From contig JAQUSJ010000001.1 of assembly GCA_028715175.1 (NCBI GenBank), positions 546,386-610,385 on the forward strand: 64,000 nt of DNA, in the 5' to 3' direction. Below the pieces are notes generated by a model. It made no database searches. It was not told the DNA's origin and saw only the letters and a list, made by a program, of their open reading frames with translations. Positions 1 to 64,000 of the stretch are shown here, one piece after another. Numbering within the stretch: position 1 is the stretch's first letter; the number at the start of each line of letters is the position of its first letter. The position numbers and the translations under genes are program-made. Source of the DNA: Candidatus Daviesbacteria bacterium. GTDB lineage: Bacteria > Patescibacteriota > Microgenomatia > Daviesbacterales > UBA10151.

Positions 1-224
1 CTTAACCCTGCTTTTGTTATCGTGCTGAGATTTTGGCGGAGCATATTTGCCACATAATTTGCGAACTGAACATCTCCAGCATAACCCAATGCAATATTAT
101 CCTTGATTGGAAGAATCTTTTGAAGTTTATCTTCAACAACTCCCGGAGCTGATGCACGGCTGTCAGAAAGCATTACAGCCTCTTTATCTGCTTTAAATCC
201 AACAACAACTGTCATAATTGACAT
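1..224 (-). CDS. Partial (C-terminus beyond window start) proteasome/HslV-type Ntn-hydrolase peptidase
   Basis: Minus-strand translation from ATG at 222-224 gives MSIMTVVVGFKADKEAVMLSDSRASAPGVVEDKLQKILPIKDNIALGYAGDVQFANYV... The T-V-V-VGxK ... D-R ... GxxxD pattern resembles N-terminal-Thr hydrolases (HslV / 20S beta). It is absent from the ORF table because it has no stop in the window. Confidence 0.4.
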   Translation of the reverse strand, partial: MSIMTVVVGFKADKEAVMLSDSRASAPGVVEDKLQKILPIKDNIALGYAGDVQFANYVANMLRQNLSTITKAGL

Positions 225-363
225 TATACTCCTATAAGGTTCGATTCCGGTCACCGGTATAAAACTTTTGAGGCTAGAGAAAATCAGTTAAAAATTTAGG
301 CTCGGACTTGGGAAAATGTTGCTTTGAAGAGGAAAAATGTCAGTAGTTAAAAACAAGTCCGGT

Positions 364-379
364 TTGGAGCGGGTGAGGG
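364..379. repeat. 16-bp direct repeat (ttggagcgggtgaggg) identical to the 3' end of tRNA-Gly(UCC) at 10725..10740; putative attL of the integrated element
   Basis: Exact 16/16 match read directly from both loci. The distal copy is a displaced tRNA 3' fragment, typical of tRNA-targeted integration. Confidence 0.6.
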
Positions 380-516
380 TATTAGAGTCGGACTCCAAAA
401 CTTCTTTAATGATACCTCAGAGGAAGCTAAATTACTAGCTTTTCAGCTTCAACTTCTCAAGGATCATTTAGGAGGGAGTCTTCAGGTTTATTCTAGCTAA
501 CTGCTATAATTCCAAT

Positions 517-1302
517 ATGCATAGTTTACCTGTTTATACTGCGAATAAAAGGAAAGGGAATATAGGTGAAGCATTAGCCCAATACATTTTTTCTAAGTTT
601 TGCTTAGTTCACAAAATTGATGGAAGTAATGATCTTGGAAATGATTTTATCTGTGAGTTAATAAGAGATCAACATCCCACTAATCTATTGTTTTATGTAC
701 AAGTGAAATACACAAATAATCCGCCCAGGATAAAGGAAGAAACAAAGGAATATTGGAAAAGTTCACCAATTCCTGTCTATATTTTTTGGATAAAAGATAA
801 AAAACCACCCGTGATTTTTGATCCTGATCTTTTTAGAAAAGCTAAAACTTACTATAAAAGGTTAACTCCATTACTTCATAATGAAAGCAAACATAAAAAC
901 GAAAAGTTCAAACCTTACAAAGAAATTGATTTTAAAAGAGACCTGATAGTAGATTATGTGAGAACACAATATAAAGAAGGATTTACTCCTATTATAGAAC
1001 CAAGGGCCTTTTTGAACATAGATGAAAAACTGCAAACAGACCTACCTCAGTATGCCTTCTATATTAGGGACGTCATACCTGAATATTCAGAGGATATTTT
1101 ATCTAAGGGTTGGGCTAATTTATTTTCTTTGGCAGTTATTTTATATAAAAAAGGAGACAGAGAGAATTTGGAGCTTGCTCACCACCTAATAGATTTGGCA
1201 ATTACTCTTTATAAAAAAGAAAGAGGAGAAGATGATTCTAGAATCTATAATTCTATGGTTGAATATGAAATAGATATTGCTGATCTACTAAACAGATCTT
1301 AA
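517..1302 (+). CDS. Hypothetical protein, possible PD-(D/E)xK / HamA(DUF4365)-like nuclease fold
   Basis: 261-aa ORF with N-terminal DLGNDFICEL...LFYVQVKYT, a D...E...(Q/E)xK-like arrangement. It is convergent with, and 14 nt from, the SF2 helicase gene. No other recognisable motif. Confidence 0.45.
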   Translation: MHSLPVYTANKRKGNIGEALAQYIFSKFCLVHKIDGSNDLGNDFICELIRDQHPTNLLFYVQVKYTNNPPRIKEETKEYWKSSPIPVYIFWIKDKKPPVIFDPDLFRKAKTYYKRLTPLLHNESKHKNEKFKPYKEIDFKRDLIVDYVRTQYKEGFTPIIEPRAFLNIDEKLQTDLPQYAFYIRDVIPEYSEDILSKGWANLFSLAVILYKKGDRENLELAHHLIDLAITLYKKERGEDDSRIYNSMVEYEIDIADLLNRS

Positions 1303-1316
1303 TTAGCATTAATTAT

Positions 1317-4300
1317 CTAAAGGCTTGAAACAACTCCCAAATTAACAGCATATGTTTCTTGTAAATATAATTCCGTTACAGCAAGCAGTGATAATTGGCT
1401 ATTTGTTGCCTTTGTTTTGGAAAGTCCAGGCTGGACAATAAACACTTTGAGCTCAGGAACTAAAAATGAGCTCTTGTTCTCTATTTCTTCAAGTTTTATC
1501 AAGTCTCCTTTTTCAAATCGGGATACTCCGTATTTATTGTTCCTACTTATTTCTCTTTTACGCATATGCTTCATAAGAACCTTAAAATCGCTTTTCCATA
1601 AAACGCTTTTTTGTGCCTGACCGCAGACAGCATAAAGGTCATCAATGCGTGCAGCTGCTCTCCCTTCTTTTGCGTATTTACAATGGTAGAAGTGGGCAAT
1701 TAAGCGGTTACCCAAAATTTTAAGTGCCACAATGTCAGCAGCTTCATAAGCGTCATCATCGTCAAAAATAATATCGTAGTTGTCAGCGTAACTCTTTTGT
1801 TGGATTTTTTTGAGCACATGATATTGAATTGACCGTTTGTTTCTCTGATAAGTTTGTGACTCTTCAGACAAATTAACACCTGTCCAATCCCACGTTTCAA
1901 TCCTGTTCCTATTAAAAGAGTCTTTCCCTGCATTTTTGACTGTGTATACCTCGTTATAGATGAGAAAAGTTCCATCTTCAAAACGTATTGTCGGAGGGGC
2001 TTTTTGCATCCAATCTGATAACAATTCTTTTTTGCCTCTTACTTGTATGGATACAACTTCTTTGCCGGTGGGTAAATAATCCACTTTTCCTTTGAGGATT
2101 TTAATCATGTATTCTACGCTTTTATTGTTTGTGAAAACCTTAAACTTTAGTGAACCCTGTTTATTATTGTCTGTAAGCTCTAATCCTACTTCATAAAAAG
2201 GTACGACATCTCCTGCAACATCAAATTTGATTACGTCTTCAGCTCTAAGGAAAATATCTTCAGACCATTCAATTGTCAGAGGAACTAAATTCGGTCTTGC
2301 TTGTATTTTCTTGGGGATTATGGCATTTTCAATAATCTGATCAACTTTTATCCTATTATTTAGCAGCTTGGAACCGATATGTTTGCACCATTCTATCCAT
2401 TCAGAGATGTTGTCCGCAACCATATGAGCCCATATTTTCCCTCTCCTTGAACATCCAATGCTTATTTTTTCTCCGTTTTCAAAACCGGTTCCGAAGGCGT
2501 TTACTTTGATTGTATTATTAACTTGTGCCTCTGGCATGCCTTCTCTAACATCTGAACCAACGCGCATTGTATAGCTTGTGGTCCGACTGAAGGCAGGTTT
2601 TAAACCAAGATTGATTAGTATTAGCCTGTTTATTGAAAACAGAGTACGGAATACTTGTTCCCCTTGGACAAGTGCTACATCTTCACCAACAACTGCTTTT
2701 GCCAAAGCTGCATGATAGGAACTTTTGTCAGAACTGTTTATATATAATAGTTGTTGTGTTGGATCCCAATAAAGTAGATATAAATCCCAAACTGTATTAT
2801 ACACACCCTTAGTGTCTGCCCATTCAACAAGTTCGCGGGTGGAAGTAATAAATAAAGCTACCTTGTTTTTATTGTTTATTGTTGGTTTAGCGTAAAGATC
2901 AGACTCCTTAATAAGGTCTTTTATTCTATCCGGCCTCCATCTTATACACTTGGTTTGGTATACAACAGTGCTCATTTTTGGCAAGATATTTTGTATTGGG
3001 ATTTCAGATGGCAAGTCGTCAAAGTCTTCTAAAAACTCTGCTGCCTTTTTTTGTTCTTCAGTAGCTCCTTCACTGAGGTTGTGCAGTATAGAGTTCCAAT
3101 CCGAACCGTCTGCATATAACTCCCGAAGTGCATCTGCAATCTCGGGGTTTGCGACATTTGCGATAATTGTTGCATCTCCAATATTTGGATTGGTTCTGGT
3201 AAAACGTCCTGTAAATTGAATAGTAATAGCCAAGCTTTTATGCGCATCATGCAAAGCGGCAATTTTTAATTCAGGAAAATCAAAGCCTTCTCCAAACATA
3301 TCAACACAAACTATAATTCTTGATTGTCTGGTTCTGAGCTTCTGGAGGGCAGCTGTACGCTCGGTTTTTGTTTGCCTGCTATTAACAACCACTGGTTCAT
3401 ATTTTCTTCCAAGTTGCTGATATATTTTTACAACGTTATTTGCTCGTTCAATGTTGTTTACCCTTGCCATTACTATATGGTCTAAACCTTTTTTTATGTC
3501 CTTTTTCAATTGGGCTATTGCCACTTTGGCAATCGGTTCATCCTGGTTTTCCGTGTTATATACTCTTAGTGAGACAAAATTAATGCGCTTAAAATAACCT
3601 TCATCTTGAGCCTTTTTCAAAGGGAAATCAAATATAATTTTTCCATCAACCTGACGACCATCATTCCGGTAAGGAGTAGCCGTAAATTGGAGAATTATCT
3701 TATCCGTAAAGTTTTTGCGGAACTTTTCCCAAGTAGGGGCTGTTATATGATGGGCTTCGTCAATAAAAAGGGAATGGCATAGATTTGCAACCTGTTTCTG
3801 CATATCTTCATCAAAACCATTTATAACCTGCATAGTTGCCACTATTACGTTGCAAGACTTAAAGAAATGTTCAACCTCAGAGACTGAGCGTAATTTGTGT
3901 TCAAGTATGCCTACCACAGGATATGCCGCTTCTTTACCAACAATCCCTAAACTTTTTAGCAAACCAAGATTTATGAATTTATTTGCTATCTGGGTACGCA
4001 AAGCATCATTCGGAACAACTACCAACAATCTTTCTATGCGTTGGTTGATCAAAAGAGCAAGCATGGTTTCCGTTTTACCTGTACCTGTTGGCATTACAAT
4101 AGTTGCAGGTTTAGTACGTGCCTTCCAGTAGCCTATGGTTGTATGAAGTGCACCACTTTGTGCAGATCTTAAACCTGGTTTATCAGGTTCTTTTTCTTCT
4201 TCAACAAAGAAAAACTGCCCCTTCCAGGATTTACGGACGCTGGTACAATAATCCTGCATAGCTACTTGATTAGTAAGCTCTATAGTGTTTGTTTTAGGTT

Positions 4301-4592
4301 TAAGCCACTGCATTTTTTCCCTCAATGTTAAGAATTGTTCTTCATTGGCTGGGATTGTCGCTTGGGGGGATAATAAAACATCATATTTCCCAGGAATTAT
4401 CTTTTTTGTGCGTAGAACTAAAACATCCTTTTCACCCTTTCGTTGTATAAGTTTTGCTCTAGTATGCCTTATACGCCCATTTGAAATATTAGCATTACAG
4501 ATGATTTCTGGCTGGCTAAGTTGTAGGATATTATTCTTAAATAGCTTTCCTTTAATTAAGTACCTACTGGGTAAGTAGACTGGAGTATCCAT
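1317..4592 (-). CDS. SF2 DEAH/ResIII-type helicase (1091 aa) with a ~600-aa uncharacterised C-terminal domain, possibly a nuclease
   Basis: Walker A VMPTGTGKTET, DEAH box LFIDEAHH, motif III QFTATP, motif VI QFTGRFTR. The C-terminus has an acidic patch DDDDAYEAADIVALK...HCKYAKEGRAAARIDD. Confidence 0.85.
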   Translation of the reverse strand: MDTPVYLPSRYLIKGKLFKNNILQLSQPEIICNANISNGRIRHTRAKLIQRKGEKDVLVLRTKKIIPGKYDVLLSPQATIPANEEQFLTLREKMQWLKPKTNTIELTNQVAMQDYCTSVRKSWKGQFFFVEEEKEPDKPGLRSAQSGALHTTIGYWKARTKPATIVMPTGTGKTETMLALLINQRIERLLVVVPNDALRTQIANKFINLGLLKSLGIVGKEAAYPVVGILEHKLRSVSEVEHFFKSCNVIVATMQVINGFDEDMQKQVANLCHSLFIDEAHHITAPTWEKFRKNFTDKIILQFTATPYRNDGRQVDGKIIFDFPLKKAQDEGYFKRINFVSLRVYNTENQDEPIAKVAIAQLKKDIKKGLDHIVMARVNNIERANNVVKIYQQLGRKYEPVVVNSRQTKTERTAALQKLRTRQSRIIVCVDMFGEGFDFPELKIAALHDAHKSLAITIQFTGRFTRTNPNIGDATIIANVANPEIADALRELYADGSDWNSILHNLSEGATEEQKKAAEFLEDFDDLPSEIPIQNILPKMSTVVYQTKCIRWRPDRIKDLIKESDLYAKPTINNKNKVALFITSTRELVEWADTKGVYNTVWDLYLLYWDPTQQLLYINSSDKSSYHAALAKAVVGEDVALVQGEQVFRTLFSINRLILINLGLKPAFSRTTSYTMRVGSDVREGMPEAQVNNTIKVNAFGTGFENGEKISIGCSRRGKIWAHMVADNISEWIEWCKHIGSKLLNNRIKVDQIIENAIIPKKIQARPNLVPLTIEWSEDIFLRAEDVIKFDVAGDVVPFYEVGLELTDNNKQGSLKFKVFTNNKSVEYMIKILKGKVDYLPTGKEVVSIQVRGKKELLSDWMQKAPPTIRFEDGTFLIYNEVYTVKNAGKDSFNRNRIETWDWTGVNLSEESQTYQRNKRSIQYHVLKKIQQKSYADNYDIIFDDDDAYEAADIVALKILGNRLIAHFYHCKYAKEGRAAARIDDLYAVCGQAQKSVLWKSDFKVLMKHMRKREISRNNKYGVSRFEKGDLIKLEEIENKSSFLVPELKVFIVQPGLSKTKATNSQLSLLAVTELYLQETYAVNLGVVSSL

Positions 4593-4831
4593 AATTTTTA
4601 ATCTTAATTTTCCAGCTCATTGTAACAGAACTTATGTAAGAACACGACAATAGTAAATTACTATTTGACATCAGAGGTTAGGCTGCTACACTTAAACTAT
4701 AACAATAATTATTAAGATTAGATTGATATGACAATGAAAACTATTAGTTTCCTACCATGTAATTCCTACGATAATCATCTTCTTAATTATCTGAATCTTT
4801 GCAAATTTATGAAAGGAAGGGGGTGAACCTC

Positions 4832-5197
4832 GTGATTGAGTTATATTTGTCAACTGATGGCAAACATACAATTCATCTCCAAACAGTAAGCCAGGAAGAA
4901 ATGGATAAGCTATTCCCTTATGCCAAGCAGTTATACCAAAAGATAGTTGATGAACTAGGGACAAAAGCCCAGATGTGGCATGACGCTATAAATAGCAACG
5001 GTAATGGAGTTAAAAAGAATGGTCTAGTTAAAGTTAACAATGCTCCTATGTGTTCTATCCATAAAACACATATGCAACTAAGAAGTGGTAAGTATGGGGA
5101 ATTTTGGAGCTGCGGGACAAAATTATTAAATGGGAGTTGGTGTAGGGAAACATCTAGTGAAATCAACTCAAATGCGCAGAAATCTCTAGCAATCTAG
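4832..5197 (+). CDS. Small zinc-ribbon protein with a topoisomerase-type C4 zinc finger
   Basis: C-terminal CSIHKTHMQLRSGKYGEFWSCGTKLLNGSWC matches the zf-C4_Topoisom pattern C..C...R.G.yG.FwgC..yP.C. The likely start is GTG at 4832, 7 nt after the RBS ggaaggggg; the table ORF begins at 4799. Confidence 0.5.
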   Translation: MIELYLSTDGKHTIHLQTVSQEEMDKLFPYAKQLYQKIVDELGTKAQMWHDAINSNGNGVKKNGLVKVNNAPMCSIHKTHMQLRSGKYGEFWSCGTKLLNGSWCRETSSEINSNAQKSLAI

Positions 5198-5246
5198 TGA
5201 TATCTGAGATAAATTTGCAAAATTTGCAGAAGCTGAAGGATGAATT

Positions 5247-5951
5247 ATGAAGCAACAAGTATTACTAAAGGTTCCTGTTGAAACAGAGGAGCAAAAGATA
5301 GCAAAATATCACGGATTTGAACTGAAAACAGCAAATGGCTACAAATTAGATGAAGTAGTAAGTGCATTACAGAAAGCCTGTAGACGCGGGGAAGAAGAAA
5401 GGGCCCTCTTTTGGGCATATGAGATGATCCATGGAGGGTATATAGCCTACTTTTGGAGAAGGATGGCTGTAATTGTGGTAGAGGACATAGGTTTAGCTAA
5501 TGTGGAGGCTGCAATTCTTATCAACTCCCTAGCCCAACTAAATGAAAGGGTTAACAGGAAGGACTATGTAGAAACTTTTCACCCGACAATGGCAGTTCTT
5601 TATCTTTGTAGAAGTAACAAATCACGAGAAATTGACTTCGCTAATGACTGGATTGATCGCAACAGAGAGCTTGGATGGAGGGAAAAGATAGAAATTCAAG
5701 ATTTGGACGAACACAATGACCAAGGGAGGCAAAGGATTAAAAAGATGGGAGGTAATTACCAGCGTAAAAAAGATGAGATATTCTATTATGAGTCAATCCT
5801 TCTTAATAATCCTGTTTCAATAGCTAAGGACAAATATAAAAAGCTCGTTTGGCAGTTAAGGAAACTAGATAAAAAGAAACTTAAACTAAAGTATGCACCT
5901 AAAAAGAAGCTAAAAGGATCTATGCGGAGTCAATACCGGACAGCACAGTAG
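5247..5951 (+). CDS. Standalone RarA/MgsA C-terminal-domain-like protein (AAA_assoc_2 + MgsA_C) without an ATPase domain
   Basis: VSALQKACRRGEEERALFWAYEMIHGGYIAYFWRRMAVIVVEDIGLANVEAAI...LYLCRSNKS parallels the RarA C-terminal pattern KSIRGSDPDAALYWLARML..G.DP.FIARRL.I.ASEDIGLADP...LAVAPKSN. The C-terminus is a Lys-rich tail. Confidence 0.5.
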   Translation: MKQQVLLKVPVETEEQKIAKYHGFELKTANGYKLDEVVSALQKACRRGEEERALFWAYEMIHGGYIAYFWRRMAVIVVEDIGLANVEAAILINSLAQLNERVNRKDYVETFHPTMAVLYLCRSNKSREIDFANDWIDRNRELGWREKIEIQDLDEHNDQGRQRIKKMGGNYQRKKDEIFYYESILLNNPVSIAKDKYKKLVWQLRKLDKKKLKLKYAPKKKLKGSMRSQYRTAQ

Positions 5952-6087
5952 GTAGTGATGGTCATTTTCTAGCTTCGGATTGAGGCTAAAGAACAGTGAA
6001 GAAAACTATGAAGATACAGTATAGAAAAGGTCACAGAGGGTATGAGGAGAAAGGATAAGTTTCAATTTACCCTTGCAGCATAGAGAT

Positions 6088-6297
6088 TTATGAAGAGAGG
6101 AGGTCAGAAGAAGTGTTACCAAATACTTTTGCGATTTTGTTTAATGTTTTAAGAGTAGGGTTTTTCCTTTTAGCATGCTCAATTTCTATTATTGTCTTTG
6201 GATCAACATCAGCCAGCTCTGCAAGTTTTTCTTGGGTTAAATCTTTATCTTTCCTTAACTTTCTGATTTTCTCACCTAATTTTCTTAAGCTCGCCAT
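6088..6297 (-). CDS. XRE-family helix-turn-helix transcriptional regulator
   Basis: LRKLRKDKDLTQEKLAELADVDPKTIIEIE... is a Cro/C1-type HTH; 69 aa. Confidence 0.7.
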   Translation of the reverse strand: MASLRKLGEKIRKLRKDKDLTQEKLAELADVDPKTIIEIEHAKRKNPTLKTLNKIAKVFGNTSSDLLSS

Positions 6298-6400
6298 TGA
6301 CAGAATTATGGAATATATGCCAGACTGTGAACAGGAAATATATTCCAGATTTACGCATGAAATTAAGGCTGAAAGACGACTTGCAGGATTGCAGTAAAAT

Positions 6401-6721
6401 ATGAGGCTAGCGAATACTAAAATAGTAATAGGCTTATTAGTTTTGATTGCTGTTTCGGTTGCCTACTTCTTTCTGATTTATCTTCCGAAACAACAAGAAT
6501 TTAGATTACGACAACAGGAAACTACTCTTAGAAAACAAACTTATGAACTCTGCTTGAAAGAATGGAATGGTATGTATGATAAGGCAGGAGAACTTTTTGT
6601 AAGGGAAAACCCAGAAATTACAAAACAGGAATTGGGAGACAAATTGATACCTATCATCAATAAGAAAGATGAGATTATAACAAATTGTGTTGAGAAAAGG
6701 CTTCAAGAATATAAAAAATAG
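6401..6721 (+). CDS. Hypothetical membrane-anchored protein
   Basis: N-terminal TM helix IVIGLLVLIAVSVAYFFLIYL; no known domain. Confidence 0.45.
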   Translation: MRLANTKIVIGLLVLIAVSVAYFFLIYLPKQQEFRLRQQETTLRKQTYELCLKEWNGMYDKAGELFVRENPEITKQELGDKLIPIINKKDEIITNCVEKRLQEYKK

Positions 6722-6732
6722 GAGGTGAAAAG

Positions 6733-6969
6733 ATGAAAAGAACTATAATTTGGGCTATTGTACTGGTTATTTTTATACTGATCCTGTTCCAACAGTTTTA
6801 CCGATATGGTGAGCTTTCAATCAAAGAGGCCGAAGTTGAAAAACAGCTTTGGAAGGAGCGTTCTAACTATTTCCAGCTGTTGGATAAATACTGTAAAGAC
6901 AAGGGTTTCCAGAGTGCTCAGACTAATAAGGATGGTGTAATAACCTGCATTCCTTTAGATGGAAAGTAA
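6733..6969 (+). CDS. Hypothetical small membrane protein
   Basis: N-terminal TM helix TIIWAIVLVIFILILF; the RBS ggaggtg lies upstream. Confidence 0.45.
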   Translation: MKRTIIWAIVLVIFILILFQQFYRYGELSIKEAEVEKQLWKERSNYFQLLDKYCKDKGFQSAQTNKDGVITCIPLDGK

Positions 6970-7564
6970 AATGAAGGCTAAAGTAAAGTATTTGATCTTA
7001 GCAATTGTGATGCTAATTATTGTTCTAACTGCTCAAAAGCTGTATTTAACCCCTTCTCCGCAGAAACCACCCAATCTACCACCTGAAGCAACAAAAGCCG
7101 TTCAGTTGGAGTTAGAGTACCCTTATGAAGTCAAAAATGTAGCGGATCAGGAGAAAGTAGCGGTTTTACAACTTGTTAGGACTTTTGAAACTTTACAATA
7201 TGAAAGAAAAGCAAAAGAAGTATTAGCCTTATTCACTCCCCCCTCTAACGACAACGAGAGAAATGATTTGGATTTTCTGGAGGGAAAAGACTTGAATTCA
7301 AGCCCAAGACTTTATGTTACAGCAGGATATCCATGGTCTCTAAATTGGTACATGGTAAGAAAGATAGAGAAACAAAATGATAAGTTGCAAATAACTTTGA
7401 AAGAATTAAGAACTTATTATGCTAATTCTGATGGTGATTATACTGGTGATAACCAAAACCTGATCCTTGTAATTATTGAAAGTAGTGGAAGCTATAAAAT
7501 TGATCAATATTTCCATGAAAAGCTCTCGCCAAATGTGAATCGTAAATATGAGGGATTTAATTGA
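6959..7564 (+). CDS. Hypothetical membrane-anchored protein
   Basis: N-terminal TM helix YLILAIVMLIIVLTA. It overlaps the previous gene by 11 nt, consistent with a translationally coupled operon. Confidence 0.5.
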   Translation: MESKMKAKVKYLILAIVMLIIVLTAQKLYLTPSPQKPPNLPPEATKAVQLELEYPYEVKNVADQEKVAVLQLVRTFETLQYERKAKEVLALFTPPSNDNERNDLDFLEGKDLNSSPRLYVTAGYPWSLNWYMVRKIEKQNDKLQITLKELRTYYANSDGDYTGDNQNLILVIIESSGSYKIDQYFHEKLSPNVNRKYEGFN

Positions 7565-7750
7565 CAATGTCTGTTATAGAACCTGCCACCCCGACACAGT
7601 AGCTGATTGTTCAGTAGATAGCAAGGTAAGTATTATCTCACTCTAAATGTGCTTCATTTTAAGCCATATTTCCAACTGCAAAACTTTGCATTTGGATTGA
7701 TACAACAATCTAAACCTTGACAAAGATGTAAAAATTTTGTACTGTCAATA

Positions 7751-8227
7751 TTGATGAATATAAGTATTAATATGTTGCCCATAAAAATTTTCACTTCCGA
7801 TAAAAGGAAATTTCAAGAAATATCTAAGATAGTTGATCACTCGGAATTTCAAGAAGAATTTTTGAGACTAGCAAAAAAGTGGCGAGGGAAAACCATAGAA
7901 AGTTTAGACGAGGATTACCAAAAAGATATACTCGGTTCACTTTCCAAACTGAAGTTGCCAAATTCCCTTTATGATCTTCTATCGGATTGTGTTATTTCTG
8001 GCATTCTTTGGAAAAATTATAACTTAAGTGGTACAGAGATTTTAGAAATTCTCTTGGTTCGTTCAAGAAAATCTAAGACTTTAACAGACTTTCCCAGAGA
8101 TAGAGATTGGTATTGGAGGCATAAGTTTGGTGAAGGATATGGTGCAATCGCAAAAAGGGATGATGTGGGAAAGCACATGGTATTGAATGCAATTAAACGC
8201 TACAAGACAATGACTGGTAACGGATAA
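7751..8227 (+). CDS. Hypothetical protein
   Basis: 158-aa ORF with no recognisable motif. Confidence 0.4.
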   Translation: MMNISINMLPIKIFTSDKRKFQEISKIVDHSEFQEEFLRLAKKWRGKTIESLDEDYQKDILGSLSKLKLPNSLYDLLSDCVISGILWKNYNLSGTEILEILLVRSRKSKTLTDFPRDRDWYWRHKFGEGYGAIAKRDDVGKHMVLNAIKRYKTMTGNG

Positions 8228-8298
8228 TTCCCTAATCTAATTACTCCCTAAAACTATTAAGCTTCTATAAACTCCAATTAAAACAAGTTCTGATTAGC

Positions 8299-8532
8299 AT
8301 GAAATCTAATACATTTGAATTAACTGATTTTGAGGTTGCCACGATCTTGATTATTGAAGGATTTAATCTTCTAGAAGTTGACAAGTCTAATCCTCACAAA
8401 GCCAGCTTTATATTTGAAAACAATCCCAGAATAGCCGAAGTCATCAATTCCTACTTTAATGATAAGTTATCTGTTAATCCACGCATGCTCTTCATGGAAA
8501 GTAAAACATTAAAAAACAGACTGTATTTGTAG
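8299..8532 (+). CDS. Hypothetical protein
   Basis: 77-aa ORF with no recognisable motif. Confidence 0.35.
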   Translation: MKSNTFELTDFEVATILIIEGFNLLEVDKSNPHKASFIFENNPRIAEVINSYFNDKLSVNPRMLFMESKTLKNRLYL

Positions 8533-8791
8533 ATTTTAAGAGTCTCTGCAGCGACAAGAAAGTCATAGATAGTCTTTCAGCATACCGTATGACTTAAAAC
8601 TGCGGTCTGGCCTAAAAGGTAACTTAGGGCTCTGGTGGGGAGCGTCGCTAGTACCAGTATCAGAAAGACTAGTTACCGCCGAAAGAGAAATCTTTTGAAA
8701 CGTTAGACCCTTCTTGTAGCGATACAAGCTAACAATGACGTTCCCTGATAACTAAATAATTTCTATTTAGGAGATCAGGGAGGGAAGGCAT

Positions 8792-8959
8792 ATGGGGATG
8801 AGGAAAAAAATTGAAAGTAAACAAGTTAACAAAGAAGATACTAGTTTAGTCAGGATAAATACTGGCTTAAAGGATTCGCTTAAAGAAAAGGCAGCAGCCA
8901 AAAAAACAACCATCAAAGCTCTAGTAGAGGGTGCAGTTGCAGAGATTGAAGGGATTTAA
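8792..8959 (+). CDS. Small ribbon-helix-helix (CopG/Arc-like) protein, 55 aa, below the ORF-table cut-off
   Basis: Hand-translated as MGMRKKIESKQVNKEDTSLVRINTGLKDSLKEKAAAKKTTIKALVEGAVAEIEGI. The N-terminal beta-strand (SLVRINT) plus a two-helix pattern fits an RHH fold. It is preceded by ggagatcagggaggg and sits immediately upstream of the recombinase module. Confidence 0.4.
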   Translation: MGMRKKIESKQVNKEDTSLVRINTGLKDSLKEKAAAKKTTIKALVEGAVAEIEGI

Positions 8960-8961
8960 GG

Positions 8962-9147
8962 TTGGTTATGTTGACTAAAGAGGAAGTTGCTGAATTTAGG
9001 AGGTTGGTTCTAGAAGTTTATGGGATTAAGCTAACAACTGGAGAAGCTACGGATCAAGGTTCACGTCTAATTCAATTATTTGAGCTCATCTTGAAAAATA
9101 AGAAGCTTGTAATGATGGATGGAAAGGTGGTACAAAGTAATGAGTAG
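8962..9147 (+). CDS. Hypothetical small protein (possible recombination directionality / accessory factor)
   Basis: 61-aa ORF directly upstream of, and overlapping, the serine recombinase start by 29 nt. Confidence 0.3.
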   Translation: MVMLTKEEVAEFRRLVLEVYGIKLTTGEATDQGSRLIQLFELILKNKKLVMMDGKVVQSNE

Positions 9148-10789
9148 CAATAATTTAAATGACAATGATATGGATAATCTAGCTTTGGCTTACTGCCGGA
9201 AGTCAGAAGAAGATAAAAAGAGACAGATACTATCCCTTGATGATCAAGTTGAAGAATGTAATAAGCTAGTTGACGATCACAGTCTCACTTTAGCAACTCC
9301 TCATTTTAAAGAAGAGAAATCAGCAAAAAAAGCAGGCATGAGAATTGAGTTTTACAGAATGCTTAGCCTGCTTAAAAGCGGTAAGGCTAAGGTAATAGTC
9401 TGCTGGAATGCTAACCGTCTAGCCAGAAATATGATAGATGGTAGTGAAATAATTGATTTAGTCCAGCATAAAGAGCTTAGGATTATTACACCATACACGC
9501 AGTATGATTACTCCAACTGGTTCATGCTTCTAATAGAATTCGGAATGTCTACAGACTTCAGCTTGAAGCTCTCTAAAGACGTCAAAAGGGGCTTAGAATC
9601 AAAAGTAGCTAAAGGAATAAGGCCAGGCTTAACGCCACTTGGATATTTGAATGTAGGAGAAATTAAGGGTGAAAAAAGTATTGAGGTAGACCCTCAGAGA
9701 TATGAATTATGTGCTAGATGGTGGGGAATGATGTTAACCGGTAAATATACTGTTGAGCAGTCTTTACAGGAAATAACAGTAATGGGTTTGCGGGATAGGA
9801 GAGGAGATAAAATCTCCAGAACTGCTGCTTTTAAAATTTTCCATAATATCTTTTATGCAGGGTACTTTAACTATTTAGGTCAAATCCATAAAGGAATCCA
9901 AAAGCCAATGATTACACTTGATGAGTTCAATAAGGTTCAGGACATCATTACTGGTAAATTTGGTGGTAGATATAAACATGAAACCGAAAGGAAATCTCTT
10001 CCTCTATCTGGATTTATAAAATGTTCTGAATGCGGAGCTACTATCACCTGTGAGCGAAAAACCAAGCATTACAAAAACGGTACAACCCAGGAATTTAGCT
10101 GGTACAGATGCAAGAAAAACAAAAATCACCCTTGTAGCCAACTGTATATGCCTTCAGAAGAGTTGGAAAAACAAGTAGGAGCGTATATAAACAATCTGGA
10201 ACTTGATCCAAGATTTATTGGTTGGGTTAAGACTGTTTTAAGAAGAAGGAATCAAGACGAGTTTGAATTTGACCGCAAACAAAGGGAATTACTGATGAAA
10301 AAACTTCAAGAGCTAAGCAGTAGGAAAGAGATAATCTTCGGGATGAAAATTGACGGACTTTACCAAGACGCAGAATACAAACAAAAAGTTGCAGAAGTTT
10401 TAAGGGAAGAAGCAGATATTAAGGAAAAACTCAATTCCAATAGAATATCTTATTGGGAAGGGGTTATTGACCAAACTTTAGATTTTGCTCAAACTGTATT
10501 TGAATTATTCAATAATAAAGATCCTTATGTCAAACGGTTAGTACTTCAAATTCTTGGGTCGGACCTAAAAATAAGGGACAAATATCTTTATCTTGAAGCT
10601 AAATCTGTATTTATCTTCTTAAGAAACAAACAAAACACCCTTTTTGAAAAACACGGAATAGTCGGACTCAAAGATGGGCTGCTACGACAACCTAAACAGG
10701 ATAATTATATCCTTCCAATTCCTCTTGGAGCGGGTGAGGGGAGTCGAACCCCTTACGTCCACTTTGGAAAAGTGGCATTCTACCGGTGA
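9119..10789 (+). CDS. Large serine recombinase (resolvase/invertase N-terminal domain + recombinase domain + zinc ribbon)
   Basis: N-terminal LAYCRKSEEDKKRQILSLDDQ...AKVIVCWNANRLARN resembles the catalytic-Ser resolvase domain. The C-terminal region has CSECGATITC...YRCKK zinc ribbon and coiled-coil. Its last ~21 codons read through the tRNA-Gly gene on the opposite strand. Confidence 0.85.
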   Translation: MERWYKVMSSNNLNDNDMDNLALAYCRKSEEDKKRQILSLDDQVEECNKLVDDHSLTLATPHFKEEKSAKKAGMRIEFYRMLSLLKSGKAKVIVCWNANRLARNMIDGSEIIDLVQHKELRIITPYTQYDYSNWFMLLIEFGMSTDFSLKLSKDVKRGLESKVAKGIRPGLTPLGYLNVGEIKGEKSIEVDPQRYELCARWWGMMLTGKYTVEQSLQEITVMGLRDRRGDKISRTAAFKIFHNIFYAGYFNYLGQIHKGIQKPMITLDEFNKVQDIITGKFGGRYKHETERKSLPLSGFIKCSECGATITCERKTKHYKNGTTQEFSWYRCKKNKNHPCSQLYMPSEELEKQVGAYINNLELDPRFIGWVKTVLRRRNQDEFEFDRKQRELLMKKLQELSSRKEIIFGMKIDGLYQDAEYKQKVAEVLREEADIKEKLNSNRISYWEGVIDQTLDFAQTVFELFNNKDPYVKRLVLQILGSDLKIRDKYLYLEAKSVFIFLRNKQNTLFEKHGIVGLKDGLLRQPKQDNYILPIPLGAGEGSRTPYVHFGKVAFYR

Positions 10790-10800
10790 ATTACACCCGC
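10726..10800 (-). tRNA. tRNA-Gly (anticodon UCC)
   Basis: Reverse complement GCGGGTG TA ATTC ACCGGTA GAAT G CCACT TTTCCAA AGTGG ACGTA AGGGG TTCGACT CCCCT CACCCGC T CCA. Clean cloverleaf; CCA encoded. Confidence 0.8.
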
Positions 10801-10856
10801 GAAGTAAATTATATTGTACTCAAAAATGCTCTCTTTTTTCAAGAAAATAATGGATA

Positions 10857-11594
10857 TCAGTAAATTTCGTAGCTTAGGGTAACTATTACTTTAATCTCGG
10901 AAGACCCTGGTTCCACTGCTGTTTTTAAGTTTACACTTTCAGCCGGTGCCCCAACCGCCATCCGCAACGGCTGAGGGCTTAAGTCAAAGTTTTCCGAGTA
11001 ATTAACTATTCTGCCCAACCTGAATCCGGCAATTCTAGCAGCACTTTCAGCTTTCTTTTTGGCCGCAGCCACTGCTTTTTGTCTGGCTTCATCTTCTAAT
11101 TTGCTTTTATCATCTACATCAAAACTGATTCCTCCTATTTGATTTGCTCCGTTTCCTGTAGCCGAATCTATCACTTGATTAACATTATCAATACTGCGGA
11201 CTTTTATTGACAAATTAGTTGAAGCCGAGTAACCGGTAATGCGTTGTGAGCCACTCGAATAGTCATAAGTAGGATTAATGTTGTAGCTTGCTGTCTGAAT
11301 ATCTTTTTGTTCAACACCAGATTTTTTAATGGCAGCTGCCACATTATTGATAGTGGAATTGATCTGGTCTTGCGCGACTTTGACTGTATTGGCCTCCGCT
11401 TGAATACCGACAACCAGAATTGCCATATCCGGTTTTGCAACTGCAACACCTTCACCCGAAACATTAAAAGTATCTGTTTTAGTTGTGTTTACACTATTTA
11501 CTGAAAAGGGGATTGGCCCAAAAACTTTAGTGTAAATGAGTAAAAGCACAAAAAATGCCAGAATGGAAATGATAAAAGTGGCAAGACTTCTCAT
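10857..11594 (-). CDS. SIMPL-domain (DUF541) periplasmic/membrane-anchored protein
   Basis: Signal/TM N-terminus, then GVAVAKPDMAILVVGIQAEANTV...INPTYDY, characteristic of the SIMPL/26-kDa periplasmic immunogenic protein family. Confidence 0.65.
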   Translation of the reverse strand: MRSLATFIISILAFFVLLLIYTKVFGPIPFSVNSVNTTKTDTFNVSGEGVAVAKPDMAILVVGIQAEANTVKVAQDQINSTINNVAAAIKKSGVEQKDIQTASYNINPTYDYSSGSQRITGYSASTNLSIKVRSIDNVNQVIDSATGNGANQIGGISFDVDDKSKLEDEARQKAVAAAKKKAESAARIAGFRLGRIVNYSENFDLSPQPLRMAVGAPAESVNLKTAVEPGSSEIKVIVTLSYEIY

Positions 11595-11623
11595 ACAGTA
11601 GTATTATAACATCTAAATCTATA

Positions 11624-12733
11624 ATGATAAAAACCAATTTTGTCCGTTTTCTTTATCAAAACTTGTTAAAACCAGTCTTTTTCAAGATAGACCCGGAATC
11701 AATCCATGATTTTATGACCTGGGTTGGCATGCTCCTGGGTAAAAGCAAAATCACAAAAAGCATTACCGCCTTTTTTCTTACTTATTCCCATCCCTCTCTG
11801 GAGCAGAAAATTTTAGGGATAAAATTTAATAACCCTGTCGGGTTGGCTGCAGGATTTGATAAAAATGCCAGGCTCACACAAATTTTACCCTCGGTTGGAT
11901 TTGGCTTTACCGAAATCGGCACAATCACAGGTGAGCCTTGTTCCGGCAATCCCAAACCCCGCCTTTGGCGGTTAAAGGAGTCTAAAAGTTTGCTGGTCTA
12001 TTACGGCCTTAAAAATGACGGTTGTGAAACGATTTCAAACAGGCTGGAAAAAGAAAAATTTACCATTCCCGTTATTACCAGTATTGGAAAAACTAATTGT
12101 CAAGAAACTGTTGATAGAGAAGCCGGGATTAAAGATTATGTTAAAGCTTACAAACGCTTTACTGACATCGGACATTTTTTTGATATAAACTTAAGTTGTC
12201 CCAATGCCTTTGGCGGCCAACCATTTTCTGATCCCCAAAGTCTAGATCAACTATTAGAGGAGATAGATAAAATTGCCACCCAAAAACCCGTTTTTCTAAA
12301 AGTTTCTCCTGATTTGACTGATCAACAAATTGATGAAATCTTAAGTGTAGTCTCAAAACATAAAGTCGCAGGATTTATTTGTACTAACTTAACTAAAGAT
12401 TTCCAAAAAGCAAAAGCAAAAATCTCTGACAAAAAGTTTCCGGAAAAAGGCGGGATCAGCGGCAAAGTGGTGGAGGATTTAGCAAATGATTTAATACAAA
12501 AAATTTATCTAAAAACTAAAGGGGAATATATCATTATTGGCTGTGGGGGAGTTTTTTCTGCAGAAGACGCCTATAAAAAGATTAAACTCGGGGCTTCGCT
12601 TGTAGAGCTGATAACAGGAATGATTTTTGAAGGTCCCCAACTAATTTCCGAAATCAACCAGGGATTGGTGAAACTTTTGCAAAAAGACGGCTACAAAAAT
12701 ATCTCAGAGGCAGTTGGTGCTAATAACCCTTAG
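11624..12733 (+). CDS. pyrD: Dihydroorotate dehydrogenase (quinone), class 2
   Basis: GIKFNNPVGLAAGFDKNARL...GFGFTEIGTITGEPCSGNPKPRLWRL...NDG...SIGK...INLSCPN...GG match PyrD motifs. Confidence 0.8.
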   Translation: MIKTNFVRFLYQNLLKPVFFKIDPESIHDFMTWVGMLLGKSKITKSITAFFLTYSHPSLEQKILGIKFNNPVGLAAGFDKNARLTQILPSVGFGFTEIGTITGEPCSGNPKPRLWRLKESKSLLVYYGLKNDGCETISNRLEKEKFTIPVITSIGKTNCQETVDREAGIKDYVKAYKRFTDIGHFFDINLSCPNAFGGQPFSDPQSLDQLLEEIDKIATQKPVFLKVSPDLTDQQIDEILSVVSKHKVAGFICTNLTKDFQKAKAKISDKKFPEKGGISGKVVEDLANDLIQKIYLKTKGEYIIIGCGGVFSAEDAYKKIKLGASLVELITGMIFEGPQLISEINQGLVKLLQKDGYKNISEAVGANNP

Positions 12734-12814
12734 GTCGAATCGTTAGATCCGCCTCCGCTTCGCTTCGGCCAGGTCTTCTACTTTCGGCCGAAACTCTAAA
12801 ATTGTCGAATGATA

Positions 12815-12835
12815 ACTATAGTATGTAGAACTACA
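12815..12835. promoter_or_regulatory. Candidate C-box-like operator (palindromes ACTATAGT and TGTAG-AA-CTACA) overlapping the -35 position upstream of the C-protein gene; -10 TATAAT at 12849..12854
   Basis: Palindromes read directly from the sequence. The -10 sits 12 nt upstream of ATG 12866. Controller proteins of R-M systems bind inverted repeats at this position. Confidence 0.35.
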
Positions 12836-12865
12836 ATTAGCAAATACGTATAATTCATTCGTTAT

Positions 12866-13081
12866 ATGAAGAAAGATATCCTGATTAGATTTGGTAAAAA
12901 GATTCGTGAAGAACGGAAGAAGCTAGGTTTGTCGCAAGAAGAATTTGCTGATAGGGCAAGTGTTCATAGAACATATATAGGAATGGTCGAGCGTGGAGAG
13001 AAAAATATCACCCTTGAAAGCATCGAAAAAGTGATTAAAGCGCTCAACCTGAAATTATCGGACTTTTTCAGAGACTTTTAA
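12866..13081 (+). CDS. XRE-family HTH regulator, likely controller (C) protein of the adjacent R-M system
   Basis: LGLSQEEFADRASVHRTYIGMVERGEKNITLESIEKV; 71 aa. Its stop is 1 nt before the next gene, a C-R-M operon layout. Confidence 0.7.
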   Translation: MKKDILIRFGKKIREERKKLGLSQEEFADRASVHRTYIGMVERGEKNITLESIEKVIKALNLKLSDFFRDF

Positions 13082-13082
13082 T

Positions 13083-13913
13083 ATGACATCCTTTGATCAG
13101 TTTTTAAGTAAGTTGGAACAAAGTTTTAAAGGCAAGAACCCGATTATTTGCAGCGTATTAGCTAACGTTTTCTCTATGCGGATCATTGGCAACAAAACGC
13201 ATGGAGATCTTGCCGAAATTGCCCTTACTGAATACATCAATCAATTCGTTGACGGTTTTTCTGCACGTCATACCGGCAAGGAAAAATTTAGAGCAAAAGA
13301 ATTTGAGGAAGACATTAGAGTTAAAGATCTTAAGACGAAATCAGAAATTCCTGTGAGCATAAAAACTTATGGTGCTGGTCCATTGCAATTATCTACAAAT
13401 AAAGACGGTTCTATGTTTGCACTACTACAAAAGATTGTGAACGATCAAAACATTAGCGACATAGGTAAAATCAGAAAAATTTTGAATGGACGCTGTTTTG
13501 CAGATTTCAGCGCAGTAAATGTTCTTCCACTCATTTATAACGAGAGGCAAATGAATTTCAAAATTGTGGTGTTTAACTTAATTCATGCTTATCAATCTGT
13601 TAGACAAATCAAATTTTTCCCGCCAAGAAGATTGGGATCTAAACAAACATTCCCTATATATAAATTCTATACTGGAAAGGGGCAATACATTTTTGAAGTA
13701 AGATACGGTGGAGTAAGTGCTAATGCACTACAAAGAGGTATGTGGACACACACGGAAAATGCTAATCCCTACTTTAGGGAACTGCTTGCAGGCTCATATA
13801 GAATCAATGAGCCATTAATCAATTTAATTTCAAAGATCCTTGTTTCTCCAAAAGAGAAGCACGAAGAAATATTGAAGCTATTCCCGAAATCTAAAGAAAA
13901 ATCTGTAATATAA
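13083..13913 (+). CDS. Putative Type II restriction endonuclease
   Basis: 276-aa orphan ORF lying between the C-protein and methyltransferase genes in an operon. No conserved domain recognised; the call rests on position only. Confidence 0.45.
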   Translation: MTSFDQFLSKLEQSFKGKNPIICSVLANVFSMRIIGNKTHGDLAEIALTEYINQFVDGFSARHTGKEKFRAKEFEEDIRVKDLKTKSEIPVSIKTYGAGPLQLSTNKDGSMFALLQKIVNDQNISDIGKIRKILNGRCFADFSAVNVLPLIYNERQMNFKIVVFNLIHAYQSVRQIKFFPPRRLGSKQTFPIYKFYTGKGQYIFEVRYGGVSANALQRGMWTHTENANPYFRELLAGSYRINEPLINLISKILVSPKEKHEEILKLFPKSKEKSVI

Positions 13914-13967
13914 CTCTCGATATATATAATACCCGGTTTCTGCTAAAATAATAACGAGGATATTGAC

Positions 13968-15161
13968 ATGCAAACTCAGGGTATTAAATATACAGGATCA
14001 AAAAGAGAAATAATACCTACTCTACTTAAATTAGTAGCTTCGTTAAATGTTAGAACCATTTTTGATGGATTCTCTGGTACCACAAGAGTTTCGCAAGCTT
14101 TCAAAAATGCCGGTTATACTGTATACGCAAATGATATTGCCATATGGTCTAAAGTTTTTGGGCAGTGCTATCTCCTGAATAGAAAATCCGCCTCTTATTA
14201 TCTACCATTGATTGACCATCTAAATAAAATTCCGGGTAAACCAGGCTGGTTTTCAGAACACTATGGCGGAGAAGCAAATGGTGGTAGTGCCGTAAATAAA
14301 GACGGAAGAAAAAGAATGTGGCAATTACACAATACTATGAAGCTTGATGCTATACGAGAGGAAATCGATAAAATTGCTAATGACGAAATTGAAAAATCAG
14401 TACTTCTCACTAGTCTAATTTTAGCGATGGATAAAGTTGATAGTTCTGTTGGTCACCACGTTTCTTATCTAAAACAATGGGCTTCTCGTGCTTACAATTT
14501 AATGAAAATGGAGATTCCAAGATTAATAATCGATGATAAAAATCACAAGGTTTTCAATGATGATATTTTTGATTTACTTGATCAAGTAGAAGTTGATTTG
14601 GCTTATTATGATCCACCATACGGTTCATCTAATGAACTCATGCCCCCATCGCGTGTGCGATACGCTTCTTACTACCATATTTGGAAAACTGTTTGTATTA
14701 ACGATAAACCAAAAGTTGTAGGTGTTGCCAATCGACGCGAAGATGTAAGCGATGTGATTGCCGGATCCGTTTTTGAGGAGTTTAGGAAAAACGAAGACGG
14801 TAGATATATTGTTATAAACGCTCTTAAGAAACTAATAGAAAAGACGAAAGCAAAATATATTGTTTTGTCATATAGCAATAATGGAAGAGCAACGCTTGAT
14901 GCAATTCTTGAAATTTTACAAGAACTTAACATACCATGTTCTATTTTTGAAATGGATTATAAGAAAAACGTTATGGCAACAATGACGTGGACAAATGAAT
15001 GGCTTAACGGAGGAAATGCGCATAATCTACAAAATAAAGAATTTCTTTTCCTGATACAAAAGGGTGGAGTTGCTAAGACGGTAGGAGAAATTAAGATTGA
15101 AAAAATTAACTTGCGAGAAATAATAGATAAGAATCAACAGAAATTACCCTATTTTAATTAG
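13968..15161 (+). CDS. DNA methyltransferase (N6-adenine or N4-cytosine; DPPY motif)
   Basis: Motif I FDGFSGTTRV (FxGxG) and motif IV LAYYDPPYGSS; 397 aa. Confidence 0.8.
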   Translation: MQTQGIKYTGSKREIIPTLLKLVASLNVRTIFDGFSGTTRVSQAFKNAGYTVYANDIAIWSKVFGQCYLLNRKSASYYLPLIDHLNKIPGKPGWFSEHYGGEANGGSAVNKDGRKRMWQLHNTMKLDAIREEIDKIANDEIEKSVLLTSLILAMDKVDSSVGHHVSYLKQWASRAYNLMKMEIPRLIIDDKNHKVFNDDIFDLLDQVEVDLAYYDPPYGSSNELMPPSRVRYASYYHIWKTVCINDKPKVVGVANRREDVSDVIAGSVFEEFRKNEDGRYIVINALKKLIEKTKAKYIVLSYSNNGRATLDAILEILQELNIPCSIFEMDYKKNVMATMTWTNEWLNGGNAHNLQNKEFLFLIQKGGVAKTVGEIKIEKINLREIIDKNQQKLPYFN

Positions 15162-15261
15162 GAAATTAATCATTTGCTGCATTTTTTGACTAAATAATCT
15201 TTATTCAACCGCCCCCATCCGCGCAGAACCAATCCAAGCTCAATTCTGCGGATTCACTTTC

Positions 15262-15335
15262 GGTCGGGGTGGAGAGAATTGAACTCTCTACATCTGCGTC
15301 CCAAACGCAGCGGTCTACCGATGACCTACACCCCG
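15262..15335 (-). tRNA. tRNA-Pro (anticodon UGG)
   Basis: Reverse complement CGGGGTG TA GGTC ATCGGTA GACC G CTGCG TTTGGGA CGCAG ATGTA GAGAG TTCAATT CTCTC CACCCCG A CC. Confidence 0.8.
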
Positions 15336-15422
15336 TGGTGCCCAGGGAGGGACTCGAACCCTCACGTCCTTGCGGACAACAGCTCTTAAGGCTGCACTGT
15401 CTACCAATTCCAGCACCTGGGC
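15336..15422 (-). tRNA. tRNA-Leu (anticodon UAA), long variable arm
   Basis: Reverse complement GCCCAGG TG CTGGAATTGGTAGACAG ... GCAGC CTTAAGA GCTGT TGTCCGCAAGGACGT GAGGG TTCGAGT CCCTC CCTGGGC A CCA. It abuts tRNA-Pro with 0-nt spacing. Confidence 0.8.
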
Positions 15423-15504
15423 TTCTCACTTCGTTCGAAGTAAACTAGAGTATTGTAACAAAAAAGTATTGACATTTGAAAGAACGTGCATTATTCTACT
15501 CCTG

Positions 15505-16173
15505 ATGTCAAACCTCCAGAAAAAAATATTCTTTTTAGCGCTTTTTTCTATCTTAGGCTTTATTGCCCTGCAAATCCCTTTTAATAAAGTTATGGGTTCT
15601 AATGTATCTTTTACCATGTTTGATTTCTTCGGGCCAATGGCAGGAGGATTTTTAGGGCCTGTCTTGGGGATAGCCTCTGTATTTGCCGTAGAAACAGTTA
15701 ATATCTGGATTAAACAAACTCCGCTTACGACAAGCACAATTATCAGGCTTTTCCCGACGCTTTTTGCGGTTTTCTATTTTGCGGTCATTACCAACAAAAA
15801 ATATCAGGGAAGATGGATTTTGGCTGTTCCTGTCCTCTGTATCCTTTTCTTTATAGTACACCCGATTGGTAGACAAGTTCCATATTATCCTTTAATGTTT
15901 TGGTGGATTCCTGTTGCTGCTTATTTTAAAAGAAGCAATCTGTTCCTGAGAAGTTTGGGCGCTACTTTCACAGCCCATGCCGTAGGCAGCACTGCTTTCC
16001 TTTATGCCTTAAATCTGCCGGTGACTGTTTGGCAAAGCTTGCCTCCGATAGTAGTTTGTGAAAGGCTGCTTTTTGCCACAGGAATTACCGTATCTTACTT
16101 GGCAGTAAAATACACGCTTTCATTCCTGGCCTCTAAAAAACTGCTTCCAAAGCTGGAAATAGCTTCCTCCTGA
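15505..16173 (+). CDS. Hypothetical polytopic membrane protein
   Basis: The table ORF begins at 15370 and overlaps tRNA-Leu, so the first non-overlapping ATG (15505, MSNLQKKIFFLALFS...) is used. About 6 predicted TM helices. Confidence 0.5.
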   Translation: MSNLQKKIFFLALFSILGFIALQIPFNKVMGSNVSFTMFDFFGPMAGGFLGPVLGIASVFAVETVNIWIKQTPLTTSTIIRLFPTLFAVFYFAVITNKKYQGRWILAVPVLCILFFIVHPIGRQVPYYPLMFWWIPVAAYFKRSNLFLRSLGATFTAHAVGSTAFLYALNLPVTVWQSLPPIVVCERLLFATGITVSYLAVKYTLSFLASKKLLPKLEIASS

Positions 16174-16260
16174 AAAAATCCTACTAAAAATCCATGCCTT
16201 TCATCACTAAAAAGCACAGATTCTAGCTTTACTTATACTACAAGTTAACCGGGAAAAATT

Positions 16261-16521
16261 TTAACGGTCTTCTCTTGGTCTGGCAATGTTAACAACGATC
16301 TTACGACCATCAACATCTGCACCGTTTAAGTTTTTGACTGCGTTTTGAGCTTCCTCATCGGTTGACATCTCAACGAAACCAAATCCTCTTGACCTTCCTG
16401 TTTCGCGGTCTTTAACAACTTGTGCGCTGATAACATTACCTGCTTGAGCAAAAAGCTCAGCAAGCTTGGCATCATCAACACCCCAAGGCAGGGAACCTAC
16501 GAATAATTTCTTATTGTTCAA
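16261..16521 (-). CDS. RNA-binding protein with an RRM domain
   Basis: RNP-2 LFVGSL and RNP-1 RGFGFVEM; 86 aa; TTG start. Confidence 0.8.
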   Translation of the reverse strand: MNNKKLFVGSLPWGVDDAKLAELFAQAGNVISAQVVKDRETGRSRGFGFVEMSTDEEAQNAVKNLNGADVDGRKIVVNIARPREDR

Positions 16522-16527
16522 AAAAAT

Positions 16528-16565
16528 TCACCTCTCTTTCTTTTTAGATTTTGTGGAGGTGAATT
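16528..16565 (-). promoter_or_regulatory. 5'-UTR hairpin pairing the SD-like GAGGTGA with an upstream anti-SD (10-bp perfect stem aattcacctc/gaggtgaatt, 18-nt loop), followed by a U7 run directly before the RRM gene start
   Basis: Inverted repeat read directly from the sequence; on the mRNA the SD-proximal arm is GAGAGGUGAAUU-UUUUUUU-UUG. Confidence 0.4.
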
Positions 16566-16644
16566 ACTGTAAAAACACTAAATACACTCTACTCACATAA
16601 ATAGTATCACACATCTCCCGCAAAATAGCAAATACCCCAAAATT

Positions 16645-16678
16645 ATCACGCAATAATCGCGCAACTTATCGCGCATTA
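16645..16678. repeat. 34-bp perfect direct repeat, copy A (atcacgcaataatcgcgcaacttatcgcgcatta); contains the Fic stop codon
   Basis: 34/34 identity to 17749..17782; contains the internal tandem half-sites AATCGCGCA / TATCGCGCA. Confidence 0.85.
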
Positions 16679-17736
16679 TGCAGGGCATAGTAGGAACTGG
16701 GACCTTTACCGTTCAATTTAAGAAGACCCTTGCCTGATAAATTCTGCAATTTAAGTTGTGCCGTTCTTTTAGCCACCTTTAAAATATCCACCACATCTTC
16801 CGAAGTAATTCTACCAGTGGTGGTTAAAAAATCCATAATTTGAATCTCATCCCTGTCCAAAAAGATCTGCTCGCTCTTTTTACTAACCTTGCCAAATCCA
16901 ATAGATTGAATTTGTTCCAGTACTTTTCTTGCCTCAATCAAAAATCCGGTGGTAAAATATTCCAGCCACAAGGTAAAATCCATATCCGCTGAGTAGGTTT
17001 TGCCTTGAGATTTGTTTTCAGCGCTGTAATAAGACATTCTATCTCTGTTGTAGTAGTCTTCCAAAACCAGGATTTTCCTGAAATCCCAGCCATCTCTGTA
17101 CAACTGAAGCTGGGTTAAAAGTCTTGCTACCCTGCCATTGCCGTCTGTAAATGGATGGATAGTCACAAATTGCAAGTGCAGGATGCCGGCCCTGATGATT
17201 GGATGAACACCTTCTTTTTTCGATTCCTTAAACCACTTCAGCAAATCATCAACCATTTTTTTCACCTTACCGGCAGGGGGAGCTTTAAATCTGACCATTT
17301 CACGGCCATCACCCAAATCATCCAAAACATACACATCGGCAGGTCTAAATTTACCGGTTTTTTCTTTGTCCACCAAACCGGAAATTACTATCCTGTGCAA
17401 ATGTAAAACTTCCTCAAGCGTAATATCTCCTTTCTTTTTAGCCATTTCATCAAGGAGTTTTAACGCATTATAATAATTTTCTACCTCCAGGATATCTTTT
17501 TGAGAAGCCCTTACGGTTTTTCCCTCCAATACCTTTCCCACTTCAAATTGAGCAAGCTTATTTCCCTCAATGCTGGTTGAGGTATGGGCCATACGGAGTA
17601 TTGCCTGACGACGCAATTGTGCTTCGTTTAGGGGGAGCACCCTTGACCTTTCAACAGCGGCTTTTATTTCAGCAATCTCTGCAATCCGGGAAAGTATGGT
17701 CGAGGTAATATTATATTGAGGTTTTAACATATGCAT
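16666..17736 (-). CDS. Fic-family protein (AMPylation/adenylyltransferase fold) with a C-terminal winged-helix DNA-binding domain
   Basis: Canonical Fic motif HPFTDGNGRVARLL. The table ORF starts at 17781 inside the repeat; the likely native start is M16/M18 (MHMLKPQYNIT...), at 17736 or 17730. Confidence 0.8.
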   Translation of the reverse strand: MHMLKPQYNITSTILSRIAEIAEIKAAVERSRVLPLNEAQLRRQAILRMAHTSTSIEGNKLAQFEVGKVLEGKTVRASQKDILEVENYYNALKLLDEMAKKKGDITLEEVLHLHRIVISGLVDKEKTGKFRPADVYVLDDLGDGREMVRFKAPPAGKVKKMVDDLLKWFKESKKEGVHPIIRAGILHLQFVTIHPFTDGNGRVARLLTQLQLYRDGWDFRKILVLEDYYNRDRMSYYSAENKSQGKTYSADMDFTLWLEYFTTGFLIEARKVLEQIQSIGFGKVSKKSEQIFLDRDEIQIMDFLTTTGRITSEDVVDILKVAKRTAQLKLQNLSGKGLLKLNGKGPSSYYALHNAR

Positions 17737-17748
17737 ATTATACCATAT

Positions 17749-17782
17749 AATCACGCAATAATCGCGCAACTTATCGCGCATT
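17749..17782. repeat. 34-bp perfect direct repeat, copy B; contains an ATG in frame with the Fic gene
   Basis: Identical to copy A; both copies are in the same orientation. Confidence 0.85.
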
Positions 17783-17803
17783 AGTCTATGGTAATATCTT
17801 TAC

Positions 17804-19459
17804 ATGCGGGTGAAAATTCTGCTTTTATTTTTTGTTTTCTCTTTTCTTTTTAAAACCGACCACTCATTTGACCAGGATTTGGGACGGCATTTAAAACTGG
17901 GTGAAATTATCTGGCAAACTAAAAACGTACCCCCAACCAACCTATTTTCTTATACATATCCTGATTTCCCGTTTATTAACAGCCATTGGTTGTTTGAAGT
18001 CCTGGTATATCTGGGACAACAAACAATCGGTCTGCAAGCAGTTTTGGTTCTAAAAATTCTTACCATACTGTTGGCTGTTTGGTTAGTTCTTGAAACAATC
18101 CCTAAAAAACAATACTTACTGCTGCCTGTTGCCTTTATTTTTTTACATACCCTAAGAGAAAGACCGGAGTTGAGACCGGAGATATTCAGCTTCCTTTTTA
18201 CAGCTCTTACTATTTATCTTTTAGATAAATTTGAAAAAACCAGAACCAAGTTGGTCAGCTTATTGCCGGTAATTCAACTTCTTTGGGTCAATATTCATAT
18301 TTATTTCATCATCGGCATTATCCTGCAAGCAATTTTCTTACTACATCTAAGTTACCAATACTTACGTTTACACCCCAAGGGTGTAAAGCTAAAGTTACTG
18401 GGAATTATTTTTACACTCTCGGTAGCGGTAAGTCTTATCAATCCTAGCGGATTGAAAGGGGTACTAAACCCCTTTCTCTATAGTACAAATTACGGCTATA
18501 CCATTGTTGAAAACCAGACAATGTTCCTCCTGGAAAGCATCAATTTTAGAAACCCTAATTTTTTGTTTGTAAAACTAGCCTCTGCGGCTATTCTTTTATC
18601 AATCGCAGTAGCCTTGTTTAAAAAAAGGCTTTTGATTAAAAATCTTCTTCTTGCCGTTTTTGGGCTAACTCTTGCCTTAGCGAATGTACGTAGCTTCCCT
18701 TATCTTGTATTCATTTCACTACCGGCAATTTTGGAAAATTTCGGTACACCCAAACTCACTCTGTTGCACAAGTTTTTTATTGTAATAACAGTTCCGCTGC
18801 TTTGTTTAGAAAGCTTTTTCTATTTAAACGGGGATTATTATCAATACACCAGCAGCGACAACCGGCCAAGATTAGAATTTAAAGAAAGCGGCAAGAATGC
18901 TTTGGATTTTGTTTTAAAAAATGATTTGCCTCAACCTGTTTTTAACAATTTTGATATCGGAAGCTACATTACATATCGTGGCTGGCCCAAATACCGTGTT
19001 TTTATTGACGGCAGACCGGGGGAGTATCCTAAAGAATTTTTCCAAAGTGTTTATATTCCGATGCAATCGGACCCGCAAAAATTCAAGGAGGTAGAACAAA
19101 AATTTGGCTTTAAGACCATTATTTTTTCCCACACAGATCAAACCCCCTGGGGAAAAGCTTTTTTAGCATCAATAGTCAAAGATCCTGACTGGAAAATAGT
19201 TTATGTAGATGATTTTATGATTATACTAGTAAAAAACAATGTTGTAGCCTCGCAAGGCCTAGCCTTGCAAACTCTTAGTCCGGTTACTTATTCTTTTGAT
19301 TCTTATGTTTCTTATCTCAGACTATCTTTATTCCTGGCTCAAACCGGAAACCCTCAGTCTGCCCAAAAGTTTGCTGAGAAAGCATTATCTCTTTTTCCAA
19401 AAAGCCCTTTGGGCAATGCCCTTTTTGGAATCAGTACCCCAAACAAATTCTTCTGGTAA
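17804..19459 (+). CDS. Hypothetical polytopic membrane protein (possibly GT-C-like) with a TPR-like C-terminus; carries a family-1 palindromic insert
   Basis: About 10 TM helices and a C-terminal AQTGNPQSAQKFAEKALSLFPKSP. The insert encodes LRLHPKGVKL. Confidence 0.55.
   Translation: MRVKILLLFFVFSFLFKTDHSFDQDLGRHLKLGEIIWQTKNVPPTNLFSYTYPDFPFINSHWLFEVLVYLGQQTIGLQAVLVLKILTILLAVWLVLETIPKKQYLLLPVAFIFLHTLRERPELRPEIFSFLFTALTIYLLDKFEKTRTKLVSLLPVIQLLWVNIHIYFIIGIILQAIFLLHLSYQYLRLHPKGVKLKLLGIIFTLSVAVSLINPSGLKGVLNPFLYSTNYGYTIVENQTMFLLESINFRNPNFLFVKLASAAILLSIAVALFKKRLLIKNLLLAVFGLTLALANVRSFPYLVFISLPAILENFGTPKLTLLHKFFIVITVPLLCLESFFYLNGDYYQYTSSDNRPRLEFKESGKNALDFVLKNDLPQPVFNNFDIGSYITYRGWPKYRVFIDGRPGEYPKEFFQSVYIPMQSDPQKFKEVEQKFGFKTIIFSHTDQTPWGKAFLASIVKDPDWKIVYVDDFMIILVKNNVVASQGLALQTLSPVTYSFDSYVSYLRLSLFLAQTGNPQSAQKFAEKALSLFPKSPLGNALFGISTPNKFFW
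18365..18393. repeat. Family-1 in-frame palindromic element, copy 1 (cgTTTACACCCcaaGGGTGTAAagctaaa) inside a membrane-protein gene
   Basis: 8-bp perfect stem / 3-nt loop hairpin; 29/29 identical to 37209..37237; encodes RLHPKGVKLK. Confidence 0.8.
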
Positions 19460-19476
19460 AACTAATGGTGTGTGCG

Positions 19477-19499
19477 TATCCCACCCCAGGGGTGGGATA
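19477..19499. terminator. Perfect 11-bp-stem hairpin (tatcccacccc-a-ggggtgggata) between convergent genes; candidate bidirectional terminator, but no clear U-tract
   Basis: Palindrome read directly; it lies 18 nt after the stop of 17804..19459 and 18 nt before the stop of 19517..20425. Confidence 0.35.
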
Positions 19500-19516
19500 G
19501 GTTGACACCGTATCTT

Positions 19517-20425
19517 TTAAGCTAAGGCTTTTTTGGATTTTAGGAAGAAATAACCTACTACCAGAGCTGTTACAACAGGAGAGAGCCAGGAGGGGATATG
19601 AAAACCAAAACTATCCAAAACCATGATTACTCCCAAAAAGAAAATTGAATACATGGCCCCGTTTTTTAAAAAAATATACTTTTTAATTCTGTCTATATTA
19701 TGAATTGTAATCTCCCTGACTACAAAAGCACCAATCCCGTTGCCTATTAGAATTAAGGGGACTACAAGGGTAAAAGCAAAGGCTCCGATTACTCCATCTA
19801 TGGAAAAAGTAGCATCAATTACTTCCAAATAAAATAGCTTGCTTAAATCAGACCTGCCGGAAGAAAAAAGTTTTTTTTCCTGATCCTGGGCATTTTGCTT
19901 AAACCCATGGGTGATAAAAAAAGCAGTTGAGCCCACCACTGCTCCAAAAGCCATTAAGGGATTTACCTTTAGCGCAAACCAGACAACCGCAGATAAAATT
20001 ACGGAGGTAACTGCATAGAACCAGACGCCCTGAGAAAGCAGGAACCGCTCACCCCTGAGGCCAAAATTCTTAGTTTCCAAAAACAGCCAGTGAAAAAAGA
20101 GAAAAATCAAAAAAGTGCCCCCGCCGATTAGTAAAACAGGCGCCGAACTCTCAATTGCCTCCACCACCACAGGGTCGCTTGAAAAAGTTGCTGACAAAAT
20201 ACCCGCAACCCCTAAATCAGGGTTGGCAATCCAGACTATCAAAAAAGGCAGCAATCCTCTTATCAAAAAAACGGCTATCAGTAAACCCCAAAGAAGAAAC
20301 CATCTTTTAGCCCTCTCTCCCATGGTCGATAAAACCTGGGCATTAATAATGGCATTGTCCACCGAAGAGATAGTTTCAAATAAAACCAGGCCGGAAACTA
20401 TTAAAATTATGGTTAAAATATCCAC
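19517..20425 (-). CDS. TerC/DUF475-family integral membrane protein
   Basis: N-terminal LVLFETISSVDNAIINAQVL matches the TerC-family (E..LS.DNA.V) motif; multiple TM helices. Confidence 0.5.
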   Translation of the reverse strand: MDILTIILIVSGLVLFETISSVDNAIINAQVLSTMGERAKRWFLLWGLLIAVFLIRGLLPFLIVWIANPDLGVAGILSATFSSDPVVVEAIESSAPVLLIGGGTFLIFLFFHWLFLETKNFGLRGERFLLSQGVWFYAVTSVILSAVVWFALKVNPLMAFGAVVGSTAFFITHGFKQNAQDQEKKLFSSGRSDLSKLFYLEVIDATFSIDGVIGAFAFTLVVPLILIGNGIGAFVVREITIHNIDRIKKYIFLKNGAMYSIFFLGVIMVLDSFGFHIPSWLSPVVTALVVGYFFLKSKKALA

Positions 20426-20445
20426 TTGTTTTATTATATACTAAG

Positions 20446-21738
20446 ATGGTGAAATTTAAGATTCCCAAGTCCTTTCCAAAGACTTTTATTATACTTTTAG
20501 TGGTTTTTGCTTTGGGCGTTGGTGTTGGACAAAAATTCATCGGGATCACCCAAAATAAACCTCAGGTAAACTTTGAGAAAAATACCCCGAAGGCTTTTAC
20601 TTCCGAAATCTATGACAAGATTAAAGAAAATTATTGGAATAATATCTCTGACGGCGAACTGCTGGATCTTTTTAGATTATCCATAGACAAAAATGGCGGC
20701 AGTACCGGCGTTGCCAAATTTGAAAACAAAGAAAAATTGCTGGAAACTATCAATAAATCAATCTCAGGCATGGATGAGGATCAAAGAAATAAATTCCTGG
20801 TCTCCGTTGCCGGAGTGGTTTTAAATTCATTAACCCCCCAGGGCAGATCCGGATTGTTTACTGAAAAACAGGAAGCGCAGCTTAAAAATACTGTTTCCAA
20901 TATTAATCCGGAAAAAGATTTATATAAAGATTTAAGGTTAGCCAAAGGGGCCTCTGAGGCAGCAGTACAACAGGCTTATCAAACAGAAGAGGCCAAATTA
21001 GCTAATGATAAATCACCCGAAGCAAAGGAAAAGTTGAAGCAAATTGCTTATGCCAGGGACACTTTAACCCAAAAAGATACCAAACAAAGATATGATCAAA
21101 ATCAAGTAGAACCCACTATTTTTGCAAAAATTGTCCCGCCGGCTACCTTATATGTGGAATTTAAAAAATTCTCGCCCACTTCTTTAGAGGAATTTCAAAA
21201 AGCTTTTGACAGTTATAAAGACCAACAGCTTAACGCCTTAATCTTTGACCTTAGGGGAAATATCGGCGGAGCTATTGATGCCACTGCCTACTTTTTAGGT
21301 TTTTTCCTGGGAAAAGACCAGTACGCGTTTGATTTTTACCATAAAGGCGAATATCTGCCATTTAAGACTGCTGCGGATAAGCTAGCCAGCCTTTCTAAAT
21401 ATAAACAGGTAGTAGTGTTGGTGGACCAAAACTCACAATCTTCTGCCGAGATGATAACAGCGTCTTTGAAAAAATATCATGCGGGAGTGGTGATAGGAGT
21501 TCCTACTAAAGGATGGGGGACGGTTGAGAGGGTTTTCCCCCTGGATAACCAAATCAGCCAGAATGAAAAATACTCACTGTTTTTAGTTCATTCTGTAACT
21601 TTAAGGGATGATAATCAGCCGATTGAGGGCCGGGGAGTAGACCCGGATATCAGCATTAAAGATCCGGCATGGCCGCAAAAACTGCTTTTATATTTTAACA
21701 ATCAAACTTTAGTTGATGCAGTAAAAACAGTGCTATAA
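20446..21738 (+). CDS. S41-family (C-terminal processing) peptidase with an N-terminal TM helix and a degenerate J-like segment
   Basis: LIFDLRGNIGGAID (S41 IDLRnNgGG-like) and SQSSAEMIT (catalytic GxSASA.E). The mid-region KDLYKDLRLAKGASEAAVQQAYQ...AYARDTL is J-domain-like without HPD. Confidence 0.6.
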   Translation: MVKFKIPKSFPKTFIILLVVFALGVGVGQKFIGITQNKPQVNFEKNTPKAFTSEIYDKIKENYWNNISDGELLDLFRLSIDKNGGSTGVAKFENKEKLLETINKSISGMDEDQRNKFLVSVAGVVLNSLTPQGRSGLFTEKQEAQLKNTVSNINPEKDLYKDLRLAKGASEAAVQQAYQTEEAKLANDKSPEAKEKLKQIAYARDTLTQKDTKQRYDQNQVEPTIFAKIVPPATLYVEFKKFSPTSLEEFQKAFDSYKDQQLNALIFDLRGNIGGAIDATAYFLGFFLGKDQYAFDFYHKGEYLPFKTAADKLASLSKYKQVVVLVDQNSQSSAEMITASLKKYHAGVVIGVPTKGWGTVERVFPLDNQISQNEKYSLFLVHSVTLRDDNQPIEGRGVDPDISIKDPAWPQKLLLYFNNQTLVDAVKTVL

Positions 21739-21745
21739 TAGTATC

Positions 21746-22144
21746 TTGGAGGTGATAGAAATGGCAGGTTATATCATCAATATTGAAGAAAAAACGCTCC
21801 AGAATGACTATTTTCGTGAAGTTTTATTTACTGCCCCCCATAGCCAGCTGGTGGTGATGAGTCTTTTGCCCGGTGAAGAAATTGGCATGGAAGTGCATGA
21901 AACTGTTGACCAGTTTTTGCGGATCGAAGAAGGGGAGGGAAAAGCTATTCTAAACGGAGAAGAACATCCCATCTCAGATGGTTTTGCAATTGTCGTGCCG
22001 GCAGGGACACAGCACAATGTCGTTAATACGTCTGCGGATAAAAAGCTTAAGCTGTATACAATTTACAGCCCGGCTGAGCACAGGGATAAAACTGTTCACA
22101 AAACTAAACAGGAAGCTCTTGCAGATACAGAAGACCATCCGTAA
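21746..22144 (+). CDS. Cupin-domain protein
   Basis: SLLPGEEIGMEVHETVDQFLRIEEGEGKAILNGEEHPISDGFAIVVPAGTQHNVVN shows the two cupin motifs. Confidence 0.65.
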   Translation: MEVIEMAGYIINIEEKTLQNDYFREVLFTAPHSQLVVMSLLPGEEIGMEVHETVDQFLRIEEGEGKAILNGEEHPISDGFAIVVPAGTQHNVVNTSADKKLKLYTIYSPAEHRDKTVHKTKQEALADTEDHP

Positions 22145-22150
22145 TATACT

Positions 22151-22837
22151 ATGTTCGGGTCATTGCTGCTACTTTTGACGCTCGTTTTAAATTCGTGGAC
22201 CTGGCAACTGGTTAAACAGAATCTGTTTTTAGCCTTTATTCTTTTAACAATAACAATATCCCTTTTTGCTTTAACATTTGCCGCAGAAAAATCTTTACGG
22301 AAGATTGCTTTTTTAGTACTTTTGTTAACTTTTTGCGTAGGGTCTTTTTACTTTTTACAGGGAAATTTTGACAGATCGCTAAGAGAAAAAAATCCGACTG
22401 AAGTAAGTATTGCTCTAAAACGGCATGGTTATTTCGCTGAGGGGTTAGGGAAGTTGTTTACCAATAAATTCAGTTTACAGTTTTTTAGCAACTGGTACTA
22501 TCCGATTACCAACTATTCAAGAAACATTTCTTATAGCATTGATCCAAATCTGTATTTTTTTATGAGTCACCCCAGAGAAAAATCAGGTATTGATGAATTC
22601 GGGAAATATTCACCGCTGCTGTTGCCTGTTTTTTTACTGGGGCTATTTACTCATTTTCTATCTTTGAGCAAATACAAAACATTAACCGCCTATTTAATTA
22701 CAGCAATAATCATAACCGGTTTTGCAACTCCATATTATAAATTAGGACCGGTTTTTTTATTTCCTTATCTTAATCTGATAATAGTACTGGGAGGAATAAA
22801 TTTCTTAAATTTTGTAAGAAAAAAATATGAAACTTAA
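22151..22837 (+). CDS. Hypothetical membrane protein
   Basis: Multiple TM helices; overlaps the next gene by 11 nt. Confidence 0.5.
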   Translation: MFGSLLLLLTLVLNSWTWQLVKQNLFLAFILLTITISLFALTFAAEKSLRKIAFLVLLLTFCVGSFYFLQGNFDRSLREKNPTEVSIALKRHGYFAEGLGKLFTNKFSLQFFSNWYYPITNYSRNISYSIDPNLYFFMSHPREKSGIDEFGKYSPLLLPVFLLGLFTHFLSLSKYKTLTAYLITAIIITGFATPYYKLGPVFLFPYLNLIIVLGGINFLNFVRKKYET

Positions 22838-24464
22838 AGAAATCATGGCAGTTACTCTTATTATAGCAATGACGGCTTTAGTCAGGTTAACGACTTTGGA
22901 TCAAGTACCGGCAGGACTGTATGTAGACGAGGCCTCAATAGGCTACAATGCTTTTTCGATCGTTGAAACAGGTAAAGATGAGTACGGCAAACCTTTCCCG
23001 CTGTTTTTTAGGTCTTTTGCCACTTTTCAGGCCCCTCTTTATACATATCTAACAACCATCCCAATTTTGATTTTTGGATTAAATATATTTTCGGTACGGC
23101 TTGTTTCCGCTCTGTCGGGAATTTTACTTATTTTGATAACCTACTTTTTTGTAAAAAAATTGCAAACTAAAAACAGCACAAAACTTGCTTTTTTATCCAT
23201 TGTTGTTTTGGGATTTTCTCCCTGGGCAATATTTCAAAGCCGTGTCGCCGTTGAAGCAAATTTGGCTCTTACATTACTTATCCTCAGTTTGTATATATTC
23301 TTATTGTCACTTAAAAAGATTATTTATTTTGTTCCGGCTTGCATAACTTTAGCTATATCCAGTTATGCATATCACGGCCAGAGAATACTGGTCTTTGTTT
23401 TTTTGGCCTTTATTCTGCTTTGGTTTAATAAATATTTACGAGATCACAAAAGATTTGTAGCGTTGGGCGTTGGGTTTTTTCTTTTGATTTTAATACCGCA
23501 ACTATTGCTTTCCACCACCTCCGGATCTTTACAACGATTCAGCACGCAAGGATATATGCAACAGGAAGTTTTTGAAAAATTTGGAGCCGGCTTCAAGCAA
23601 ATTCCATTAGCTGGAAGATATTTATACATAACCAGAAAATTTGTTGCTCAGTATATTTCTTCTTATTCTCCACGGAGTTTATTTTTTGAACCGGAAAATC
23701 AGCTTTTCCGGTCAATGTCTAACTTAAGTACTTTTTATATTTGGATGATCATACCTTTTTTTCTAGGAATAAAACAGATCTGGGAAAATAAAAACGACCC
23801 GGTTATCAGGCTTATTTTAGCTTGTATTGTTTTAGGTCCGCTACCTGCCACACTGACAGGAGACCCATTCTATACCTTAAGAATGCTGCCAATGCTCTGG
23901 GGGTTAAGTATTTTAATCGCCTTTGGACTTTTTTATATTTTTAAAAAGATGCATTTAAAATTTTTTAAGTTAGGATTAGGTTTGTTGCTTATTGCGCTGT
24001 CTTGTTTTATGTTCTATACCTCATACTTTATCCTGTTTAAGAAAGAAAGATCATCTGCTTTTGGGCAACCATATTTAAAATTTGCCCAACAAACCGAACA
24101 AATGAAAGATAAAAAATTCCTTTTGGATTCTGAAATGTATGATGCGCCATACATTTTAATGGCTTTCTACAAAAAACTTGATCCTTTCAAGATGCAGCTG
24201 CAAACTGATCCGGTTTTGCTAAAGGATTATTATACAAATACCGGCTTTAACAAATACCGGGTAGTTGAAAATGTGGCTGTAAAACCGCTGAATTGGTCTT
24301 TAGATCCTTGTATAGATCAAATCATAGTGGGGGATGCAGGAACATTATCAGAAAGTCAGGCAAATGAACATTTCTTTACGCTGGTTTCAGAATATAAAGA
24401 CCTGGAAGGAAAAATAATTTTATGGGCATATCAAACTAACCCGGTAAAAGCCTGTAAAAAATAA
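22827..24464 (+). CDS. GT-C fold glycosyltransferase, family 39/83-like (ArnT/PMT-type)
   Basis: First-loop DE motif in LYVDEASIGYNAFSIVETGKDEYGKPFPLFFRSF, followed by 10+ TM helices. Confidence 0.6.
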   Translation: MKLKEIMAVTLIIAMTALVRLTTLDQVPAGLYVDEASIGYNAFSIVETGKDEYGKPFPLFFRSFATFQAPLYTYLTTIPILIFGLNIFSVRLVSALSGILLILITYFFVKKLQTKNSTKLAFLSIVVLGFSPWAIFQSRVAVEANLALTLLILSLYIFLLSLKKIIYFVPACITLAISSYAYHGQRILVFVFLAFILLWFNKYLRDHKRFVALGVGFFLLILIPQLLLSTTSGSLQRFSTQGYMQQEVFEKFGAGFKQIPLAGRYLYITRKFVAQYISSYSPRSLFFEPENQLFRSMSNLSTFYIWMIIPFFLGIKQIWENKNDPVIRLILACIVLGPLPATLTGDPFYTLRMLPMLWGLSILIAFGLFYIFKKMHLKFFKLGLGLLLIALSCFMFYTSYFILFKKERSSAFGQPYLKFAQQTEQMKDKKFLLDSEMYDAPYILMAFYKKLDPFKMQLQTDPVLLKDYYTNTGFNKYRVVENVAVKPLNWSLDPCIDQIIVGDAGTLSESQANEHFFTLVSEYKDLEGKIILWAYQTNPVKACKK

Positions 24465-24478
24465 AGTCTTAAGAATAA

Positions 24479-24709
24479 TTATTTTTTACTGTGTAAACCC
24501 AGGAGACTTACGATGAAAACAACCAGATACATTACTAATCCATAAACACAAGCGGGCAAACCTGCAATCGGCTTAGAATTCACCCCACAGCTGACAAACA
24601 AAAAATTACAGCTACCAACAAAAAGTTCCTGGTAGGAAAGGAAGCCTGAAAAAAGAATTCCTATCAAGGAGATAATTAAGATTACTTTTAATGCTCTTTC
24701 TTTTACCAT
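24479..24709 (-). CDS. Small hypothetical membrane protein
   Basis: 76 aa with two TM helices. Confidence 0.35.
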   Translation of the reverse strand: MVKERALKVILIISLIGILFSGFLSYQELFVGSCNFLFVSCGVNSKPIAGLPACVYGLVMYLVVFIVSLLGLHSKK

Positions 24710-24836
24710 TATATTTAGTATTTCACTTTAATTTTCCCCCGTCAAGCATGGCGGAACAAAGAATTGCTGTAACAGGAAATCTCAATTGACACACTTTTAG
24801 GAAGTCTGAATTGATACAACTAGAGACCAGTAAACT

Positions 24837-24903
24837 GTCATTCTGGGGAACGAAGTGACTCCAGAATCAAACCTAGAAAGGATTCTGGACAAGCCAGAAT
24901 GAC
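24837..24903. promoter_or_regulatory. Structured intergenic element with four ATTCTGG/CCAGAAT arms (outer 10-bp arms gtcattctgg/ccagaatgac; inner 8-bp arms ccagaatc/gattctgg)
   Basis: Read directly from the sequence. It allows either one nested long hairpin or two tandem 7-bp hairpins, and lies about 135-200 nt upstream of the efflux operon start. Confidence 0.4.
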
Positions 24904-24925
24904 ATGGTTAATAACAAGCTAATTT

Positions 24926-24968
24926 GTTACATTTGAGATTTCCGTTTTATGTAACATTTCAGATTTCC
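24926..24968. promoter_or_regulatory. Two 18-bp direct repeats (GTTACATTTGAGATTTCC / GTAACATTTCAGATTTCC) with 25-bp periodicity; candidate operator
   Basis: 16/18 identity; located 70-110 nt upstream of ATG 25037. Confidence 0.35.
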
Positions 24969-25036
24969 CTTAACAATCTAAGGATTAGACAAAAAGTGCC
25001 GGAAATGCGAAAATAATTAATATTAAGATTAAGAAA

Positions 25037-26221
25037 ATGTTGAAAAAAATAGTTAATTTTATTCCCGGGGCAATTGGCTGGTTTTTCAAGACTTCATGGA
25101 AGAAGAAGCTTGTTGTTACTCTGCTGATTTTGATTGCCGGTTTTTTTATAGGTTATAAAATCATTTCCGGCAGTAAAGAAGGATATACTTTGGGCACAGT
25201 CCAAAAACATACTGTAACTGAAATAGTTACCGAATCGGGTATTGTCGCTACAAACGGCAGTGTAAATATTTACTCTCCAACTAACGGGGTAATTGATCAG
25301 GTTTTTGTGGCAAATGGGGAAAGTATTAACGAAAATCAAGTACTGTTTACCGTCAAAAGTACCGCGACCTCGCAAGAGAAGACTACAGCATATGCCGCTT
25401 ACGAGGCTGCAGTAGCGGCTGTCAAACAAGCGGAGAATACTCACCGTGAGACTTTAGCAACAGTAGAACGTGTCCATGATGATGTTAAAAATCACAGTAA
25501 GGATGAGTCTTTCCTGCAAAAAGAGACCCGGACTACTGCGGAGGTAGCTAATGATAATGCTTATGACGCTCTGACAGCTGCGCGTGCGAAGTTACTTTCC
25601 GCCCAAGTTGCGTATCAGGCAACACAAAATTCGAAAGTTGTAGCACCGGTTTCCGGTACGGTTTCTAACCTGTCTGTGGTTAAAGGAAGCAGTGTGGTTG
25701 TAAATAACGTTCTTGTCCCGACTGTACCGGTATTGGTAATTAGCGGTCCAGGAGAAACTGAAATAGTGGTATCTGTTGGTGAAAATGACATCGATAAGAT
25801 AAAAACCGGTCAGGAAGTTGAAATTAAACTGGATGCGATAGATGACAGGATTTACAAAGGTATGGTCAAGAGGTTTGATAATAATGGAACCATAACGCAA
25901 GGCGTTGTTAAGTTTAACGTATATATCATACTAACAGATTCGGATGACAGGATTAAATCCGGGATGACGGCGGACGTCGATATTGTCACGAATAAGCTGA
26001 CAGACGTGCTTGCTGTGCCAAACTCTGCAATAAAACCTTATCAAAAAGGCCGTGCAGTCAGAAAACTAGGAAGCAACGGCAAACTAGAGTTTATACCGGT
26101 TAAAATTGGCCTCCGGGGAAAAGAGTTTACACAAATTATTGAAGGGTTAACAGAAAACCAGGAAATTGTAGTGTCGCTTACCAACGAGAAGACTGGTAGA
26201 AAAAGCCTCTTAGGATTTTAA
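25037..26221 (+). CDS. Efflux periplasmic adaptor (HlyD/MacA family)
   Basis: N-terminal TM, coiled-coil region, and beta-barrel motifs (VPNSAIKPYQKGRAV... C-terminal domain); it is the first gene of an ABC efflux operon. Confidence 0.75.
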   Translation: MLKKIVNFIPGAIGWFFKTSWKKKLVVTLLILIAGFFIGYKIISGSKEGYTLGTVQKHTVTEIVTESGIVATNGSVNIYSPTNGVIDQVFVANGESINENQVLFTVKSTATSQEKTTAYAAYEAAVAAVKQAENTHRETLATVERVHDDVKNHSKDESFLQKETRTTAEVANDNAYDALTAARAKLLSAQVAYQATQNSKVVAPVSGTVSNLSVVKGSSVVVNNVLVPTVPVLVISGPGETEIVVSVGENDIDKIKTGQEVEIKLDAIDDRIYKGMVKRFDNNGTITQGVVKFNVYIILTDSDDRIKSGMTADVDIVTNKLTDVLAVPNSAIKPYQKGRAVRKLGSNGKLEFIPVKIGLRGKEFTQIIEGLTENQEIVVSLTNEKTGRKSLLGF

Positions 26222-26223
26222 TA

Positions 26224-26928
26224 ATGATAAAAAATAATATACCCCTTATTAGCCTGGAAGGAGTTATTAAAAGATATCCAATTGGAATAAACGACTATTA
26301 TCAAGCTCTTAACGGTATTGATTTAAAAATCAATGAAGGAGAATTCGTAGCAATTATGGGCCCTTCAGGAAGCGGTAAATCCTCTCTTATGCATATAATA
26401 GGCGCTTTGGACAGAGTCACAGAAGGTAAGCAGTTTTTTAAAGGTAAAAACATAGCCAGCTTCAGTGAAGATCATCTCGCGGAAATAAGAAATAAGGAAA
26501 TCGGTTTCGTATTTCAGTTTTTTAATTTACTTCCCAGGATGACTGTTTTTAAAAATGTTGAGCGTCCGATGCTTTATGGAAAAATTCCGGCCAGTGAGCG
26601 TAAAAAGCGTGTCATGAATGCCTTGAATATTGTGGGTATAGCTGAAAAGGCGGAAAATCTGTCCAATCATATATCCGGAGGTCAGATACAAAGAGTGGCA
26701 ATTGCCAGAGCCTTGATCATGGAACCCTCAGTTATACTCGCAGATGAACCTACAGGGAATTTAGATACCAAAACTGCTCATGAAATTATGAGTATTTTAA
26801 CAAATTTAAATAAGGAAGGTCACACCATTGTAATTATCACTCATGAGGATGATATAGCGAGCTTTGCAAAAAGAAGAATTAGATTAGTTGACGGGAAAAT
26901 TGTGTCAGATACTGATAATAAAAGATAA
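26224..26928 (+). CDS. ABC transporter ATP-binding protein (MacB/LolD-like)
   Basis: Walker A GPSGSGKSS, signature LSGGQIQRVAIARAL, Walker B ILADEPTGNLD. Confidence 0.85.
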   Translation: MIKNNIPLISLEGVIKRYPIGINDYYQALNGIDLKINEGEFVAIMGPSGSGKSSLMHIIGALDRVTEGKQFFKGKNIASFSEDHLAEIRNKEIGFVFQFFNLLPRMTVFKNVERPMLYGKIPASERKKRVMNALNIVGIAEKAENLSNHISGGQIQRVAIARALIMEPSVILADEPTGNLDTKTAHEIMSILTNLNKEGHTIVIITHEDDIASFAKRRIRLVDGKIVSDTDNKR

Positions 26929-26930
26929 TT

Positions 26931-28136
26931 ATGGAACTTAGGGAAACTTTAAAATCTGCAATACAGGCTTTACGCATAAACGCCCTCAGATCATCCTTAA
27001 CCATGCTGGGTATCATTATAGGTATTACCGCGGTGATACTTATTTCCTCTGTCGGGCAGGGAACAGTAGCTTTCATTTCCAACGAGTTGACCTCATTTGG
27101 TACTAATTTTTTTTCAATTAATCCGGGAAATAACTTTATAAGTACAATAACCGGTGGGGGTGAACCATTAACAACTGCAGATATAGAAGCAATCAAAGAT
27201 GCCAACATCCCAAACATTGAAAACATTGCTGCTTTTTCTTATACGAGCAAAGTCGTTTCTGCCGACGAAGAGTCAAAAAGAACGAGCGTATATGGGATGA
27301 CACCGGAGGCACAAGAAATGCTTAAACCCGATTTAATTTACGGTGAATTCTTATCAGAGGATGACAGCAATAATCGTGTAGTTGTTCTCGGTTCGGATGT
27401 AGTGGAAGATTTATTTGGAAAAGATACAAATCCGGTAGGCGAATCTGTGAAAATTGATGATATCCGCTTTGTGGTAATTGGTGTTTCAAAAAGCGGTGGC
27501 AGCTTGTTTGGAAGTTTTTTTAACACTGCAGTTAATATTCCGCTTGGAACATTGCAAAATCAGATCACCGGTAATGATGAAATCAATGAGATTGATATTG
27601 GTGTCCGGAACATTGATCTTCTCAACGAAACTATGGATGAGGTCGAGTTGGTGTTAAGAGACCACCGACACATCAGTGATATGGAAGAAAATGATTTTGT
27701 TTTACAGAGTTTTGAGGGTGCTCTGGACACATTCGAAACTATTACTACTTTACTGACCGTTTTCATCACCGGAATTTCTGCCATATCGCTTTTGGTCGGC
27801 GGGGTGGGGGTTATGAACATAATGCTTGTGTCTGTTACCGAGAGAACAAAAGAGATAGGTCTTCTGAAAGCAATCGGGGCCAAACGCAAAGATATCCTGA
27901 CTCAGTTTCTGATCGAGTCGGCGGTGATGACTACAATTGGTGGATTCGCCGGTATTATATTGGGACTTGGAGGCACATTTCTGATATCTGTTACTGTCGG
28001 TATCCCTTTCATAATAAGTGTGCCCTGGATACTTTTGGGGGTTGGCATATCGACACTAGTCGGGCTTGTATTTGGTATATACCCGGCAAGAAAAGCTGCC
28101 GACCTGCTTCCTATAGATGCCTTGCGCTATGAATGA
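26931..28136 (+). CDS. ABC transporter permease (FtsX/MacB family)
   Basis: N-terminal TM, a large periplasmic domain, and a C-terminal 3-TM FtsX-like region GVGVMNIMLVSVTERTKEIGLLKAIGA. Confidence 0.8.
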   Translation: MELRETLKSAIQALRINALRSSLTMLGIIIGITAVILISSVGQGTVAFISNELTSFGTNFFSINPGNNFISTITGGGEPLTTADIEAIKDANIPNIENIAAFSYTSKVVSADEESKRTSVYGMTPEAQEMLKPDLIYGEFLSEDDSNNRVVVLGSDVVEDLFGKDTNPVGESVKIDDIRFVVIGVSKSGGSLFGSFFNTAVNIPLGTLQNQITGNDEINEIDIGVRNIDLLNETMDEVELVLRDHRHISDMEENDFVLQSFEGALDTFETITTLLTVFITGISAISLLVGGVGVMNIMLVSVTERTKEIGLLKAIGAKRKDILTQFLIESAVMTTIGGFAGIILGLGGTFLISVTVGIPFIISVPWILLGVGISTLVGLVFGIYPARKAADLLPIDALRYE

Positions 28137-28299
28137 ACCATACAGAGAATTTGTAAAAATTATTCAATTGGATGTTTCGCCCATGCTGGTATAGTGCGAA
28201 CATCTTCAACATTAAGTCTGTATGACCAATAATTTCTCCATCTATCAAGCGTAGACTTAAACCAATAATTAGCATCGGCAATAATTAATTCAAAACCCT

Positions 28300-28725
28300 T
28301 CATAGGTCTATATACCCCGGATATTCTGGTTTTAAACTAGTTCTACACACAAGTAATGCATCCACAAGTGGCCAGCCTGTTTGATTTGCAATGCGTTCAT
28401 ATACATTTACTGTATCTGAAACTCTTTTGCTCGTCTCCAAAAAATACCAATTTTCATTATCTGCATCTAAAGCAATACCGTGCCCCATCATAATCATTGC
28501 TGAAGTTATAAATTCTAACTCTTTACCTCGCTCTGTCAAAACTAACAATTGACTGTGAAAAACATGAGGAAATCCAGATACTTCCAGATAAGTTGAGTGA
28601 CCTCTTCTTGCCAAATTTATATCTTCTACAGGGCATCCCAGTTTAATACCCCAGGTTTCCAGCTCAACATCTAATTTCGGGTTTCCGGTTGTTGGAGTTG
28701 GAAATATTATTTCAGGAGTCTCCAT
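28300..28725 (-). CDS. Hypothetical protein
   Basis: 141-aa ORF with no recognised motif. Confidence 0.4.
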   Translation of the reverse strand: METPEIIFPTPTTGNPKLDVELETWGIKLGCPVEDINLARRGHSTYLEVSGFPHVFHSQLLVLTERGKELEFITSAMIMMGHGIALDADNENWYFLETSKRVSDTVNVYERIANQTGWPLVDALLVCRTSLKPEYPGYIDL

Positions 28726-28829
28726 CAGTAAATTATAGCAAGTATAGTAAAAAGTTCTAACAAAGTAGACTGAGGTTATTTAAAAAAGCTGCGGGTCTTA
28801 AACCAAGTTAGAATTTCTTTAATGAGTGT

Positions 28830-29540
28830 TTAAGACTTAACTTTTAACCCCCAAATATTAAAAGTATCACGTAATTGTCCACTTACTTGGCTTTCTACCG
28901 TTACATTTTTACTTGCCATAATTTTAACTCCACTGTGTTGCAAAAGATCAGATAGTTCATCACTTCTAAAATGATGCGCAATAAACCATATTCCTCCATC
29001 ACGAGTATTATGCACAACAACACTACCATATTCTCCGATAACATTACTGTCCCTTGTATAAACATCAACCCACCGTCGGTTATCATAATGTGTCCTTTGA
29101 AAAGGATCGTTAATTAAAGCAAACTCAGCTACATAAATTAATCCTCCGTCTTTTAAGACTCTCATGGTTTCATTTAATATTTCTTCTCTTTGGTTTCTAT
29201 TTACCGCTCCTAAAACACCGAGCATCACAGCTCCATCAAAAGTATCAGGGGGAAAGGGCTGATACTCTCCGTATGCCTGAAGAAAAGACAACTCTGGAAA
29301 TTCTGCTTTACCAGTCAATAGTTCTTGAAGATTTGGGTCAAAAGCGACAGCCCTTGCACCTAAAATATCAAGTTGGTGTGTGACTCTTCCGTGAGCACAA
29401 CCAATATCTAAAAACAAATCCCCTGGTTTTACGAGTGATATAAAATTTGCATGTAAGGTGGTGGAAGCAGGTGCATGAACACCAGTATCTTTGAGCCGAT
29501 AAATTGTTTCTAAAGAGGCAGATTCTGTTTCTACAAACAT
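28830..29540 (-). CDS. Class I SAM-dependent methyltransferase
   Basis: Motif I LDIGCAHGRVT, a downstream acidic residue, and motif post-I/II. Confidence 0.7.
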   Translation of the reverse strand: MFVETESASLETIYRLKDTGVHAPASTTLHANFISLVKPGDLFLDIGCAHGRVTHQLDILGARAVAFDPNLQELLTGKAEFPELSFLQAYGEYQPFPPDTFDGAVMLGVLGAVNRNQREEILNETMRVLKDGGLIYVAEFALINDPFQRTHYDNRRWVDVYTRDSNVIGEYGSVVVHNTRDGGIWFIAHHFRSDELSDLLQHSGVKIMASKNVTVESQVSGQLRDTFNIWGLKVKS

Positions 29541-29737
29541 CTGCTTTACCCCGATTTGATTATAGTATACCAGAAATTCTAATGTCCAAGTCCCTTATTT
29601 TAGAAAGGATTGTCAGGACAATCTAATCCAGTCTTGCTGCCGGACTAGGAGTCGGACCTAGATAGACACATCCAAAGTGTGTCGTCCTACCATTAGACGA
29701 TCCGGCAATTATTTTTTGGCTGGCATTTTTCTTAATA

Positions 29738-30031
29738 TTAAACTAAATAAACTTCCGTACCTGGTTTTGTGGGTTGATCTACTTTCAGGCCAAATGAATC
29801 TCCTTTTTTGACAGAATCTACATCTTGGTGATCTACCTGCAGACTGTCAATTTTTTGAACAAACTCTTCATCTCCTCTTTTAAATTTAACTTCATCTCCT
29901 ACTTTCAACCCGCCTGATTCCAAATCCACAATAGCCACTCCTAACTTATCATAGTAGTGAACAACTTTGCCTATAGATTTACTATCTTTACAGCAACCAT
30001 CTCCTGATTTATCCAAATTTATCACCTCCAA
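29738..30031 (-). CDS. Hypothetical small protein (beta-barrel-like)
   Basis: 97 aa with Gly/Lys-rich repeated KVGDEV / KKGDSF motifs. Confidence 0.4.
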   Translation of the reverse strand: MEVINLDKSGDGCCKDSKSIGKVVHYYDKLGVAIVDLESGGLKVGDEVKFKRGDEEFVQKIDSLQVDHQDVDSVKKGDSFGLKVDQPTKPGTEVYLV

Positions 30032-30150
30032 TTCTAATTATTCTGTACACATTATACCTTAAATACTCCAATAAGGTATGGTATTGACTATGATTTAAAA
30101 GTATGCCAACAATGGAAGTAGAGTTTTTAAAAAGAGGAGGTGATAAATAC

Positions 30151-30345
30151 ATGAATACAAAACAACTGGTAGCTTGGATATTAGTGCTTGGTGCTCTTAA
30201 CATGGGATTGGTTGGACTTTTAGGCCTTAATGTTGTTGAGACAGTTTTAGGAGCTGGTACATTACTCACCAAAGTAGTCTACATGGTGGTAGGTTTGGCA
30301 GGGCTGTATAAAGCATATTGTTTGATTGGTGGGAAGTGTAAGTAA
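30151..30345 (+). CDS. DUF378-family small membrane protein
   Basis: MNTKQLVAWILVLGALNMGLVGLLGLNVV...VVYMVVGLAGLY matches the DUF378 pattern. RBS aggagg lies 10 nt upstream of ATG 30151; the table ORF starts earlier, at 30103. Confidence 0.55.
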   Translation: MNTKQLVAWILVLGALNMGLVGLLGLNVVETVLGAGTLLTKVVYMVVGLAGLYKAYCLIGGKCK

Positions 30346-30387
30346 AAAATATATTGGCTAGCCGATATATTTTGGTAATTATTTAAA

Positions 30388-30416
30388 ATCCGGCCGTTTA
30401 TCGGCCGGATTTTTTG
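30388..30416 (+). terminator. Rho-independent terminator (9-bp stem atccggccg / cggccggat, loop tttat, then T5)
   Basis: Read directly; it follows the DUF378 gene and its T-tract abuts the 3' end of the tRNA-Gly(GCC) gene on the opposite strand. Confidence 0.6.
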
Positions 30417-30489
30417 GAGCGGGAGACGGGATTCGCACCCGCGACCTCCTACTTGGCAAGCAGGCATTCTGCTACTGAACTACTCCCGC
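30415..30489 (-). tRNA. tRNA-Gly (anticodon GCC)
   Basis: Reverse complement GCGGGAG TA GTTC AGTAGCA GAAT G CCTGC TTGCCAA GTAGG AGGTC GCGGG TGCGAAT CCCGT CTCCCGC T CCA. The D-stem contains a G-T pair. Confidence 0.7.
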
Positions 30490-30511
30490 ACTTCATCCGC
30501 CTCTGGCGGAT

Positions 30512-30760
30512 TCAGTGTAAACTATCGACCAATTTCTGTTTTTTAACTCTAGACCAACCCTTAATCTCTTTTTCTCTCTTAGCTGCAAGATATCTGTCTT
30601 TAAACCTTTCCCAATAAACCAGCCTAACAGGTATCTTGCTTAGCTGTAAACAACTCTTAATTCTACTATTATGCTCCTTTATTCTTCTTTTAAGATCCCA
30701 CGTTATCCCCGTATACAAAGACTCATCTTTACATCTTAGTATGTATGTAAACCAAGCCAT
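30512..30760 (-). CDS. GIY-YIG nuclease-family small protein
   Basis: MAWFTYILRCKDESLYTGITWDLKRRIKEHN... is a GIY-YIG motif (YIL...LYTG). The table ORF begins upstream at 30865; the internal start at 30760 matches family length (~83 aa). Confidence 0.6.
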   Translation of the reverse strand: MAWFTYILRCKDESLYTGITWDLKRRIKEHNSRIKSCLQLSKIPVRLVYWERFKDRYLAAKREKEIKGWSRVKKQKLVDSLH

Positions 30761-30889
30761 AGAGCAGTTTACACAGAGCGAAGCGAAGTGTGCCTCGACC
30801 CAGAATCGGACTGAGATAATCCGCTCTTCAGGCGGACGCCTTGACCACGTTGGCAATCGAGGCAAACTTAAGAAGATTTTACCACATAA

Positions 30890-32674
30890 TTATTTAACTG
30901 TAACGCTTTTAGCTATGTTTCTGGGTTTGTCTACATTATGACCTAATTCCACAGCCATATAATAAGCCAGAAGCTGCAAGGGGATTATATTCATGATGGC
31001 AGAGGTTTCACCGGTATCCGGAACAGGAATATAGTGGTCAAAGACAGCACAGGCAGCGGGAGAAATGCCGATTACTGTTGCACCTCTTGCCTTAACCTGA
31101 TTGACTGCATTTATCACGTCATCCCTGGCCAAATCCTCCGATACCACCGCAATCACCGGCACGCCTTTTTCCATCAAGGTTATTGCATAGTGCTTTAAAT
31201 CTCCTGCGGGGATACCATGAGCATGTATGTATGATCCTTCTATTATTTTAACCATTCCTTCACTGATAATATTAAAATTTTGATATTTGCCCAGCAGAAA
31301 GATATCTTTATGTTTAGCTAAAATTTTTGCCAGATTCTTAATCGTTTCGTGGTTTGCATTTGTATTCAAGTATTTATCCATCTCCTCAACTAACTTTTTT
31401 AAGTTAACCCTTCCTTCTTTGCTTTTTCCGCTTGCCACTTTTGCTATCAGATATCCCCAGGCAATTTGTGAGGTAAAAACTTTAGTGGACATCACACAAA
31501 TCTCCGGTCCTGCGTGCGCAGAATACGGGTGATCGGAAATACGCGCCATAGTAGAACCCGGCATATTAACATACGAAGCAATCTTAACACCTTTCTTTTT
31601 GGCAATTTCTAAAACTTCCAAAACATCTGCTGTTTCACCGGATTGTGAAGGAGCAATTATCAAGTCATCCTTGGTTAATAAATCATAGTAGTCATACATA
31701 TCAGCGCCTATGACGCTTCTTGCGTTAACTTGAGCAAATACCCGAAGGTAAAAAGCGACCTCCGATGCGGCGATGCCGGCTGTACCAGACCCGATTGTGT
31801 AGACATTTTTGGCTTCTTTTAATGTTTTGATGAAATCCTCGTATAACTTAAAGTCTTGATTTAAAACCTGACTGACAACATAAGGGCTCTCATGAATTTC
31901 CTTAAGCATGAAATGATCATAACCTTCTTTATCAACTTTGCTGTTTTTAAAATCAATCTTCTCTAAATGATAAGGCAAATCTTTGTTGGACTTGATATCC
32001 CTAAGTTGCAGCTTGCCATTCCAGGTTATCATCTGCCCGTTTTCTACAACTAGTATTCTGTTTACATAAGGAGCAAACGATAGCGTGTCGGAAGAGAAAA
32101 ATATCTCTTCACCATTAACTCCCACCACCAAAGGGGAACCGTTTCGGCAAGCTATAATCCGGCCCGCTTTTGTCACAAGAATAATGGTATTTCGTCCCTC
32201 CAATTCTAAAAACGCCAGCCTCACCGCTTCCTTTAAATCTACTTTCCCACTCGTCAAGTGGGAAGCTGTTTTTAATTTATCTTCTATTAGTCGAACAATC
32301 ACTTCTGTGTCTGTTTCTGTTTGAAATTTATAGCCTTTTTTTTGCAAAGCAGATTTCAACTTCTGATAATTTTCCACAATGCCGTTTTGCGCAAGGACAA
32401 AAGATTTGTCTGAAGAAAAATGCGGATGGGCGTTTGTGACATTTACCCCACCATGGGTAGCCCAGCGGGTATGACCAATCCCTGCATTGGATCTCGGCAG
32501 ATTAATGAGTTGGTTCAAGTCGCCAATCGCTCCAACTTTTTTGTCAATCTTGATCTGGTCTGCCACCACTGCAATACCCCAGGAATCGTAACCCCGATAT
32601 TCCAGCCTTTTTAAACCTTCCAGAATAACTTCAGAAGCATTTTTTGATCCAATATAGCCAAATATTCCACACAT
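30890..32674 (-). CDS. glmS: Glutamine--fructose-6-phosphate aminotransferase
   Basis: N-terminal MCGIFGYIG (Cys1 nucleophile), two SIS domains, 594 aa. It contains a family-2 palindromic insert encoding ASHLTSGK. Confidence 0.9.
   Translation of the reverse strand: MCGIFGYIGSKNASEVILEGLKRLEYRGYDSWGIAVVADQIKIDKKVGAIGDLNQLINLPRSNAGIGHTRWATHGGVNVTNAHPHFSSDKSFVLAQNGIVENYQKLKSALQKKGYKFQTETDTEVIVRLIEDKLKTASHLTSGKVDLKEAVRLAFLELEGRNTIILVTKAGRIIACRNGSPLVVGVNGEEIFFSSDTLSFAPYVNRILVVENGQMITWNGKLQLRDIKSNKDLPYHLEKIDFKNSKVDKEGYDHFMLKEIHESPYVVSQVLNQDFKLYEDFIKTLKEAKNVYTIGSGTAGIAASEVAFYLRVFAQVNARSVIGADMYDYYDLLTKDDLIIAPSQSGETADVLEVLEIAKKKGVKIASYVNMPGSTMARISDHPYSAHAGPEICVMSTKVFTSQIAWGYLIAKVASGKSKEGRVNLKKLVEEMDKYLNTNANHETIKNLAKILAKHKDIFLLGKYQNFNIISEGMVKIIEGSYIHAHGIPAGDLKHYAITLMEKGVPVIAVVSEDLARDDVINAVNQVKARGATVIGISPAACAVFDHYIPVPDTGETSAIMNIIPLQLLAYYMAVELGHNVDKPRNIAKSVTVK
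32244..32267. repeat. Family-2 in-frame palindromic element (TTCCCACT-cgtca-AGTGGGAA-gct) inside glmS
   Basis: 8-bp stem / 5-nt loop; encodes ASHLTSGK on the minus strand, at a site where GlmS homologs are about 5 residues shorter. Confidence 0.8.
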
Positions 32675-32702
32675 GTTATTCAGGGATTATATCATGTACA
32701 CC

Positions 32703-32735
32703 TACAAGTGGGTGCTGAGGGATTTGAACCCCCGA
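32703..32735 (-). other. Orphan tRNA 3' fragment (T-arm + acceptor 3' strand: GTCGGGGGTTCAAATCCCTCAGCACCCA) with no 5' half
   Basis: The reverse complement shows a GGGGG-TTCAAAT-CCCTC T-arm and a 7-nt acceptor strand. tRNA-Val begins 7 nt away, so no room exists for a 5' half. Confidence 0.45.
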
Positions 32736-32742
32736 CATCTTC

Positions 32743-32819
32743 TGGTGGACAAGACAGGACTCGAACCTGTGACCTCCTCAGTGTAAATGAGGCGCTCTAA
32801 CCAACTGAGCTACTTGTCC
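32743..32819 (-). tRNA. tRNA-Val (anticodon UAC)
   Basis: Reverse complement GGACAAG TAGCTCAGTTGGTTAGAGC GCCTC ATTTACA CTGAGG AGGTC ACAGG TTCGAGT CCTGT CTTGTCC A CCA. Confidence 0.8.
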
Positions 32820-32891
32820 AAATCAGCGCTCTTCCCGGTGTGTCAATCTATCCCACCCCTGGTGTGTGTTAGCTTCACACCGTAGGGTATG

Positions 32892-32974
32892 TGCCGGGAA
32901 GAGGAGTTGAACCTCCACGCCCTTACGGGCACTACCACCTCAAGGTAGCGTGTATACCATTTCACCATCCCGGC
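32892..32974 (-). tRNA. tRNA-Leu (anticodon GAG), long variable arm
   Basis: Reverse complement GCCGGGA ... CTACC TTGAGGT GGTAG T GCCCGTAAGGGCGT GGAGG TTCAACT CCTCT TCCCGGC A. Confidence 0.7.
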
Positions 32975-33052
32975 TTGCTTAGAGTATCTGATAATTTTAT
33001 CAGTTTAATGCAGGCATATCAATCTGAAACAGAGGATTAGTAACTCTTTTTC

Positions 33053-34279
33053 CTAAAGGGAATTTTGTTTTTTTGAATGCTCTGGATATAAAACTAATAT
33101 AATTCTTTCCCAGGCTACTAGAAACCTTTTCATCTCATCCATTGCTGCATCATATTCCGGTGTATCTTTATCTTGTCTAATAAAAGTTGTTTGTCTTTTC
33201 TTTAGACCGTTTCTGTAAATGCTTCTTGCTTCTTCGTAAGACATATCTTCTTCTACCCCTATTAATTCTAAAGCTTCAGCATAGTTTTTACTGGCATTTT
33301 CAAATAAATCTTCAATTCTAGATTCATCCGACCCTCTCTTTGCCTCTTCAGCTTTCCTTTCCCGTTCTTCTTGTTTAACACCAAAATTATGATACCTAAA
33401 ATGCGCATCAAAATCATAGCCTCTAGAAAAACGCATTTGACTCAACTTTGCTGGATCTATTTTAAAATCATCAGGAACTTCTCCAGCGGAAGGTTTGTTT
33501 GTACCATATTTAATCTGGGCATAGGCTTTCATTAGATCAAAATCAAAACCATTAGCTTGATATTGCCCGCTTAAAAATTCATAGGTGGCAAGGGCTTGTA
33601 ATGCCTCTATATTTTCTTCAGGTTTTTTCCCATTAGCCTGATAGGCTAAAACTATGGCTTGACGGGCTTTGATCCTCATATTAAATCTCCCCATGACTTC
33701 CTTAGCTTCCTCAAAAGATTTGCCTTCAAACTCTTGTTCTTTCGCATTCACATCCTTAAGCCGATCATCAATTTCATTTGCTACTAAAAGGACTGAATTA
33801 ATTAAATGTTTATCTGGTTGTCTAGAGTTCGGACGTGGATTATATAAAATGCTTCTTATCGTATAGAAACTTCCCTCTACAAGTAATGCATCTTGCAATG
33901 AATTTAATTCTGGAAAACCTTCTGACGTATCAATCACATATTGAACTAATCCTTCGGGATTACGAAGCTTTGCTATCCTGGATGTCTCTCTTTGAAGAAT
34001 CTCCAAGCCTTGAATGCCATACATCAAGCCGTCTTCAGAACCTTCCAATGCATCATATAGTTTGAGCATTATTTCCGGATTATCCCCGGTGTAAGGATGT
34101 CGACCAATAGCTTCACGTAGACCACCCCATTCTGTGGGCTGATCAACTGCTATACCTATAGCCCGATTTACAGCCTTAGGATCATCTAAAGAACCATCAA
34201 AGAACTGTACAAAACCTTCAATTATATTTTCCATAAAAAATCCAAGAACGAGTATAAAATTTTTATATAAAAATTTCAA
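33053..34279 (-). CDS. Hypothetical protein (408 aa), acidic/helical, with a J-domain-like C-terminal segment lacking HPD
   Basis: ORF flanked by tRNA genes; no confident domain call. Confidence 0.45.
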   Translation of the reverse strand: MKFLYKNFILVLGFFMENIIEGFVQFFDGSLDDPKAVNRAIGIAVDQPTEWGGLREAIGRHPYTGDNPEIMLKLYDALEGSEDGLMYGIQGLEILQRETSRIAKLRNPEGLVQYVIDTSEGFPELNSLQDALLVEGSFYTIRSILYNPRPNSRQPDKHLINSVLLVANEIDDRLKDVNAKEQEFEGKSFEEAKEVMGRFNMRIKARQAIVLAYQANGKKPEENIEALQALATYEFLSGQYQANGFDFDLMKAYAQIKYGTNKPSAGEVPDDFKIDPAKLSQMRFSRGYDFDAHFRYHNFGVKQEERERKAEEAKRGSDESRIEDLFENASKNYAEALELIGVEEDMSYEEARSIYRNGLKKRQTTFIRQDKDTPEYDAAMDEMKRFLVAWERIILVLYPEHSKKQNSL

Positions 34280-34305
34280 CTATGGGGCATTGCGCTTTTG
34301 AGTAG

Positions 34306-34389
34306 TGCCCCAAGGGAGATTCGAACTCCCACGCCATTTCTGGCACTGACTTCTGAGGCCAGCCTGTCTACCAATTCCAGCATCGGGGC
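34306..34389 (-). tRNA. tRNA-Leu (anticodon CAG), long variable arm
   Basis: Reverse complement GCCCCGA TG CTGGAATTGGTAGACAG GCTGG CCTCAGAA? parsed as stem CTGGC / loop CTCAGAA / GTCAG, variable arm TGCCAGAAATGGCGT, T-arm GGGAG TTCGAAT CTCCC, acceptor TTGGGGC A. Confidence 0.75.
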
Positions 34390-34447
34390 TTTATTCTCAT
34401 ATTTTAGCACTATTCCACTTTTGCAGGTAGTGTATAATACTTTCTTA

Positions 34448-35458
34448 ATGGCAAAGTATCCTTTCCAGCAAAAAATAGTCACTTTTGGCGGAGGGACAGG
34501 ACATTTCTCCCTCCTTCGCGGTTTGGTAGAACTCAACCAGCCGGAACTGATCAGTGCAGTTGTAGGCACCTGGGATTCGGGCGGATCATCAGGCAGATTA
34601 AGAACCGAACTGGGAGTTTTACCTCCCGGAGATATCAGGCAATGCCTGCTGGCTTTAATGGAAGATCCAAAACAGCGTCAGGTTGCCCAAAAGCTTTTTG
34701 ATGACAGGTTAGCAAACATTGAAGGCCCGCTAAAAGGTCATAGTTTGGGCAACTTAATTGCCGCCAGGTTAGAACACATTTATAAGGGCGCGGATAGAGG
34801 TGTGGAGGCAGAACGCTTGCTTTTTAGAATCAGATCTAGGGTTTTACCTGTGAGCATATCAGAACTAAACTTAATGGCAAAACTGGAAGGCGGAGAGGAA
34901 TTAGATGGAGAAACTAATATAGATTTAAGAGGGGAAAAGGAGAACTATGATAAAAAGAAGAAAATCACCAGGGTTTATTTTGAAACCAATGCAGACCCAA
35001 ACCCGGAAGTACTGCAAGTTATTACCGATGCTGAAAAAATAGTCTTCTCTATGGGCGATTTGTACACCAGCGTTTTACCCCATCTTTTGGTTGCCGGAAT
35101 AAAAGAGGCAATTGAGGGATCAAAAGCAAAAGTAATCCTTGTGCTCAACTTGATGACCAAAATAGGGGAAACGGACAACTTTAAAGCCTCTGATTATTTA
35201 AAAAGCTTCTCATACTACCTGGGTGGCAAAAACAGGATAGATGTGATGGTTGCAAACTCCAATGGGTTAGACAGCGAGATCTTAAAAGTCTATAAAAAAG
35301 ATAAGCAGCAACCTGTAGCAGTAGACGAAGCTGAATGCAGAAAAATTTCCCCTGGCATAAAAATAGTGCAAAAACCTTTGGCTGTTTATCATATCAGGGA
35401 ACATCTTTTCCGCCACGATCCGCAAAAATTAGCCGGCACCATTTTAGAAGTGGAATAG
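34448..35458 (+). CDS. YvcK/CofD-like (UPF0052) gluconeogenesis-factor family protein
   Basis: KIVTFGGGTGHFSLLRGL...GTWDSGGSSGRLRTELGVLPPGDIRQCL matches the YvcK/CofD pattern. The table ORF starts at 34298 inside the tRNA, so the internal ATG at 34448 (MAKYPFQQ) is used. Confidence 0.7.
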   Translation: MAKYPFQQKIVTFGGGTGHFSLLRGLVELNQPELISAVVGTWDSGGSSGRLRTELGVLPPGDIRQCLLALMEDPKQRQVAQKLFDDRLANIEGPLKGHSLGNLIAARLEHIYKGADRGVEAERLLFRIRSRVLPVSISELNLMAKLEGGEELDGETNIDLRGEKENYDKKKKITRVYFETNADPNPEVLQVITDAEKIVFSMGDLYTSVLPHLLVAGIKEAIEGSKAKVILVLNLMTKIGETDNFKASDYLKSFSYYLGGKNRIDVMVANSNGLDSEILKVYKKDKQQPVAVDEAECRKISPGIKIVQKPLAVYHIREHLFRHDPQKLAGTILEVE

Positions 35459-35544
35459 CCTCAAAAATACCTGCACGCAGGTCGCCGAAGTATTGACAAA
35501 AGACAAAAATTCTGGTTACTATCAATTGCAGAAATTTTTAGCAG

Positions 35545-36147
35545 ATGGACAATCTCAACCTTAAAACCAATGTGTGGTTTGTTGCTGCCTGGTTTGCAGC
35601 AGCAACTACCGCTTTAATATTTTCACTTACTTTTACCTTGTACCTCTCAAACGCTAAAATAATTAATCCCAATCCGCCGGCTGGCGGACAAAGCTTTAAG
35701 TTATATGCAGCTTTACCTAAGTCTGAAACATTTATTACAGACGAAATAAACTATGCTGACGGCAGGGCAAAAATAATTGAGGATTTTTTGAAAAATTACA
35801 AATCACCCTTATCCGATTATAGCCATATTTTTATCCAGGTTGCCGATAAATACCAGTTAGACTACCGGTTATTGCCTTCAATCGCCATGCAGGAATCAAA
35901 CGGCGGGAAAAAAGTTATTAATCACTCCTATAATCCATTCGGATACGGCATATATGGCAGTATGGTGCTCAAATTTAATTCATGGGAAGAGGCGATTGAA
36001 AGGGTTGGCAAAGCCCTGCGCGAGGACTACTTAAATCAGGGCTTGAAAACACCATACCAGATAATGACCAAATACACACCTCCGTCTCTGCTCGTGGACG
36101 GAAGTTGGGCTAAAGGCGTTTTTACCTTCATGGAAGAACTGCGATAA
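35545..36147 (+). CDS. Membrane-anchored glucosaminidase-domain (GH73/FlgJ-like) protein, paralog 1
   Basis: LLPSIAMQESNGGKK...NPFGYGIYG...YLNQGLKTPYQIMTKYTP. Confidence 0.6.
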   Translation: MDNLNLKTNVWFVAAWFAAATTALIFSLTFTLYLSNAKIINPNPPAGGQSFKLYAALPKSETFITDEINYADGRAKIIEDFLKNYKSPLSDYSHIFIQVADKYQLDYRLLPSIAMQESNGGKKVINHSYNPFGYGIYGSMVLKFNSWEEAIERVGKALREDYLNQGLKTPYQIMTKYTPPSLLVDGSWAKGVFTFMEELR

Positions 36148-36157
36148 TTCTTGCAGT

Positions 36158-36190
36158 CACCTCGAAAGTGAGCTTTGGCTCCTTCGAGGT
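36158..36190. repeat. Family-3 hairpin element (cacctcgaaagtg ... ttcgaggt), intergenic copy
   Basis: 8-bp stem with a 16-nt loop; related to the pheT internal copy. Confidence 0.55.
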
Positions 36191-36196
36191 AATAGT

Positions 36197-36225
36197 TTGA
36201 CTTCTGATCCCCTTTCTGCTATACT
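36197..36225 (+). promoter_or_regulatory. Sigma70-like promoter TTGACT-N17-TATACT
   Basis: -35 at 36197..36202 and -10 at 36220..36225, with exact 17-nt spacing; read directly. Confidence 0.5.
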
Positions 36226-36239
36226 ATCGGTCTTAAAAA

Positions 36240-36265
36240 CCTGTACCCTCTGGTACGGGTTTTTT
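36240..36265 (+). terminator. Terminator-like hairpin (cctgtacc-ctct-ggtacggg) + T6, located between the promoter and the start codon of glucosaminidase paralog 2; possible attenuator
   Basis: 8-bp stem with one G-U pair, 4-nt loop and T-tract at 36260..36265; ATG at 36273. Confidence 0.45.
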
Positions 36266-36272
36266 AAAAGCT

Positions 36273-36869
36273 ATGAAAACAAAAAAATTAAAAATTTTTT
36301 ATTTTTTATTAACTCTTCTATTTCTTTTCCCAAACATGCAAGTTCGGGCGGAAAAAAAGATGGAAATTACTGACCAGGTTATCCAGGTGCAATCCAGAAA
36401 ATTGGATAGCAAAGCAGAAATTTTAGCTGCCTATTTGGAAAAATTCGATTCTCCGCTGCAATATCATGCGCAGGATTTTATTGATGCTGCCAACGAATAT
36501 AATTTAGACTGGAAACTTTTACCCTCAATTGCAGGCGTTGAATCCACTTTCGGAAAAGCTATCCCGGGAGGATTTAATGGATGGGGTTGGGGAGTTTATG
36601 GCACCCAGGCTATTTATTTTAGTTCATGGAAAGAAGCTATTTTTACTGTCGCTAAAGGTTTACGCGAAAATTACTTAAACAAAGGTTTAACAAACCCTTA
36701 TTCCATAAACAGAGTTTATGCTGCTTCCCCTTATTGGGGCGGAAAGGTTTCATATTTCATGAATGATTTAGAAAAGTTCGCAAACGCTTTTGAAGGCGGA
36801 GATATGCAGGCAAATATCGGTTTTGTTCCAAAAATAGCTGCCATCTCGGGCCAATTAGCCTTAAGATAA
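36273..36869 (+). CDS. Secreted glucosaminidase-domain (GH73/FlgJ-like) protein, paralog 2
   Basis: Signal peptide MKTKKLKIFYFLLTLLFLFPNMQVRA; LLPSIAGVESTFGKA...NGWGWGVYG...YLNKGLTNPYSINRVYAASPYWG. Confidence 0.6.
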   Translation: MKTKKLKIFYFLLTLLFLFPNMQVRAEKKMEITDQVIQVQSRKLDSKAEILAAYLEKFDSPLQYHAQDFIDAANEYNLDWKLLPSIAGVESTFGKAIPGGFNGWGWGVYGTQAIYFSSWKEAIFTVAKGLRENYLNKGLTNPYSINRVYAASPYWGGKVSYFMNDLEKFANAFEGGDMQANIGFVPKIAAISGQLALR

Positions 36870-36872
36870 ATA

Positions 36873-36899
36873 ACTAGTGACTAGTGACTGGTGACTAGT
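36873..36899. repeat. Tandem TGACTAG / ACTAGT (SpeI-site) triple repeat: actagtgactagtgactggtgactagt
   Basis: Read directly; intergenic, immediately upstream of murT. Confidence 0.5.
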
Positions 36900-36911
36900 T
36901 ATAATGCCCAT

Positions 36912-38270
36912 ATGAAACTCATTCTAGCTATTCTTCTAGGTAAACTAATCCTTTTTCTCACGCGTAATTTTAAAATCGGAGGAGGCTCAGCTGCTCCGGG
37001 TTTATATGCCCTGTCTATTGAACCGGATCTGGTTGCAAAATTAGCTGCTAAAATCCCCAAAAATGTAGTGATAACCGGAACTAACGGCAAAACTACTACT
37101 GCCAAAATGCTGGCCCATTTTGCGAAAGAAACAGGGCTTAAAGTTATCAGAAACCATACCGGTTCCAATCTTGAACGCGGTATCGCCTCAGCTTTTATTC
37201 AAAACCTCCGTTTACACCCCAAGGGTGTAAAGCTAAACCATGATATTGGCATTTGGGAACTGGATGAAGCAGCTTTTAATGCCGTTGCCCCAAAACTGCA
37301 ACCTGACATTGTTGTATTTTTGAATGTCTTCCGTGATCAACTTGACCGTTATGGTGAAATTGATACTGTAATCAAAAACTGGTACCAGGCGTTAAAAAAA
37401 CTCTCTTCGGAAACTGCGGTTTTAGTTAACGGCGACGATGCCAACATATTAAAACTGGCTGCCTGTTTTAGAGGTAAAGTTCAAACATTCGGGGTTCAAA
37501 ATTGCAAAATCGCGGGGGAGGAAATTGAGCGTCAAAAAGAACAGGAAAACCTTGATTTTGAAGCAAAAAATGTCAAAACAAGCGGATTAACCGGCAGTTT
37601 ATTTCAATTAACTATTAACAATGAACTATTAACTGTTAACCTACCTCTTCCCGGTATCTACCATATCTATGATTTTTTGGCTGCCTTTACTACAGGAACA
37701 ATATTAAATATAGATCCTGATAAAATGGTTTTGTCCTTGAAAACCTATTCACCTGCCTTTGGCAGGGTCGAGAAATTCCATTTAAACCCTACGTTTCATC
37801 GTACTCCTACCTCCGAGGTAGAATACATGGGGTATATTTTCCTGATCAAAAATCCGGCCGGAGCTACCCAGGTCTTTAAAACTATTGCGCCAAATATCAA
37901 ACCCGGGGACAGAATCCTTCTGGCATTAAATGACAACATTGCGGACGGTACAGACGTATCATGGATCTGGGATGCGAATTTCGAATCACTTCGAAATTCG
38001 TCGAATCTTTCTGAACGAGCGCAGTCGAGGGACTATACAATAATTACTTCTGGAATCAGAGCAAATGATCTGGCGCTCCGCTTGAAATATGCCAATTTTA
38101 ATCCTAAAGAAATAGTTGTAGAACCGGACCTGAAACAGGCCCTGAAACAAGCTGGAGTGGGCTTAAAAGGCAAATTGTTCATCCTTCCCACATATACTGC
38201 CATGCTGAAACTGCAATCAATCCTGACTAAAGCCAGCATCAAGAAACATTACTGGGAGGAGGATAATTAG
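36912..38270 (+). CDS. murT: Mur-ligase-family protein, MurT-like (lipid II isoglutaminyl synthase ligase subunit)
   Basis: VVITGTNGKTTTAKML is the Mur ligase P-loop; the C-terminal DUF1727-like region is followed by a GatD-like partner gene. The table ORF uses GTG 36891; ATG 36912 (MKLILAIL) is preferred. It contains a family-1 palindromic insert encoding LRLHPKGVKL. Confidence 0.65.
   Translation: MKLILAILLGKLILFLTRNFKIGGGSAAPGLYALSIEPDLVAKLAAKIPKNVVITGTNGKTTTAKMLAHFAKETGLKVIRNHTGSNLERGIASAFIQNLRLHPKGVKLNHDIGIWELDEAAFNAVAPKLQPDIVVFLNVFRDQLDRYGEIDTVIKNWYQALKKLSSETAVLVNGDDANILKLAACFRGKVQTFGVQNCKIAGEEIERQKEQENLDFEAKNVKTSGLTGSLFQLTINNELLTVNLPLPGIYHIYDFLAAFTTGTILNIDPDKMVLSLKTYSPAFGRVEKFHLNPTFHRTPTSEVEYMGYIFLIKNPAGATQVFKTIAPNIKPGDRILLALNDNIADGTDVSWIWDANFESLRNSSNLSERAQSRDYTIITSGIRANDLALRLKYANFNPKEIVVEPDLKQALKQAGVGLKGKLFILPTYTAMLKLQSILTKASIKKHYWEEDN
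37209..37237. repeat. Family-1 in-frame palindromic element, copy 2, inside murT
   Basis: Identical 29-mer; encodes RLHPKGVKLN. Confidence 0.8.
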
Positions 38271-38350
38271 CTATCAGTCTTCAGCTATCAGATGTTAGAT
38301 GATTTATCTGACGACTGACAGCGAAGCGATACTGAAAGCTGACGACTATT
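38271..38350 (+). repeat. Structured leader repeat, copy X (core AGCTATCAGTCTTCAGCTATCAGAT ... TCTGACGACTGA ... CTGAAAGCTGACGACTATT) directly 5' of gatD ATG
   Basis: Shares a 25-nt core (24/25) and a 19-nt block with the atpE-atpF spacer (61570..61646), in matching orientation relative to the downstream gene. Confidence 0.6.
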
Positions 38351-39073
38351 ATGAAGCTTGTAATCGGTTATCTTTACGGCGACCTAATGAATATCTATGG
38401 AGATACAGGCAATATCATTGCCCTGAAAAAGCGGGCAGAATGGAGAGGGATTAAAGTAATAATCAAAATGTTCACGATCGGAAATGAAATGAAAAAAGGT
38501 ATGGCTGATATTTACTTTTTCGGAGGCGGGCAAGACCAGGCTCAGGAATTAGTAGCAAGGGATTTAGTTGTAAGCGGTAAGGGAAAAGTCATCAAATCAG
38601 AGGTTGAAAGAGGAGTACCACTGCTTTCTGTTTGCGGAGGATATCAGTTACTGGGTGATTATTACAAACCTCACAAAGGTCCTAAACTTCCAGGCGTAGG
38701 ACTATTTCCAGCATATACTGTAGCAAGCCATGACCGGATGATCGGCAATATCATAATCGAATCTATGTTTGGCAAATTAATTGGTTTTGAAAATCATTCC
38801 GGAAAAACTTACCTGAAAAAAGGCGCTTTACCTTTAGGCATGATAGTAAAAGGTTTTGGCAATGGCGGCACTGTCCAGACTGAAGGCTGTATTTATAAAA
38901 ATGCCGTTGGTACTTATATGCATGGCTCGCTTCTGCCTAAAAATCCCAAATTAGCAGACTGGCTGCTGAAAAAAGCTCTGGAAGTAAAATATGGAAAAGA
39001 GTTGGAGCTAAAGCAACTCGATGACACTCTTGAACTCCAAGCCCACTATAAAGCAATCCAAAAATTCGGCTAA
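38351..39073 (+). CDS. gatD: CobB/CobQ-like glutamine amidotransferase, GatD-like (glutaminase partner of MurT)
   Basis: SVCGGYQLLG (catalytic Cys in the CGGYQ context) and ...YMHGSLLPKNPKLAD (His region); 240 aa; immediately downstream of murT. Confidence 0.65.
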   Translation: MKLVIGYLYGDLMNIYGDTGNIIALKKRAEWRGIKVIIKMFTIGNEMKKGMADIYFFGGGQDQAQELVARDLVVSGKGKVIKSEVERGVPLLSVCGGYQLLGDYYKPHKGPKLPGVGLFPAYTVASHDRMIGNIIIESMFGKLIGFENHSGKTYLKKGALPLGMIVKGFGNGGTVQTEGCIYKNAVGTYMHGSLLPKNPKLADWLLKKALEVKYGKELELKQLDDTLELQAHYKAIQKFG

Positions 39074-39178
39074 GATAGTCTTACAACTACAATATATTGT
39101 ATCCTTTGGGACAAAAATATTACGATCGTATATAGTTTGTCCAATAAAGAGTGTTCATGAAGTGGAAAAGGGATAATG

Positions 39179-40024
39179 CTACTTACCTGTAGGTAACTTT
39201 AATAGAAGATGAGACTCTAATGCATCATTCTTCATAAATCGATCAAGTTGCCAAAAATATAGTCTTAGTCCAGGGTCATCAGGAATAACCAAATCCTTCA
39301 AGGTACCCAGCTTATGGATATTACACCAAACGAACAATAGCCCATTTTCCACCCCACTTGATAAATCTAGTGAGTTAGGATGGCCTCTTTTTATAGTTCT
39401 ATTGAAGTGTATGCTACTTACCGCAACATCATGGATTCCAAATATTCCGGCATTCCTACTTGTCCCTGGTGATTGCGAGTATACCCATCTCTCCTGAGCA
39501 TCTTGAGCGTGAATTTCCAAATCTAAAACAGCATTATCTAAACCTTCTCCTTGAAATGCGATAGACATTCCATCAAGTTTAGCCATAAAGCGTCCATGGA
39601 AAAAAACATGCGGTGTTATCATGAATTTTACATCCTGTGAGTCAAGAGGAACCATTGGTGTCCAGAAAGATACCCCTGATTGGTATGTTATGAAATAATC
39701 TCTACCATCATTTGGTTTTGGACGAACCGCAGAAATTAAAGAGTGCTGATAATCTTCAAGCATGTCTGCTGGTACATCTAAAGCATATAGTCTATTCGCG
39801 AGGACAGATTCTTCAAGAAGATGTCTAATGTTAAAGTGTTTATCCCACAAGTTCACTTCATCATCAAGCATCGGTCTAACTGCTTCTCCATGAATTCCAC
39901 CATAAGATAGACTACGGAAACCTACGGCTCCTCTTATTGCTTTATGAAGCAAACGTCCAAAGCTCGTTAGTATTTCCCTAATTCTCTGATCCGATATTAG
40001 TAGTTCATTGTCGGGTGTAATCAT
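39179..40024 (-). CDS. Hypothetical protein
   Basis: The table ORF (to 40105) overlaps tRNA-Leu(UAG); the first non-overlapping ATG gives 39179..40024. No motif recognised. Confidence 0.4.
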   Translation of the reverse strand: MITPDNELLISDQRIREILTSFGRLLHKAIRGAVGFRSLSYGGIHGEAVRPMLDDEVNLWDKHFNIRHLLEESVLANRLYALDVPADMLEDYQHSLISAVRPKPNDGRDYFITYQSGVSFWTPMVPLDSQDVKFMITPHVFFHGRFMAKLDGMSIAFQGEGLDNAVLDLEIHAQDAQERWVYSQSPGTSRNAGIFGIHDVAVSSIHFNRTIKRGHPNSLDLSSGVENGLLFVWCNIHKLGTLKDLVIPDDPGLRLYFWQLDRFMKNDALESHLLLKLPTGK

Positions 40025-40078
40025 CACGCCGCAATTATAAATTGTAGCTCGTATAAATTCAACTTCTATCTGTTTTTG

Positions 40079-40161
40079 TGCCCAGGGGGAGAGTTGAACT
40101 CCCACGCCCTTGCGGGCATAGCGCCCTAAACGCTACGTGTCTGCCATTCCACCACCTGGGC
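40079..40161 (-). tRNA. tRNA-Leu (anticodon UAG), long variable arm
   Basis: Reverse complement GCCCAGG TG GTGGAATGGCAGACACG TAGCG TTTAGGG CGCTA TGCCCGCAAGGGCGT GGGAG TTCAACT CTCCC CCTGGGC A. Confidence 0.75.
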
Positions 40162-40248
40162 TATTCCAAGCATATTTTACCAGTTAATTTGACATATATC
40201 TATTAAGTTGTAAAATATGCTCGTTTAATTGTTTAATTAATAATTAAT

Positions 40249-40569
40249 ATGAGGAATACGACTCCAATTTCATTAATACTATCAAAAATAGAAAAACTTG
40301 TAGGGGTAGAGCAGCCTACTATTGTTAACGAAAGTCCTGTTAATCCCGAACAATTAAGACAGACAACTGGACCTGGATGGATAGAAATTAGAAATCCCCA
40401 AGCCGAAGAATCCACTTCTAATACAACAGGTGGAGTAATAACTTTTAAGCGTGCTCTTTTACCAACTACTGATCCAAAAAGGACTATAGAAGCAGCAATT
40501 AGCAGTGGAGATTCCATAGCAAATCGTACTGAGCAATTACGCGCAGCTTTGTCTCCCGAGCAAAAATAG
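40249..40569 (+). CDS. Hypothetical protein
   Basis: 106-aa ORF; no motif. Confidence 0.35.
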   Translation: MRNTTPISLILSKIEKLVGVEQPTIVNESPVNPEQLRQTTGPGWIEIRNPQAEESTSNTTGGVITFKRALLPTTDPKRTIEAAISSGDSIANRTEQLRAALSPEQK

Positions 40570-40594
40570 GTAAAAAGGTGTAAAATATATACCT

Positions 40595-41194
40595 ATGAAC
40601 ATTCGCCGTAATATTTTGGGCGGTATTCTGGGTTCGTTTGATGAGGATGAGTTTGAAAAGGAAACTCCTCTTTTATCCACTGTTACTCAAGGAGTTGGTG
40701 GAATTTTTGCAGATATTCTCAGCCTAGGCCAGGACGTAGCAGGAGTTGAAGCAAAAACACAGTCAAATGAAAACGGAAAATTTCCCACCACCGGCACTAT
40801 TGAGTTTACTAAAAAGCAGATGGAAACTGAAGAAAAACAAAAAACAGAAACAGACAGAAAAAAAGCTTTTTACCAGACTCTGAAAGAAGATCAAGAAAGA
40901 GCCAGAAGAGCAAAAGAGCAGTTGTTGTTTGAAGAAGAGATGGATGACATTGTCACTAATTTACCAACCGAGCAAAAGAACCGTTTATTGCATTATCAAG
41001 CCAGTTATAGAGATCGAAGTATCTATCAACGAGCCGAACTCCGGAAGAAACTTATCGAAGAACGGAAGAGAGACGAAAAACAACAAAAAGAAGCTTCCGT
41101 TCCCAGTCCGGCCAAACAACCAAATTCTCTGGAGGTTGCATTTGAAGGAGCCTCCGGTTCGAAAGGTAATCTCTCCTTCCAGGCAGTAGGCTGA
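40595..41194 (+). CDS. Hypothetical charged/low-complexity protein
   Basis: 199 aa, E/K/Q-rich coiled-coil-like. Confidence 0.4.
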   Translation: MNIRRNILGGILGSFDEDEFEKETPLLSTVTQGVGGIFADILSLGQDVAGVEAKTQSNENGKFPTTGTIEFTKKQMETEEKQKTETDRKKAFYQTLKEDQERARRAKEQLLFEEEMDDIVTNLPTEQKNRLLHYQASYRDRSIYQRAELRKKLIEERKRDEKQQKEASVPSPAKQPNSLEVAFEGASGSKGNLSFQAVG

Positions 41195-41199
41195 TTCTG

Positions 41200-41272
41200 T
41201 GGGCGGTACAGGGATCGAACCTGTGACCTCATTCACGTCAAGAATGCGCTCTACCAGCTGAGCTAACCACCC
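41200..41272 (-). tRNA. tRNA-Val (anticodon GAC)
   Basis: Reverse complement GGGTGGT TA GCTC AGCTGGTA GAGC G CATTC TTGACGT GAATG AGGTC ACAGG TTCGATC CCTGT ACCGCCC A. Confidence 0.75.
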
Positions 41273-41331
41273 GAACTTTCAAATTCTATCACCTCTTTAC
41301 ATAACCCACAAGCAAACAGTAATATACGAGT

Positions 41332-42558
41332 ATGGATCAAAAGAAATTAAAGGATCACAAACAAATCGGTCAGGAGCTTGAACTTTTTTTTACAGACGAT
41401 ATTGCTCCCGGCGCTCCATTCTGGCTTCCAAAAGGAATGGTTATTTTTAAAGAGCTGGAAAAATATATCAGAGAACTAACTGAAAAAGCAGGATATCTGG
41501 AAACTTCAACACCAATTATGGTCAAAAGCGAAATATTTAAGCAATCCGGACACTGGGAAAAATTCGGTGAGCATAATATGTATAACCTTCAGCTTTCTGA
41601 CGAAACAGATGATTCTAAACCAGTTAGCTACACCTTAAAACCAATGAACTGCCCCGAATCAACTATCCTCTATAGATTCAGGCCCAGAAGCTACCGTGAG
41701 CTACCTTTAAGGCTTTCTGAAATCGGCAGGTTGCACAGAAGAGAAAAATCAGGGGAGGTCAACGGATTACTACGGGTCCGCCAACTGACTATGGATGATG
41801 CCCACATTTATGCTACAGAAGACCAAATACCGGACGAGGTGGGAAGTATTTTAGATATGATGATTGAATTCTACAAAAGTTTTAATTTTGAATACGAATT
41901 CAGGTTGGCAACCAGACCGGATATAAGAGCAGGAACTGATGAAAATTGGGGGAAAGCTGAAAAAGCTCTGGAGAATGTTTTGAAGGAAAAAGGATTAAAA
42001 GCCGGAGATAAAAAGGGTGACGGTGCATTTTATGGGCCTAAGATCGATGTACATATTAAAGATGCTCAAGGAAGAGATTGGCAACTGGCCACCGTCCAGC
42101 TTGACTTTCATCAACCTGAAGCATTTAAACTGGAATATACCGATGAAAAAGGGAATAAGCCGCGCCCGGTCATGATCCACAGAGCTATCTTTGGTTCTTT
42201 TGAAAGGTTTATAGCTATTTTAACCGAACATTTCCAGGGGGTTTTCCCAACCTGGCTCTCTCCAATCCAGGTACAAATTATACCCATTGCAGATCGGCAT
42301 CAAAAATATAGTCAAATTGTACTCGAACAATTAAAGGATGCAAATATCAGGGCAGAGCTTGATAACAGGCAAGAAACTATGCAAGCAAAAATTAGGGATG
42401 CCCAAACACAAAAAATTCCATATATGATTATCGTGGGCGACCGCGAAGAAAAAGAAAAGAAAATCGCTGTTAGGACAAAAATGGGGCAGGACTTAGGTGC
42501 ATTGGGGGTTGAAGAATTTTTAACAAGAATTAATTCGGAGATTGAATCTAAGGTATAA
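41332..42558 (+). CDS. thrS: Threonine--tRNA ligase, catalytic core + anticodon-binding domain only (no N-terminal TGS/editing domains)
   Basis: The start aligns to the class II core: FWLPKGMVIFKELEKYIRE... motifs 2/3 (RVRQLTMDDAHIY, FYGPKID, HRAIFGSFERF). 408 aa against ~640 aa in canonical bacteria. Confidence 0.8.
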   Translation: MDQKKLKDHKQIGQELELFFTDDIAPGAPFWLPKGMVIFKELEKYIRELTEKAGYLETSTPIMVKSEIFKQSGHWEKFGEHNMYNLQLSDETDDSKPVSYTLKPMNCPESTILYRFRPRSYRELPLRLSEIGRLHRREKSGEVNGLLRVRQLTMDDAHIYATEDQIPDEVGSILDMMIEFYKSFNFEYEFRLATRPDIRAGTDENWGKAEKALENVLKEKGLKAGDKKGDGAFYGPKIDVHIKDAQGRDWQLATVQLDFHQPEAFKLEYTDEKGNKPRPVMIHRAIFGSFERFIAILTEHFQGVFPTWLSPIQVQIIPIADRHQKYSQIVLEQLKDANIRAELDNRQETMQAKIRDAQTQKIPYMIIVGDREEKEKKIAVRTKMGQDLGALGVEEFLTRINSEIESKV

Positions 42559-42603
42559 TCTGTGTTAATATCTACAAAAGCAACTATGAAGGAGGCTCGT
42601 TAA

Positions 42604-43155
42604 CTGGCCAAATTTTATCGTCTTAATGAGCATATCCAGGCTCCTAAGCTTAGGGTAATAGATTCCAAGGGCGAACAGCTGGGAATCTTAACTAAGACTG
42701 AGGCTTTGGAAAAAGCTAAGGCGTTAGGACAGGATGTGATAGAAATTGCTCCCAATGCACAGCCGCCTGTTGTCAAAATAGCTGATTTTCAGAAATTCAG
42801 GTACGAAGAGAATAAGAAGGATAGGGCATCAAAAAAGGGTACATCTGCAGGGGGATTGAAAGAATTGTGGCTGTCTCCACGGATTGCGGAACATGACCTT
42901 AAAGTCAGACTAACGAGAACTGAAGAGTTCTTAAAGGAAGGTTATAAGGTAAAGTTAACGGTTAAATTTAAGGGCAGGGAAATGGCTCACCCCGAACTTG
43001 GACGCCAGGTTTTACAAGAAGCTCTAACGCTTTTAGGGGATAATGTTGCAGTAGATAAGGAAGCTAAGTTTGAAGGAAGAAAATTATCAATGATCGTAGG
43101 AAAAGGAAGAAAGGATAAAAATGCCGAAGCAGAAAACAAACAAATCAATATTTAA
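42604..43155 (+). CDS. infC: Translation initiation factor IF-3 with a probable non-AUG (CUG) start
   Basis: The upstream in-frame extension of the table ORF (which starts at TTG 42706) encodes AKFYRLNEHIQAPKLRVIDSKGEQLGILTKTEALEKAKALGQDVIEIAPNAQPPVVKI, homologous to the IF3 N-domain. The in-frame stop is at 42601..42603 and SD gaaggagg at 42588..42595. The first possible codon is CTG 42604; the next in-frame non-AUG candidate is ATC 42634. Confidence 0.7.
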   Translation: MAKFYRLNEHIQAPKLRVIDSKGEQLGILTKTEALEKAKALGQDVIEIAPNAQPPVVKIADFQKFRYEENKKDRASKKGTSAGGLKELWLSPRIAEHDLKVRLTRTEEFLKEGYKVKLTVKFKGREMAHPELGRQVLQEALTLLGDNVAVDKEAKFEGRKLSMIVGKGRKDKNAEAENKQINI

Positions 43156-43318
43156 GAGAATCAAAATTACCTCAACAGGTAAGATTTTAAGAAGACACCA
43201 GCTTGGAGCCGGACATCTCAAACGGAACAAAAGCAAGGGAGCGCTCAACCGGCAAAAGAAAACAAGTGAATATTTTAAAGGAGAAGGCAAACATCTTAGA
43301 AAGATAATAGGACTCTAA
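43121..43318 (+). CDS. rpmI: 50S ribosomal protein L35
   Basis: MPKQKTNKSIFKRIKITSTGKILRRHQLGAGHLK... Confidence 0.8.
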   Translation: MPKQKTNKSIFKRIKITSTGKILRRHQLGAGHLKRNKSKGALNRQKKTSEYFKGEGKHLRKIIGL

Positions 43319-43453
43319 TGGGTAGAGAAACAAGGAATTTTAGACAAACCGGAAGATCAAGAGCAGGCAATTTATCGGCAAGAAATTATGCCGGGATTAA
43401 CCGTACAGGATATTGGGGAAAAATAATTAATTTTTTTAAGAAAGGCGGTTACT

Positions 43454-43798
43454 ATGGCAAGAGTTAAAAGAGGAGTTACATCGCATAGAAAACACAAAAA
43501 GGTATTGAAGTTAACTCGCGGCCACAGAGGCGGCAGAAGCAAGCTCGTGAGGGAGGCAAAATCTTCTTTACTTCATGCAGGAGAATACGCTTTTGCCGGC
43601 AGAAAGCTTAGAAAGCGGGACATGAGAAGACTTTGGATTACTCAAATGGGAATCGCCCTAAAAAACGAAGGGCTTTCGTATTCCAAATTCATGGCTTCTT
43701 TAAAAGCCAAAAAAATCTTGCTTGACCGAAAAATGCTGGCAGATTTGGCAGTTAACAATATTGATGACTTTAAAAAAATCATCTCCGAAGTAAAATAA
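43454..43798 (+). CDS. rplT: 50S ribosomal protein L20
   Basis: MARVKRGVTSHRKHKKVLKLTRGHRGGRSKL... Confidence 0.85.
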   Translation: MARVKRGVTSHRKHKKVLKLTRGHRGGRSKLVREAKSSLLHAGEYAFAGRKLRKRDMRRLWITQMGIALKNEGLSYSKFMASLKAKKILLDRKMLADLAVNNIDDFKKIISEVK

Positions 43799-43816
43799 TG
43801 TGCTAGAATTAAGCTC

Positions 43817-44857
43817 ATGCAGGATAAAATTTCCCAGATTAAAAAAGAGTATTTAGAAAAAATTGGTAAAGCTTCAAGTTTAAAAGAGCTGGACAGTCTT
43901 TTTTTGGCGCTTTTTGGAAAAAAAGGCGAGATTGCGCTTTTGCCAAAAGAGTTCCCCAAACTTTCAGATACGGAGCGGAGGAAAATCGGACCTGCGTTTA
44001 ATGCTGTCAAACAGGAGCTGGAAAAAGCAATAGAAAAAAAAAGGGAAGAGGTTAGAGAAGAGTCTTACAAAGCACTGGAAAATGAAAAACTTACTCTCCA
44101 AGGCGTCCCCCTGGAGGCTAGGAAGGGACATCTGCATCTGGCTACCCAATTTAAAAAAGAAATTATTGACCTGTTCAACAAATTAGGCTTTTATCAATTT
44201 GATGCTCCACACGTAGAATGGGATAAATATAATTTTGAATACCTGAATATCCCCAAGGATCACCCTTCCCGCGATATGTGGGATACGCTGTATGTAGATA
44301 CCTCCCGGCTGGAAGTTGAACCCGGGCAAATGCTGCTGCGCACCCATACTTCTAACTTTTGGCCGAGATTAATGGAGAAAGGCAAAGCTCCGATTAGAGC
44401 GATGAGTTTTGACCGCTGTTTTAGATACGAAGCAATTGATGCAAGACATTCACACACCTTTAACCAGTTTGAGGTGGCAGTTGTCGGCGAAAAGATAACT
44501 ATGGCTAATTTAAAATTCCTATCTGATTATCTTCTCAAAGCAATTTTGGGCAAAGAGGCCAAGTCTAGATTCAGGCCAAAATATTACCCATTTGTTGAAC
44601 CAGGAGTTGGAATAGATTGCCTGTGTGTATTTTGTCATGGACGCGGTTGTAAAATCTGTTCCGGAACAGGCTGGTTTGAAATAGCAGGAGCAGGCATGAT
44701 TCATCCGAATGTTTTTAAGTCTACAGACCTGGATCCTAAAAAATATACCGGTTTAGCTTGGGGTTTTGGACCTGACAGAATGCTAATGATAAAACATGAG
44801 ATAGAAGATATCAGATATTTCCTGGAAGGAGACCTAAAGTTCCTGCAAGAGTATTAA
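43817..44857 (+). CDS. pheS: Phenylalanine--tRNA ligase alpha subunit
   Basis: Class II motifs: FRPKYYPFVEPG, FNQFE, GAGMIHPNV...GLAWGFGPDRM. Confidence 0.9.
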   Translation: MQDKISQIKKEYLEKIGKASSLKELDSLFLALFGKKGEIALLPKEFPKLSDTERRKIGPAFNAVKQELEKAIEKKREEVREESYKALENEKLTLQGVPLEARKGHLHLATQFKKEIIDLFNKLGFYQFDAPHVEWDKYNFEYLNIPKDHPSRDMWDTLYVDTSRLEVEPGQMLLRTHTSNFWPRLMEKGKAPIRAMSFDRCFRYEAIDARHSHTFNQFEVAVVGEKITMANLKFLSDYLLKAILGKEAKSRFRPKYYPFVEPGVGIDCLCVFCHGRGCKICSGTGWFEIAGAGMIHPNVFKSTDLDPKKYTGLAWGFGPDRMLMIKHEIEDIRYFLEGDLKFLQEY

Positions 44858-44861
44858 TCTT

Positions 44862-46559
44862 ATGAGAGTTTCACTTTCCTGGCTCAAAGAATTAGTTGAT
44901 TATAAACTATCTCCTCAAGAACTGGCAGATAAATTGTCGCTTATTTCCATTGGAATAAAAAATCAAACACAAGACTCTCTGGAATTAGATTTAACATACA
45001 ATCGGGGTGACTTACTTTCCATGCGCGGAGTAGCCAGAGAAGTAGCTGCTGTAACAGGCTCTAAGCTATTATTTTCAAACCTCAAACCACCTACTTATCC
45101 TTGTTTGCCTGAAACCCCGGTACAAGTTGACAATAAAAGTCTTTGTCCGGTTTATTGTGTAGCTAAAATTGAAGGCATTAAGATTGAGCCATCGTCCGAT
45201 CAATGGGTAAAAAAATTAACGGATTGCGGTGTCAGATCTGTCAATAATATTGCTGATGTCACTAATTTGATCATGCTTGAGTATGGCCAACCCATGCATG
45301 CCTTTGATGCATCTCAAGTCAAAGACGGGATGCTGATTGTGAGAACTGCCAGGCAGGGTGAAAAAATTATGACACTTGATGGAAAGGATCGAATTTTAGA
45401 TGAAACTGACTTATTAATTGCGGATTCAGAAAAAGCTCTGGCGCTTGCCGGAGTAATGGGAGGAAAAGATTCTGAAATTACGCAAACTTCAACAACTATT
45501 CTCCTGGAGGCAGCCATTTTTGATCCTGTTTCCAATAGGAAAAGTTCTAAAAAACATGGCCTTTATTCTGAAAGCACAAAAAGATTCCAGCATGGCCTAA
45601 CTAAAACTAACTTGCTCCAGGCTCTTTCTGCTGCCATAAAAATGTATGAAGGTTTGGGTGGAAAACTGACTGCCATTACACTTACGGGAAACCTTCAGGA
45701 TCAAGTAAAAACCATCCAACTGACCCAGCAAAAGATCAATTCATTAATCGGGGTAGACATTCCATCAGGGGAGGTAGAATCATCCCTCAAAAAACTAGGA
45801 TTTAGACTAGAAGCAAAACACCTCGAAGGTGAAAAAATGCGATTACACCTTCGAGGTGGAATGGTTTGGGAAATAACAGTGCCTTATTGGAGACTGGATA
45901 TAGAAATTGAGGAGGATCTGATAGAAGAAGTAGCCAGAATGTATGGGTATGAAAAAATCCCCCCAAAAGCGCTTGAAGGGAATCTTCCGGAGAAAATCGA
46001 TCAAAGTTTTCCCAATTTTATTTATGATTTGAAAAAATCCTTAAAAGAGGCAGGTTTAACAGAAGTACAAACATATTCTTTTTATTCAACAAAAGTAATT
46101 GAAATCCGCCAGCTGGCGGAGAAAACTGAAAACTTAATTAAGATTGCTAATCCTATTTCATCTGAAACCGAGTATTTAAGGGACAATCTTTGGCCAAATC
46201 TGTTAGAAGTAGCTGCCAAAAATATCAGGAACGGAATAAAAGATATAGCTATTTTCGAGGTAGGCAAAGTGTATGCGCCACAAAAAGGTGATTTACCAAA
46301 AGAAACCTACCGATTGGCGATTGCTTTAGTAAACGGCACAGATAATCCCATCCAGGAGCTTAGTCAAATCTCCCAAAGTTTAGGATTACACCCCAAGGGT
46401 GTAATCGGGGGTTTACAGCTAAACCCAAGAGAATATTTTCATCCAACAAGGTATACAGATGATATAGCCGAAATTCACCCAAGATTTGTGAATAAATTCG
46501 GGATTGATCAAAGAGTGGCTGTTTTGGAAATAGAATTAAATCCTCTAACGAGGCCCTGA
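44862..46559 (+). CDS. pheT: Phenylalanine--tRNA ligase beta subunit (short, 565 aa), with two in-frame palindromic inserts
   Basis: N-terminal MRVSLSWLKELVDY; B3/4 and B5 regions present. Inserts at 45819..45858 (HLEGEKMRLHLRGG) and 46386..46423 (LHPKGVIGGLQLN). Confidence 0.85.
   Translation: MRVSLSWLKELVDYKLSPQELADKLSLISIGIKNQTQDSLELDLTYNRGDLLSMRGVAREVAAVTGSKLLFSNLKPPTYPCLPETPVQVDNKSLCPVYCVAKIEGIKIEPSSDQWVKKLTDCGVRSVNNIADVTNLIMLEYGQPMHAFDASQVKDGMLIVRTARQGEKIMTLDGKDRILDETDLLIADSEKALALAGVMGGKDSEITQTSTTILLEAAIFDPVSNRKSSKKHGLYSESTKRFQHGLTKTNLLQALSAAIKMYEGLGGKLTAITLTGNLQDQVKTIQLTQQKINSLIGVDIPSGEVESSLKKLGFRLEAKHLEGEKMRLHLRGGMVWEITVPYWRLDIEIEEDLIEEVARMYGYEKIPPKALEGNLPEKIDQSFPNFIYDLKKSLKEAGLTEVQTYSFYSTKVIEIRQLAEKTENLIKIANPISSETEYLRDNLWPNLLEVAAKNIRNGIKDIAIFEVGKVYAPQKGDLPKETYRLAIALVNGTDNPIQELSQISQSLGLHPKGVIGGLQLNPREYFHPTRYTDDIAEIHPRFVNKFGIDQRVAVLEIELNPLTRP
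45819..45858. repeat. Family-3 hairpin element (cacctcgaaggtg-N14-caccttcgaggtg), in-frame inside pheT
   Basis: 13-bp perfect stem; encodes HLEGEKMRLHLRGG. Confidence 0.6.
46386..46423. repeat. Family-1 in-frame palindromic element, copy 3 (variant with a 12-nt tcgggggtttac internal duplication), inside pheT
   Basis: ttacaccccaagggtgtaa + tcgggggtttac + agctaaa; the extra 12 nt keep the frame (LHPKGVIGGLQLN). Confidence 0.75.
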
Positions 46560-46771
46560 AGGAATTAGAAGTACAGCGTTAGGAACACCAGGCAGACACC
46601 TAGTTGATCCAGAAATAACACCTAGACTGCTTGGAGGAATGAATCTTCTTCCCATAGGCTCTTTATCTACTGGCTGCTCACTTGCTGATTCAGCAATACC
46701 AGTATTAGCTTCCGTTCCTTTTTTTACTTCAACCATATTTATTAGAATAAATTATATCATTTATTACAAAA

Positions 46772-49327
46772 TTACAAAGCCACAGTAACACCAATTGAGG
46801 AAGAAAAACTTCCGCCGTTATTATCTTCCAAAGTTATCGTGATTGTATGCGAACCTTTATCGCCAACTGGAAATTCCACATGCAGAGCAAAGGGCTCGGA
46901 AGTTTGAGTTGATTTTACCCCGCCGTCTATCAACCATGTAACTTTTTTAACACCTGCAGGTGAGTTAGCCCTGGCCAAAACATCAAAAACCCTTGGTACG
47001 TTGGCGCCGTTACTCACATTCACAATCTCCACAACTCCACCTCCGCCGGCAGTAAATCCGGGCACTCCGGAACAACCTCTGGTAGCACCCACCAAACGGG
47101 CATCAGCAGCTGTCAAAACCCACTGGTCTATACCGGTCTGCCATTTATTTGCTCCGGTCGGATCGTCTTCTTTTAAGACCACTACATCTTTTTCCTCGTT
47201 ATCTTCGTTATCATTAGCCAACCGGTGAGGATTGCTTTTACAGACTTTCTGGCGCTGATAAGCGCTTGATTCGTTTTTCGGCTCGGTTCCGGCTATAAAG
47301 TATTCTTTTCTGGTTGGAGAACCTGTATGCGGCTTTCCGGTCATCAAGCCGTCTACTTCAACTTGCACAACGTCATCCGGTCTTGGAAACGATTCATTAG
47401 GACTATTTTTAAGCACGGCAGCCATAATTTTATTCCAGATAGGGGAGGCGCCTGTTACGCCGGAAGCAACAACAGGACTCATTATAGAATTATCATTGTT
47501 GCCAACCCAAACTCCCACAACAACAGACGGCGTATATCCGATTGTCCAATTATCTCTTTTTTCATCAGTTGTTCCGGTTTTAACTGCCACGGTTTTACCG
47601 GACACGTTTAGGACTGAATTTGAACCAAAGGCTGCTGTCCTGGCGCCATTGTCAGAAAGGATATCTGAAATAATAAAAGCAATACTCGGATCCAAAACTT
47701 CTCTTCCCGCTGACTCATGGAATTCGAAAAGGGTTTTACCTTTACTGTCTGTAACTTTCAAAATAGAAACAGGATCAAGCTGGCGACCCTGGTTGGCAAA
47801 AACTGAATAGGCCGAGGTTAAATCAAGAAGCCTGACTTCTCTGCCTCCCAAAACAAGACTTAAGCCAACTGAAGCTACATTTTCATCCGAAGGCTCCCAG
47901 GTTGTTAGACCCATTTGATAACCCAGCGACAGCACATCTTTTACTCCAACCAGGCCTAAGTTCTTAACAGCAGCAATATTGTATGAATTACCCAGGGCAT
48001 ACCTCATCTGAACAACTCCGTGATATTGACCGTCGTAATTAACAGGAATATAGGTAGGTTTATTACCTCCGGGAAACTCGGTTTTAACATCCATGTAAAC
48101 TTGATTTGCCGTATATCCCTTTTGCAAAGCTTTAGAGTAGGCGATCGGTTTGGTTGCAGAACCGGGTTGCCTTGGGCTGGTGGCTACATTTACATTAGGT
48201 TCAAAGCTGCAAGTTATTCCTTCTTTACACCCGTCAGGCGCAGATTTACCAAAATAATCCCTGCTTCCAACCATAGCAAGAATCTGGCCGGTTTTTGGAT
48301 CCAACACCACAGCTGCTCCATTACCAACTTTGGCTGATGATAAGTTATCTACTTCTTTTTTAACTATCTTCTCTGTTTGTTCCTGCAAATCATAATCCAG
48401 CGTGGTAGTTACCTTTAAACCTCCGCCTTCCACCATCTTGTCTCCGAATTGCTCGATTAGCTTCTCCTTCACATAAAGAACAAAATGAGGCGCCTTGAAA
48501 CCCTGTTCACTTTGGCCTGTCCTGTAAATCAACTGCTCCGCTGTTGCTGTCGTAGCTTGATTTTCCGTAATAAACTTATCTTCAACCATCCTGTTCAAAA
48601 CTTCTTTTTGCCTGACTTGCGCCAGCTCAGGATGGCTGCCGTAGGGTGAGTAAACAGAAGGACGCTGAGGCAAACCTGCCAAAAGGGAGGCTTCCGCAAG
48701 ATCCAAATCCTTAGCGGATTTTCCAAAATATAAATTAGCTGCAGCCTCAATTCCGTAAGCTGTCCCGCCATAAGGAATTTCGTTCAAGTACATCTCTAAA
48801 ATTTCATCCTTAGAGTAAGTGCGTTCTACCTGCACTGCCAGAATGAATTCCTTAAGTTTCCGGGTTAGAGTCCTCTCACCGGAAAGCAAAGCATTTTTAA
48901 CCAGCTGTTGAGTCAACGTAGATCCACCTTCAACCCGACGGTGAATCACCAGTTCAAAAACAGACCTGATAATACCGGTAATAGAAAAACCGGAATGTTT
49001 GTAGAAATCCTTATCCTCAATAGCAATGGTCGCTTCTTTGACATATTCAGGGATTTCGGCTAATTTTATGGGGGTCCTGTTTTGGTTTTGGTAAATGTCA
49101 TAAAGCAATTGTCCTTTTCTATCATAAATTTTGGTGGCCTGGGCAATGTCGCGGTTTGATAAATCGGAAGGATTGGGTATTTGAGTTGCAAAAAAAATTA
49201 CGGATCCAAAAAGGAGCAACAAAAAACCTACTACAATAACCAGCATTCCGGTAGATAAATTTGATAAAAACTTAAACTTCCAGATCCTTTTATTTTCCTG
49301 TCTAGTTTTCCACGAACCCGGGGTCAT
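46772..49327 (-). CDS. Penicillin-binding protein 1A (bifunctional glycosyltransferase GT51 / transpeptidase) with a C-terminal Ig-like extension
   Basis: GT51 motifs EDKDFYKH, RVEGGSTLTQQLVKN; TPase SxxK GSATKP, SYN, KTGT; N-terminal TM. Confidence 0.85.
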   Translation of the reverse strand: MTPGSWKTRQENKRIWKFKFLSNLSTGMLVIVVGFLLLLFGSVIFFATQIPNPSDLSNRDIAQATKIYDRKGQLLYDIYQNQNRTPIKLAEIPEYVKEATIAIEDKDFYKHSGFSITGIIRSVFELVIHRRVEGGSTLTQQLVKNALLSGERTLTRKLKEFILAVQVERTYSKDEILEMYLNEIPYGGTAYGIEAAANLYFGKSAKDLDLAEASLLAGLPQRPSVYSPYGSHPELAQVRQKEVLNRMVEDKFITENQATTATAEQLIYRTGQSEQGFKAPHFVLYVKEKLIEQFGDKMVEGGGLKVTTTLDYDLQEQTEKIVKKEVDNLSSAKVGNGAAVVLDPKTGQILAMVGSRDYFGKSAPDGCKEGITCSFEPNVNVATSPRQPGSATKPIAYSKALQKGYTANQVYMDVKTEFPGGNKPTYIPVNYDGQYHGVVQMRYALGNSYNIAAVKNLGLVGVKDVLSLGYQMGLTTWEPSDENVASVGLSLVLGGREVRLLDLTSAYSVFANQGRQLDPVSILKVTDSKGKTLFEFHESAGREVLDPSIAFIISDILSDNGARTAAFGSNSVLNVSGKTVAVKTGTTDEKRDNWTIGYTPSVVVGVWVGNNDNSIMSPVVASGVTGASPIWNKIMAAVLKNSPNESFPRPDDVVQVEVDGLMTGKPHTGSPTRKEYFIAGTEPKNESSAYQRQKVCKSNPHRLANDNEDNEEKDVVVLKEDDPTGANKWQTGIDQWVLTAADARLVGATRGCSGVPGFTAGGGGVVEIVNVSNGANVPRVFDVLARANSPAGVKKVTWLIDGGVKSTQTSEPFALHVEFPVGDKGSHTITITLEDNNGGSFSSSIGVTVAL

Positions 49328-49446
49328 GTAGTGATTATAGCAGAAATTAGGTATAATACACTTGTTACGAGATAGAGATCATAATGGACTTTTCAGTAGA
49401 TTGACTAAATAATAGTTTGAGGTATGGACAGAAAAATCCAAATGAT

Positions 49447-49529
49447 CCGGAGGTGGCAGAGTGGCCAATTGCAGCTGACTGTAAATCAGCCGGGATTTCC
49501 CTGCGAGGGTTCGAATCCTTCCCTCCGGA
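49447..49529 (+). tRNA. tRNA-Tyr (anticodon GUA), long variable arm
   Basis: CCGGAGG TG GCAGAGTGGCCAATTGC A GCTGA CTGTAAA TCAGC CGGGATTTCCCTGC GAGGG TTCGAAT CCTTC CCTCCGG A. Confidence 0.8.
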
Positions 49530-49655
49530 CTTTGTAAAATTTGACCAGTCTAGTACTGGACAAATTTTTGCAATTTCGAGGATTAAGGATTTGAAGAGCG
49601 CACTTGCTTGCAAGTAAGTCTGTTCGTTCTTTTTGGCTCTTGTCAAAAAGGGTAT

Positions 49656-49676
49656 ATCATCCTCCCCTCCGGACTT
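49656..49676 (+). repeat. Partial duplicate of the tRNA-Tyr 3' end (atcctcccctccggactt vs atccttccctccggactt), 130 bp downstream of the tRNA
   Basis: 17/18 identity read directly; att-site-like repeat. Confidence 0.5.
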
Positions 49677-50077
49677 AAAATGTTATAATTATCATATAAA
49701 TAATATGGGTGGAAATAATTGTGAATTCCGAACAGGCTGTCCTTATAAAAGAGAATTTTTACTCCGGGATAAATGCGCAATGGGATCAGACGATAATGAT
49801 TCATCCAGTGCTGTAGAAACCTGTGGTCGTGTACTATCTGAACTGTTGCTTGGTAATAGACTCCTACGAAGAGGAACCAAAGATACAAGAGGTTGCGTTC
49901 CTCGTGTAGCGTCAGATGGTTCGTACTCTATAACTTTTAATCGACCTCCACGAGAGGATTAAAATCCTCTGCTCCCCATAGACTTAAACTCTAGCAACAC
50001 CCCCAGTTAAACCAATGTTAAAAGTTGACAAATTTAAGGAACTTGGAGTAGTGTAAAATTACAAAGATAACCCGAAA

Positions 50078-51238
50078 ATGCAAAGAGGAATTGCTACTTT
50101 TACACTAGACTGGGGAACCTGCCCTAAATGGCTTTTTGAAAGAATGGTCCGTTTGGGCAGGGAAATAACCAGGGTTTTGATCGAAGAATATGGCCCGGAT
50201 GAGTTTATCAAAAGAATTGCTGACCCTGTCTGGTTTCAAAGTTTAGGCACAGTTTTAGCCTTTGACTGGAATGCCTCGGGACTAACAACAATACTTACAG
50301 CAGCTCTCAAAGAGGCTATAAGGGGAGAGGAGCAGCATTTTGGGATTTTTATTTGTGGAGGCAAAGGTAAAACTTCCCGCAAAACTCCTGATGAAATTCT
50401 GAGATGGGGTGAAAGATTAAATCTACCTCCAGCTCATGCTAACAACTTAGTTTATAACTCCAGAATGTCTGCCAAAGTTGACTCTTCTCTTATCCAGGAC
50501 GGTTTTCAAATCTATCACCACAGTTTCTTTTTCTCTAATCCGCCGACTGGCGGAGGTGTCTGGGCAGTTGTTCAGCAAGGGATGAATACAGGTAATCTTA
50601 CTGCCAGAAGGTACCATTGGTACTCGGAAAATATTGATGATTTAGTTTGCGAACCTCACTCCGGCATCGTTACTCAAGCTGCTCAAAACGAGGTTTTAAA
50701 TTTAACTGCCAAAGCTAGTACCAAAACCCGAAACTTAAGCACGCAGTTAGTTTCTAACGGTTACCAGACTCTAATAAAAGATATTGAACTTTTAAGAAAA
50801 CATTCATCAAAGTTAAGCAAAATGATGAAAGTATCTATAAAAGGAGAGGAGCTGACTTTGTTAAAACTGGCAGGCAGTGAATTTCATCACCATCCGGTGG
50901 AAGATGAAGATTTCTGGGATAGTCCATATCTTAAAAAGATTCTGGAAAGATTATCAGGGGAAAAGCCCAAAACCTATGAAAGTCTTCTGGGAAGCCGAGG
51001 GGTGGGGCCAAAAACTATCAGGGCTTTAAGCTTGGTTTCAGAAGTAATTTATGGGGCCACACCTTCTTATGAAGACCCTGCCCGCTATAGTTTTGCCCAC
51101 GGCGGAAAAGATGCCACTCCTTATCCGGTAGACCGGCCAACCTATGATTCGACAATTGAAACTTTAAGAAAAGTGGTGATTAAATCAAGAATCAACCCTT
51201 GGGAAAAGGACAAAGTGCTGAGACGTCTGTCTCACTAA
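50078..51238 (+). CDS. DUF763-like hypothetical protein
   Basis: The N-terminus ATFTLDWGTCPKWLFERMVRLGREITRVLIEEYGPDEFIKRIADPVWFQSLGTVLAFDWNASGLTTI resembles DUF763 as I recall it; a TTGACA -35 lies at 50022..50027. Confidence 0.4.
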   Translation: MQRGIATFTLDWGTCPKWLFERMVRLGREITRVLIEEYGPDEFIKRIADPVWFQSLGTVLAFDWNASGLTTILTAALKEAIRGEEQHFGIFICGGKGKTSRKTPDEILRWGERLNLPPAHANNLVYNSRMSAKVDSSLIQDGFQIYHHSFFFSNPPTGGGVWAVVQQGMNTGNLTARRYHWYSENIDDLVCEPHSGIVTQAAQNEVLNLTAKASTKTRNLSTQLVSNGYQTLIKDIELLRKHSSKLSKMMKVSIKGEELTLLKLAGSEFHHHPVEDEDFWDSPYLKKILERLSGEKPKTYESLLGSRGVGPKTIRALSLVSEVIYGATPSYEDPARYSFAHGGKDATPYPVDRPTYDSTIETLRKVVIKSRINPWEKDKVLRRLSH

Positions 51239-51257
51239 CAGATTAGGAAGATCTTGT

Positions 51258-53063
51258 CTATCTGCATACCGGAGTTTTAACCCGGCCAAATTTTTGGCCT
51301 AAACGTAAAACTAAAGTCAGAAAAAAGTAATAAAATTTTCCATGGTAGTGTTTTGAGGATTCTATTAAATGCTCGTTAGCTTTTTCCTGACCAATCCTTT
51401 TGGTGGAACCACCATGGAAATGGATAAATTTGGCTGATGGAACAAAATAAATCGGTATCCCAAAGGCTTTAAGCCTCCTGGCATACTCAATATCCTCAAA
51501 GAAGATAAATGTTTCCTCGTTCAATAAACCAACCCTGTTTAAAATTTTTCTCGGAATTAAAAGACACGCCATTACCAATCCTTCAACTTTATACCACCTG
51601 GGAGGTGGGCTTTGACTCCTCCCAGGTGAATCAGGCAAAAACATGAAATATGAACCTTTTTGGGCAAGGAAATATTCTTTAAAAGCACCAGATAAAGTAG
51701 GGAGATGAAAAGCAGAGTCTTGGTCACTCGTGTCCGGAAACACTAATTTTCCACCCAAAACAGCGCTACCTCCAAATTCATCTTCAGCTTTTACCAACTC
51801 CGAAATCCCGTTTTTTAAAACTTCTATATCAGAATTAAACATCAAGTAATATTCACCCAGGGAAAACCTGATTGTCTTGTTATAACCTTTGGTAAACCCC
51901 TCATTCTCTTGATTTTGTAAATATTTAATCTTGGGCAGAAACTCTTTGATGACATCCTTGCAAGGATCAGTTAAACCATTATCCAAAACAATCACTTCCA
52001 TGTCACTGGGGCGAAAGCCGGAATCTATATTAAAAATACTTTCTAAAAGTTTCTTAGTTAGATCTGGCGTATTGTAATTAACTATGCCTATCGACAGCTT
52101 AAGCGGATACTCTGCATTCCCACTCGTCAAGTGGGAAGCTAAATTTCCATTACCTGTTACCCCTAAATAAAAATCCAAAATACCTCTTCTTTGAACAGGC
52201 CTGCCAAAAATCAAAAGCTTAACCGCCTCTCGAACCAGGGCAAATCTGGTCCTCAATCTTCCGTATTGCATGCCAAAAATTAACCTGTTCCTGGTGTGAT
52301 AATAATCTGTTATCTTGGAACCAATGCCGGTTGAGCTGGAAACTTTGTGGTAAACCGCTACTTGACCATTGTAGTAAGTTTTGAATCCATTGTCTTTGGC
52401 TCTTTTTACAAAATCACTATCCTCAAAATACAGAAAATATCTCTCATCAAATCCGCTCTCCGGCGGAGCGATTTTTTCCATGACTTCTTTTTTAATCAGG
52501 ACGCATGCACCGCTAATGATTTCCGCCTCTTCAACCTTATCGTATTGTCCCTTATCTACCTCATCAATTCCGCGGTGAATGGAGCCGATATTATCCCAGT
52601 CAAATCTTCCTCCCGCATACCAGATAATCCGGCCTGAATCCTGCTTCTTGTACCTGTCCCTATGAAACTCAAAACCAGGTGCAAAGTAAATCTTGGGGGA
52701 AACCAGACCAATTTTAGGATCAAACTGCGCTGTTTTCACCAGTTCTGAAGTTAAATTAGAATCTTTTATCAAACAGTCATTGTTGATGAGTAAAAAATAA
52801 TCTGCCCCCCAAATTCTGGCATATTCAACGCCTCGGTTGTAACCGCCAGCAAATCCCAAATTTTCTCCGGTTTGTAAAATATCAACCTCCGTAAATCTTT
52901 TTCTGATCTCAGAAACACTTCCATCCCAAGAGCCATTATCTACCACAATAGTTCGTAGTTTGTAGTTTGTAGTTTGTAGTTTGCCAAGAGATTCCAGAAA
53001 TTCCAGCGTATCTTTTTTACCATTATAATTTACAGTAATAATTGCAATTTTAGTCATATTCAT
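51258..53063 (-). CDS. Tandem double family-2 glycosyltransferase (two GT2 domains), with a family-2 palindromic insert in the inter-domain linker
   Basis: Domain 1 IAIITVNYNGKKDT...VVDNGSWDGS; domain 2 LSIGIVNYNTPDLT...VLDNG; the linker NLASHLTSGN is encoded by 52117..52140. Confidence 0.8.
   Translation of the reverse strand: MNMTKIAIITVNYNGKKDTLEFLESLGKLQTTNYKLRTIVVDNGSWDGSVSEIRKRFTEVDILQTGENLGFAGGYNRGVEYARIWGADYFLLINNDCLIKDSNLTSELVKTAQFDPKIGLVSPKIYFAPGFEFHRDRYKKQDSGRIIWYAGGRFDWDNIGSIHRGIDEVDKGQYDKVEEAEIISGACVLIKKEVMEKIAPPESGFDERYFLYFEDSDFVKRAKDNGFKTYYNGQVAVYHKVSSSTGIGSKITDYYHTRNRLIFGMQYGRLRTRFALVREAVKLLIFGRPVQRRGILDFYLGVTGNGNLASHLTSGNAEYPLKLSIGIVNYNTPDLTKKLLESIFNIDSGFRPSDMEVIVLDNGLTDPCKDVIKEFLPKIKYLQNQENEGFTKGYNKTIRFSLGEYYLMFNSDIEVLKNGISELVKAEDEFGGSAVLGGKLVFPDTSDQDSAFHLPTLSGAFKEYFLAQKGSYFMFLPDSPGRSQSPPPRWYKVEGLVMACLLIPRKILNRVGLLNEETFIFFEDIEYARRLKAFGIPIYFVPSAKFIHFHGGSTKRIGQEKANEHLIESSKHYHGKFYYFFLTLVLRLGQKFGRVKTPVCR
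52117..52140. repeat. Family-2 in-frame palindromic element inside the double-GT2 gene linker
   Basis: Identical 24-mer to the glmS copy; encodes ASHLTSGN. Confidence 0.8.
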
Positions 53064-53075
53064 AAATCATAAATC

Positions 53076-53993
53076 TTAAATCACTTTTAAACCTTCCAAA
53101 TAAACTCTGGCCCTTTTAGTTTTCCCTAAAACAGAAAAGGCGATTATTCTCAAGAGTAAACCGATGATTAAAAATAGTTTTACCAACCAATAAAAAGTTC
53201 TATAATGTTTTTTCAAATAAAACTTAATGCCTTTTAATTCATTGATAAAACTGGAACTTAAGTCAAAACTTGTGCTGGCTCCATGGAGATGAACCACCTC
53301 AATACGAGGAACATACCAAATTTTAAACTTGGCATCCTTGATTCTTTTACACCATTCTACTTCTTCCATATGCATAAATAAATTCTCGTCAAAACCGCCA
53401 ACTTTACTGTAAATTTCTCTTTTCAGCATAAAAAAAGCGCCCATAACCCAACCAACTTGATGAGCTTTGGAGAAAAACTTTCTATCTCTTGGATGAAAAG
53501 AAGCAGCCAATCTGTTGATGAAAGGTATTAGACTTAAACCAAAAATCCAAAAAAATATATTTAAAGGGGTAGGCAAATTACCGCAACTCGGCTGAAGTTC
53601 TCCGCTTGCATAATTTAATCTGGCGCCCAGGGAGTCGCAATTTAAATTAACCCTAAAGTAAGCCAGCGCTTTATATAAACTCTCTTCCTCAACGTAAACA
53701 TCGGAATTAAGCAGTAGAATATACGGATACTTAGACTGCCTCAAACATACATTATTTCCCTTGCTAAATCCCAGATTTTCCTTTGAAATAATCAATTTTA
53801 CCCGGGGATATTCTGATTTTATAAGACCAACTGAACCGTCGGAAGATCCGTTATCCAAAACTATCACTTCAATTTTATTACCCAGTCTTTTTTCACAATA
53901 GCTTTTGGCTTGCTCAAGCTTAATAAGACACCTGCGAGTTATGTCTTTTGTATTAAAGCTCAAAATGATAACTGATAAATCTAAATTATTCAT
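53076..53993 (-). CDS. Family-2 glycosyltransferase
   Basis: LSVIILSFNTKDITRRCL...VLDNGSSDGS. Confidence 0.8.
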   Translation of the reverse strand: MNNLDLSVIILSFNTKDITRRCLIKLEQAKSYCEKRLGNKIEVIVLDNGSSDGSVGLIKSEYPRVKLIISKENLGFSKGNNVCLRQSKYPYILLLNSDVYVEEESLYKALAYFRVNLNCDSLGARLNYASGELQPSCGNLPTPLNIFFWIFGLSLIPFINRLAASFHPRDRKFFSKAHQVGWVMGAFFMLKREIYSKVGGFDENLFMHMEEVEWCKRIKDAKFKIWYVPRIEVVHLHGASTSFDLSSSFINELKGIKFYLKKHYRTFYWLVKLFLIIGLLLRIIAFSVLGKTKRARVYLEGLKVI

Positions 53994-54990
53994 ATCTTAA
54001 CCCTGTAATTATCCTAAATTTTCTGTAATGCTCCAAAAGTTTAATTCCCCAAAGTACAAAATCACGGAATAGGGGAGGATATTTTTTGTAGTAGTGTTTT
54101 TTATAAAAAATCCTCATGGCAGAAACACCATGAACGGCAATTTTTAACCTTTTTTCTTTACTCACTTTTAACGCCGCTGTTTTCCAAAGACCCGAAGATG
54201 AACCTTTATAATGAATGATTTTTACTTCAGGATAAAAATAAATCTTCCAGCCTTTCATCTTTAGGCAGTAACAAAACTCGATATCCTCACCATTCCAGAA
54301 ATAATCCGTATCCCACCAGTTAATTTGATCTCCGGCAATTTTTCTAACCAGCAGAAATGCCCCTGTTGCACAGTCAATCTCGTGGGCTTTTCTAACGTCA
54401 AGATAAGAAACGGTATATCCGGAAAAAATAGGGGAGCGAGGAAAGAGTTTGGAAAGACCGGAAAAAAACATCAATGAATTCCATGGGGTAGGAAAACCCC
54501 TGTGACAGGAATAATCCAGTCTTCCGTCCGGTAATTCAACTCTACAAGTTAAAGCCCCATAATCGGGGTTGGAAAACAAAACTTCCAGCGATTTTTGGAT
54601 TACATGATCCACTATAACCGTATCCGGATTCAAAAATAAAACAACAGGAGCTTTGGCATATTTAACCCCTACATTGTTTCCGGCAGCGAATCCTAAATTC
54701 TCTCTATTTTCCACCAATTCAACTACGTTCCCACTTGACGAGTGGGAAGCTGTTTTGTATTTTTCTTTTACGGCTTCTACTGACCCATCAGAAGAAGCAT
54801 TATCCACCACAATTACCTGCCATCTATCCAGTTCACCTTTGCTTTGGAAAATAGATTCCAGACACCTCAGTAGCAGATCTTTGACATTATAGTTTAGGAT
54901 AATGATGGACAGCTCAGGATTTTCTAGACTTACCATGTAGGAATTATTGTATAACGACAGAAGTTTAATTACCAATCTAGAATTTGACAA
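53986..54990 (-). CDS. Family-2 glycosyltransferase, with a family-2 palindromic insert (ASHSSSGN)
   Basis: LSIIILNYNVKDLLLRCLESI...VVDNASSDGS; insert at 54728..54751. Confidence 0.8.
   Translation of the reverse strand: MSNSRLVIKLLSLYNNSYMVSLENPELSIIILNYNVKDLLLRCLESIFQSKGELDRWQVIVVDNASSDGSVEAVKEKYKTASHSSSGNVVELVENRENLGFAAGNNVGVKYAKAPVVLFLNPDTVIVDHVIQKSLEVLFSNPDYGALTCRVELPDGRLDYSCHRGFPTPWNSLMFFSGLSKLFPRSPIFSGYTVSYLDVRKAHEIDCATGAFLLVRKIAGDQINWWDTDYFWNGEDIEFCYCLKMKGWKIYFYPEVKIIHYKGSSSGLWKTAALKVSKEKRLKIAVHGVSAMRIFYKKHYYKKYPPLFRDFVLWGIKLLEHYRKFRIITGLRYE
54728..54751. repeat. Family-2 in-frame palindromic element (opposite orientation, loop tgacg) inside a GT2 gene
   Basis: Reverse-complement form of the 24-mer; encodes ASHSSSGN; shares the 3' flank gctgtttt with the glmS copy. 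Confidence 0.8.
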
Positions 54991-55020
54991 ATTACCCTAT
55001 AAGCATTAACATTCGCTATC

Positions 55021-55734
55021 ATGCCAACAGAAAGACCAGCGCTTACAAAAGAACAAGTTGCTCAGGCGGAAAGCAGGATAGGAATCACTCATCCTGTGCT
55101 TACTGTAATAGAAAACCATCTTCCTACACTCATTCAGCTCAGTAACGATTATCCCAAAACAAGCGATAATCAAGGACAAAGTCAATATATAAGAGAGCAT
55201 TACGGATTCCTGGCTGATGCATTTGTAGAAGCAGGTCCATACACTCTTGAACCACTCGATCTCATTGCAATTTGGTCTCGCGTAACAAGAGGAGTATTTC
55301 CATTATACGCCCGATACAGACTAGCTGGTATGGTTTCAAGTATCTATGCAATTCAAGGTGTTGAAAACCCAGAGTGGAGAAAATTCCCGAGACATTATCT
55401 TGAAACAGGTGAGTTACCTGAATGTGTCACAAGAGATAGAGGCGGATTACTATATGTGCAAAGTAGATTAAGACAGATTGGCGAAAGCCTAGAAGATATA
55501 GATTTCTATATTTATGGTACTAGAGAACCAGCTATGTCTTATGCCTTCCAGCTAGCCAAAAGAGAGGCAGAGGGCGACGAGGAGGCAAAGAAAAAGCTAG
55601 AAGCTTTGATACTTCATGAAAAAACTCATACGACACCGATATTAAGCGAACTTCTTGAGAATTTTGGCAATGGCTATGTGTCTCTCTACTGGCCAATCGA
55701 GAAGACCTTAGGAGTTCTAATTGAGACTACCTAA
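55021..55734 (+). CDS. Hypothetical protein
   Basis: 237-aa ORF; no motif. Confidence 0.45.
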   Translation: MPTERPALTKEQVAQAESRIGITHPVLTVIENHLPTLIQLSNDYPKTSDNQGQSQYIREHYGFLADAFVEAGPYTLEPLDLIAIWSRVTRGVFPLYARYRLAGMVSSIYAIQGVENPEWRKFPRHYLETGELPECVTRDRGGLLYVQSRLRQIGESLEDIDFYIYGTREPAMSYAFQLAKREAEGDEEAKKKLEALILHEKTHTTPILSELLENFGNGYVSLYWPIEKTLGVLIETT

Positions 55735-56137
55735 CTCTGTGGCGGCGTTTGACCCTAAGTTGGGCCAGGGATTTTTGCAGATTTGCAAAAGTCTCTGCAT
55801 ATTCTTCATCAGATAAAGTTTGGGTTAATGCTACCTCAGCCCGTTTTTTGGCTTCTTCAACAGCTCGTTCATCTATATCTGTGGCATAAGTTGCCAGATC
55901 TGTCATCACAGTCAAAGTATTATCCGCCACCTGCAAAAACCCGTCTCCGATTGCCATGGAATCTGCTTTGCCGTTTTTTTTAATCACCAGTTCTCCGGGT
56001 GAGAGCCTGGCCATCAAATTAGCATGATGGGGGAGTATGCCGATTTGCCCTTGCTGGGTTGAAACATTAACTTGTGAGACTTCCTCATCAAAAATAAGAC
56101 TTTCAGGAGTAACAATTTTCAACTGTAGCGAAGCCAT
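55727..56137 (-). CDS. atpC: ATP synthase F1 epsilon subunit
   Basis: LQLKIVTPESLIFDEEVSQVNVSTQQGQIGILPHHANLMARL. Confidence 0.85.
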   Translation of the reverse strand: MASLQLKIVTPESLIFDEEVSQVNVSTQQGQIGILPHHANLMARLSPGELVIKKNGKADSMAIGDGFLQVADNTLTVMTDLATYATDIDERAVEEAKKRAEVALTQTLSDEEYAETFANLQKSLAQLRVKRRHRVR

Positions 56138-56171
56138 ATATGATATTATACATTATTGTCTGGTGCGAAAT

Positions 56172-56540
56172 ATGAACATTCATACTTGCGAAGCAATTAT
56201 TGTCACCTGTATAGATTTTCGGTTTCAGGAATATATAAACAATTGGATTGCGGAAAATTTTGCAGCTAAAACATATGATAGGGTAGCAATAGCAGGAGGG
56301 GTATTTGATTTGGATTATATGTTAAAACAAGTGGATATCTCACGCACGCTGCACCATATTAAAAAAGTTATTTTAATAAACCACGAAGACTGTGGAGCAT
56401 ACGGAGAAGAAGGAACCCATGAACGGCATATCCAGGACTTGGAAGTTGCAAAAAATCAAATAGTAAATCTTGATAAAAACTTAAAGGTAGAAACAATTTA
56501 TCTTCACCTTGACAGCACTTTTGAAAAAGTCTCCAGCTAG
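56172..56540 (+). CDS. Beta-carbonic-anhydrase-like small protein (CxDxR / HxxC zinc-ligand motifs), antisense insert between atpD and atpC
   Basis: VTCIDFRF (CxDxR) and INHEDCGAYG (HxxCG). The table ORF starts at 56037 and overlaps atpC, so the internal ATG 56172 is used (122 aa, shorter than typical beta-CA). Confidence 0.4.
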   Translation: MNIHTCEAIIVTCIDFRFQEYINNWIAENFAAKTYDRVAIAGGVFDLDYMLKQVDISRTLHHIKKVILINHEDCGAYGEEGTHERHIQDLEVAKNQIVNLDKNLKVETIYLHLDSTFEKVSS

Positions 56541-56564
56541 TTCAGATAAAAACGAGTTAATTAC

Positions 56565-56798
56565 TTATCCTAAGTGGCTATCCCAACTTCTAATCAGCCT
56601 CCTTACTGCTTGAAGGTAGTTAAAAATTGGGTCAGACATACCTTCAGGCTTAATCCCTAACTCAAGATCCTTCTGATATGGTTCCAAATTCATTTTTATA
56701 TATGAAGAATATTCTCCACTGCTAAGCATCTCTTGCCAAGCACTATCAACTTCCTGCGAAACGGAGTCTTCAACCAATCTACGTTCAGTTCTTACCAT
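56565..56798 (-). CDS. Hypothetical small protein
   Basis: 77 aa, lying between atpD and the antisense gene; no motif. Confidence 0.3.
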   Translation of the reverse strand: MVRTERRLVEDSVSQEVDSAWQEMLSSGEYSSYIKMNLEPYQKDLELGIKPEGMSDPIFNYLQAVRRLIRSWDSHLG

Positions 56799-56839
56799 AA
56801 TAACAGCATTATATCAGTAAAGTGTTGTATGCAGTAATT

Positions 56840-58210
<1,371 letters not shown>

Positions 58211-58213
58211 TTA

Positions 58214-59155
58214 TTACTCCATAGCAAGCGCAGCCGTTGTTATTTCCAAAAGTTCTTTGGTAATTGAATCTTGTCGAGTTTGATTATAAGTAAGATTCAA
58301 ATCCTCCACAAGCTCTAAGGCACTGTCTGTGGCATTTTGCATAGCAATCATCCTGGCAGAATGTTCGGAAGCCTTAGTTTCCAGAAGAGACTGGTAAATT
58401 TTGATTTGAAGATGATGGACTAAAATATAATCCAATAATTTATCCGGATCCGGCTCAAAAAGAAATTCACTACCTCCTGTGTCATTCCCGCGCATGCGGG
58501 AATCTAATTCCGAACGAGACTCTTTTAATTGGATCCCTGCATCCGCAGGGATGACAGTTTCAAGATCAATGGGCAAGAGCTTAACTTTTAGGGCTTCCTG
58601 GCGGAGAGTTGAGCCGAAGTGAGGATAAACAATGTAAGCCTCTCCGATTTCTTTAGCTAAAAATGCATCCATCACCAGCTTTGCCAGCTGCGCTGCCTCT
58701 CTAAATGTCACTACATCCAAATTCTCAAAATCCGCCTGTAAATTTTTTCCGGACCTGGCTATAAAATTTCTGCCTTTCTTGCCAACCGTGTAAAAAACAG
58801 TATCAACAGAAAAAAATCCTGAAGCAGTTACTAACCTGAACAGATTAGTATTTAAAGCCCCGCACAGGCTTTTGTCTGTTGTCAGCAGAACCACTCCTGT
58901 TGTTTTTGTGTCGTTGCCGGAAAGCAAAGGATGAGATTCAATCTCTACCAAAGGCAAAAGCCTTTTTAAGGCTTCACCTAAATTAAAGCTGTAGGGCCTG
59001 CCGTTTAAAGCTTGGGATTGCGCCCGTTTCATTTTGGTTGCCGCCACCATCTGCATGGCTTTGGTAATCTGGGCTGTATTTTTAACAGACTTTATTCTTC
59101 TTCTTAGCTCTCTAGTGTTAGCCATAATGCTTAGTAATAAGTACAAAAGTAACAA
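58214..59155 (-). CDS. atpG: ATP synthase F1 gamma subunit with a ~25-aa insertion encoded by two palindromic elements
   Basis: N-terminal LRRRIKSVKNTAQITKAMQMVAATKMKRAQ. The insert VIPADAGIQLKESRSELDSRMRGNDTGG maps to the hairpins 58484..58503 and 58533..58552. Confidence 0.9.
   Translation of the reverse strand: MLLLYLLLSIMANTRELRRRIKSVKNTAQITKAMQMVAATKMKRAQSQALNGRPYSFNLGEALKRLLPLVEIESHPLLSGNDTKTTGVVLLTTDKSLCGALNTNLFRLVTASGFFSVDTVFYTVGKKGRNFIARSGKNLQADFENLDVVTFREAAQLAKLVMDAFLAKEIGEAYIVYPHFGSTLRQEALKVKLLPIDLETVIPADAGIQLKESRSELDSRMRGNDTGGSEFLFEPDPDKLLDYILVHHLQIKIYQSLLETKASEHSARMIAMQNATDSALELVEDLNLTYNQTRQDSITKELLEITTAALAME
58484..58503. repeat. Family-4 palindrome a (ATTCCCGC-gcat-GCGGGAAT) inside atpG
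   Basis: Perfect 8-bp stem / 4-nt loop; encodes DSRMRGN. Confidence 0.75.
58533..58552. repeat. Family-4 palindrome b (ATCCCTGC-atcc-GCAGGGAT) inside atpG
   Basis: Perfect 8-bp stem / 4-nt loop; encodes IPADAGI; same consensus ATYCCYGC-N4-GCRGGRAT as palindrome a. Confidence 0.75.
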
Positions 59156-59175
59156 GGCATAAGTTAGTTAACTTG

Positions 59176-60693
59176 TCACTTGTTACTTGTCTCTTTTTTA
59201 GCTCCTTTCATAAATATCCCTACAAATTCTTTAGTTATTTTCTCAAGTTCGCGAACTATCTTCTCATCCAATTCTTTCTTGGATGCTATTTCAGCAAGCA
59301 GTTTTTTCTCCCGAAGTTTAATATGAGCGATATACTTTTGTTCAAATTCCCGCACCTTATCAACTTCTATCTCATCCAAAAACCCGTTTGTGACTGCCCA
59401 AAGAGAAACCACTTGTTCTTCAACCGGAACAGGATTAAACGGAGCCTGCTTTAAGATTTCCGTAATCCTTTTTCCCCGTTCTATCTGGGATTTTGTGGCG
59501 GCATCCAAATCTGAGGAAAATTGGGCAAAAGCTTGCAAAGCCCTGAATTGGGCCAAATCTAACCGGAGTTTTCCTGCCACTGCCTTCATAGCTTTTATTT
59601 GAGCATCACCGCCAACCCTGGAAACAGATAAACCCACGTTAACAGCCGGCCTGATTCCGGCAAAAAACAGGTCTGATTCTAAATAGATCTGTCCATCGGT
59701 TATTGATATAACATTGGTCGGAATATACGCTGAAACATCACCTGCTTGTGTCTCAATAATCGGCAGGGCAGTAAACGATCCCCCTCCGAAGTCTTTGTTT
59801 AGTTTTGCAGCCCGCTCGAGTAATCTGGAGTGAAGATAAAATACGTCTCCGGGATAAGCTTCACGGCCTGACGGACGCCGAAGAAGCAGCGACATTTGTC
59901 TGTATGCCCAGGCATGTTTGGAAAGGTCATCGTAAATAATTAAAGCTTCCCTGCCTTGATCCATAAAATATTCACCCATGGCACAACCGCTGTATGGAGC
60001 CAGATACTGCATGGTGGCAGAATCAGAAGCGGAGGCGGAAACTACAATGGTGTGTTCCATGGCTCCGGATTCCTCCAATTTAGCTACCAGTTGGGCAACT
60101 TTGGAAGTTTTCTGACCGATTGCAACATAAATACAAATAACGTCTTTTTGATTAATAATCGTATCTATAGCAATGGTAGTTTTGCCGGTATTTCTATCAC
60201 CAATAATAAGCTCCCGCTGCCCCCGGCCAATCGGGATCATGGCATCAATTGCTTTAATGCCTGTTTGCAGCGGAGTATTGACTGATTGCCGGGTAATAAC
60301 ACCGGGCGCAATCTTTTCCACCGGGTAATGGTCTTTAACCTTGATTACCCCTTTACCGTCAATTGGATTGCCCAAAGCATCAACAACACGGCCAATTAAT
60401 TCTTTGCCAACCGGAACCTGTAAAACAGTACTTGTAGTTTTGACTTTGTCTCCCTCTTTTACTTTTGTAAAATCCCCAAAAATAACTGCCCCGACATTAT
60501 ATTGTTCCAAATTCAAAGCCAGGCCATAAATCCCATTACCAAAATCAATCAGTTCAGAGTATTGAACATCCGATAAACCTTCAATCCTTGCTACTCCGTC
60601 ACCAATTTCAGTAACCACACCCGCATTTTCTCTCTGAGCTTTAAGTTTAAGTCCTTTTATTTGATTTTCTATATCGGCAATTAAATCAGCCAC
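59176..60693 (-). CDS. atpA: ATP synthase F1 alpha subunit
   Basis: GDRNTGKTT (P-loop); 505 aa. Confidence 0.95.
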
Positions 60694-61078
60694 TGATTAC
60701 CTCCTTCACCTGGTTAATTCCCCCTAAAATCGATTCATCCCAAATCTCATCACCTACTTTTAATTTAAATCCGCCCAAGATTTCCGGGTTAATACTCACT
60801 AAAACTTTAGTGATTTCAGCTTTTTTCTCCATCAGCTTTTTTACCTTCTTAATTTGAGCAGGGGAGAGCGGCACCACTGTTTCGATATATAATGTATGTT
60901 CTCTTTCAATTCTTCGTATTCCTTTCAAATATTCCAATAAAGCATGAATCGCTTCATGCCTTGGTAGAAATTTGAGGGCTTTAATTGACCCGGTCACTTG
61001 ATGCTCAAGCATTCTGCCGTCTTTAAAGCTGCCGTTCACCAATTTAGCGACCTTTTTTCGTAACTCTTTTTTTGTCAT
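60686..61078 (-). CDS. atpH: ATP synthase F1 delta (OSCP) subunit, short form
   Basis: Lies between atpF and atpA and overlaps both; 130 aa. Confidence 0.7.
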
Positions 61079-61569
61079 GACAAGTTTTTAACACTCCTTT
61101 CAATTATCTCTCTTTGGTCTTTTTTGTTTAAAATCTTACCTGTTACTTTTTGTAATCCTACTGCCACAATCTCCGCTACCTTATTCATTACTTCCTGCTG
61201 CATTTTTGCAGTTTCAGCGCGAGCAGCTTCTTCGCTCTTTTTAATTAACTCTTCAGCCATTCTGCCGGCCCTTATTTTGGTCTCCTCAAGATACAATACA
61301 CCTTCTTTTTTTGATTCATCAATTATTTTCTGCGCTTCGTTTGCAGCTTTACCGATCATAGCATCTATTTTCTCATTGGTTTCCTGCAATCTTTTCTCAA
61401 TCTCTTCCGCATTTTTTAAACTTTCTGCGATCCTTTTTTTACGCTCCTCTAAAACTTTTAAGATTGGCTTATACATAAACTTCTTCAAGATAAAAAGAAG
61501 TATCGCAAAATTAACTGCCTGCGCGGCTAAAAGTATTGGATTTATCCCAAATTCGTTTAATATTTCCAT
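61075..61569 (-). CDS. atpF: ATP synthase Fo b subunit
   Basis: N-terminal TM INPILLAAQAVNFAILLFILKKFMY plus a long coiled-coil. Confidence 0.8.
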   Translation of the reverse strand: MEILNEFGINPILLAAQAVNFAILLFILKKFMYKPILKVLEERKKRIAESLKNAEEIEKRLQETNEKIDAMIGKAANEAQKIIDESKKEGVLYLEETKIRAGRMAEELIKKSEEAARAETAKMQQEVMNKVAEIVAVGLQKVTGKILNKKDQREIIERSVKNLS

Positions 61570-61646
61570 AAATAGCTATCAGCCATCAGACATCAGTCGT
61601 CAGACAATCACAATAAATCTGATAGCTGAAGACTGAAAGCTGACGA
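61570..61646 (-). repeat. Structured leader repeat, copy Y (atpE-atpF spacer), same family as 38271..38350
   Basis: Minus-strand AATAGTCGTCAGCTTTCAGTCTTCAGCTATCAGAT...TCTGACGACTGA...ATG(atpF); the plus strand shows interleaved inverted repeats tagctatcag/ctgatagct and cagtcgtcag/ctgacgactat. Confidence 0.6.
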
Positions 61647-61874
61647 CTATTTAATAAACGCTATCACCAAAGCATAAATGGCAATAGCTTCTGCAAAGGC
61701 CATGCCTAAAAGCATAACCGGCAAAATTTTAGTCTGTGCGTCTGGATTTCGGCCAATTGCTTCCATTGCTTTCATACCAATAATACCGATGGCTAAAGCC
61801 GGAAACATTGCTCCCAATGCAATAGTGAAACCTGATGCAAAATTTTCTGGCATTTTATCTCCTTTCTCGTCCAA
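61647..61874 (-). CDS. atpE: ATP synthase Fo c subunit
   Basis: GIIGMKAMEAIGRNPDA...LGMAFAEAIAIYALVIAF. Confidence 0.9.
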   Translation of the reverse strand: MDEKGDKMPENFASGFTIALGAMFPALAIGIIGMKAMEAIGRNPDAQTKILPVMLLGMAFAEAIAIYALVIAFIK

Positions 61875-61898
61875 AGGACGACTAATCTTTGGCTAATT

Positions 61899-62618
61899 TT
61901 AATGCGCTTCGTGTTTTTCTGACAATAACACCATAAAAACAAGCGTCAACATCATAAAAACAGCCGCCTGTACAAATCCTACAATAATTTCCAGAAAATA
62001 AAAAGGGAGCGGCGCTATAAAAGCAAAAATCGATGAAACTGTTGATAGCACCACTTCACCTGCAAATATATTACCAAAAAGCCTGAAAGATAAGGATACT
62101 ATTTTAGTCAACTCGGAAACGATCTCCAAAATTCCCACGAATAAAAATATCGGGTTTAAACTAAACCATTTACTTAAGTAACCTAAAAAACCCAGGTATC
62201 TTATTGCAAAAGAATGGGTTAAAAAAGCAGAAGTCAAGGCCAGAGCTAAAGTCATATTTAAATCAGAATTCATGGAACGAAGCAGCGGCTCTTTATCAAA
62301 AGTAATGGTTGCAAACCCTGGCAAAAGTCCGATCCAGTTTGCGGCCAAAATAAACAAAAAAAAGGTCATGACCACCGGAAAAAACACTTTGGCTTTTTTT
62401 TCTCCTGCCAAATCCGAAACTGTAGTGTATCCAAAATCTAACACCATCTCAAATAGATTTTGTAAACCGGAGGGAACAAGTTGCACCTTGCGGGTAGCAA
62501 GGATTGACAAGACAACAAGAATAAACATTGTGATCCAGCTTACCAAAAGAGTATTGGTGATCGGGAGATTTTTAAAATACCCCAAAATTTCAGGTTTTAA
62601 GACTATTGCACTTTCCAT
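61899..62618 (-). CDS. atpB: ATP synthase Fo a subunit
   Basis: Polytopic; the conserved Arg region ...FRLFGNIFAGEV... Confidence 0.85.
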   Translation of the reverse strand: MESAIVLKPEILGYFKNLPITNTLLVSWITMFILVVLSILATRKVQLVPSGLQNLFEMVLDFGYTTVSDLAGEKKAKVFFPVVMTFFLFILAANWIGLLPGFATITFDKEPLLRSMNSDLNMTLALALTSAFLTHSFAIRYLGFLGYLSKWFSLNPIFLFVGILEIVSELTKIVSLSFRLFGNIFAGEVVLSTVSSIFAFIAPLPFYFLEIIVGFVQAAVFMMLTLVFMVLLSEKHEAH

Positions 62619-62700
62619 GATTCTCTCCTGTCATCCCGTACTTGATACGGGATCTATATAGATATTGTGCTTGAATTCCCAACATTTTACAAGAAGAAAA

Positions 62701-63984
62701 TTAATCTAATTTTTCCCTTTGCGTCCTAAGGAAGAGGAACCATTGTTCAAAAAAGGCAAAAATTCCTTTGAATGGAGTTTCAATTATAAAATCAAATATA
62801 AAAAGAATTATGTTTATTTGTGAGATTGCCATCGTTAATCTTCTTCCGACCTGTATAACAGGCAGGAAGAAAAAGTTAAAAAATAAAGAGCCAAAATTAT
62901 CCTTCCTATCCTTCATGGTATACATATTGGCTGTCCGATTTATCCGATATGTCACAAACGATACAATTGCCAAGAAAAAGATAAAGATAGCCTGAGAAAG
63001 TGGATTAACGTGCAGCTTGGTCAAAATAAACACCATCGCCCCAAAGCTTACAACAAAAGTGGTAAGCCAAAGTAGGATAAACAGTGTCCAAAACACCGGC
63101 CCTGTTTTGCCAGGTTTTTTCTTAACCGCTAAAGGCGGATCTAACTCCGGAGGATCATCATATAAAATAGTATCTATTTTTCGGAGGATTCTCATTGAAT
63201 TATCTCTACCTGGACTTTTAATGAAAAACCCAACTATGATCATCAGAAGCGGCGGCGTGAGAGTATTTAATGCCATGGATGACCATATTACATAACCGTA
63301 AATGAATCTTTCAAAAGTTCCTTCCACAAGCAAAGCAAAAATTGCTTTTGTAAAAAATATAAAAATAACGCTCCTGATAATAGCTCTTCTGACTTTCCCT
63401 GCAATTGTCTTATATCTGAAATTGCAGGCTGAAAGCACCTCCGCATTCATAAGGTCTTCATCTGCTGCCAGCGCAGAAGCTTTTCCCCGATGTTTTCTTA
63501 AAACATCATCCAGAATCAAAAAGGGGATAACCTGGTTTTTAATGTATGTGTAAATCTTATCTTTGGCAGGATGTTTAAATTGATATTCTATTTGTGCCAG
63601 TGCTTTTGGAAAATGTTCAGCGATTTTGTCTAGATTGTCTTTATTTAATCTTTCAAAATACTGTTTGAATAAATGGTAGCGGAGGAGTGCCAAATCATCA
63701 CTGGCATATGCCCTTCTTGCAGCTATAAAAACCTGTAAATCCCGGGTTTCTTCAGAATCATCAGATATTGCAATTTTGTCCTTAAAAATCCTAAATATGA
63801 AGTTGCTCATGATATCTTTTGGATCATTTGGCTTTAGAATATGTTCAATTTCCGAAGACAAAAGATTCAAAATCCATTCACTTATTAATCCTTTGTTTAT
63901 GCGGTGCTTTTTATCGATCTCTGCCTCTAAATTCAAGTACAAATCTATAATCTCTGCGACTTCTGTTACTAAAGACTCCGGCAC
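62701..63984 (-). CDS. Hypothetical membrane protein upstream of the atp operon
   Basis: 427 aa with C-terminal TM helices; start near the window edge. Confidence 0.45.
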   Translation of the reverse strand: MPESLVTEVAEIIDLYLNLEAEIDKKHRINKGLISEWILNLLSSEIEHILKPNDPKDIMSNFIFRIFKDKIAISDDSEETRDLQVFIAARRAYASDDLALLRYHLFKQYFERLNKDNLDKIAEHFPKALAQIEYQFKHPAKDKIYTYIKNQVIPFLILDDVLRKHRGKASALAADEDLMNAEVLSACNFRYKTIAGKVRRAIIRSVIFIFFTKAIFALLVEGTFERFIYGYVIWSSMALNTLTPPLLMIIVGFFIKSPGRDNSMRILRKIDTILYDDPPELDPPLAVKKKPGKTGPVFWTLFILLWLTTFVVSFGAMVFILTKLHVNPLSQAIFIFFLAIVSFVTYRINRTANMYTMKDRKDNFGSLFFNFFFLPVIQVGRRLTMAISQINIILFIFDFIIETPFKGIFAFFEQWFLFLRTQREKLD

Positions 63985-64000
63985 CGATGAATCAGGAAAA

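Follow-up and report, generated by a model that had tools for sequence, protein, structure and literature searches.

Heptamer-repeat hairpins fill the murT-gatD and atpE-atpF spacers of a Candidatus Daviesbacteria genome and resemble a dispersed palindromic repeat

The 64-kb stretch of Candidatus Daviesbacteria DNA analysed here (the window) contains two operon junctions occupied by related repeats. Element A (38268-38350, + strand) fills the spacer between a MurT-like gene, a predicted lipid II isoglutaminyl synthase subunit (36891-38270, + strand; NCBIfam NF045635, E 1e-57, which is below the curated cut-off), and a GatD-like gene (38351-39073, + strand; NF045636, E 3e-62) whose product is 100% identical to an NCBI Candidatus Daviesbacteria MAG protein. 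Element B (61570-61649, - strand) fills the spacer between atpE (F0 subunit c, 68 aa; 61647-61853, - strand) and atpF (F0 subunit b; 61075-61569, - strand). Both begin at the TAG stop codon of the upstream gene and end 5-6 nt short of the next ATG, and there are no further copies within the window.

The two elements are built from tandem 7-nt units, with three units plus two pairs in A (3 + [2+2]) and 4 + 4 in B. The 5′ arm of element A (38268-38291, + strand) consists of the murT TAG stop at the element's end followed by CTATCAG TCTTCAG CTATCAG, and is separated by an AT-rich loop, ATGTTAGATGATTTAT (38292-38307, + strand), from an inner 3′ arm of CTGACGA CTGACAG (38308-38321, + strand). An irregular 10-nt stretch, CGAAGCGATA (38322-38331, + strand), then breaks the 7-nt phase before the outer 3′ arm, CTGAAAG CTGACGA with CTATT (38332-38350, + strand), which abuts the gatD ATG. 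Element B has the canonical form, its sense-strand 5′ arm (61619-61649, - strand) running from the atpE TAG stop through TCGTCAG CTTTCAG TCTTCAG CTATCAG, followed by the loop ATTTATTGTGATTGT (61604-61618, - strand) and a 3′ arm of CTGACGA CTGATGT CTGATGG CTGATAG plus CTATTT (61570-61603, - strand), abutting the atpF ATG. Set against the orthologous copy in the relative L252 and other Daviesbacteria copies, element A is partly degenerate relative to the canonical 4+4 form, as judged from its sequence. A Logan contig breaks off exactly at element B.

The initial annotation had proposed that the two spacers share a repeat, and as a whole this observation holds. The 25-nt core AGCTWTCAGTCTTCAGCTATCAGAT occurs exactly twice, at 38269-38293 (+ strand) and 61617-61641 (- strand), in each case oriented with its downstream gene, and 0.00 matches are expected in shuffled sequence even with 3 mismatches allowed. 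The 12-nt box TCTGACGACTGA lies at 38307, with its reverse complement in the atp spacer, and neither the core nor the box is expected by chance to be common to both elements; in the comparison of paralogues, A and B share 20 + 12 nt. A third shared block, CTGAAAGCTGACGACTATT, had also been placed in matching orientation, but it lies on the + strand at both loci (38332-38350 and 61633-61651), such that its atp copy is in inverted orientation with respect to the ATG and lies at the end nearest the stop codon: the outer 3′ arm of element A matches the 5′ end of element B exactly once the latter is reverse-complemented. The repeated modules that had been described are present, but as strict heptamers arranged as (NNNTCAG)n, loop, (CTGANNN)n, and element A begins at the TAG stop codon, three bases upstream of its annotated start, with the atp copy extending over 61570-61649. 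Both copies are predicted to fold as a single long interrupted hairpin (A, -31.7 kcal/mol, z -4.0; B, -35.5 kcal/mol, z -4.5), with no need to invoke a pseudoknot.

To place the elements in context, we compared the junctions with those of relatives. Among 74 metagenomic and 9 assembly-derived relatives, murT and gatD mostly have an ATGA overlap or a spacer of a few nucleotides, and an orthologous element is present only in L252, with a possible remnant in L270; the closest relatives (83-84% GatD identity) lack it. For atpE and atpF, a TAATG overlap, corresponding to an empty site, is found in the Daviesbacteria MAG L315. Because murT and gatD overlap in most relatives, and atpE and atpF in one, elements A and B are insertions; at both loci insertion occurred at or within the stop codon of a normally overlapping gene pair. 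The murT/gatD site is thus polymorphic, with about 80 empty relatives versus the filled sites of the window and L252. The only sequence readable as a target-site duplication is the TA common to TAG and CTA, although this would leave the ancestral sequences without a stop codon; insertion in or after the stop codon without duplication is compatible with both loci.

The window and L252 copies are alike at their ends. In the 5′ arm of element A, 24 of 25 nt are identical to the L252 copy, and over the outer arms 51 of 55 nt are identical, versus 68-72% in the flanking coding DNA and 36-49% at four-fold sites; a second orthologous pair (L134 and L229) has 33 of 34 outer-arm nucleotides identical versus 35.5% at four-fold sites. 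Between such orthologues it is the inner units and the loop that change, whereas the ends persist. Recent recombination was considered for the likeness of the window and L252 copies and rejected, as the coding sequence bordering the junction shows no higher similarity than the remainder of the genes. Phylogenies of GatD and MurT fit one old insertion and two insertions alike.

Other heptamer repeats are found at these two junctions in relatives, including plain duplications of the gatD start region (AAAATTG x5 in L262, AAATTGG in L264, AACTATT in L253, and AAATTTA in L244), and hairpins with different heptamer cores at these same junctions (CAGG/CCTG in L317 and CTAAT/ATTAG in L266). These would be expected if elements A and B were simple-sequence repeats that had arisen where they stand, by 7-nt replication slippage and strand switching at AT-rich gene junctions and not by movement from other loci; the turnover of inner units and loop between persisting ends also fits, and heptanucleotide repeats are described as the commonest long class of simple-sequence repeat in prokaryotes (Mrazek et al. 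2007, as cited in PMC4679880). Slippage, however, predicts homogeneous units and broad lengths rather than a mode of four mixed units per arm, leaves the fixed polarity of the arms unexplained, and does not account for unrelated junctions of one genome having the same word set, TAG...CTA ends, and 4+4 form, sometimes with near-identical loops. We consider purely local growth very unlikely.

The initial annotation had allowed that the similarity might be confined to these two loci, but many additional copies were found. Daviesbacteria elements are present in at least 19 8-kb blocks from at least 9 other MAGs, several with multiple copies, and one MAG (JACPDA01) has at least 9 elements in at least 7 blocks. 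Near-identical paralogues include L173 and L221 (loops included), both L179 copies, and the window pair. Almost all of these copies occupy their intercistronic spacer exactly. In its canonical Daviesbacteria form the element reads TAG-(YYNTCAG)4, then an AT-rich loop of 8-18 nt, then (CTGANRR)4-CTA, in which the TAG is the upstream stop and CTAT(N0-6)ATG provides the next start, in either orientation of the element. The ends are (A)ATAG or TTAG...CTAT, with GTAG in only a few of the Daviesbacteria copies, so that the conserved GTAG-like 5′ tetranucleotide of REP/REPIN sequences is missing.

Contrary to the initial suggestion, the repeat is not specific to this lineage: the same architecture and the same unit words are present in at least 15 phylum-level groups and in phages, including a tailed phage with ~24 copies between genes in 34 kb. 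Among the matches listed, hairpin-type TCAG/CTGA arrays occur in two cyanobacterial genomes, Anabaena CCY 9613 and Stenomitos. Throughout, the element consists of tandem 7-nt units with an invariant CTGA, in opposite-strand arrays that face each other with the TCAG arm first. Across 51 aligned elements the core never varies, the commonest size is 4+4 units, and the swapped order (CTGA..TCAG) was seen 0 times versus 177 forward in the retrieved loci, and in 37 stretches versus more than 120 forward in the whole viral collection.

Of the 177 elements listed, none lies inside an ORF, 73-84% are between co-directional ORFs, and 6-11 are between divergent genes; in the genome set, the upstream stop is 0-10 nt from the first unit in 64% of the matches listed. 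In GC-richer genomes and phages the element hugs the upstream stop and usually ends 11-30 nt before the start codon.

The start-proximal position raises the prospect that the CTGA heptamer array is a translation-initiation element, an mRNA platform for Shine-Dalgarno (SD)-independent initiation bound by the ribosome, S1, a cold-shock-type protein (with a roughly 7-nt footprint), or another RNA-binding protein. The CTGA-phase arm faces the downstream start in both element orientations, the 7-nt period and invariant core suggest recognition of a repeated unit, and the TAACTGA repeats of Beggiatoaceae likewise face start codons, ending about 1 nt upstream (PMC4679880). By analogy with the proposal made for those repeats, CTGA heptamers beside start codons may have a translation-related role (PMC4679880). 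The downstream genes also lack an adjacent SD, as the initial annotation had observed, but this is not special to gatD and atpF because SD use is low throughout the window, with a 4-mer SD core upstream of only 7 of 50 long ORFs. Moreover, the 11-30 nt left in GC-richer genomes and phages is room for a normal ribosome binding site, most orthologous gatD and atpF genes have no element, and there is no sense-strand bias, and we regard a dedicated initiation element as unlikely.

An absence of strand asymmetry is instead what a DNA-level protein-binding array predicts, in which the arms are four heptad sites each, arranged head to head and bound cooperatively by a nucleoid-associated protein or global regulator. 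There is a precedent in the omega repressor of pSM19035, which binds 7-bp heptads in direct or converging orientation, and poorly when they diverge. The invariant core with free spacer positions, strict 7-bp phase, converging polarity, preferred 4+4 form, and conserved outer arms of orthologous copies are all consistent with such an array, and the 'class 3' sites of Geobacter metallireducens were guessed to be of IHF/HU type (PMC2700814). However, the sites are operon-internal and directly follow stop codons rather than lying in promoter regions, with only the 6-11 mentioned above between divergent genes; hairpins with different cores occupy the same junctions (L317 and L266); and occurrence in very different phyla and in a phage would require the binding protein to be shared or to have converged, with no candidate known. 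We therefore think it improbable that DNA binding explains the repeat.

At the RNA level, the elements are predicted to form a stem of ~30 bp interrupted every 5 bp, with a mean folding energy across elements of about -32 kcal/mol, and the arms are complementary only through the 5-nt core. One variable unit position covaries between families (C-G, U-A, G-C, and A-U) but is constant within an element; the other two are paired in 33-50% of cases, no better than with shuffled partners, and in-register pairing of the variable triplets gives no gain over shuffled partners either. If the hairpin were the target of selection the variable positions should tend to pair, and the observed pairing does not show this. 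Neither the folding energies of sense and antisense strands nor the G.U-compatible core variants show an asymmetry toward the sense strand, so an RNA-strand signature is unsupported. The covariation analysis proposed in the initial annotation thus gave no signal specific to RNA.

A dedicated structured RNA finds no support. Rfam searches (at gathering thresholds for the window and 7 loci, and at E<=1 for the spacer) returned only tRNAs and a chance snoRNA match. A riboswitch-like leader was rejected, as the element is not kept upstream of the same gene (2 of ~80 murT/gatD junctions), the arms are no more complementary than inverted repeats would make them, no strand is preferred, and there is no matching Rfam family; the element does not serve gatD as a dedicated leader responding to a specific ligand or factor. 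Intrinsic termination was rejected too: promoter and terminator scans found nothing at either element, and the hairpins run into CTATT(T)ATG.

Another RNA function would be a selected intercistronic processing or stability signal, for example an RNase III site or a hairpin protecting 3′ ends, as in phage T7 early mRNA and Escherichia coli REP; such a signal would set the ratio of upstream to downstream protein, and in the atp operon many c subunits are needed per b subunit. The stable interrupted stem, its position right after stop codons within operons and after atpE (which codes for the most abundant F0 subunit), the ~24 intergenic phage copies, and the conserved stem bases of orthologous copies all speak for this. 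Yet MurT and GatD make up an enzyme of 1:1 stoichiometry, their genes still overlap in most relatives, neither stability nor G.U-compatible variants favor the sense strand, and the swapped arm order, which would fold equally well, is avoided. We doubt that processing or stability is what the element was selected for.

We prefer the reading, with about even confidence, that element A and its paralogue B belong to a dispersed, REP/MITE-like set of imperfect palindromes with tandem-heptamer arms. The initial annotation was thus partly right: the translation or processing element it proposed is not lineage-specific and is unsupported as a dedicated structured RNA, but its alternative of a small selfish repeat aimed at junctions within operons agrees with most of the findings, including presence/absence polymorphism at orthologous junctions, the many copies in related Daviesbacteria genomes that exactly fill stop-to-start spacers, and the mosaic nature of copies at the level of 7-nt units. 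The case for mobility comes from distribution, because no transposase, target-site duplication, or autonomous parent element was found at the loci examined. A search for a parent, in the form of arrays 200-4000 nt apart enclosing an ORF, gave nothing in the Patescibacteria loci, whose arrays nearly all belong to short 4+4 hairpins; distant array pairs were found only in array-dense contigs, where pairing says little. The one Y1_Tnp (RAYT) gene seen is in the Daviesbacteria MAG L315, and is flanked by an unrelated hairpin, CGTTCCCACTTGACGAGTGGGAACG.

A dispersed palindrome of this kind would spread or be renewed at the DNA level, through a transposition-like process or one of recombination or slippage acting on 7-nt units, and we predict that it is tolerated as an insertion and possibly useful, because the hairpin holds stop and start codons together. 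Co-transcribed with its operon, the element would form a ~30-bp interrupted RNA hairpin whose 5′ foot contains the upstream stop codon and whose 3′ foot lies no more than 8 nt from the downstream AUG. Ribosomes finishing translation at the stop would open the lowest part of the stem, leaving the start region beside the stop codon and unmasked, so that translational coupling could survive the insertion.

For gatD, the hairpin may also restore an SD. The last murT codons include GGAGGAGG (38255-38262, + strand), the putative ancestral gatD SD, for which relatives have TGGGAGGAAnnATGA. It is now ~88 nt upstream of the gatD ATG, adjoining the 5′ foot of the hairpin, which would bring it back close to the AUG, where it may still serve as the gatD SD. 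As a general idea, a split SD returned by the hairpin was rejected, as it applies to gatD only; an SD before the stop is absent from most of the other Daviesbacteria copies. By analogy with REPs, the element might additionally protect the 3′ end of the upstream cistron or damp expression of the upstream gene. The strong conservation of outer arms in orthologues and the ~24 copies carried by a single streamlined phage genome are easier to reconcile with a selected function than with pure selfishness.

More broadly, and tentatively, the (NNNTCAG)4-loop-(CTGANNN)4 hairpin could be a class of operon 'punctuation' common to bacteria and phages, with fixed polarity, a 4+4 form, and a core constant over saturating divergence; it would be either selected through a conserved reader (coupled termination-reinitiation, processing, or a heptad-binding protein) or a new foldback-type mobile element that has heptamer arrays as its ends and targets stop/start junctions. 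This seems to us possible rather than probable, but either way it would be the REP-equivalent of the CPR, Omnitrophota, Planctomycetota, Acidobacteriota, and their phages. In model bacteria, REPs and other small palindromic repeats influence both the expression of operons and the plasticity of genomes, and almost nothing comparable has been described for the uncultivated majority. Here an unusually simple design (7-nt units with a TCAG/CTGA core, arms that converge, a 4+4 size, and precise stop-to-start placement) is carried by genomes ranging from those of ultra-small CPR bacteria to soil phyla and tailed phages. If a conserved factor reads the element, or if coupling survives its insertion, it offers a tractable system for how compact genomes tolerate or use repeats, and culturable carriers exist in G. 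metallireducens and Anabaena. There are practical consequences as well: such repeats fragment short-read assemblies, as at the Logan contig end, and may mislead the calling of gene starts or pass for lineage-specific regulatory RNAs.

Several known repeats resemble the elements in part. Bacterial MITEs, such as the Correia elements of Neisseria, and eukaryotic foldback elements with inverted ends made of short tandem repeats are small and non-coding, with little beyond two inverted ends, and share with the elements described here insertion polymorphism, hairpin folding, and the co-transcription with neighbouring genes that we predict for ours. Unlike copies of typical MITEs, however, those described here vary far more, at the variable unit positions, while the core is invariant. 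The REP/BIME (REPIN) sequences of Enterobacteria and Pseudomonas are similarly dispersed extragenic imperfect palindromes, often within operons near stop codons and transcribed as hairpins, with reported roles that include protecting upstream mRNA and stalling terminating ribosomes; in contrast to our elements, they have no 7-nt internal period, possess a GTAG-type tetranucleotide on the 5′ side, and are linked to RAYT transposases.

Among tandem repeats, the cyanobacterial STRR units CCCCAGT, TTGGTCA, and CAACAGT have no TCAG core and form direct arrays, and the inverted 4+4 form is not known to be part of the STRR description. In having tandem 7-nt intergenic units, STRRs and the long prokaryotic heptanucleotide repeats (Mrazek et al. 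2007, as cited in PMC4679880) are nonetheless similar to ours. The TAACTGA direct heptamer repeats of marine Beggiatoaceae, Cyanobacteria, and Bacteroidetes (MacGregor 2015, PMC4679880) are closer, with a 7-nt unit and CTGA core, an almost always intergenic location, a patchy phyletic spread, and a CTGA orientation that faces the start codon and ends a few nucleotides before it. They contain stops in all frames in the CTGA orientation, whereas the reverse is translatable and occasionally found in ORFs (PMC4679880). Solo arms in L158 and L137 behave like these repeats. The TAACTGA repeats differ from our elements in using a single unit, in direct arrays of 2-6 copies with one inverted example only, with no predicted hairpin and no filling of formerly overlapping stop-to-start spacers; our unit words are mixed (CTA, CTT, TCT, or TCG before TCAG) and the arrays inverted rather than direct repeats of TAACTGA.

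The closest match is the 'class 3' of G. metallireducens, eight pairs of 5x MTYCTGA on opposite strands between co-directional genes (Aklujkar et al. 2009, PMC2700814, Additional file 9), annotated as putative IHF/HU-type sites with function not known. This is a supplementary listing in which the sites are not described as hairpins, as insertions, or outside that genome (PMC2700814). Unlike our elements, class 3 sites have five units per arm and a longer, variable inter-arm distance (~45-100 nt in the example), with MTY rather than HRR/YYD at the variable positions. The likeness is otherwise extensive: both have paired arrays of at least three CTGA-core heptamers that face each other on opposite strands, reading (NNNTCAG)n ... 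(CTGANNN)n on one strand; both are intergenic between co-directional operon genes (proB-proA and moaA-mosC in Geobacter) and multi-copy, with two copies in the 64-kb window here and several in related MAGs; and the arm order in Gmet_I301A(-)/B(+) is the same as in the elements described here.

Read from the murT stop codon to the gatD start codon (38268-38353, + strand), the repeat of the murT-gatD spacer (element A, 38268-38350) consists of TAG, CTATCAG TCTTCAG CTATCAG, ATGTTAGATGATTTAT, CTGACGA CTGACAG, CGAAGCGATA, CTGAAAG CTGACGA, CTATT, and ATG; that of the atpE-atpF spacer (element B, 61570-61649) reads, in the atp sense (61649-61567, - strand), TAG, TCGTCAG CTTTCAG TCTTCAG CTATCAG, ATTTATTGTGATTGT, CTGACGA CTGATGT CTGATGG CTGATAG, CTATTT, and ATG. 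Each thus consists of tandem (NNNTCAG)n heptamers followed by a loop and an inverted (CTGANNN)n array, and the 64-kb window contains no other heptamer runs of this type. The initial annotation had described two related repeat copies sharing a 25-nt core, and these are confirmed, with two matches to the core in the window and zero expected; a third block, said to lie in matching orientation at both loci, is on the + strand in both, and is thus inverted in the atp copy, at the stop-codon end. Comparing A with B, the outer arms are swapped and inverted, and the central part has the same orientation. Each is predicted to fold as a single long interrupted hairpin (A, -31.7 kcal/mol, z -4.0; B, -35.5 kcal/mol, z -4.5), with the stop codon in the 5′ foot and the AUG 0-8 nt past the 3′ foot. 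The gene identities first assigned agree with NCBIfam profile matches, although every score is below the NCBIfam cut-off; atpE is called at 61647-61853. An NCBI Candidatus Daviesbacteria MAG (Microgenomates, CPR) encodes proteins matching the window's GatD and AtpF at 100% identity.

Isolated CTGA-phase heptamer pairs at 36198-36211 (TGACTTCTGATCCC, in the 36147-36273 spacer) and 34346-34359 (CTGACTTCTGAGGC, within a tRNA gene) are probably chance occurrences. Eleven tRNA genes, single or paired, are dispersed over 10729-49529 (examples are at 15264-15422, 29637-29707, 30418-30489, 30791-30863, 32746-32974, 34306-34389, 41200-41272, and 49447-49529), and rRNA is absent. A 1618-bp Logan contig (L121, SRR22315506), whose AtpF has 100% identity to that of the window, starts exactly where element B ends, 2 nt ahead of the atpF ATG, which probably reflects an assembly break at the repeat.

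In relatives whose GatD is 63-84% identical, murT and gatD mostly overlap at ATGA, preceded by TGGGAGGAA, which codes for the MurT C-terminus and acts as the gatD Shine-Dalgarno; the remaining junctions have few-nt spacers. The sites are empty in the nearest relatives by GatD (83-84%), and only one comparison locus, L252, has an element, with ends near-identical to the window's (GGAGGAGGAAAATTAG CTATCAG TCTTCAG CTTTCAG ... CTGATGA CTATTATG) and a different loop and inner units; GGAGGATAATTAGCTTTCTGTG at this junction in L270 may be an element remnant. At atpE-atpF, a Daviesbacteria MAG (L315) has a TAATG overlap, and the closest AtpF relative (L313, 1739-1897, and L314, 1658-1816; 80% identity) has an unrelated 157-nt spacer without heptamer periodicity. 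These overlapped or empty sites indicate that A and B are insertions at normally tightly coupled junctions. A further Daviesbacteria genome (JGI Ga0209516_1000001), empty at murT-gatD, carries at atpE-atpF (L317, 2899-3001) another heptamer hairpin with core CAGG/CCTG, (GGTAACA GGCATCA GGCCACA GGTTGCA)...(GCCTATT GCCTGTA GCCTATT), and the atpE-atpF junction has been remodelled independently several times. In L315, a RAYT-like Y1 transposase gene (PF01797; 1290-1937) lies just upstream of atpB, with the hairpin CGTTCCCACTTGACGAGTGGGAACG on both flanks (~1240-1280 and ~1940-1975); this is a REP/RAYT unit of the classical kind, with no relation to the heptamer elements.

Other 7-nt repeats are found at murT-gatD: tandem duplications of the gatD start region in L262 (AAAATTG x5, including a TTG start), L264 (AAATTGG), L253 (AACTATT/AACTATG), and L244 (AAATTTA, within an N-terminal extension); CAATTTA in L309; L301 likewise grouped here; and (ATTTCTA)4 with an inverted ATTAGNN array in L266. 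Both junctions are hot spots for several kinds of heptamer repeat, and the duplications at gatD starts suggest that these genomes are generally prone to 7-nt slippage where genes begin. That the arrays of A and B themselves arose by slippage in place, a reading to be set beside both these duplications and the dispersed copies described below, we consider very unlikely.

The element ends are well conserved at diverged loci. Over the outer arms and immediate flanks, A and L252 are identical at 51 of 55 nt; the neighboring coding DNA is 68-72% identical (36-49% at four-fold sites), with no increase toward the junction. Likewise, at the orthologous loci L134 and L229 of two species-level MAGs, 33 of 34 outer-arm nt are alike vs 35.5% at four-fold sites, and loops and inner units differ. 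Either the stem base is strongly constrained, or two insertions placed near-identical elements at precisely one site. Both readings are compatible with the star-like pattern of the GatD tree and of the MurT identities.

A genome scan with CAGCTATCAG-N7-25-CTGACGACTG yielded at least 111 stretches, with ~21 chance matches estimated from the collection size. Among the matches listed, copies are carried by at least nine other Daviesbacteria MAGs (nineteen 8-kb blocks) and many other phyla, with at least nine elements in seven blocks of JACPDA01 alone. The canonical Daviesbacteria form there is TAG, 4 x (YYNTCAG), A, an 8-18-nt AT-rich loop, T, 4 x (CTGANRR), and CTA(T/C), and almost every Patescibacteria array belongs to such a 4+4 hairpin (four units per arm). 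Daviesbacteria copies draw in varying order on a small word set (CTA, CTT, CTG, TCT, TCG, TCA, CCA, CCT, and ACT, plus TCAG), with evident paralogues in L173/L221 and the two L179 copies. Nearly all fill a co-directional ORF gap exactly, the TAG end providing the upstream stop and the far end being CTAT(N0-6)ATG, whichever way the element is oriented. The element is thus a dispersed insertion of defined architecture at stop/start junctions, and the suggestion of a small repeat at operon-internal junctions is supported by insertions into coupled junctions and by dispersed copies filling stop-to-start gaps.

Full hairpins (at least 3+3 units) make up 69 of the 111 listed genome matches, in Omnitrophota, Daviesbacteria, Gottesmanbacteria, other Patescibacteria, Gammaproteobacteria, Alphaproteobacteria, Acidobacteriota, Chloroflexota, Planctomycetota, Verrucomicrobiota, Elusimicrobiota, Poribacteria, Deinococcota, Gemmatimonadota, Bacillota, and Cyanobacteria (Anabaena). 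An IMG/VR scan for architecture only (TCAGNNNTCAGNNNTCAG-N6-30-CTGANNNCTGA) gave >120 stretches, those listed ranging from 38 to 72% GC, frequently several on one contig. The tailed-phage contig IMGVR_UViG_3300045936_000120 (34,160 bp; L062, L030, and L064), with terminase, portal, major head, and tape-measure proteins, has ~24 TCAG/CTGA hairpins over 34 kb, and almost all of them occupy short co-directional spacers; some parts have nearly one per short intercistronic spacer. Among the 177 viral and genome elements listed, none is within an ORF, 4+4 is the commonest size, and 73% (viral) and 84% (genome) lie between co-directional ORFs; in the genome set, 64% begin 0-10 nt after the upstream stop, and 4-30 nt typically separate the last unit from the next possible start. 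With the arms exchanged, (CTGANNN)n...(NNNTCAG)n, no case occurs in the viral and genome loci (1.84 Mb) recovered by DNA-pattern scans, and the entire viral collection has only 37 stretches, mostly of a separate CTGAG/CTCAG family; the polarity of the arms is fixed. That mirror-image family, (CTGAGNN)n-loop-(NNCTCAG)n with a 5-nt core, occurs on viral contigs (L319-L355) in several copies each, e.g., IMGVR_UViG_3300005578_000008.

We aligned 51 viral elements, using four inner units per arm with loops replaced by GAAA. Pairing occurs in 82% of cells, and the four core positions do not vary, a constancy that would suit a heptad-binding DNA protein, although we regard such a protein as improbable. 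Between families, covariation is seen at the first variable position (C-G 26, U-A 12, G-C 6, A-U 2), and the other two are paired in just 33-50% of cases. Opposing triplets within one element pair no more than shuffled partner units, so the complementarity is what any inverted repeat with a 5-nt core yields. Between co-directional genes, stability has no sense-strand bias (sense more stable in 61, antisense in 55), differences >8 kcal/mol go both ways (10 vs 19), and G.U-compatible core variants are not in excess (34 pairing on the sense strand vs 32 on the antisense only). The elements match no Rfam family, and no terminators or promoters were predicted at them. These results give no specific sign that structure is selected on the mRNA strand, and they remain compatible with a hairpin that just happens to be there. 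A selected processing site, for which the predicted hairpins would be suited, is doubtful beside these strand counts, and the proposed lineage-specific leader is not supported, given the same architecture in many phyla and phages, the lack of an Rfam match, and the absence of strand bias.

We propose a DNA-level process, working unit by unit, by which the element spreads or is renewed; the element would be tolerated at stop/start junctions, perhaps only there in a compact genome. According to the predicted folds it can form a hairpin with stop and start codons at its feet; on the mRNA it would fold away, leaving these juxtaposed, and a terminating ribosome may melt the stem base and free the start region. 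Like REPs, it may also influence mRNA stability or how the upstream gene terminates. A role as a translation platform, to which this geometry would lend itself and for which the sense strand has no stability advantage, seems unlikely. For gatD, a displaced GGAGGAGG (38255-38262) would come to adjoin the helix foot, resembling the split ribosome-binding sites of phage T4 genes 25 and 38.

At L158 (1805-1832, + strand; ...QKSVVSYQSSDE...) and L137 (7460-7487, read on the - strand; MNAKQLRSSQLSDVSHQTRKK...), apparent coding regions contain solo four-unit arms in the translatable TCAG orientation, resembling reverse-oriented TAACTGA repeats in Beggiatoaceae ORFs. In the literature searched, with incomplete coverage, neither the compact hairpin nor its insertion between overlapping genes is described, and no spread in CPR, Omnitrophota, soil phyla, or phages is reported. 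This kind of repeat is sparsely documented, here with a changed form in a new lineage, and the class as a whole appears under-described and merits dedicated study. MacGregor (2015; PMC4679880) described TAACTGA direct repeats aimed at start codons in Beggiatoaceae, Cyanobacteria, and Bacteroidetes, considered S1, Csp, or CsrA binding, and remarked on stops in all frames. Aklujkar et al. (2009; PMC2700814) listed eight opposite-strand pairs of 5x MTYCTGA in G. metallireducens, e.g., in the proB/proA gap, as putative global regulator sites; their arm order is the same as in the heptamer hairpins here.

Follow-up and report, generated by a model that had tools for sequence, protein, structure and literature searches.

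A CGTC-1 palindromic repeat as the probable source of a loop insertion in the ATP synthase gamma subunit of a Candidatus Daviesbacteria bacterium

Introduction

Rickettsia palindromic elements (RPEs) were reportedly presented by Ogata et al. in 2000 as "selfish DNA in protein-coding genes". The genome of R. felis holds 728 RPEs, 85 of them within ORFs (PMC1166351). These elements resemble the one described herein in that both are small palindromic repeats which enter coding regions without breaking the frame and persist in genomes of small size and high gene density. The hosts differ, Rickettsia being intracellular alphaproteobacteria. RPE-1, with about 100-150 bp, is longer and shows no sequence relationship, and only RPE-6 and RPE-4 fall into the CGTC class.

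The CGTC-tagged REPs were defined by Di Nocera, De Gregorio and Rocco (2013, BMC Genomics 14:522; PMC3733652). According to this definition, a CGTC-1 unit consists of the tag CGTC, frequently altered to TGTC, an 8-bp stem with complementary A-T at positions one and two, a 4-nt loop and a short unpaired tail, mostly CCA (PMC3733652). The units occur mainly as inverted dimers with spacers of 20-100 bp, and intragenic dimers encode 20-30 amino acids; the PolI of Micavibrio, for example, carries SIPAKAGIQTGPSMDSRLRGNA, and proteins of R. conorii carry ...LDSRFRGND (PMC3733652, supplementary table). CGTC-1 corresponds to the dRS3 repeat of Neisseria and to RPE-6 of R. conorii, and no dedicated transposase has been associated with the CGTC class (PMC3733652).

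A related architecture is found in REPINs, which owe their mobility to RAYT transposases (Bertels and Rainey 2011, PMC3116915; RAREFAN preprint 10.1101/2022.05.22.493013). Like the element studied here, REPINs are non-autonomous and consist of two inverted REP units with a short spacer, so that one long hairpin is possible. Their tag, however, is GTAG, and they are accompanied by a single-copy RAYT gene flanked by repeats, whereas the present element is tagged TGTC/CGTC.

Insertions of another kind are known from the gamma subunit of ATP synthase. In chloroplasts, the gamma insert is conserved and structured; it acts as a redox and ADP-inhibition module and contains a regulatory Cys pair and a beta-hairpin. 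The chloroplast and cyanobacterial insertion shares its insertion point with the element described below, but the chloroplast insert shows neither palindromic DNA nor sequence similarity to it.

The present work concerns a composite palindrome within atpG of Candidatus Daviesbacteria (CPR/Patescibacteria), located in a 64-kb stretch of a metagenome-assembled genome (MAG); this stretch is the part of the genome covered by the analysis and is referred to as the window. The kind of element is already known; what is new is the CPR host lineage, the host gene atpG, the loop hot spot in which the element lies and a compensatory stem in one relative. A literature search, which was not exhaustive, found nothing relevant on this phenomenon in CPR or in atpG.

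The host gene and the site of the insertion

The atpG gene occupies positions 58214-59125 on the minus strand and encodes the gamma subunit of F1 ATP synthase. Its product matches the Pfam family PF00231 (ATP-synt) over its full length (E 1.9e-83, residues 3-302), which bears out the original placement of both palindromes inside this gene. The best match among PDB gamma chains is 2qe7_G (E 3.6e-49), and an exact match in the protein collection is annotated as ATP synthase F1 subunit gamma of a Candidatus Daviesbacteria MAG. The neighbourhood has the atp operon order atpB-(E)-F-H-A-G-D, with the genes of the a, b, delta, alpha, beta and epsilon subunits present. Because all 44 aligned homologues begin with MANTREL, translation almost certainly starts at ATG 59125 (MANTREL...), giving a protein of 303 aa. 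The length of 313 aa assumed in the original prediction stems from an upstream in-frame TTG.

The inserted residues, V191-D215, lie between LLPI at the end of the last beta strand and FEPDP at the start of the C-terminal helix. AlphaFold, run with the 44-sequence alignment, returned an ordinary gamma fold (mean pLDDT 76) whose best PDB match in Foldseek is 5ik2_G (E 3e-19). The pLDDT drops below 50 only in residues 43-45 and in residues 194-221, the latter being the insert, which is flanked by a confidently predicted strand (176-184) and by the C-terminal helix from residue 227. The inserted 25-residue loop is accordingly modelled as disordered, within the globular part of the subunit where it had been expected. 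In spinach gamma (PDB 6fkf chain g), the motifs LLP[IL] and FE[PQ]DP likewise flank the chloroplast insert (residues 229-287). Judging from these motifs, the element appears to have landed in the one gamma loop known to accept 20-50 extra residues.

Anatomy of the element

The element is a 77-bp inverted repeat at positions 58480-58556, TGTCATTCCCGCGCATGCGGGAATCTAATT ... AATTGGATCCCTGCATCCGCAGGGATGACA, which begins with TGTCAT and ends with ATGACA. Its arms (58480-58509 and 58527-58556) measure 30 nt each, are 80% complementary and are separated by 17 nt. The palindromes ATTCCCGCgcatGCGGGAAT (58484-58503) and ATCCCTGCatccGCAGGGAT (58533-58552) are, as first described, perfect, with 8-bp stems and 4-nt loops at exactly these coordinates. 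Instead of two separate hairpin elements, however, they are the arms of a single composite, in which two REP-like units form an inverted dimer and the TGTC tags face outwards.

Unit 1 (58484-58503) is built from the stem ATTCCCGC/GCGGGAAT and the loop GCAT, preceded by the tag TGTC (58480-58483) and followed by the tail CTA; in gene sense, it encodes DSRMRGN. Unit 2 (58533-58552) is built from the stem ATCCCTGC/GCAGGGAT and the loop ATCC, is bordered by GACA, the reverse complement of TGTC, at 58553-58556, carries the tail CCA on the gene strand and encodes IPADAGI. Both stems begin with AT. The spacer between the units (58504-58532; 29 nt including the tails) codes for QLKESRSEL, and copies of the element in other genes and in other genomes have preserved it.

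The inner 75 nt (58481-58555) form 25 in-frame codons of atpG, read on the minus strand from 58555 down to 58481: GTC ATC CCT GCG GAT GCA GGG ATC CAA TTA AAA GAG TCT CGT TCG GAA TTA GAT TCC CGC ATG CGC GGG AAT GAC. They encode VIPADAGIQLKESRSELDSRMRGND. The length of about 25 aa given for the peptide beforehand was therefore right, while the peptide string itself was off by one residue.

Within the 64 kb, the degenerate pattern ATYCCYGC-N4-GCRGGRAT, suggested as a search with the original prediction, matches only at the two atpG palindromes when up to two mismatches are allowed. The expectation from dinucleotide-preserving shuffles is 0.15 matches, and none of 100 shuffles reached two, so that the palindromes stand far above chance. 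GC-rich hairpins with a stem of at least 8 bp number nine in the window, compared with 0.35 in shuffles. The content of CGTC-1 type amounts to the dimer in atpG and one related single unit at 62629-62656. The element folds with -38.8 kcal/mol (z -4.35) as sense-strand RNA and forms two local hairpins (z -4.67) as DNA. An Rfam scan of positions 58000-59200 at a permissive threshold yielded matches at chance level only, and no Rfam model for the element.

With about 88% of the window coding, small elements will usually end up inside genes. Long ORFs of the window contain six more short palindromes, from two further families, that are read in frame. One of these families is GTAG-tagged, encodes "ASHLTSGN" and is found in GlmS and two GT2 glycosyltransferases; the other encodes "LHPKGV" and is found in a TPR protein, a MurT-like ligase and PheT.

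Assignment to the CGTC-1 class

Compared with the published definition (PMC3733652), the atpG element has the tag in its TGTC variant at both outer ends, perfect stems initiated by AT, loops of 4 nt, the tail CCA on one unit and the architecture of an inverted dimer whose spacer falls within 20-100 bp. At the protein level, the signature VIPADAGIQ...DSRMRGND of the window gamma matches the published one, the two systems having in common in-frame dimers of 20-30 aa with the signature IPAxAGIQ ... DSRxRGND. No transposase is associated with the published class, nor is one encoded by the 61 ORFs around the present element. On the other side, the window dimer is a heterodimer with different stems (ATCCCTGC and ATTCCCGC) and one tail reading CTA, its host lies outside the 5 phyla of the earlier survey (PMC3733652), the host gene is atpG, and the atpG site in relatives is also used by other palindrome families.

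Other assignments were considered and rejected. The element does not fit a REPIN/RAYT system, given the tag TGTC instead of GTAG and the lack of a RAYT among the 61 ORFs of the window. A classical MITE would share the inverted ends, but in DNA alignments none of the four atpG copies is flanked by a target-site duplication, nor did a related IS turn up. Homology with the chloroplast insert was dismissed in spite of the shared loop, since there is no similarity, no Cys and a prediction of disorder. The same 61 ORFs contain no transposase, Y1_Tnp included. A large serine recombinase is encoded at 9119-10789 in the window.

Taken as a whole, the feature is very probably a non-autonomous REP-like palindromic repeat of the CGTC-1 class that was inserted as a passenger into a tolerant loop of atpG.

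Dispersal of the unit in other genomes and genes

The exact pattern GTCATTCCCGC-N4-GCGGGAAT was scanned in one genome per species and had matches at no fewer than 120 loci in more than 20 phyla; both the taxonomic range and the number of copies in each genome are minimum figures. By comparison, about 4 matches would be expected by chance for 19 fixed bases in 596 Gb of uniform composition. The matches listed include Proteobacteria (among them Neisseria lactamica), Bacteroidota, Chloroflexota, Planctomycetota and Nitrospirota, as well as the CPR lineages Saccharibacteria, Paceibacteria, Parcubacteria, Uhrbacteria and Magasanikiibacteriota and one Nanoarchaeota MAG. When forward and reverse matches within 300 bp were paired, 29 stretches were obtained among the matches listed. 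Most of them share the tags-out dimer architecture of the window element, with lengths of 66-137 bp and spacers that vary; the remaining ones are two longer multi-unit arrays and two 26-nt single units that match the pattern at both ends. Position -1 is occupied by C in 64% and by T in 33% of the 174 units among the matches listed, whose tails read C/C/A at 94/84/84%. These statistics reproduce the published CGTC-1 definition.

The window unit also recurs at the same atpG site in relatives, represented by three other assemblies. The copy in locus L202 (protein P0002) is 88% identical over 77 nt, that in L201 (P0007) has a spacer with a nested 27-nt piece bearing its own 6-bp hairpin, and in L121 the second hairpin is deleted. 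Relatives that share the insert without palindromic DNA had been named in advance as a sign of ancient sequence; instead, the relatives bearing the insert retain the palindromes in their DNA.

Outside atpG, a HMMER scan with the 30-aa window peptide returned 25 matches, mostly spurious ORFs across REP clusters, of which two were informative. The UvrA fragment P0154 (Pfam UvrA_inter 1.4e-23) reads ...DKS-VIPANAGIQLKKSGSELDSRLRGND-KKND, with unit and spacer in frame, and the pilin-like ORF P0144 carries the unit at its 5' end, the DNA in L208 being the same 75-nt unit. The respective peptides are IQLKKSGSELDSR and IQLKISRSELDSR, spacer included. A word-indexed protein search with a profile of the duplicated 25-aa peptide did not recover even the gammas, its 17 matches all being short spurious ORFs. 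The occurrence of the 75-nt dimer in at least two unrelated genes, belonging to metagenomic genomes of other samples, indicates a dispersed unit and no peculiarity of atpG. Furthermore, CGTC-1 units were found in frame in other CPR/DPANN genomes, namely in GatB, TGT (a full dimer), a P-type ATPase and a DNA methylase.

A hot spot among related gamma subunits

Across 120 related gammas of 280-338 aa, the stretch from LLPI to EFLFEP stands out as hypervariable. The loop comprises about 13 residues in the shortest relatives (280-282 aa; e.g., P0037, SLEELPHEESKSK) versus 33 in the window protein. The relative with the closest backbone, P0003 (91% identical outside the loop), has an unrelated, non-palindromic and weakly structured loop. 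Together with the short loops, this supports the original reading of the palindromic DNA as an in-frame gamma insertion of about 25 aa. The accompanying comment that such hairpins would be remarkable if tolerated was overstated, given that the repeat class is known in frame in many housekeeping genes (PMC3733652) and that the loop is both the most length-variable part of gamma and the site of the chloroplast insert.

Motif searches sorted the loops into several families. Family A, the window unit, was assigned to 12 of the 120 gammas, of which P0081 proved to be a false positive of the regular expression, leaving 11 confirmed. Family B (VIASxAKQS...PRND) is present in 15 gammas, family C (HLRGE...HLGGV) in 12, and families D (VILASEARPES...ARMT) and E (VILNVSEGS...QND) in 7 each, while 67 gammas have no recognised palindrome motif in the loop. 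Units were also seen occasionally in other gamma loops (P0095, P0104, P0113), with two unit copies in the single gamma P0095.

The cassettes share their borders. All 10 with readable DNA begin with TGTCAT, and the flanks are conserved up to this hexamer, which is placed four codons past LLPI in nine cassettes and two codons past it in L127. The end reads ATGAC(A/G) in 8 of the 10. The cassettes are strongly self-complementary (-29 to -46 kcal/mol, z about -3 to -5), whereas loops lacking a motif mostly fold like shuffles (z 0.1 to -2.1), with L125 (z -3.5) as an exception.

Different families are carried by nearly the same protein. The backbones of P0002 (A) and P0008 (D) are 95.9% identical, as are those of P0007 (A) and P0023 (E), and P0007 (A) and P0016 (C) share 94.8%. 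In addition, hybrid cassettes occur, such as that of L133, which is E-type on its left side and B-type on its right. The pairwise identities were used in preference to a neighbour-joining tree of loop-masked gammas, which showed the families interspersed but was crude and poorly resolved. In the metagenome scan for atpG relatives, about 13 of the 80 loci returned were Daviesbacteria-like. Near-identical backbones with different families, along with hybrids, point to repeated insertion or replacement at one nucleotide position, or else to very local recombination, and this implies that such a process acts on top of the filter exerted by a permissive loop.

A stronger interpretation regards TGTCAT as a true landing pad, at which palindromes of at least five YGTC-tagged families insert, or replace one another, at one nucleotide in genes that are about 96% identical; at present, this is doubtful and should be taken as a speculative suggestion. 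In a bolder version, selection in Daviesbacteria may directly favour either a flexible loop or strong local structure at this position of gamma.

Origin and maintenance of the element

The probable course of events starts with the entry of the element into an atpG loop tolerant of extra residues. Transcribed and translated with the gene, it would add a loop of 25 disordered residues to the protein surface, where the globular domain passes from its last strand into the coiled-coil helix of the C-terminus, presumably leaving the function of the rotor undisturbed. Because near-identical gammas carry quite different cassettes or none, the element would be a tolerated passenger and not a functional module. 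As for its movement, it is tentatively proposed that hairpin DNA in single-stranded form is mobilised in trans by an enzyme of the HUH/Y1 type (IS200/RAYT-like) or a comparable one, which inserts it beside a YGTC target or a resident unit. Insertion beside YGTC or a resident unit would account for both the common TGTCAT start and the hybrid cassettes.

The stems are well preserved. In 5 copies of the A unit, 98.6% of the stem cells are paired. The L202 stem ATCCCGAC/GTCGGGAT differs from its window counterpart ATCCCTGC/GCAGGGAT by two compensatory pairs and is still perfect, with a covariation score that was reached by 17 of 500 shuffles and rests on one sequence. This change keeps the local hairpin and lowers the complementarity to the other arm, which suggests that local hairpins, rather than a long REPIN-like hairpin, are what is kept. 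The upkeep of the hairpins fits recency, templated correction of quasi-palindromes or selection. Perfect stems may be retained in young copies or through templated intrastrand correction of quasi-palindromes, and selection on structure is a less likely cause than either. Nevertheless, the degree of pairing and the two compensatory pairs of L202 could reflect selection on the hairpin, which a pure passenger model does not predict. Also weighing against the mobile-repeat reading are the 61 window ORFs devoid of transposases, the presence of a single dimer and one related unit in 64 kb, and the missing target-site duplication.

Such selection is the core of the main alternative, in which the hairpins are a selected nucleic-acid element and the peptide is a by-product. 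They might serve as an mRNA structure of the atp operon, affecting stability, processing or ribosome pausing between atpA and atpD, or as a DNA site for a host protein. The stability of the element as RNA and as DNA, the perfect stems of the orthologous copies with the compensatory changes of L202, and the strong structure of unrelated cassette families at the same place would all agree with this proposal. It is nonetheless improbable: more than half of the related gammas (67 of 120) do without a recognisable palindrome, and those of them with available DNA mostly fold no better than shuffles; one hairpin has been lost in L121; the same unit occurs at unrelated positions in unrelated genes; and the covariation comes from a single sequence, at a score that shuffles also attain.

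Less probable still is a functional regulatory loop of gamma, similar to the chloroplast/cyanobacterial insertion and recruited from repeat DNA. Although the insert occupies exactly the same LLP[IL]-FE[PQ]DP loop as in spinach, it bears no sequence similarity to the chloroplast insert and is predicted to be disordered, and backbones of about 96% identity carry unrelated peptides or none, so that no specific peptide is conserved. The notion that nothing was inserted at all, the palindromes being native ancient gamma sequence or an artefact of metagenome assembly, could draw on the fact that the genome is a MAG with only one dimer in the window. Its probability is close to nil, since assemblies made independently from other samples show this unit at the identical site, other genes contain it as well, the motif is a documented repeat family spread over more than 20 phyla, and the solved gammas and the shortest relatives lack the insert. 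An assembly artefact in particular is very unlikely.

Implications

With a CGTC-1 passenger in a permissive loop as the preferred reading, the finding extends a well-documented phenomenon, REP/RPE palindromes read in frame as tolerated protein loops, to a new lineage of hosts and to a new gene. The ultra-small, gene-dense genomes of CPR and DPANN also carry this pan-bacterial repeat class in housekeeping genes (atpG, uvrA, gatB, tgt and that of a P-type ATPase). Repeats in CPR/DPANN genes affect gene calling, comparisons of protein length and claims of "novel insertions". Moreover, the LLPI...FEPDP loop of gamma is a naturally permissive insertion site, useful for engineering tags on the rotor. 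The turnover of cassettes at one nucleotide of near-identical atpG genes provides a ready data set on the movement of the CGTC class. If the landing pad is true, the filled, hybrid, decayed and empty alleles would reveal the target and the mechanism of CGTC-class REPs.

In-Frame Palindromes in Other Genes

Two further types of palindrome lie in frame within genes of the window. The palindrome TTCCCACT-YGWCR-AGTGGGAA is present in three copies (32244-32264, 52117-52137 and 54728-54748). On the gene strand each copy has nGTAG or nGCAG after it, which makes this a GTAG-tagged REP. GlmS (30890-32686) and two GT2 glycosyltransferases (51258-53066 and 53986-54990) contain one copy each, read in frame as 'ASHLTSGK/N' or 'ASHSSSGN'. 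The palindrome (T)TTACACCC-CAA-GGGTGTAA(A) also occurs three times (18367-18387, 37211-37231 and 46384-46406). Every copy is read in frame as the peptide 'LHPKGV': the first in a TPR-like protein of 554 aa, the second in a MurT-like ligase (36888-38270) and the third in PheT (44838-46559).

Hairpins Outside Large Reading Frames

A single TGTC-tagged hairpin, GTCATCCCGTA-CTTGA-TACGGGATC (62629-62656), is a related unit of the CGTC class; its stem measures 8 bp and its loop 5 nt, and its tail reads CTA. The hairpin lies within the 82-bp gap directly upstream of the atpB start (62618), where the leader or promoter of the atp operon is located. Two more strong hairpins were observed that are not within large ORFs. 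One of them, TATCCCACCCCAGGGGTGGGATA (19477-19499), is located directly past the stop of ORF 17795-19459, while the other, AAAATCCGGCCG-TTTAT-CGGCCGGATTTT (30385-30413), has a 12-bp stem followed by TT and resembles an intrinsic terminator.

Gene Clusters and atp Gene Order

The cluster at 517-15161 resembles a mobile or defence island, comprising a DUF4365 gene, a ResIII/DEAD helicase of 1091 aa (1317-4592), a large serine recombinase (9119-10789) and a D12 N6-adenine methyltransferase (13968-15161). Elsewhere, a GIY-YIG nuclease ORF (30512-30865) adjoins two short ORFs, one of which (29738-30031) has an EF-Tu domain-2-like match; a split gene or the remnant of a homing endonuclease could account for this region (29738-30865).

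Between atpC (epsilon, 55727-56137) and atpD (56840-58210), the window carries a putative carbonic anhydrase gene (Pro_CA_2, 56037-56540) on the opposite strand. In the relatives L201 and L202, a Pro_CA_2 gene likewise follows atpD on the opposite strand. L201 has its atpC past this gene, while the part of L202 that is shown has no called atpC.

Variation of the atpG Loops

In alignment A1 of the gamma proteins, palindrome-type peptides were seen at two other gamma loops (columns 96-107 and ~160-173) in some relatives, namely P0095, P0104 and P0113. One such peptide, 'EIAS...PRND', comes after HPLLxG. Since P0095 (338 aa) has a second 'SELDSRLRGND' ahead of the YYTVG strand, this gamma contains up to three repeat-derived inserts. 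The L201 copy of the element has 27 extra nt within the spacer (L201 3598-3624), which hold a 6-bp hairpin of their own, CTAGCT-CGCA-AGCTAG, so that one palindrome is nested inside a palindromic element. In the locus of P0003, the closest relative without the element, the atpG loop (L203 ~1770-1830) consists in part of imperfect tandem copies of the 7-mer CAAACGA/G, so that the atpG loop varies by simple-repeat slippage as well.
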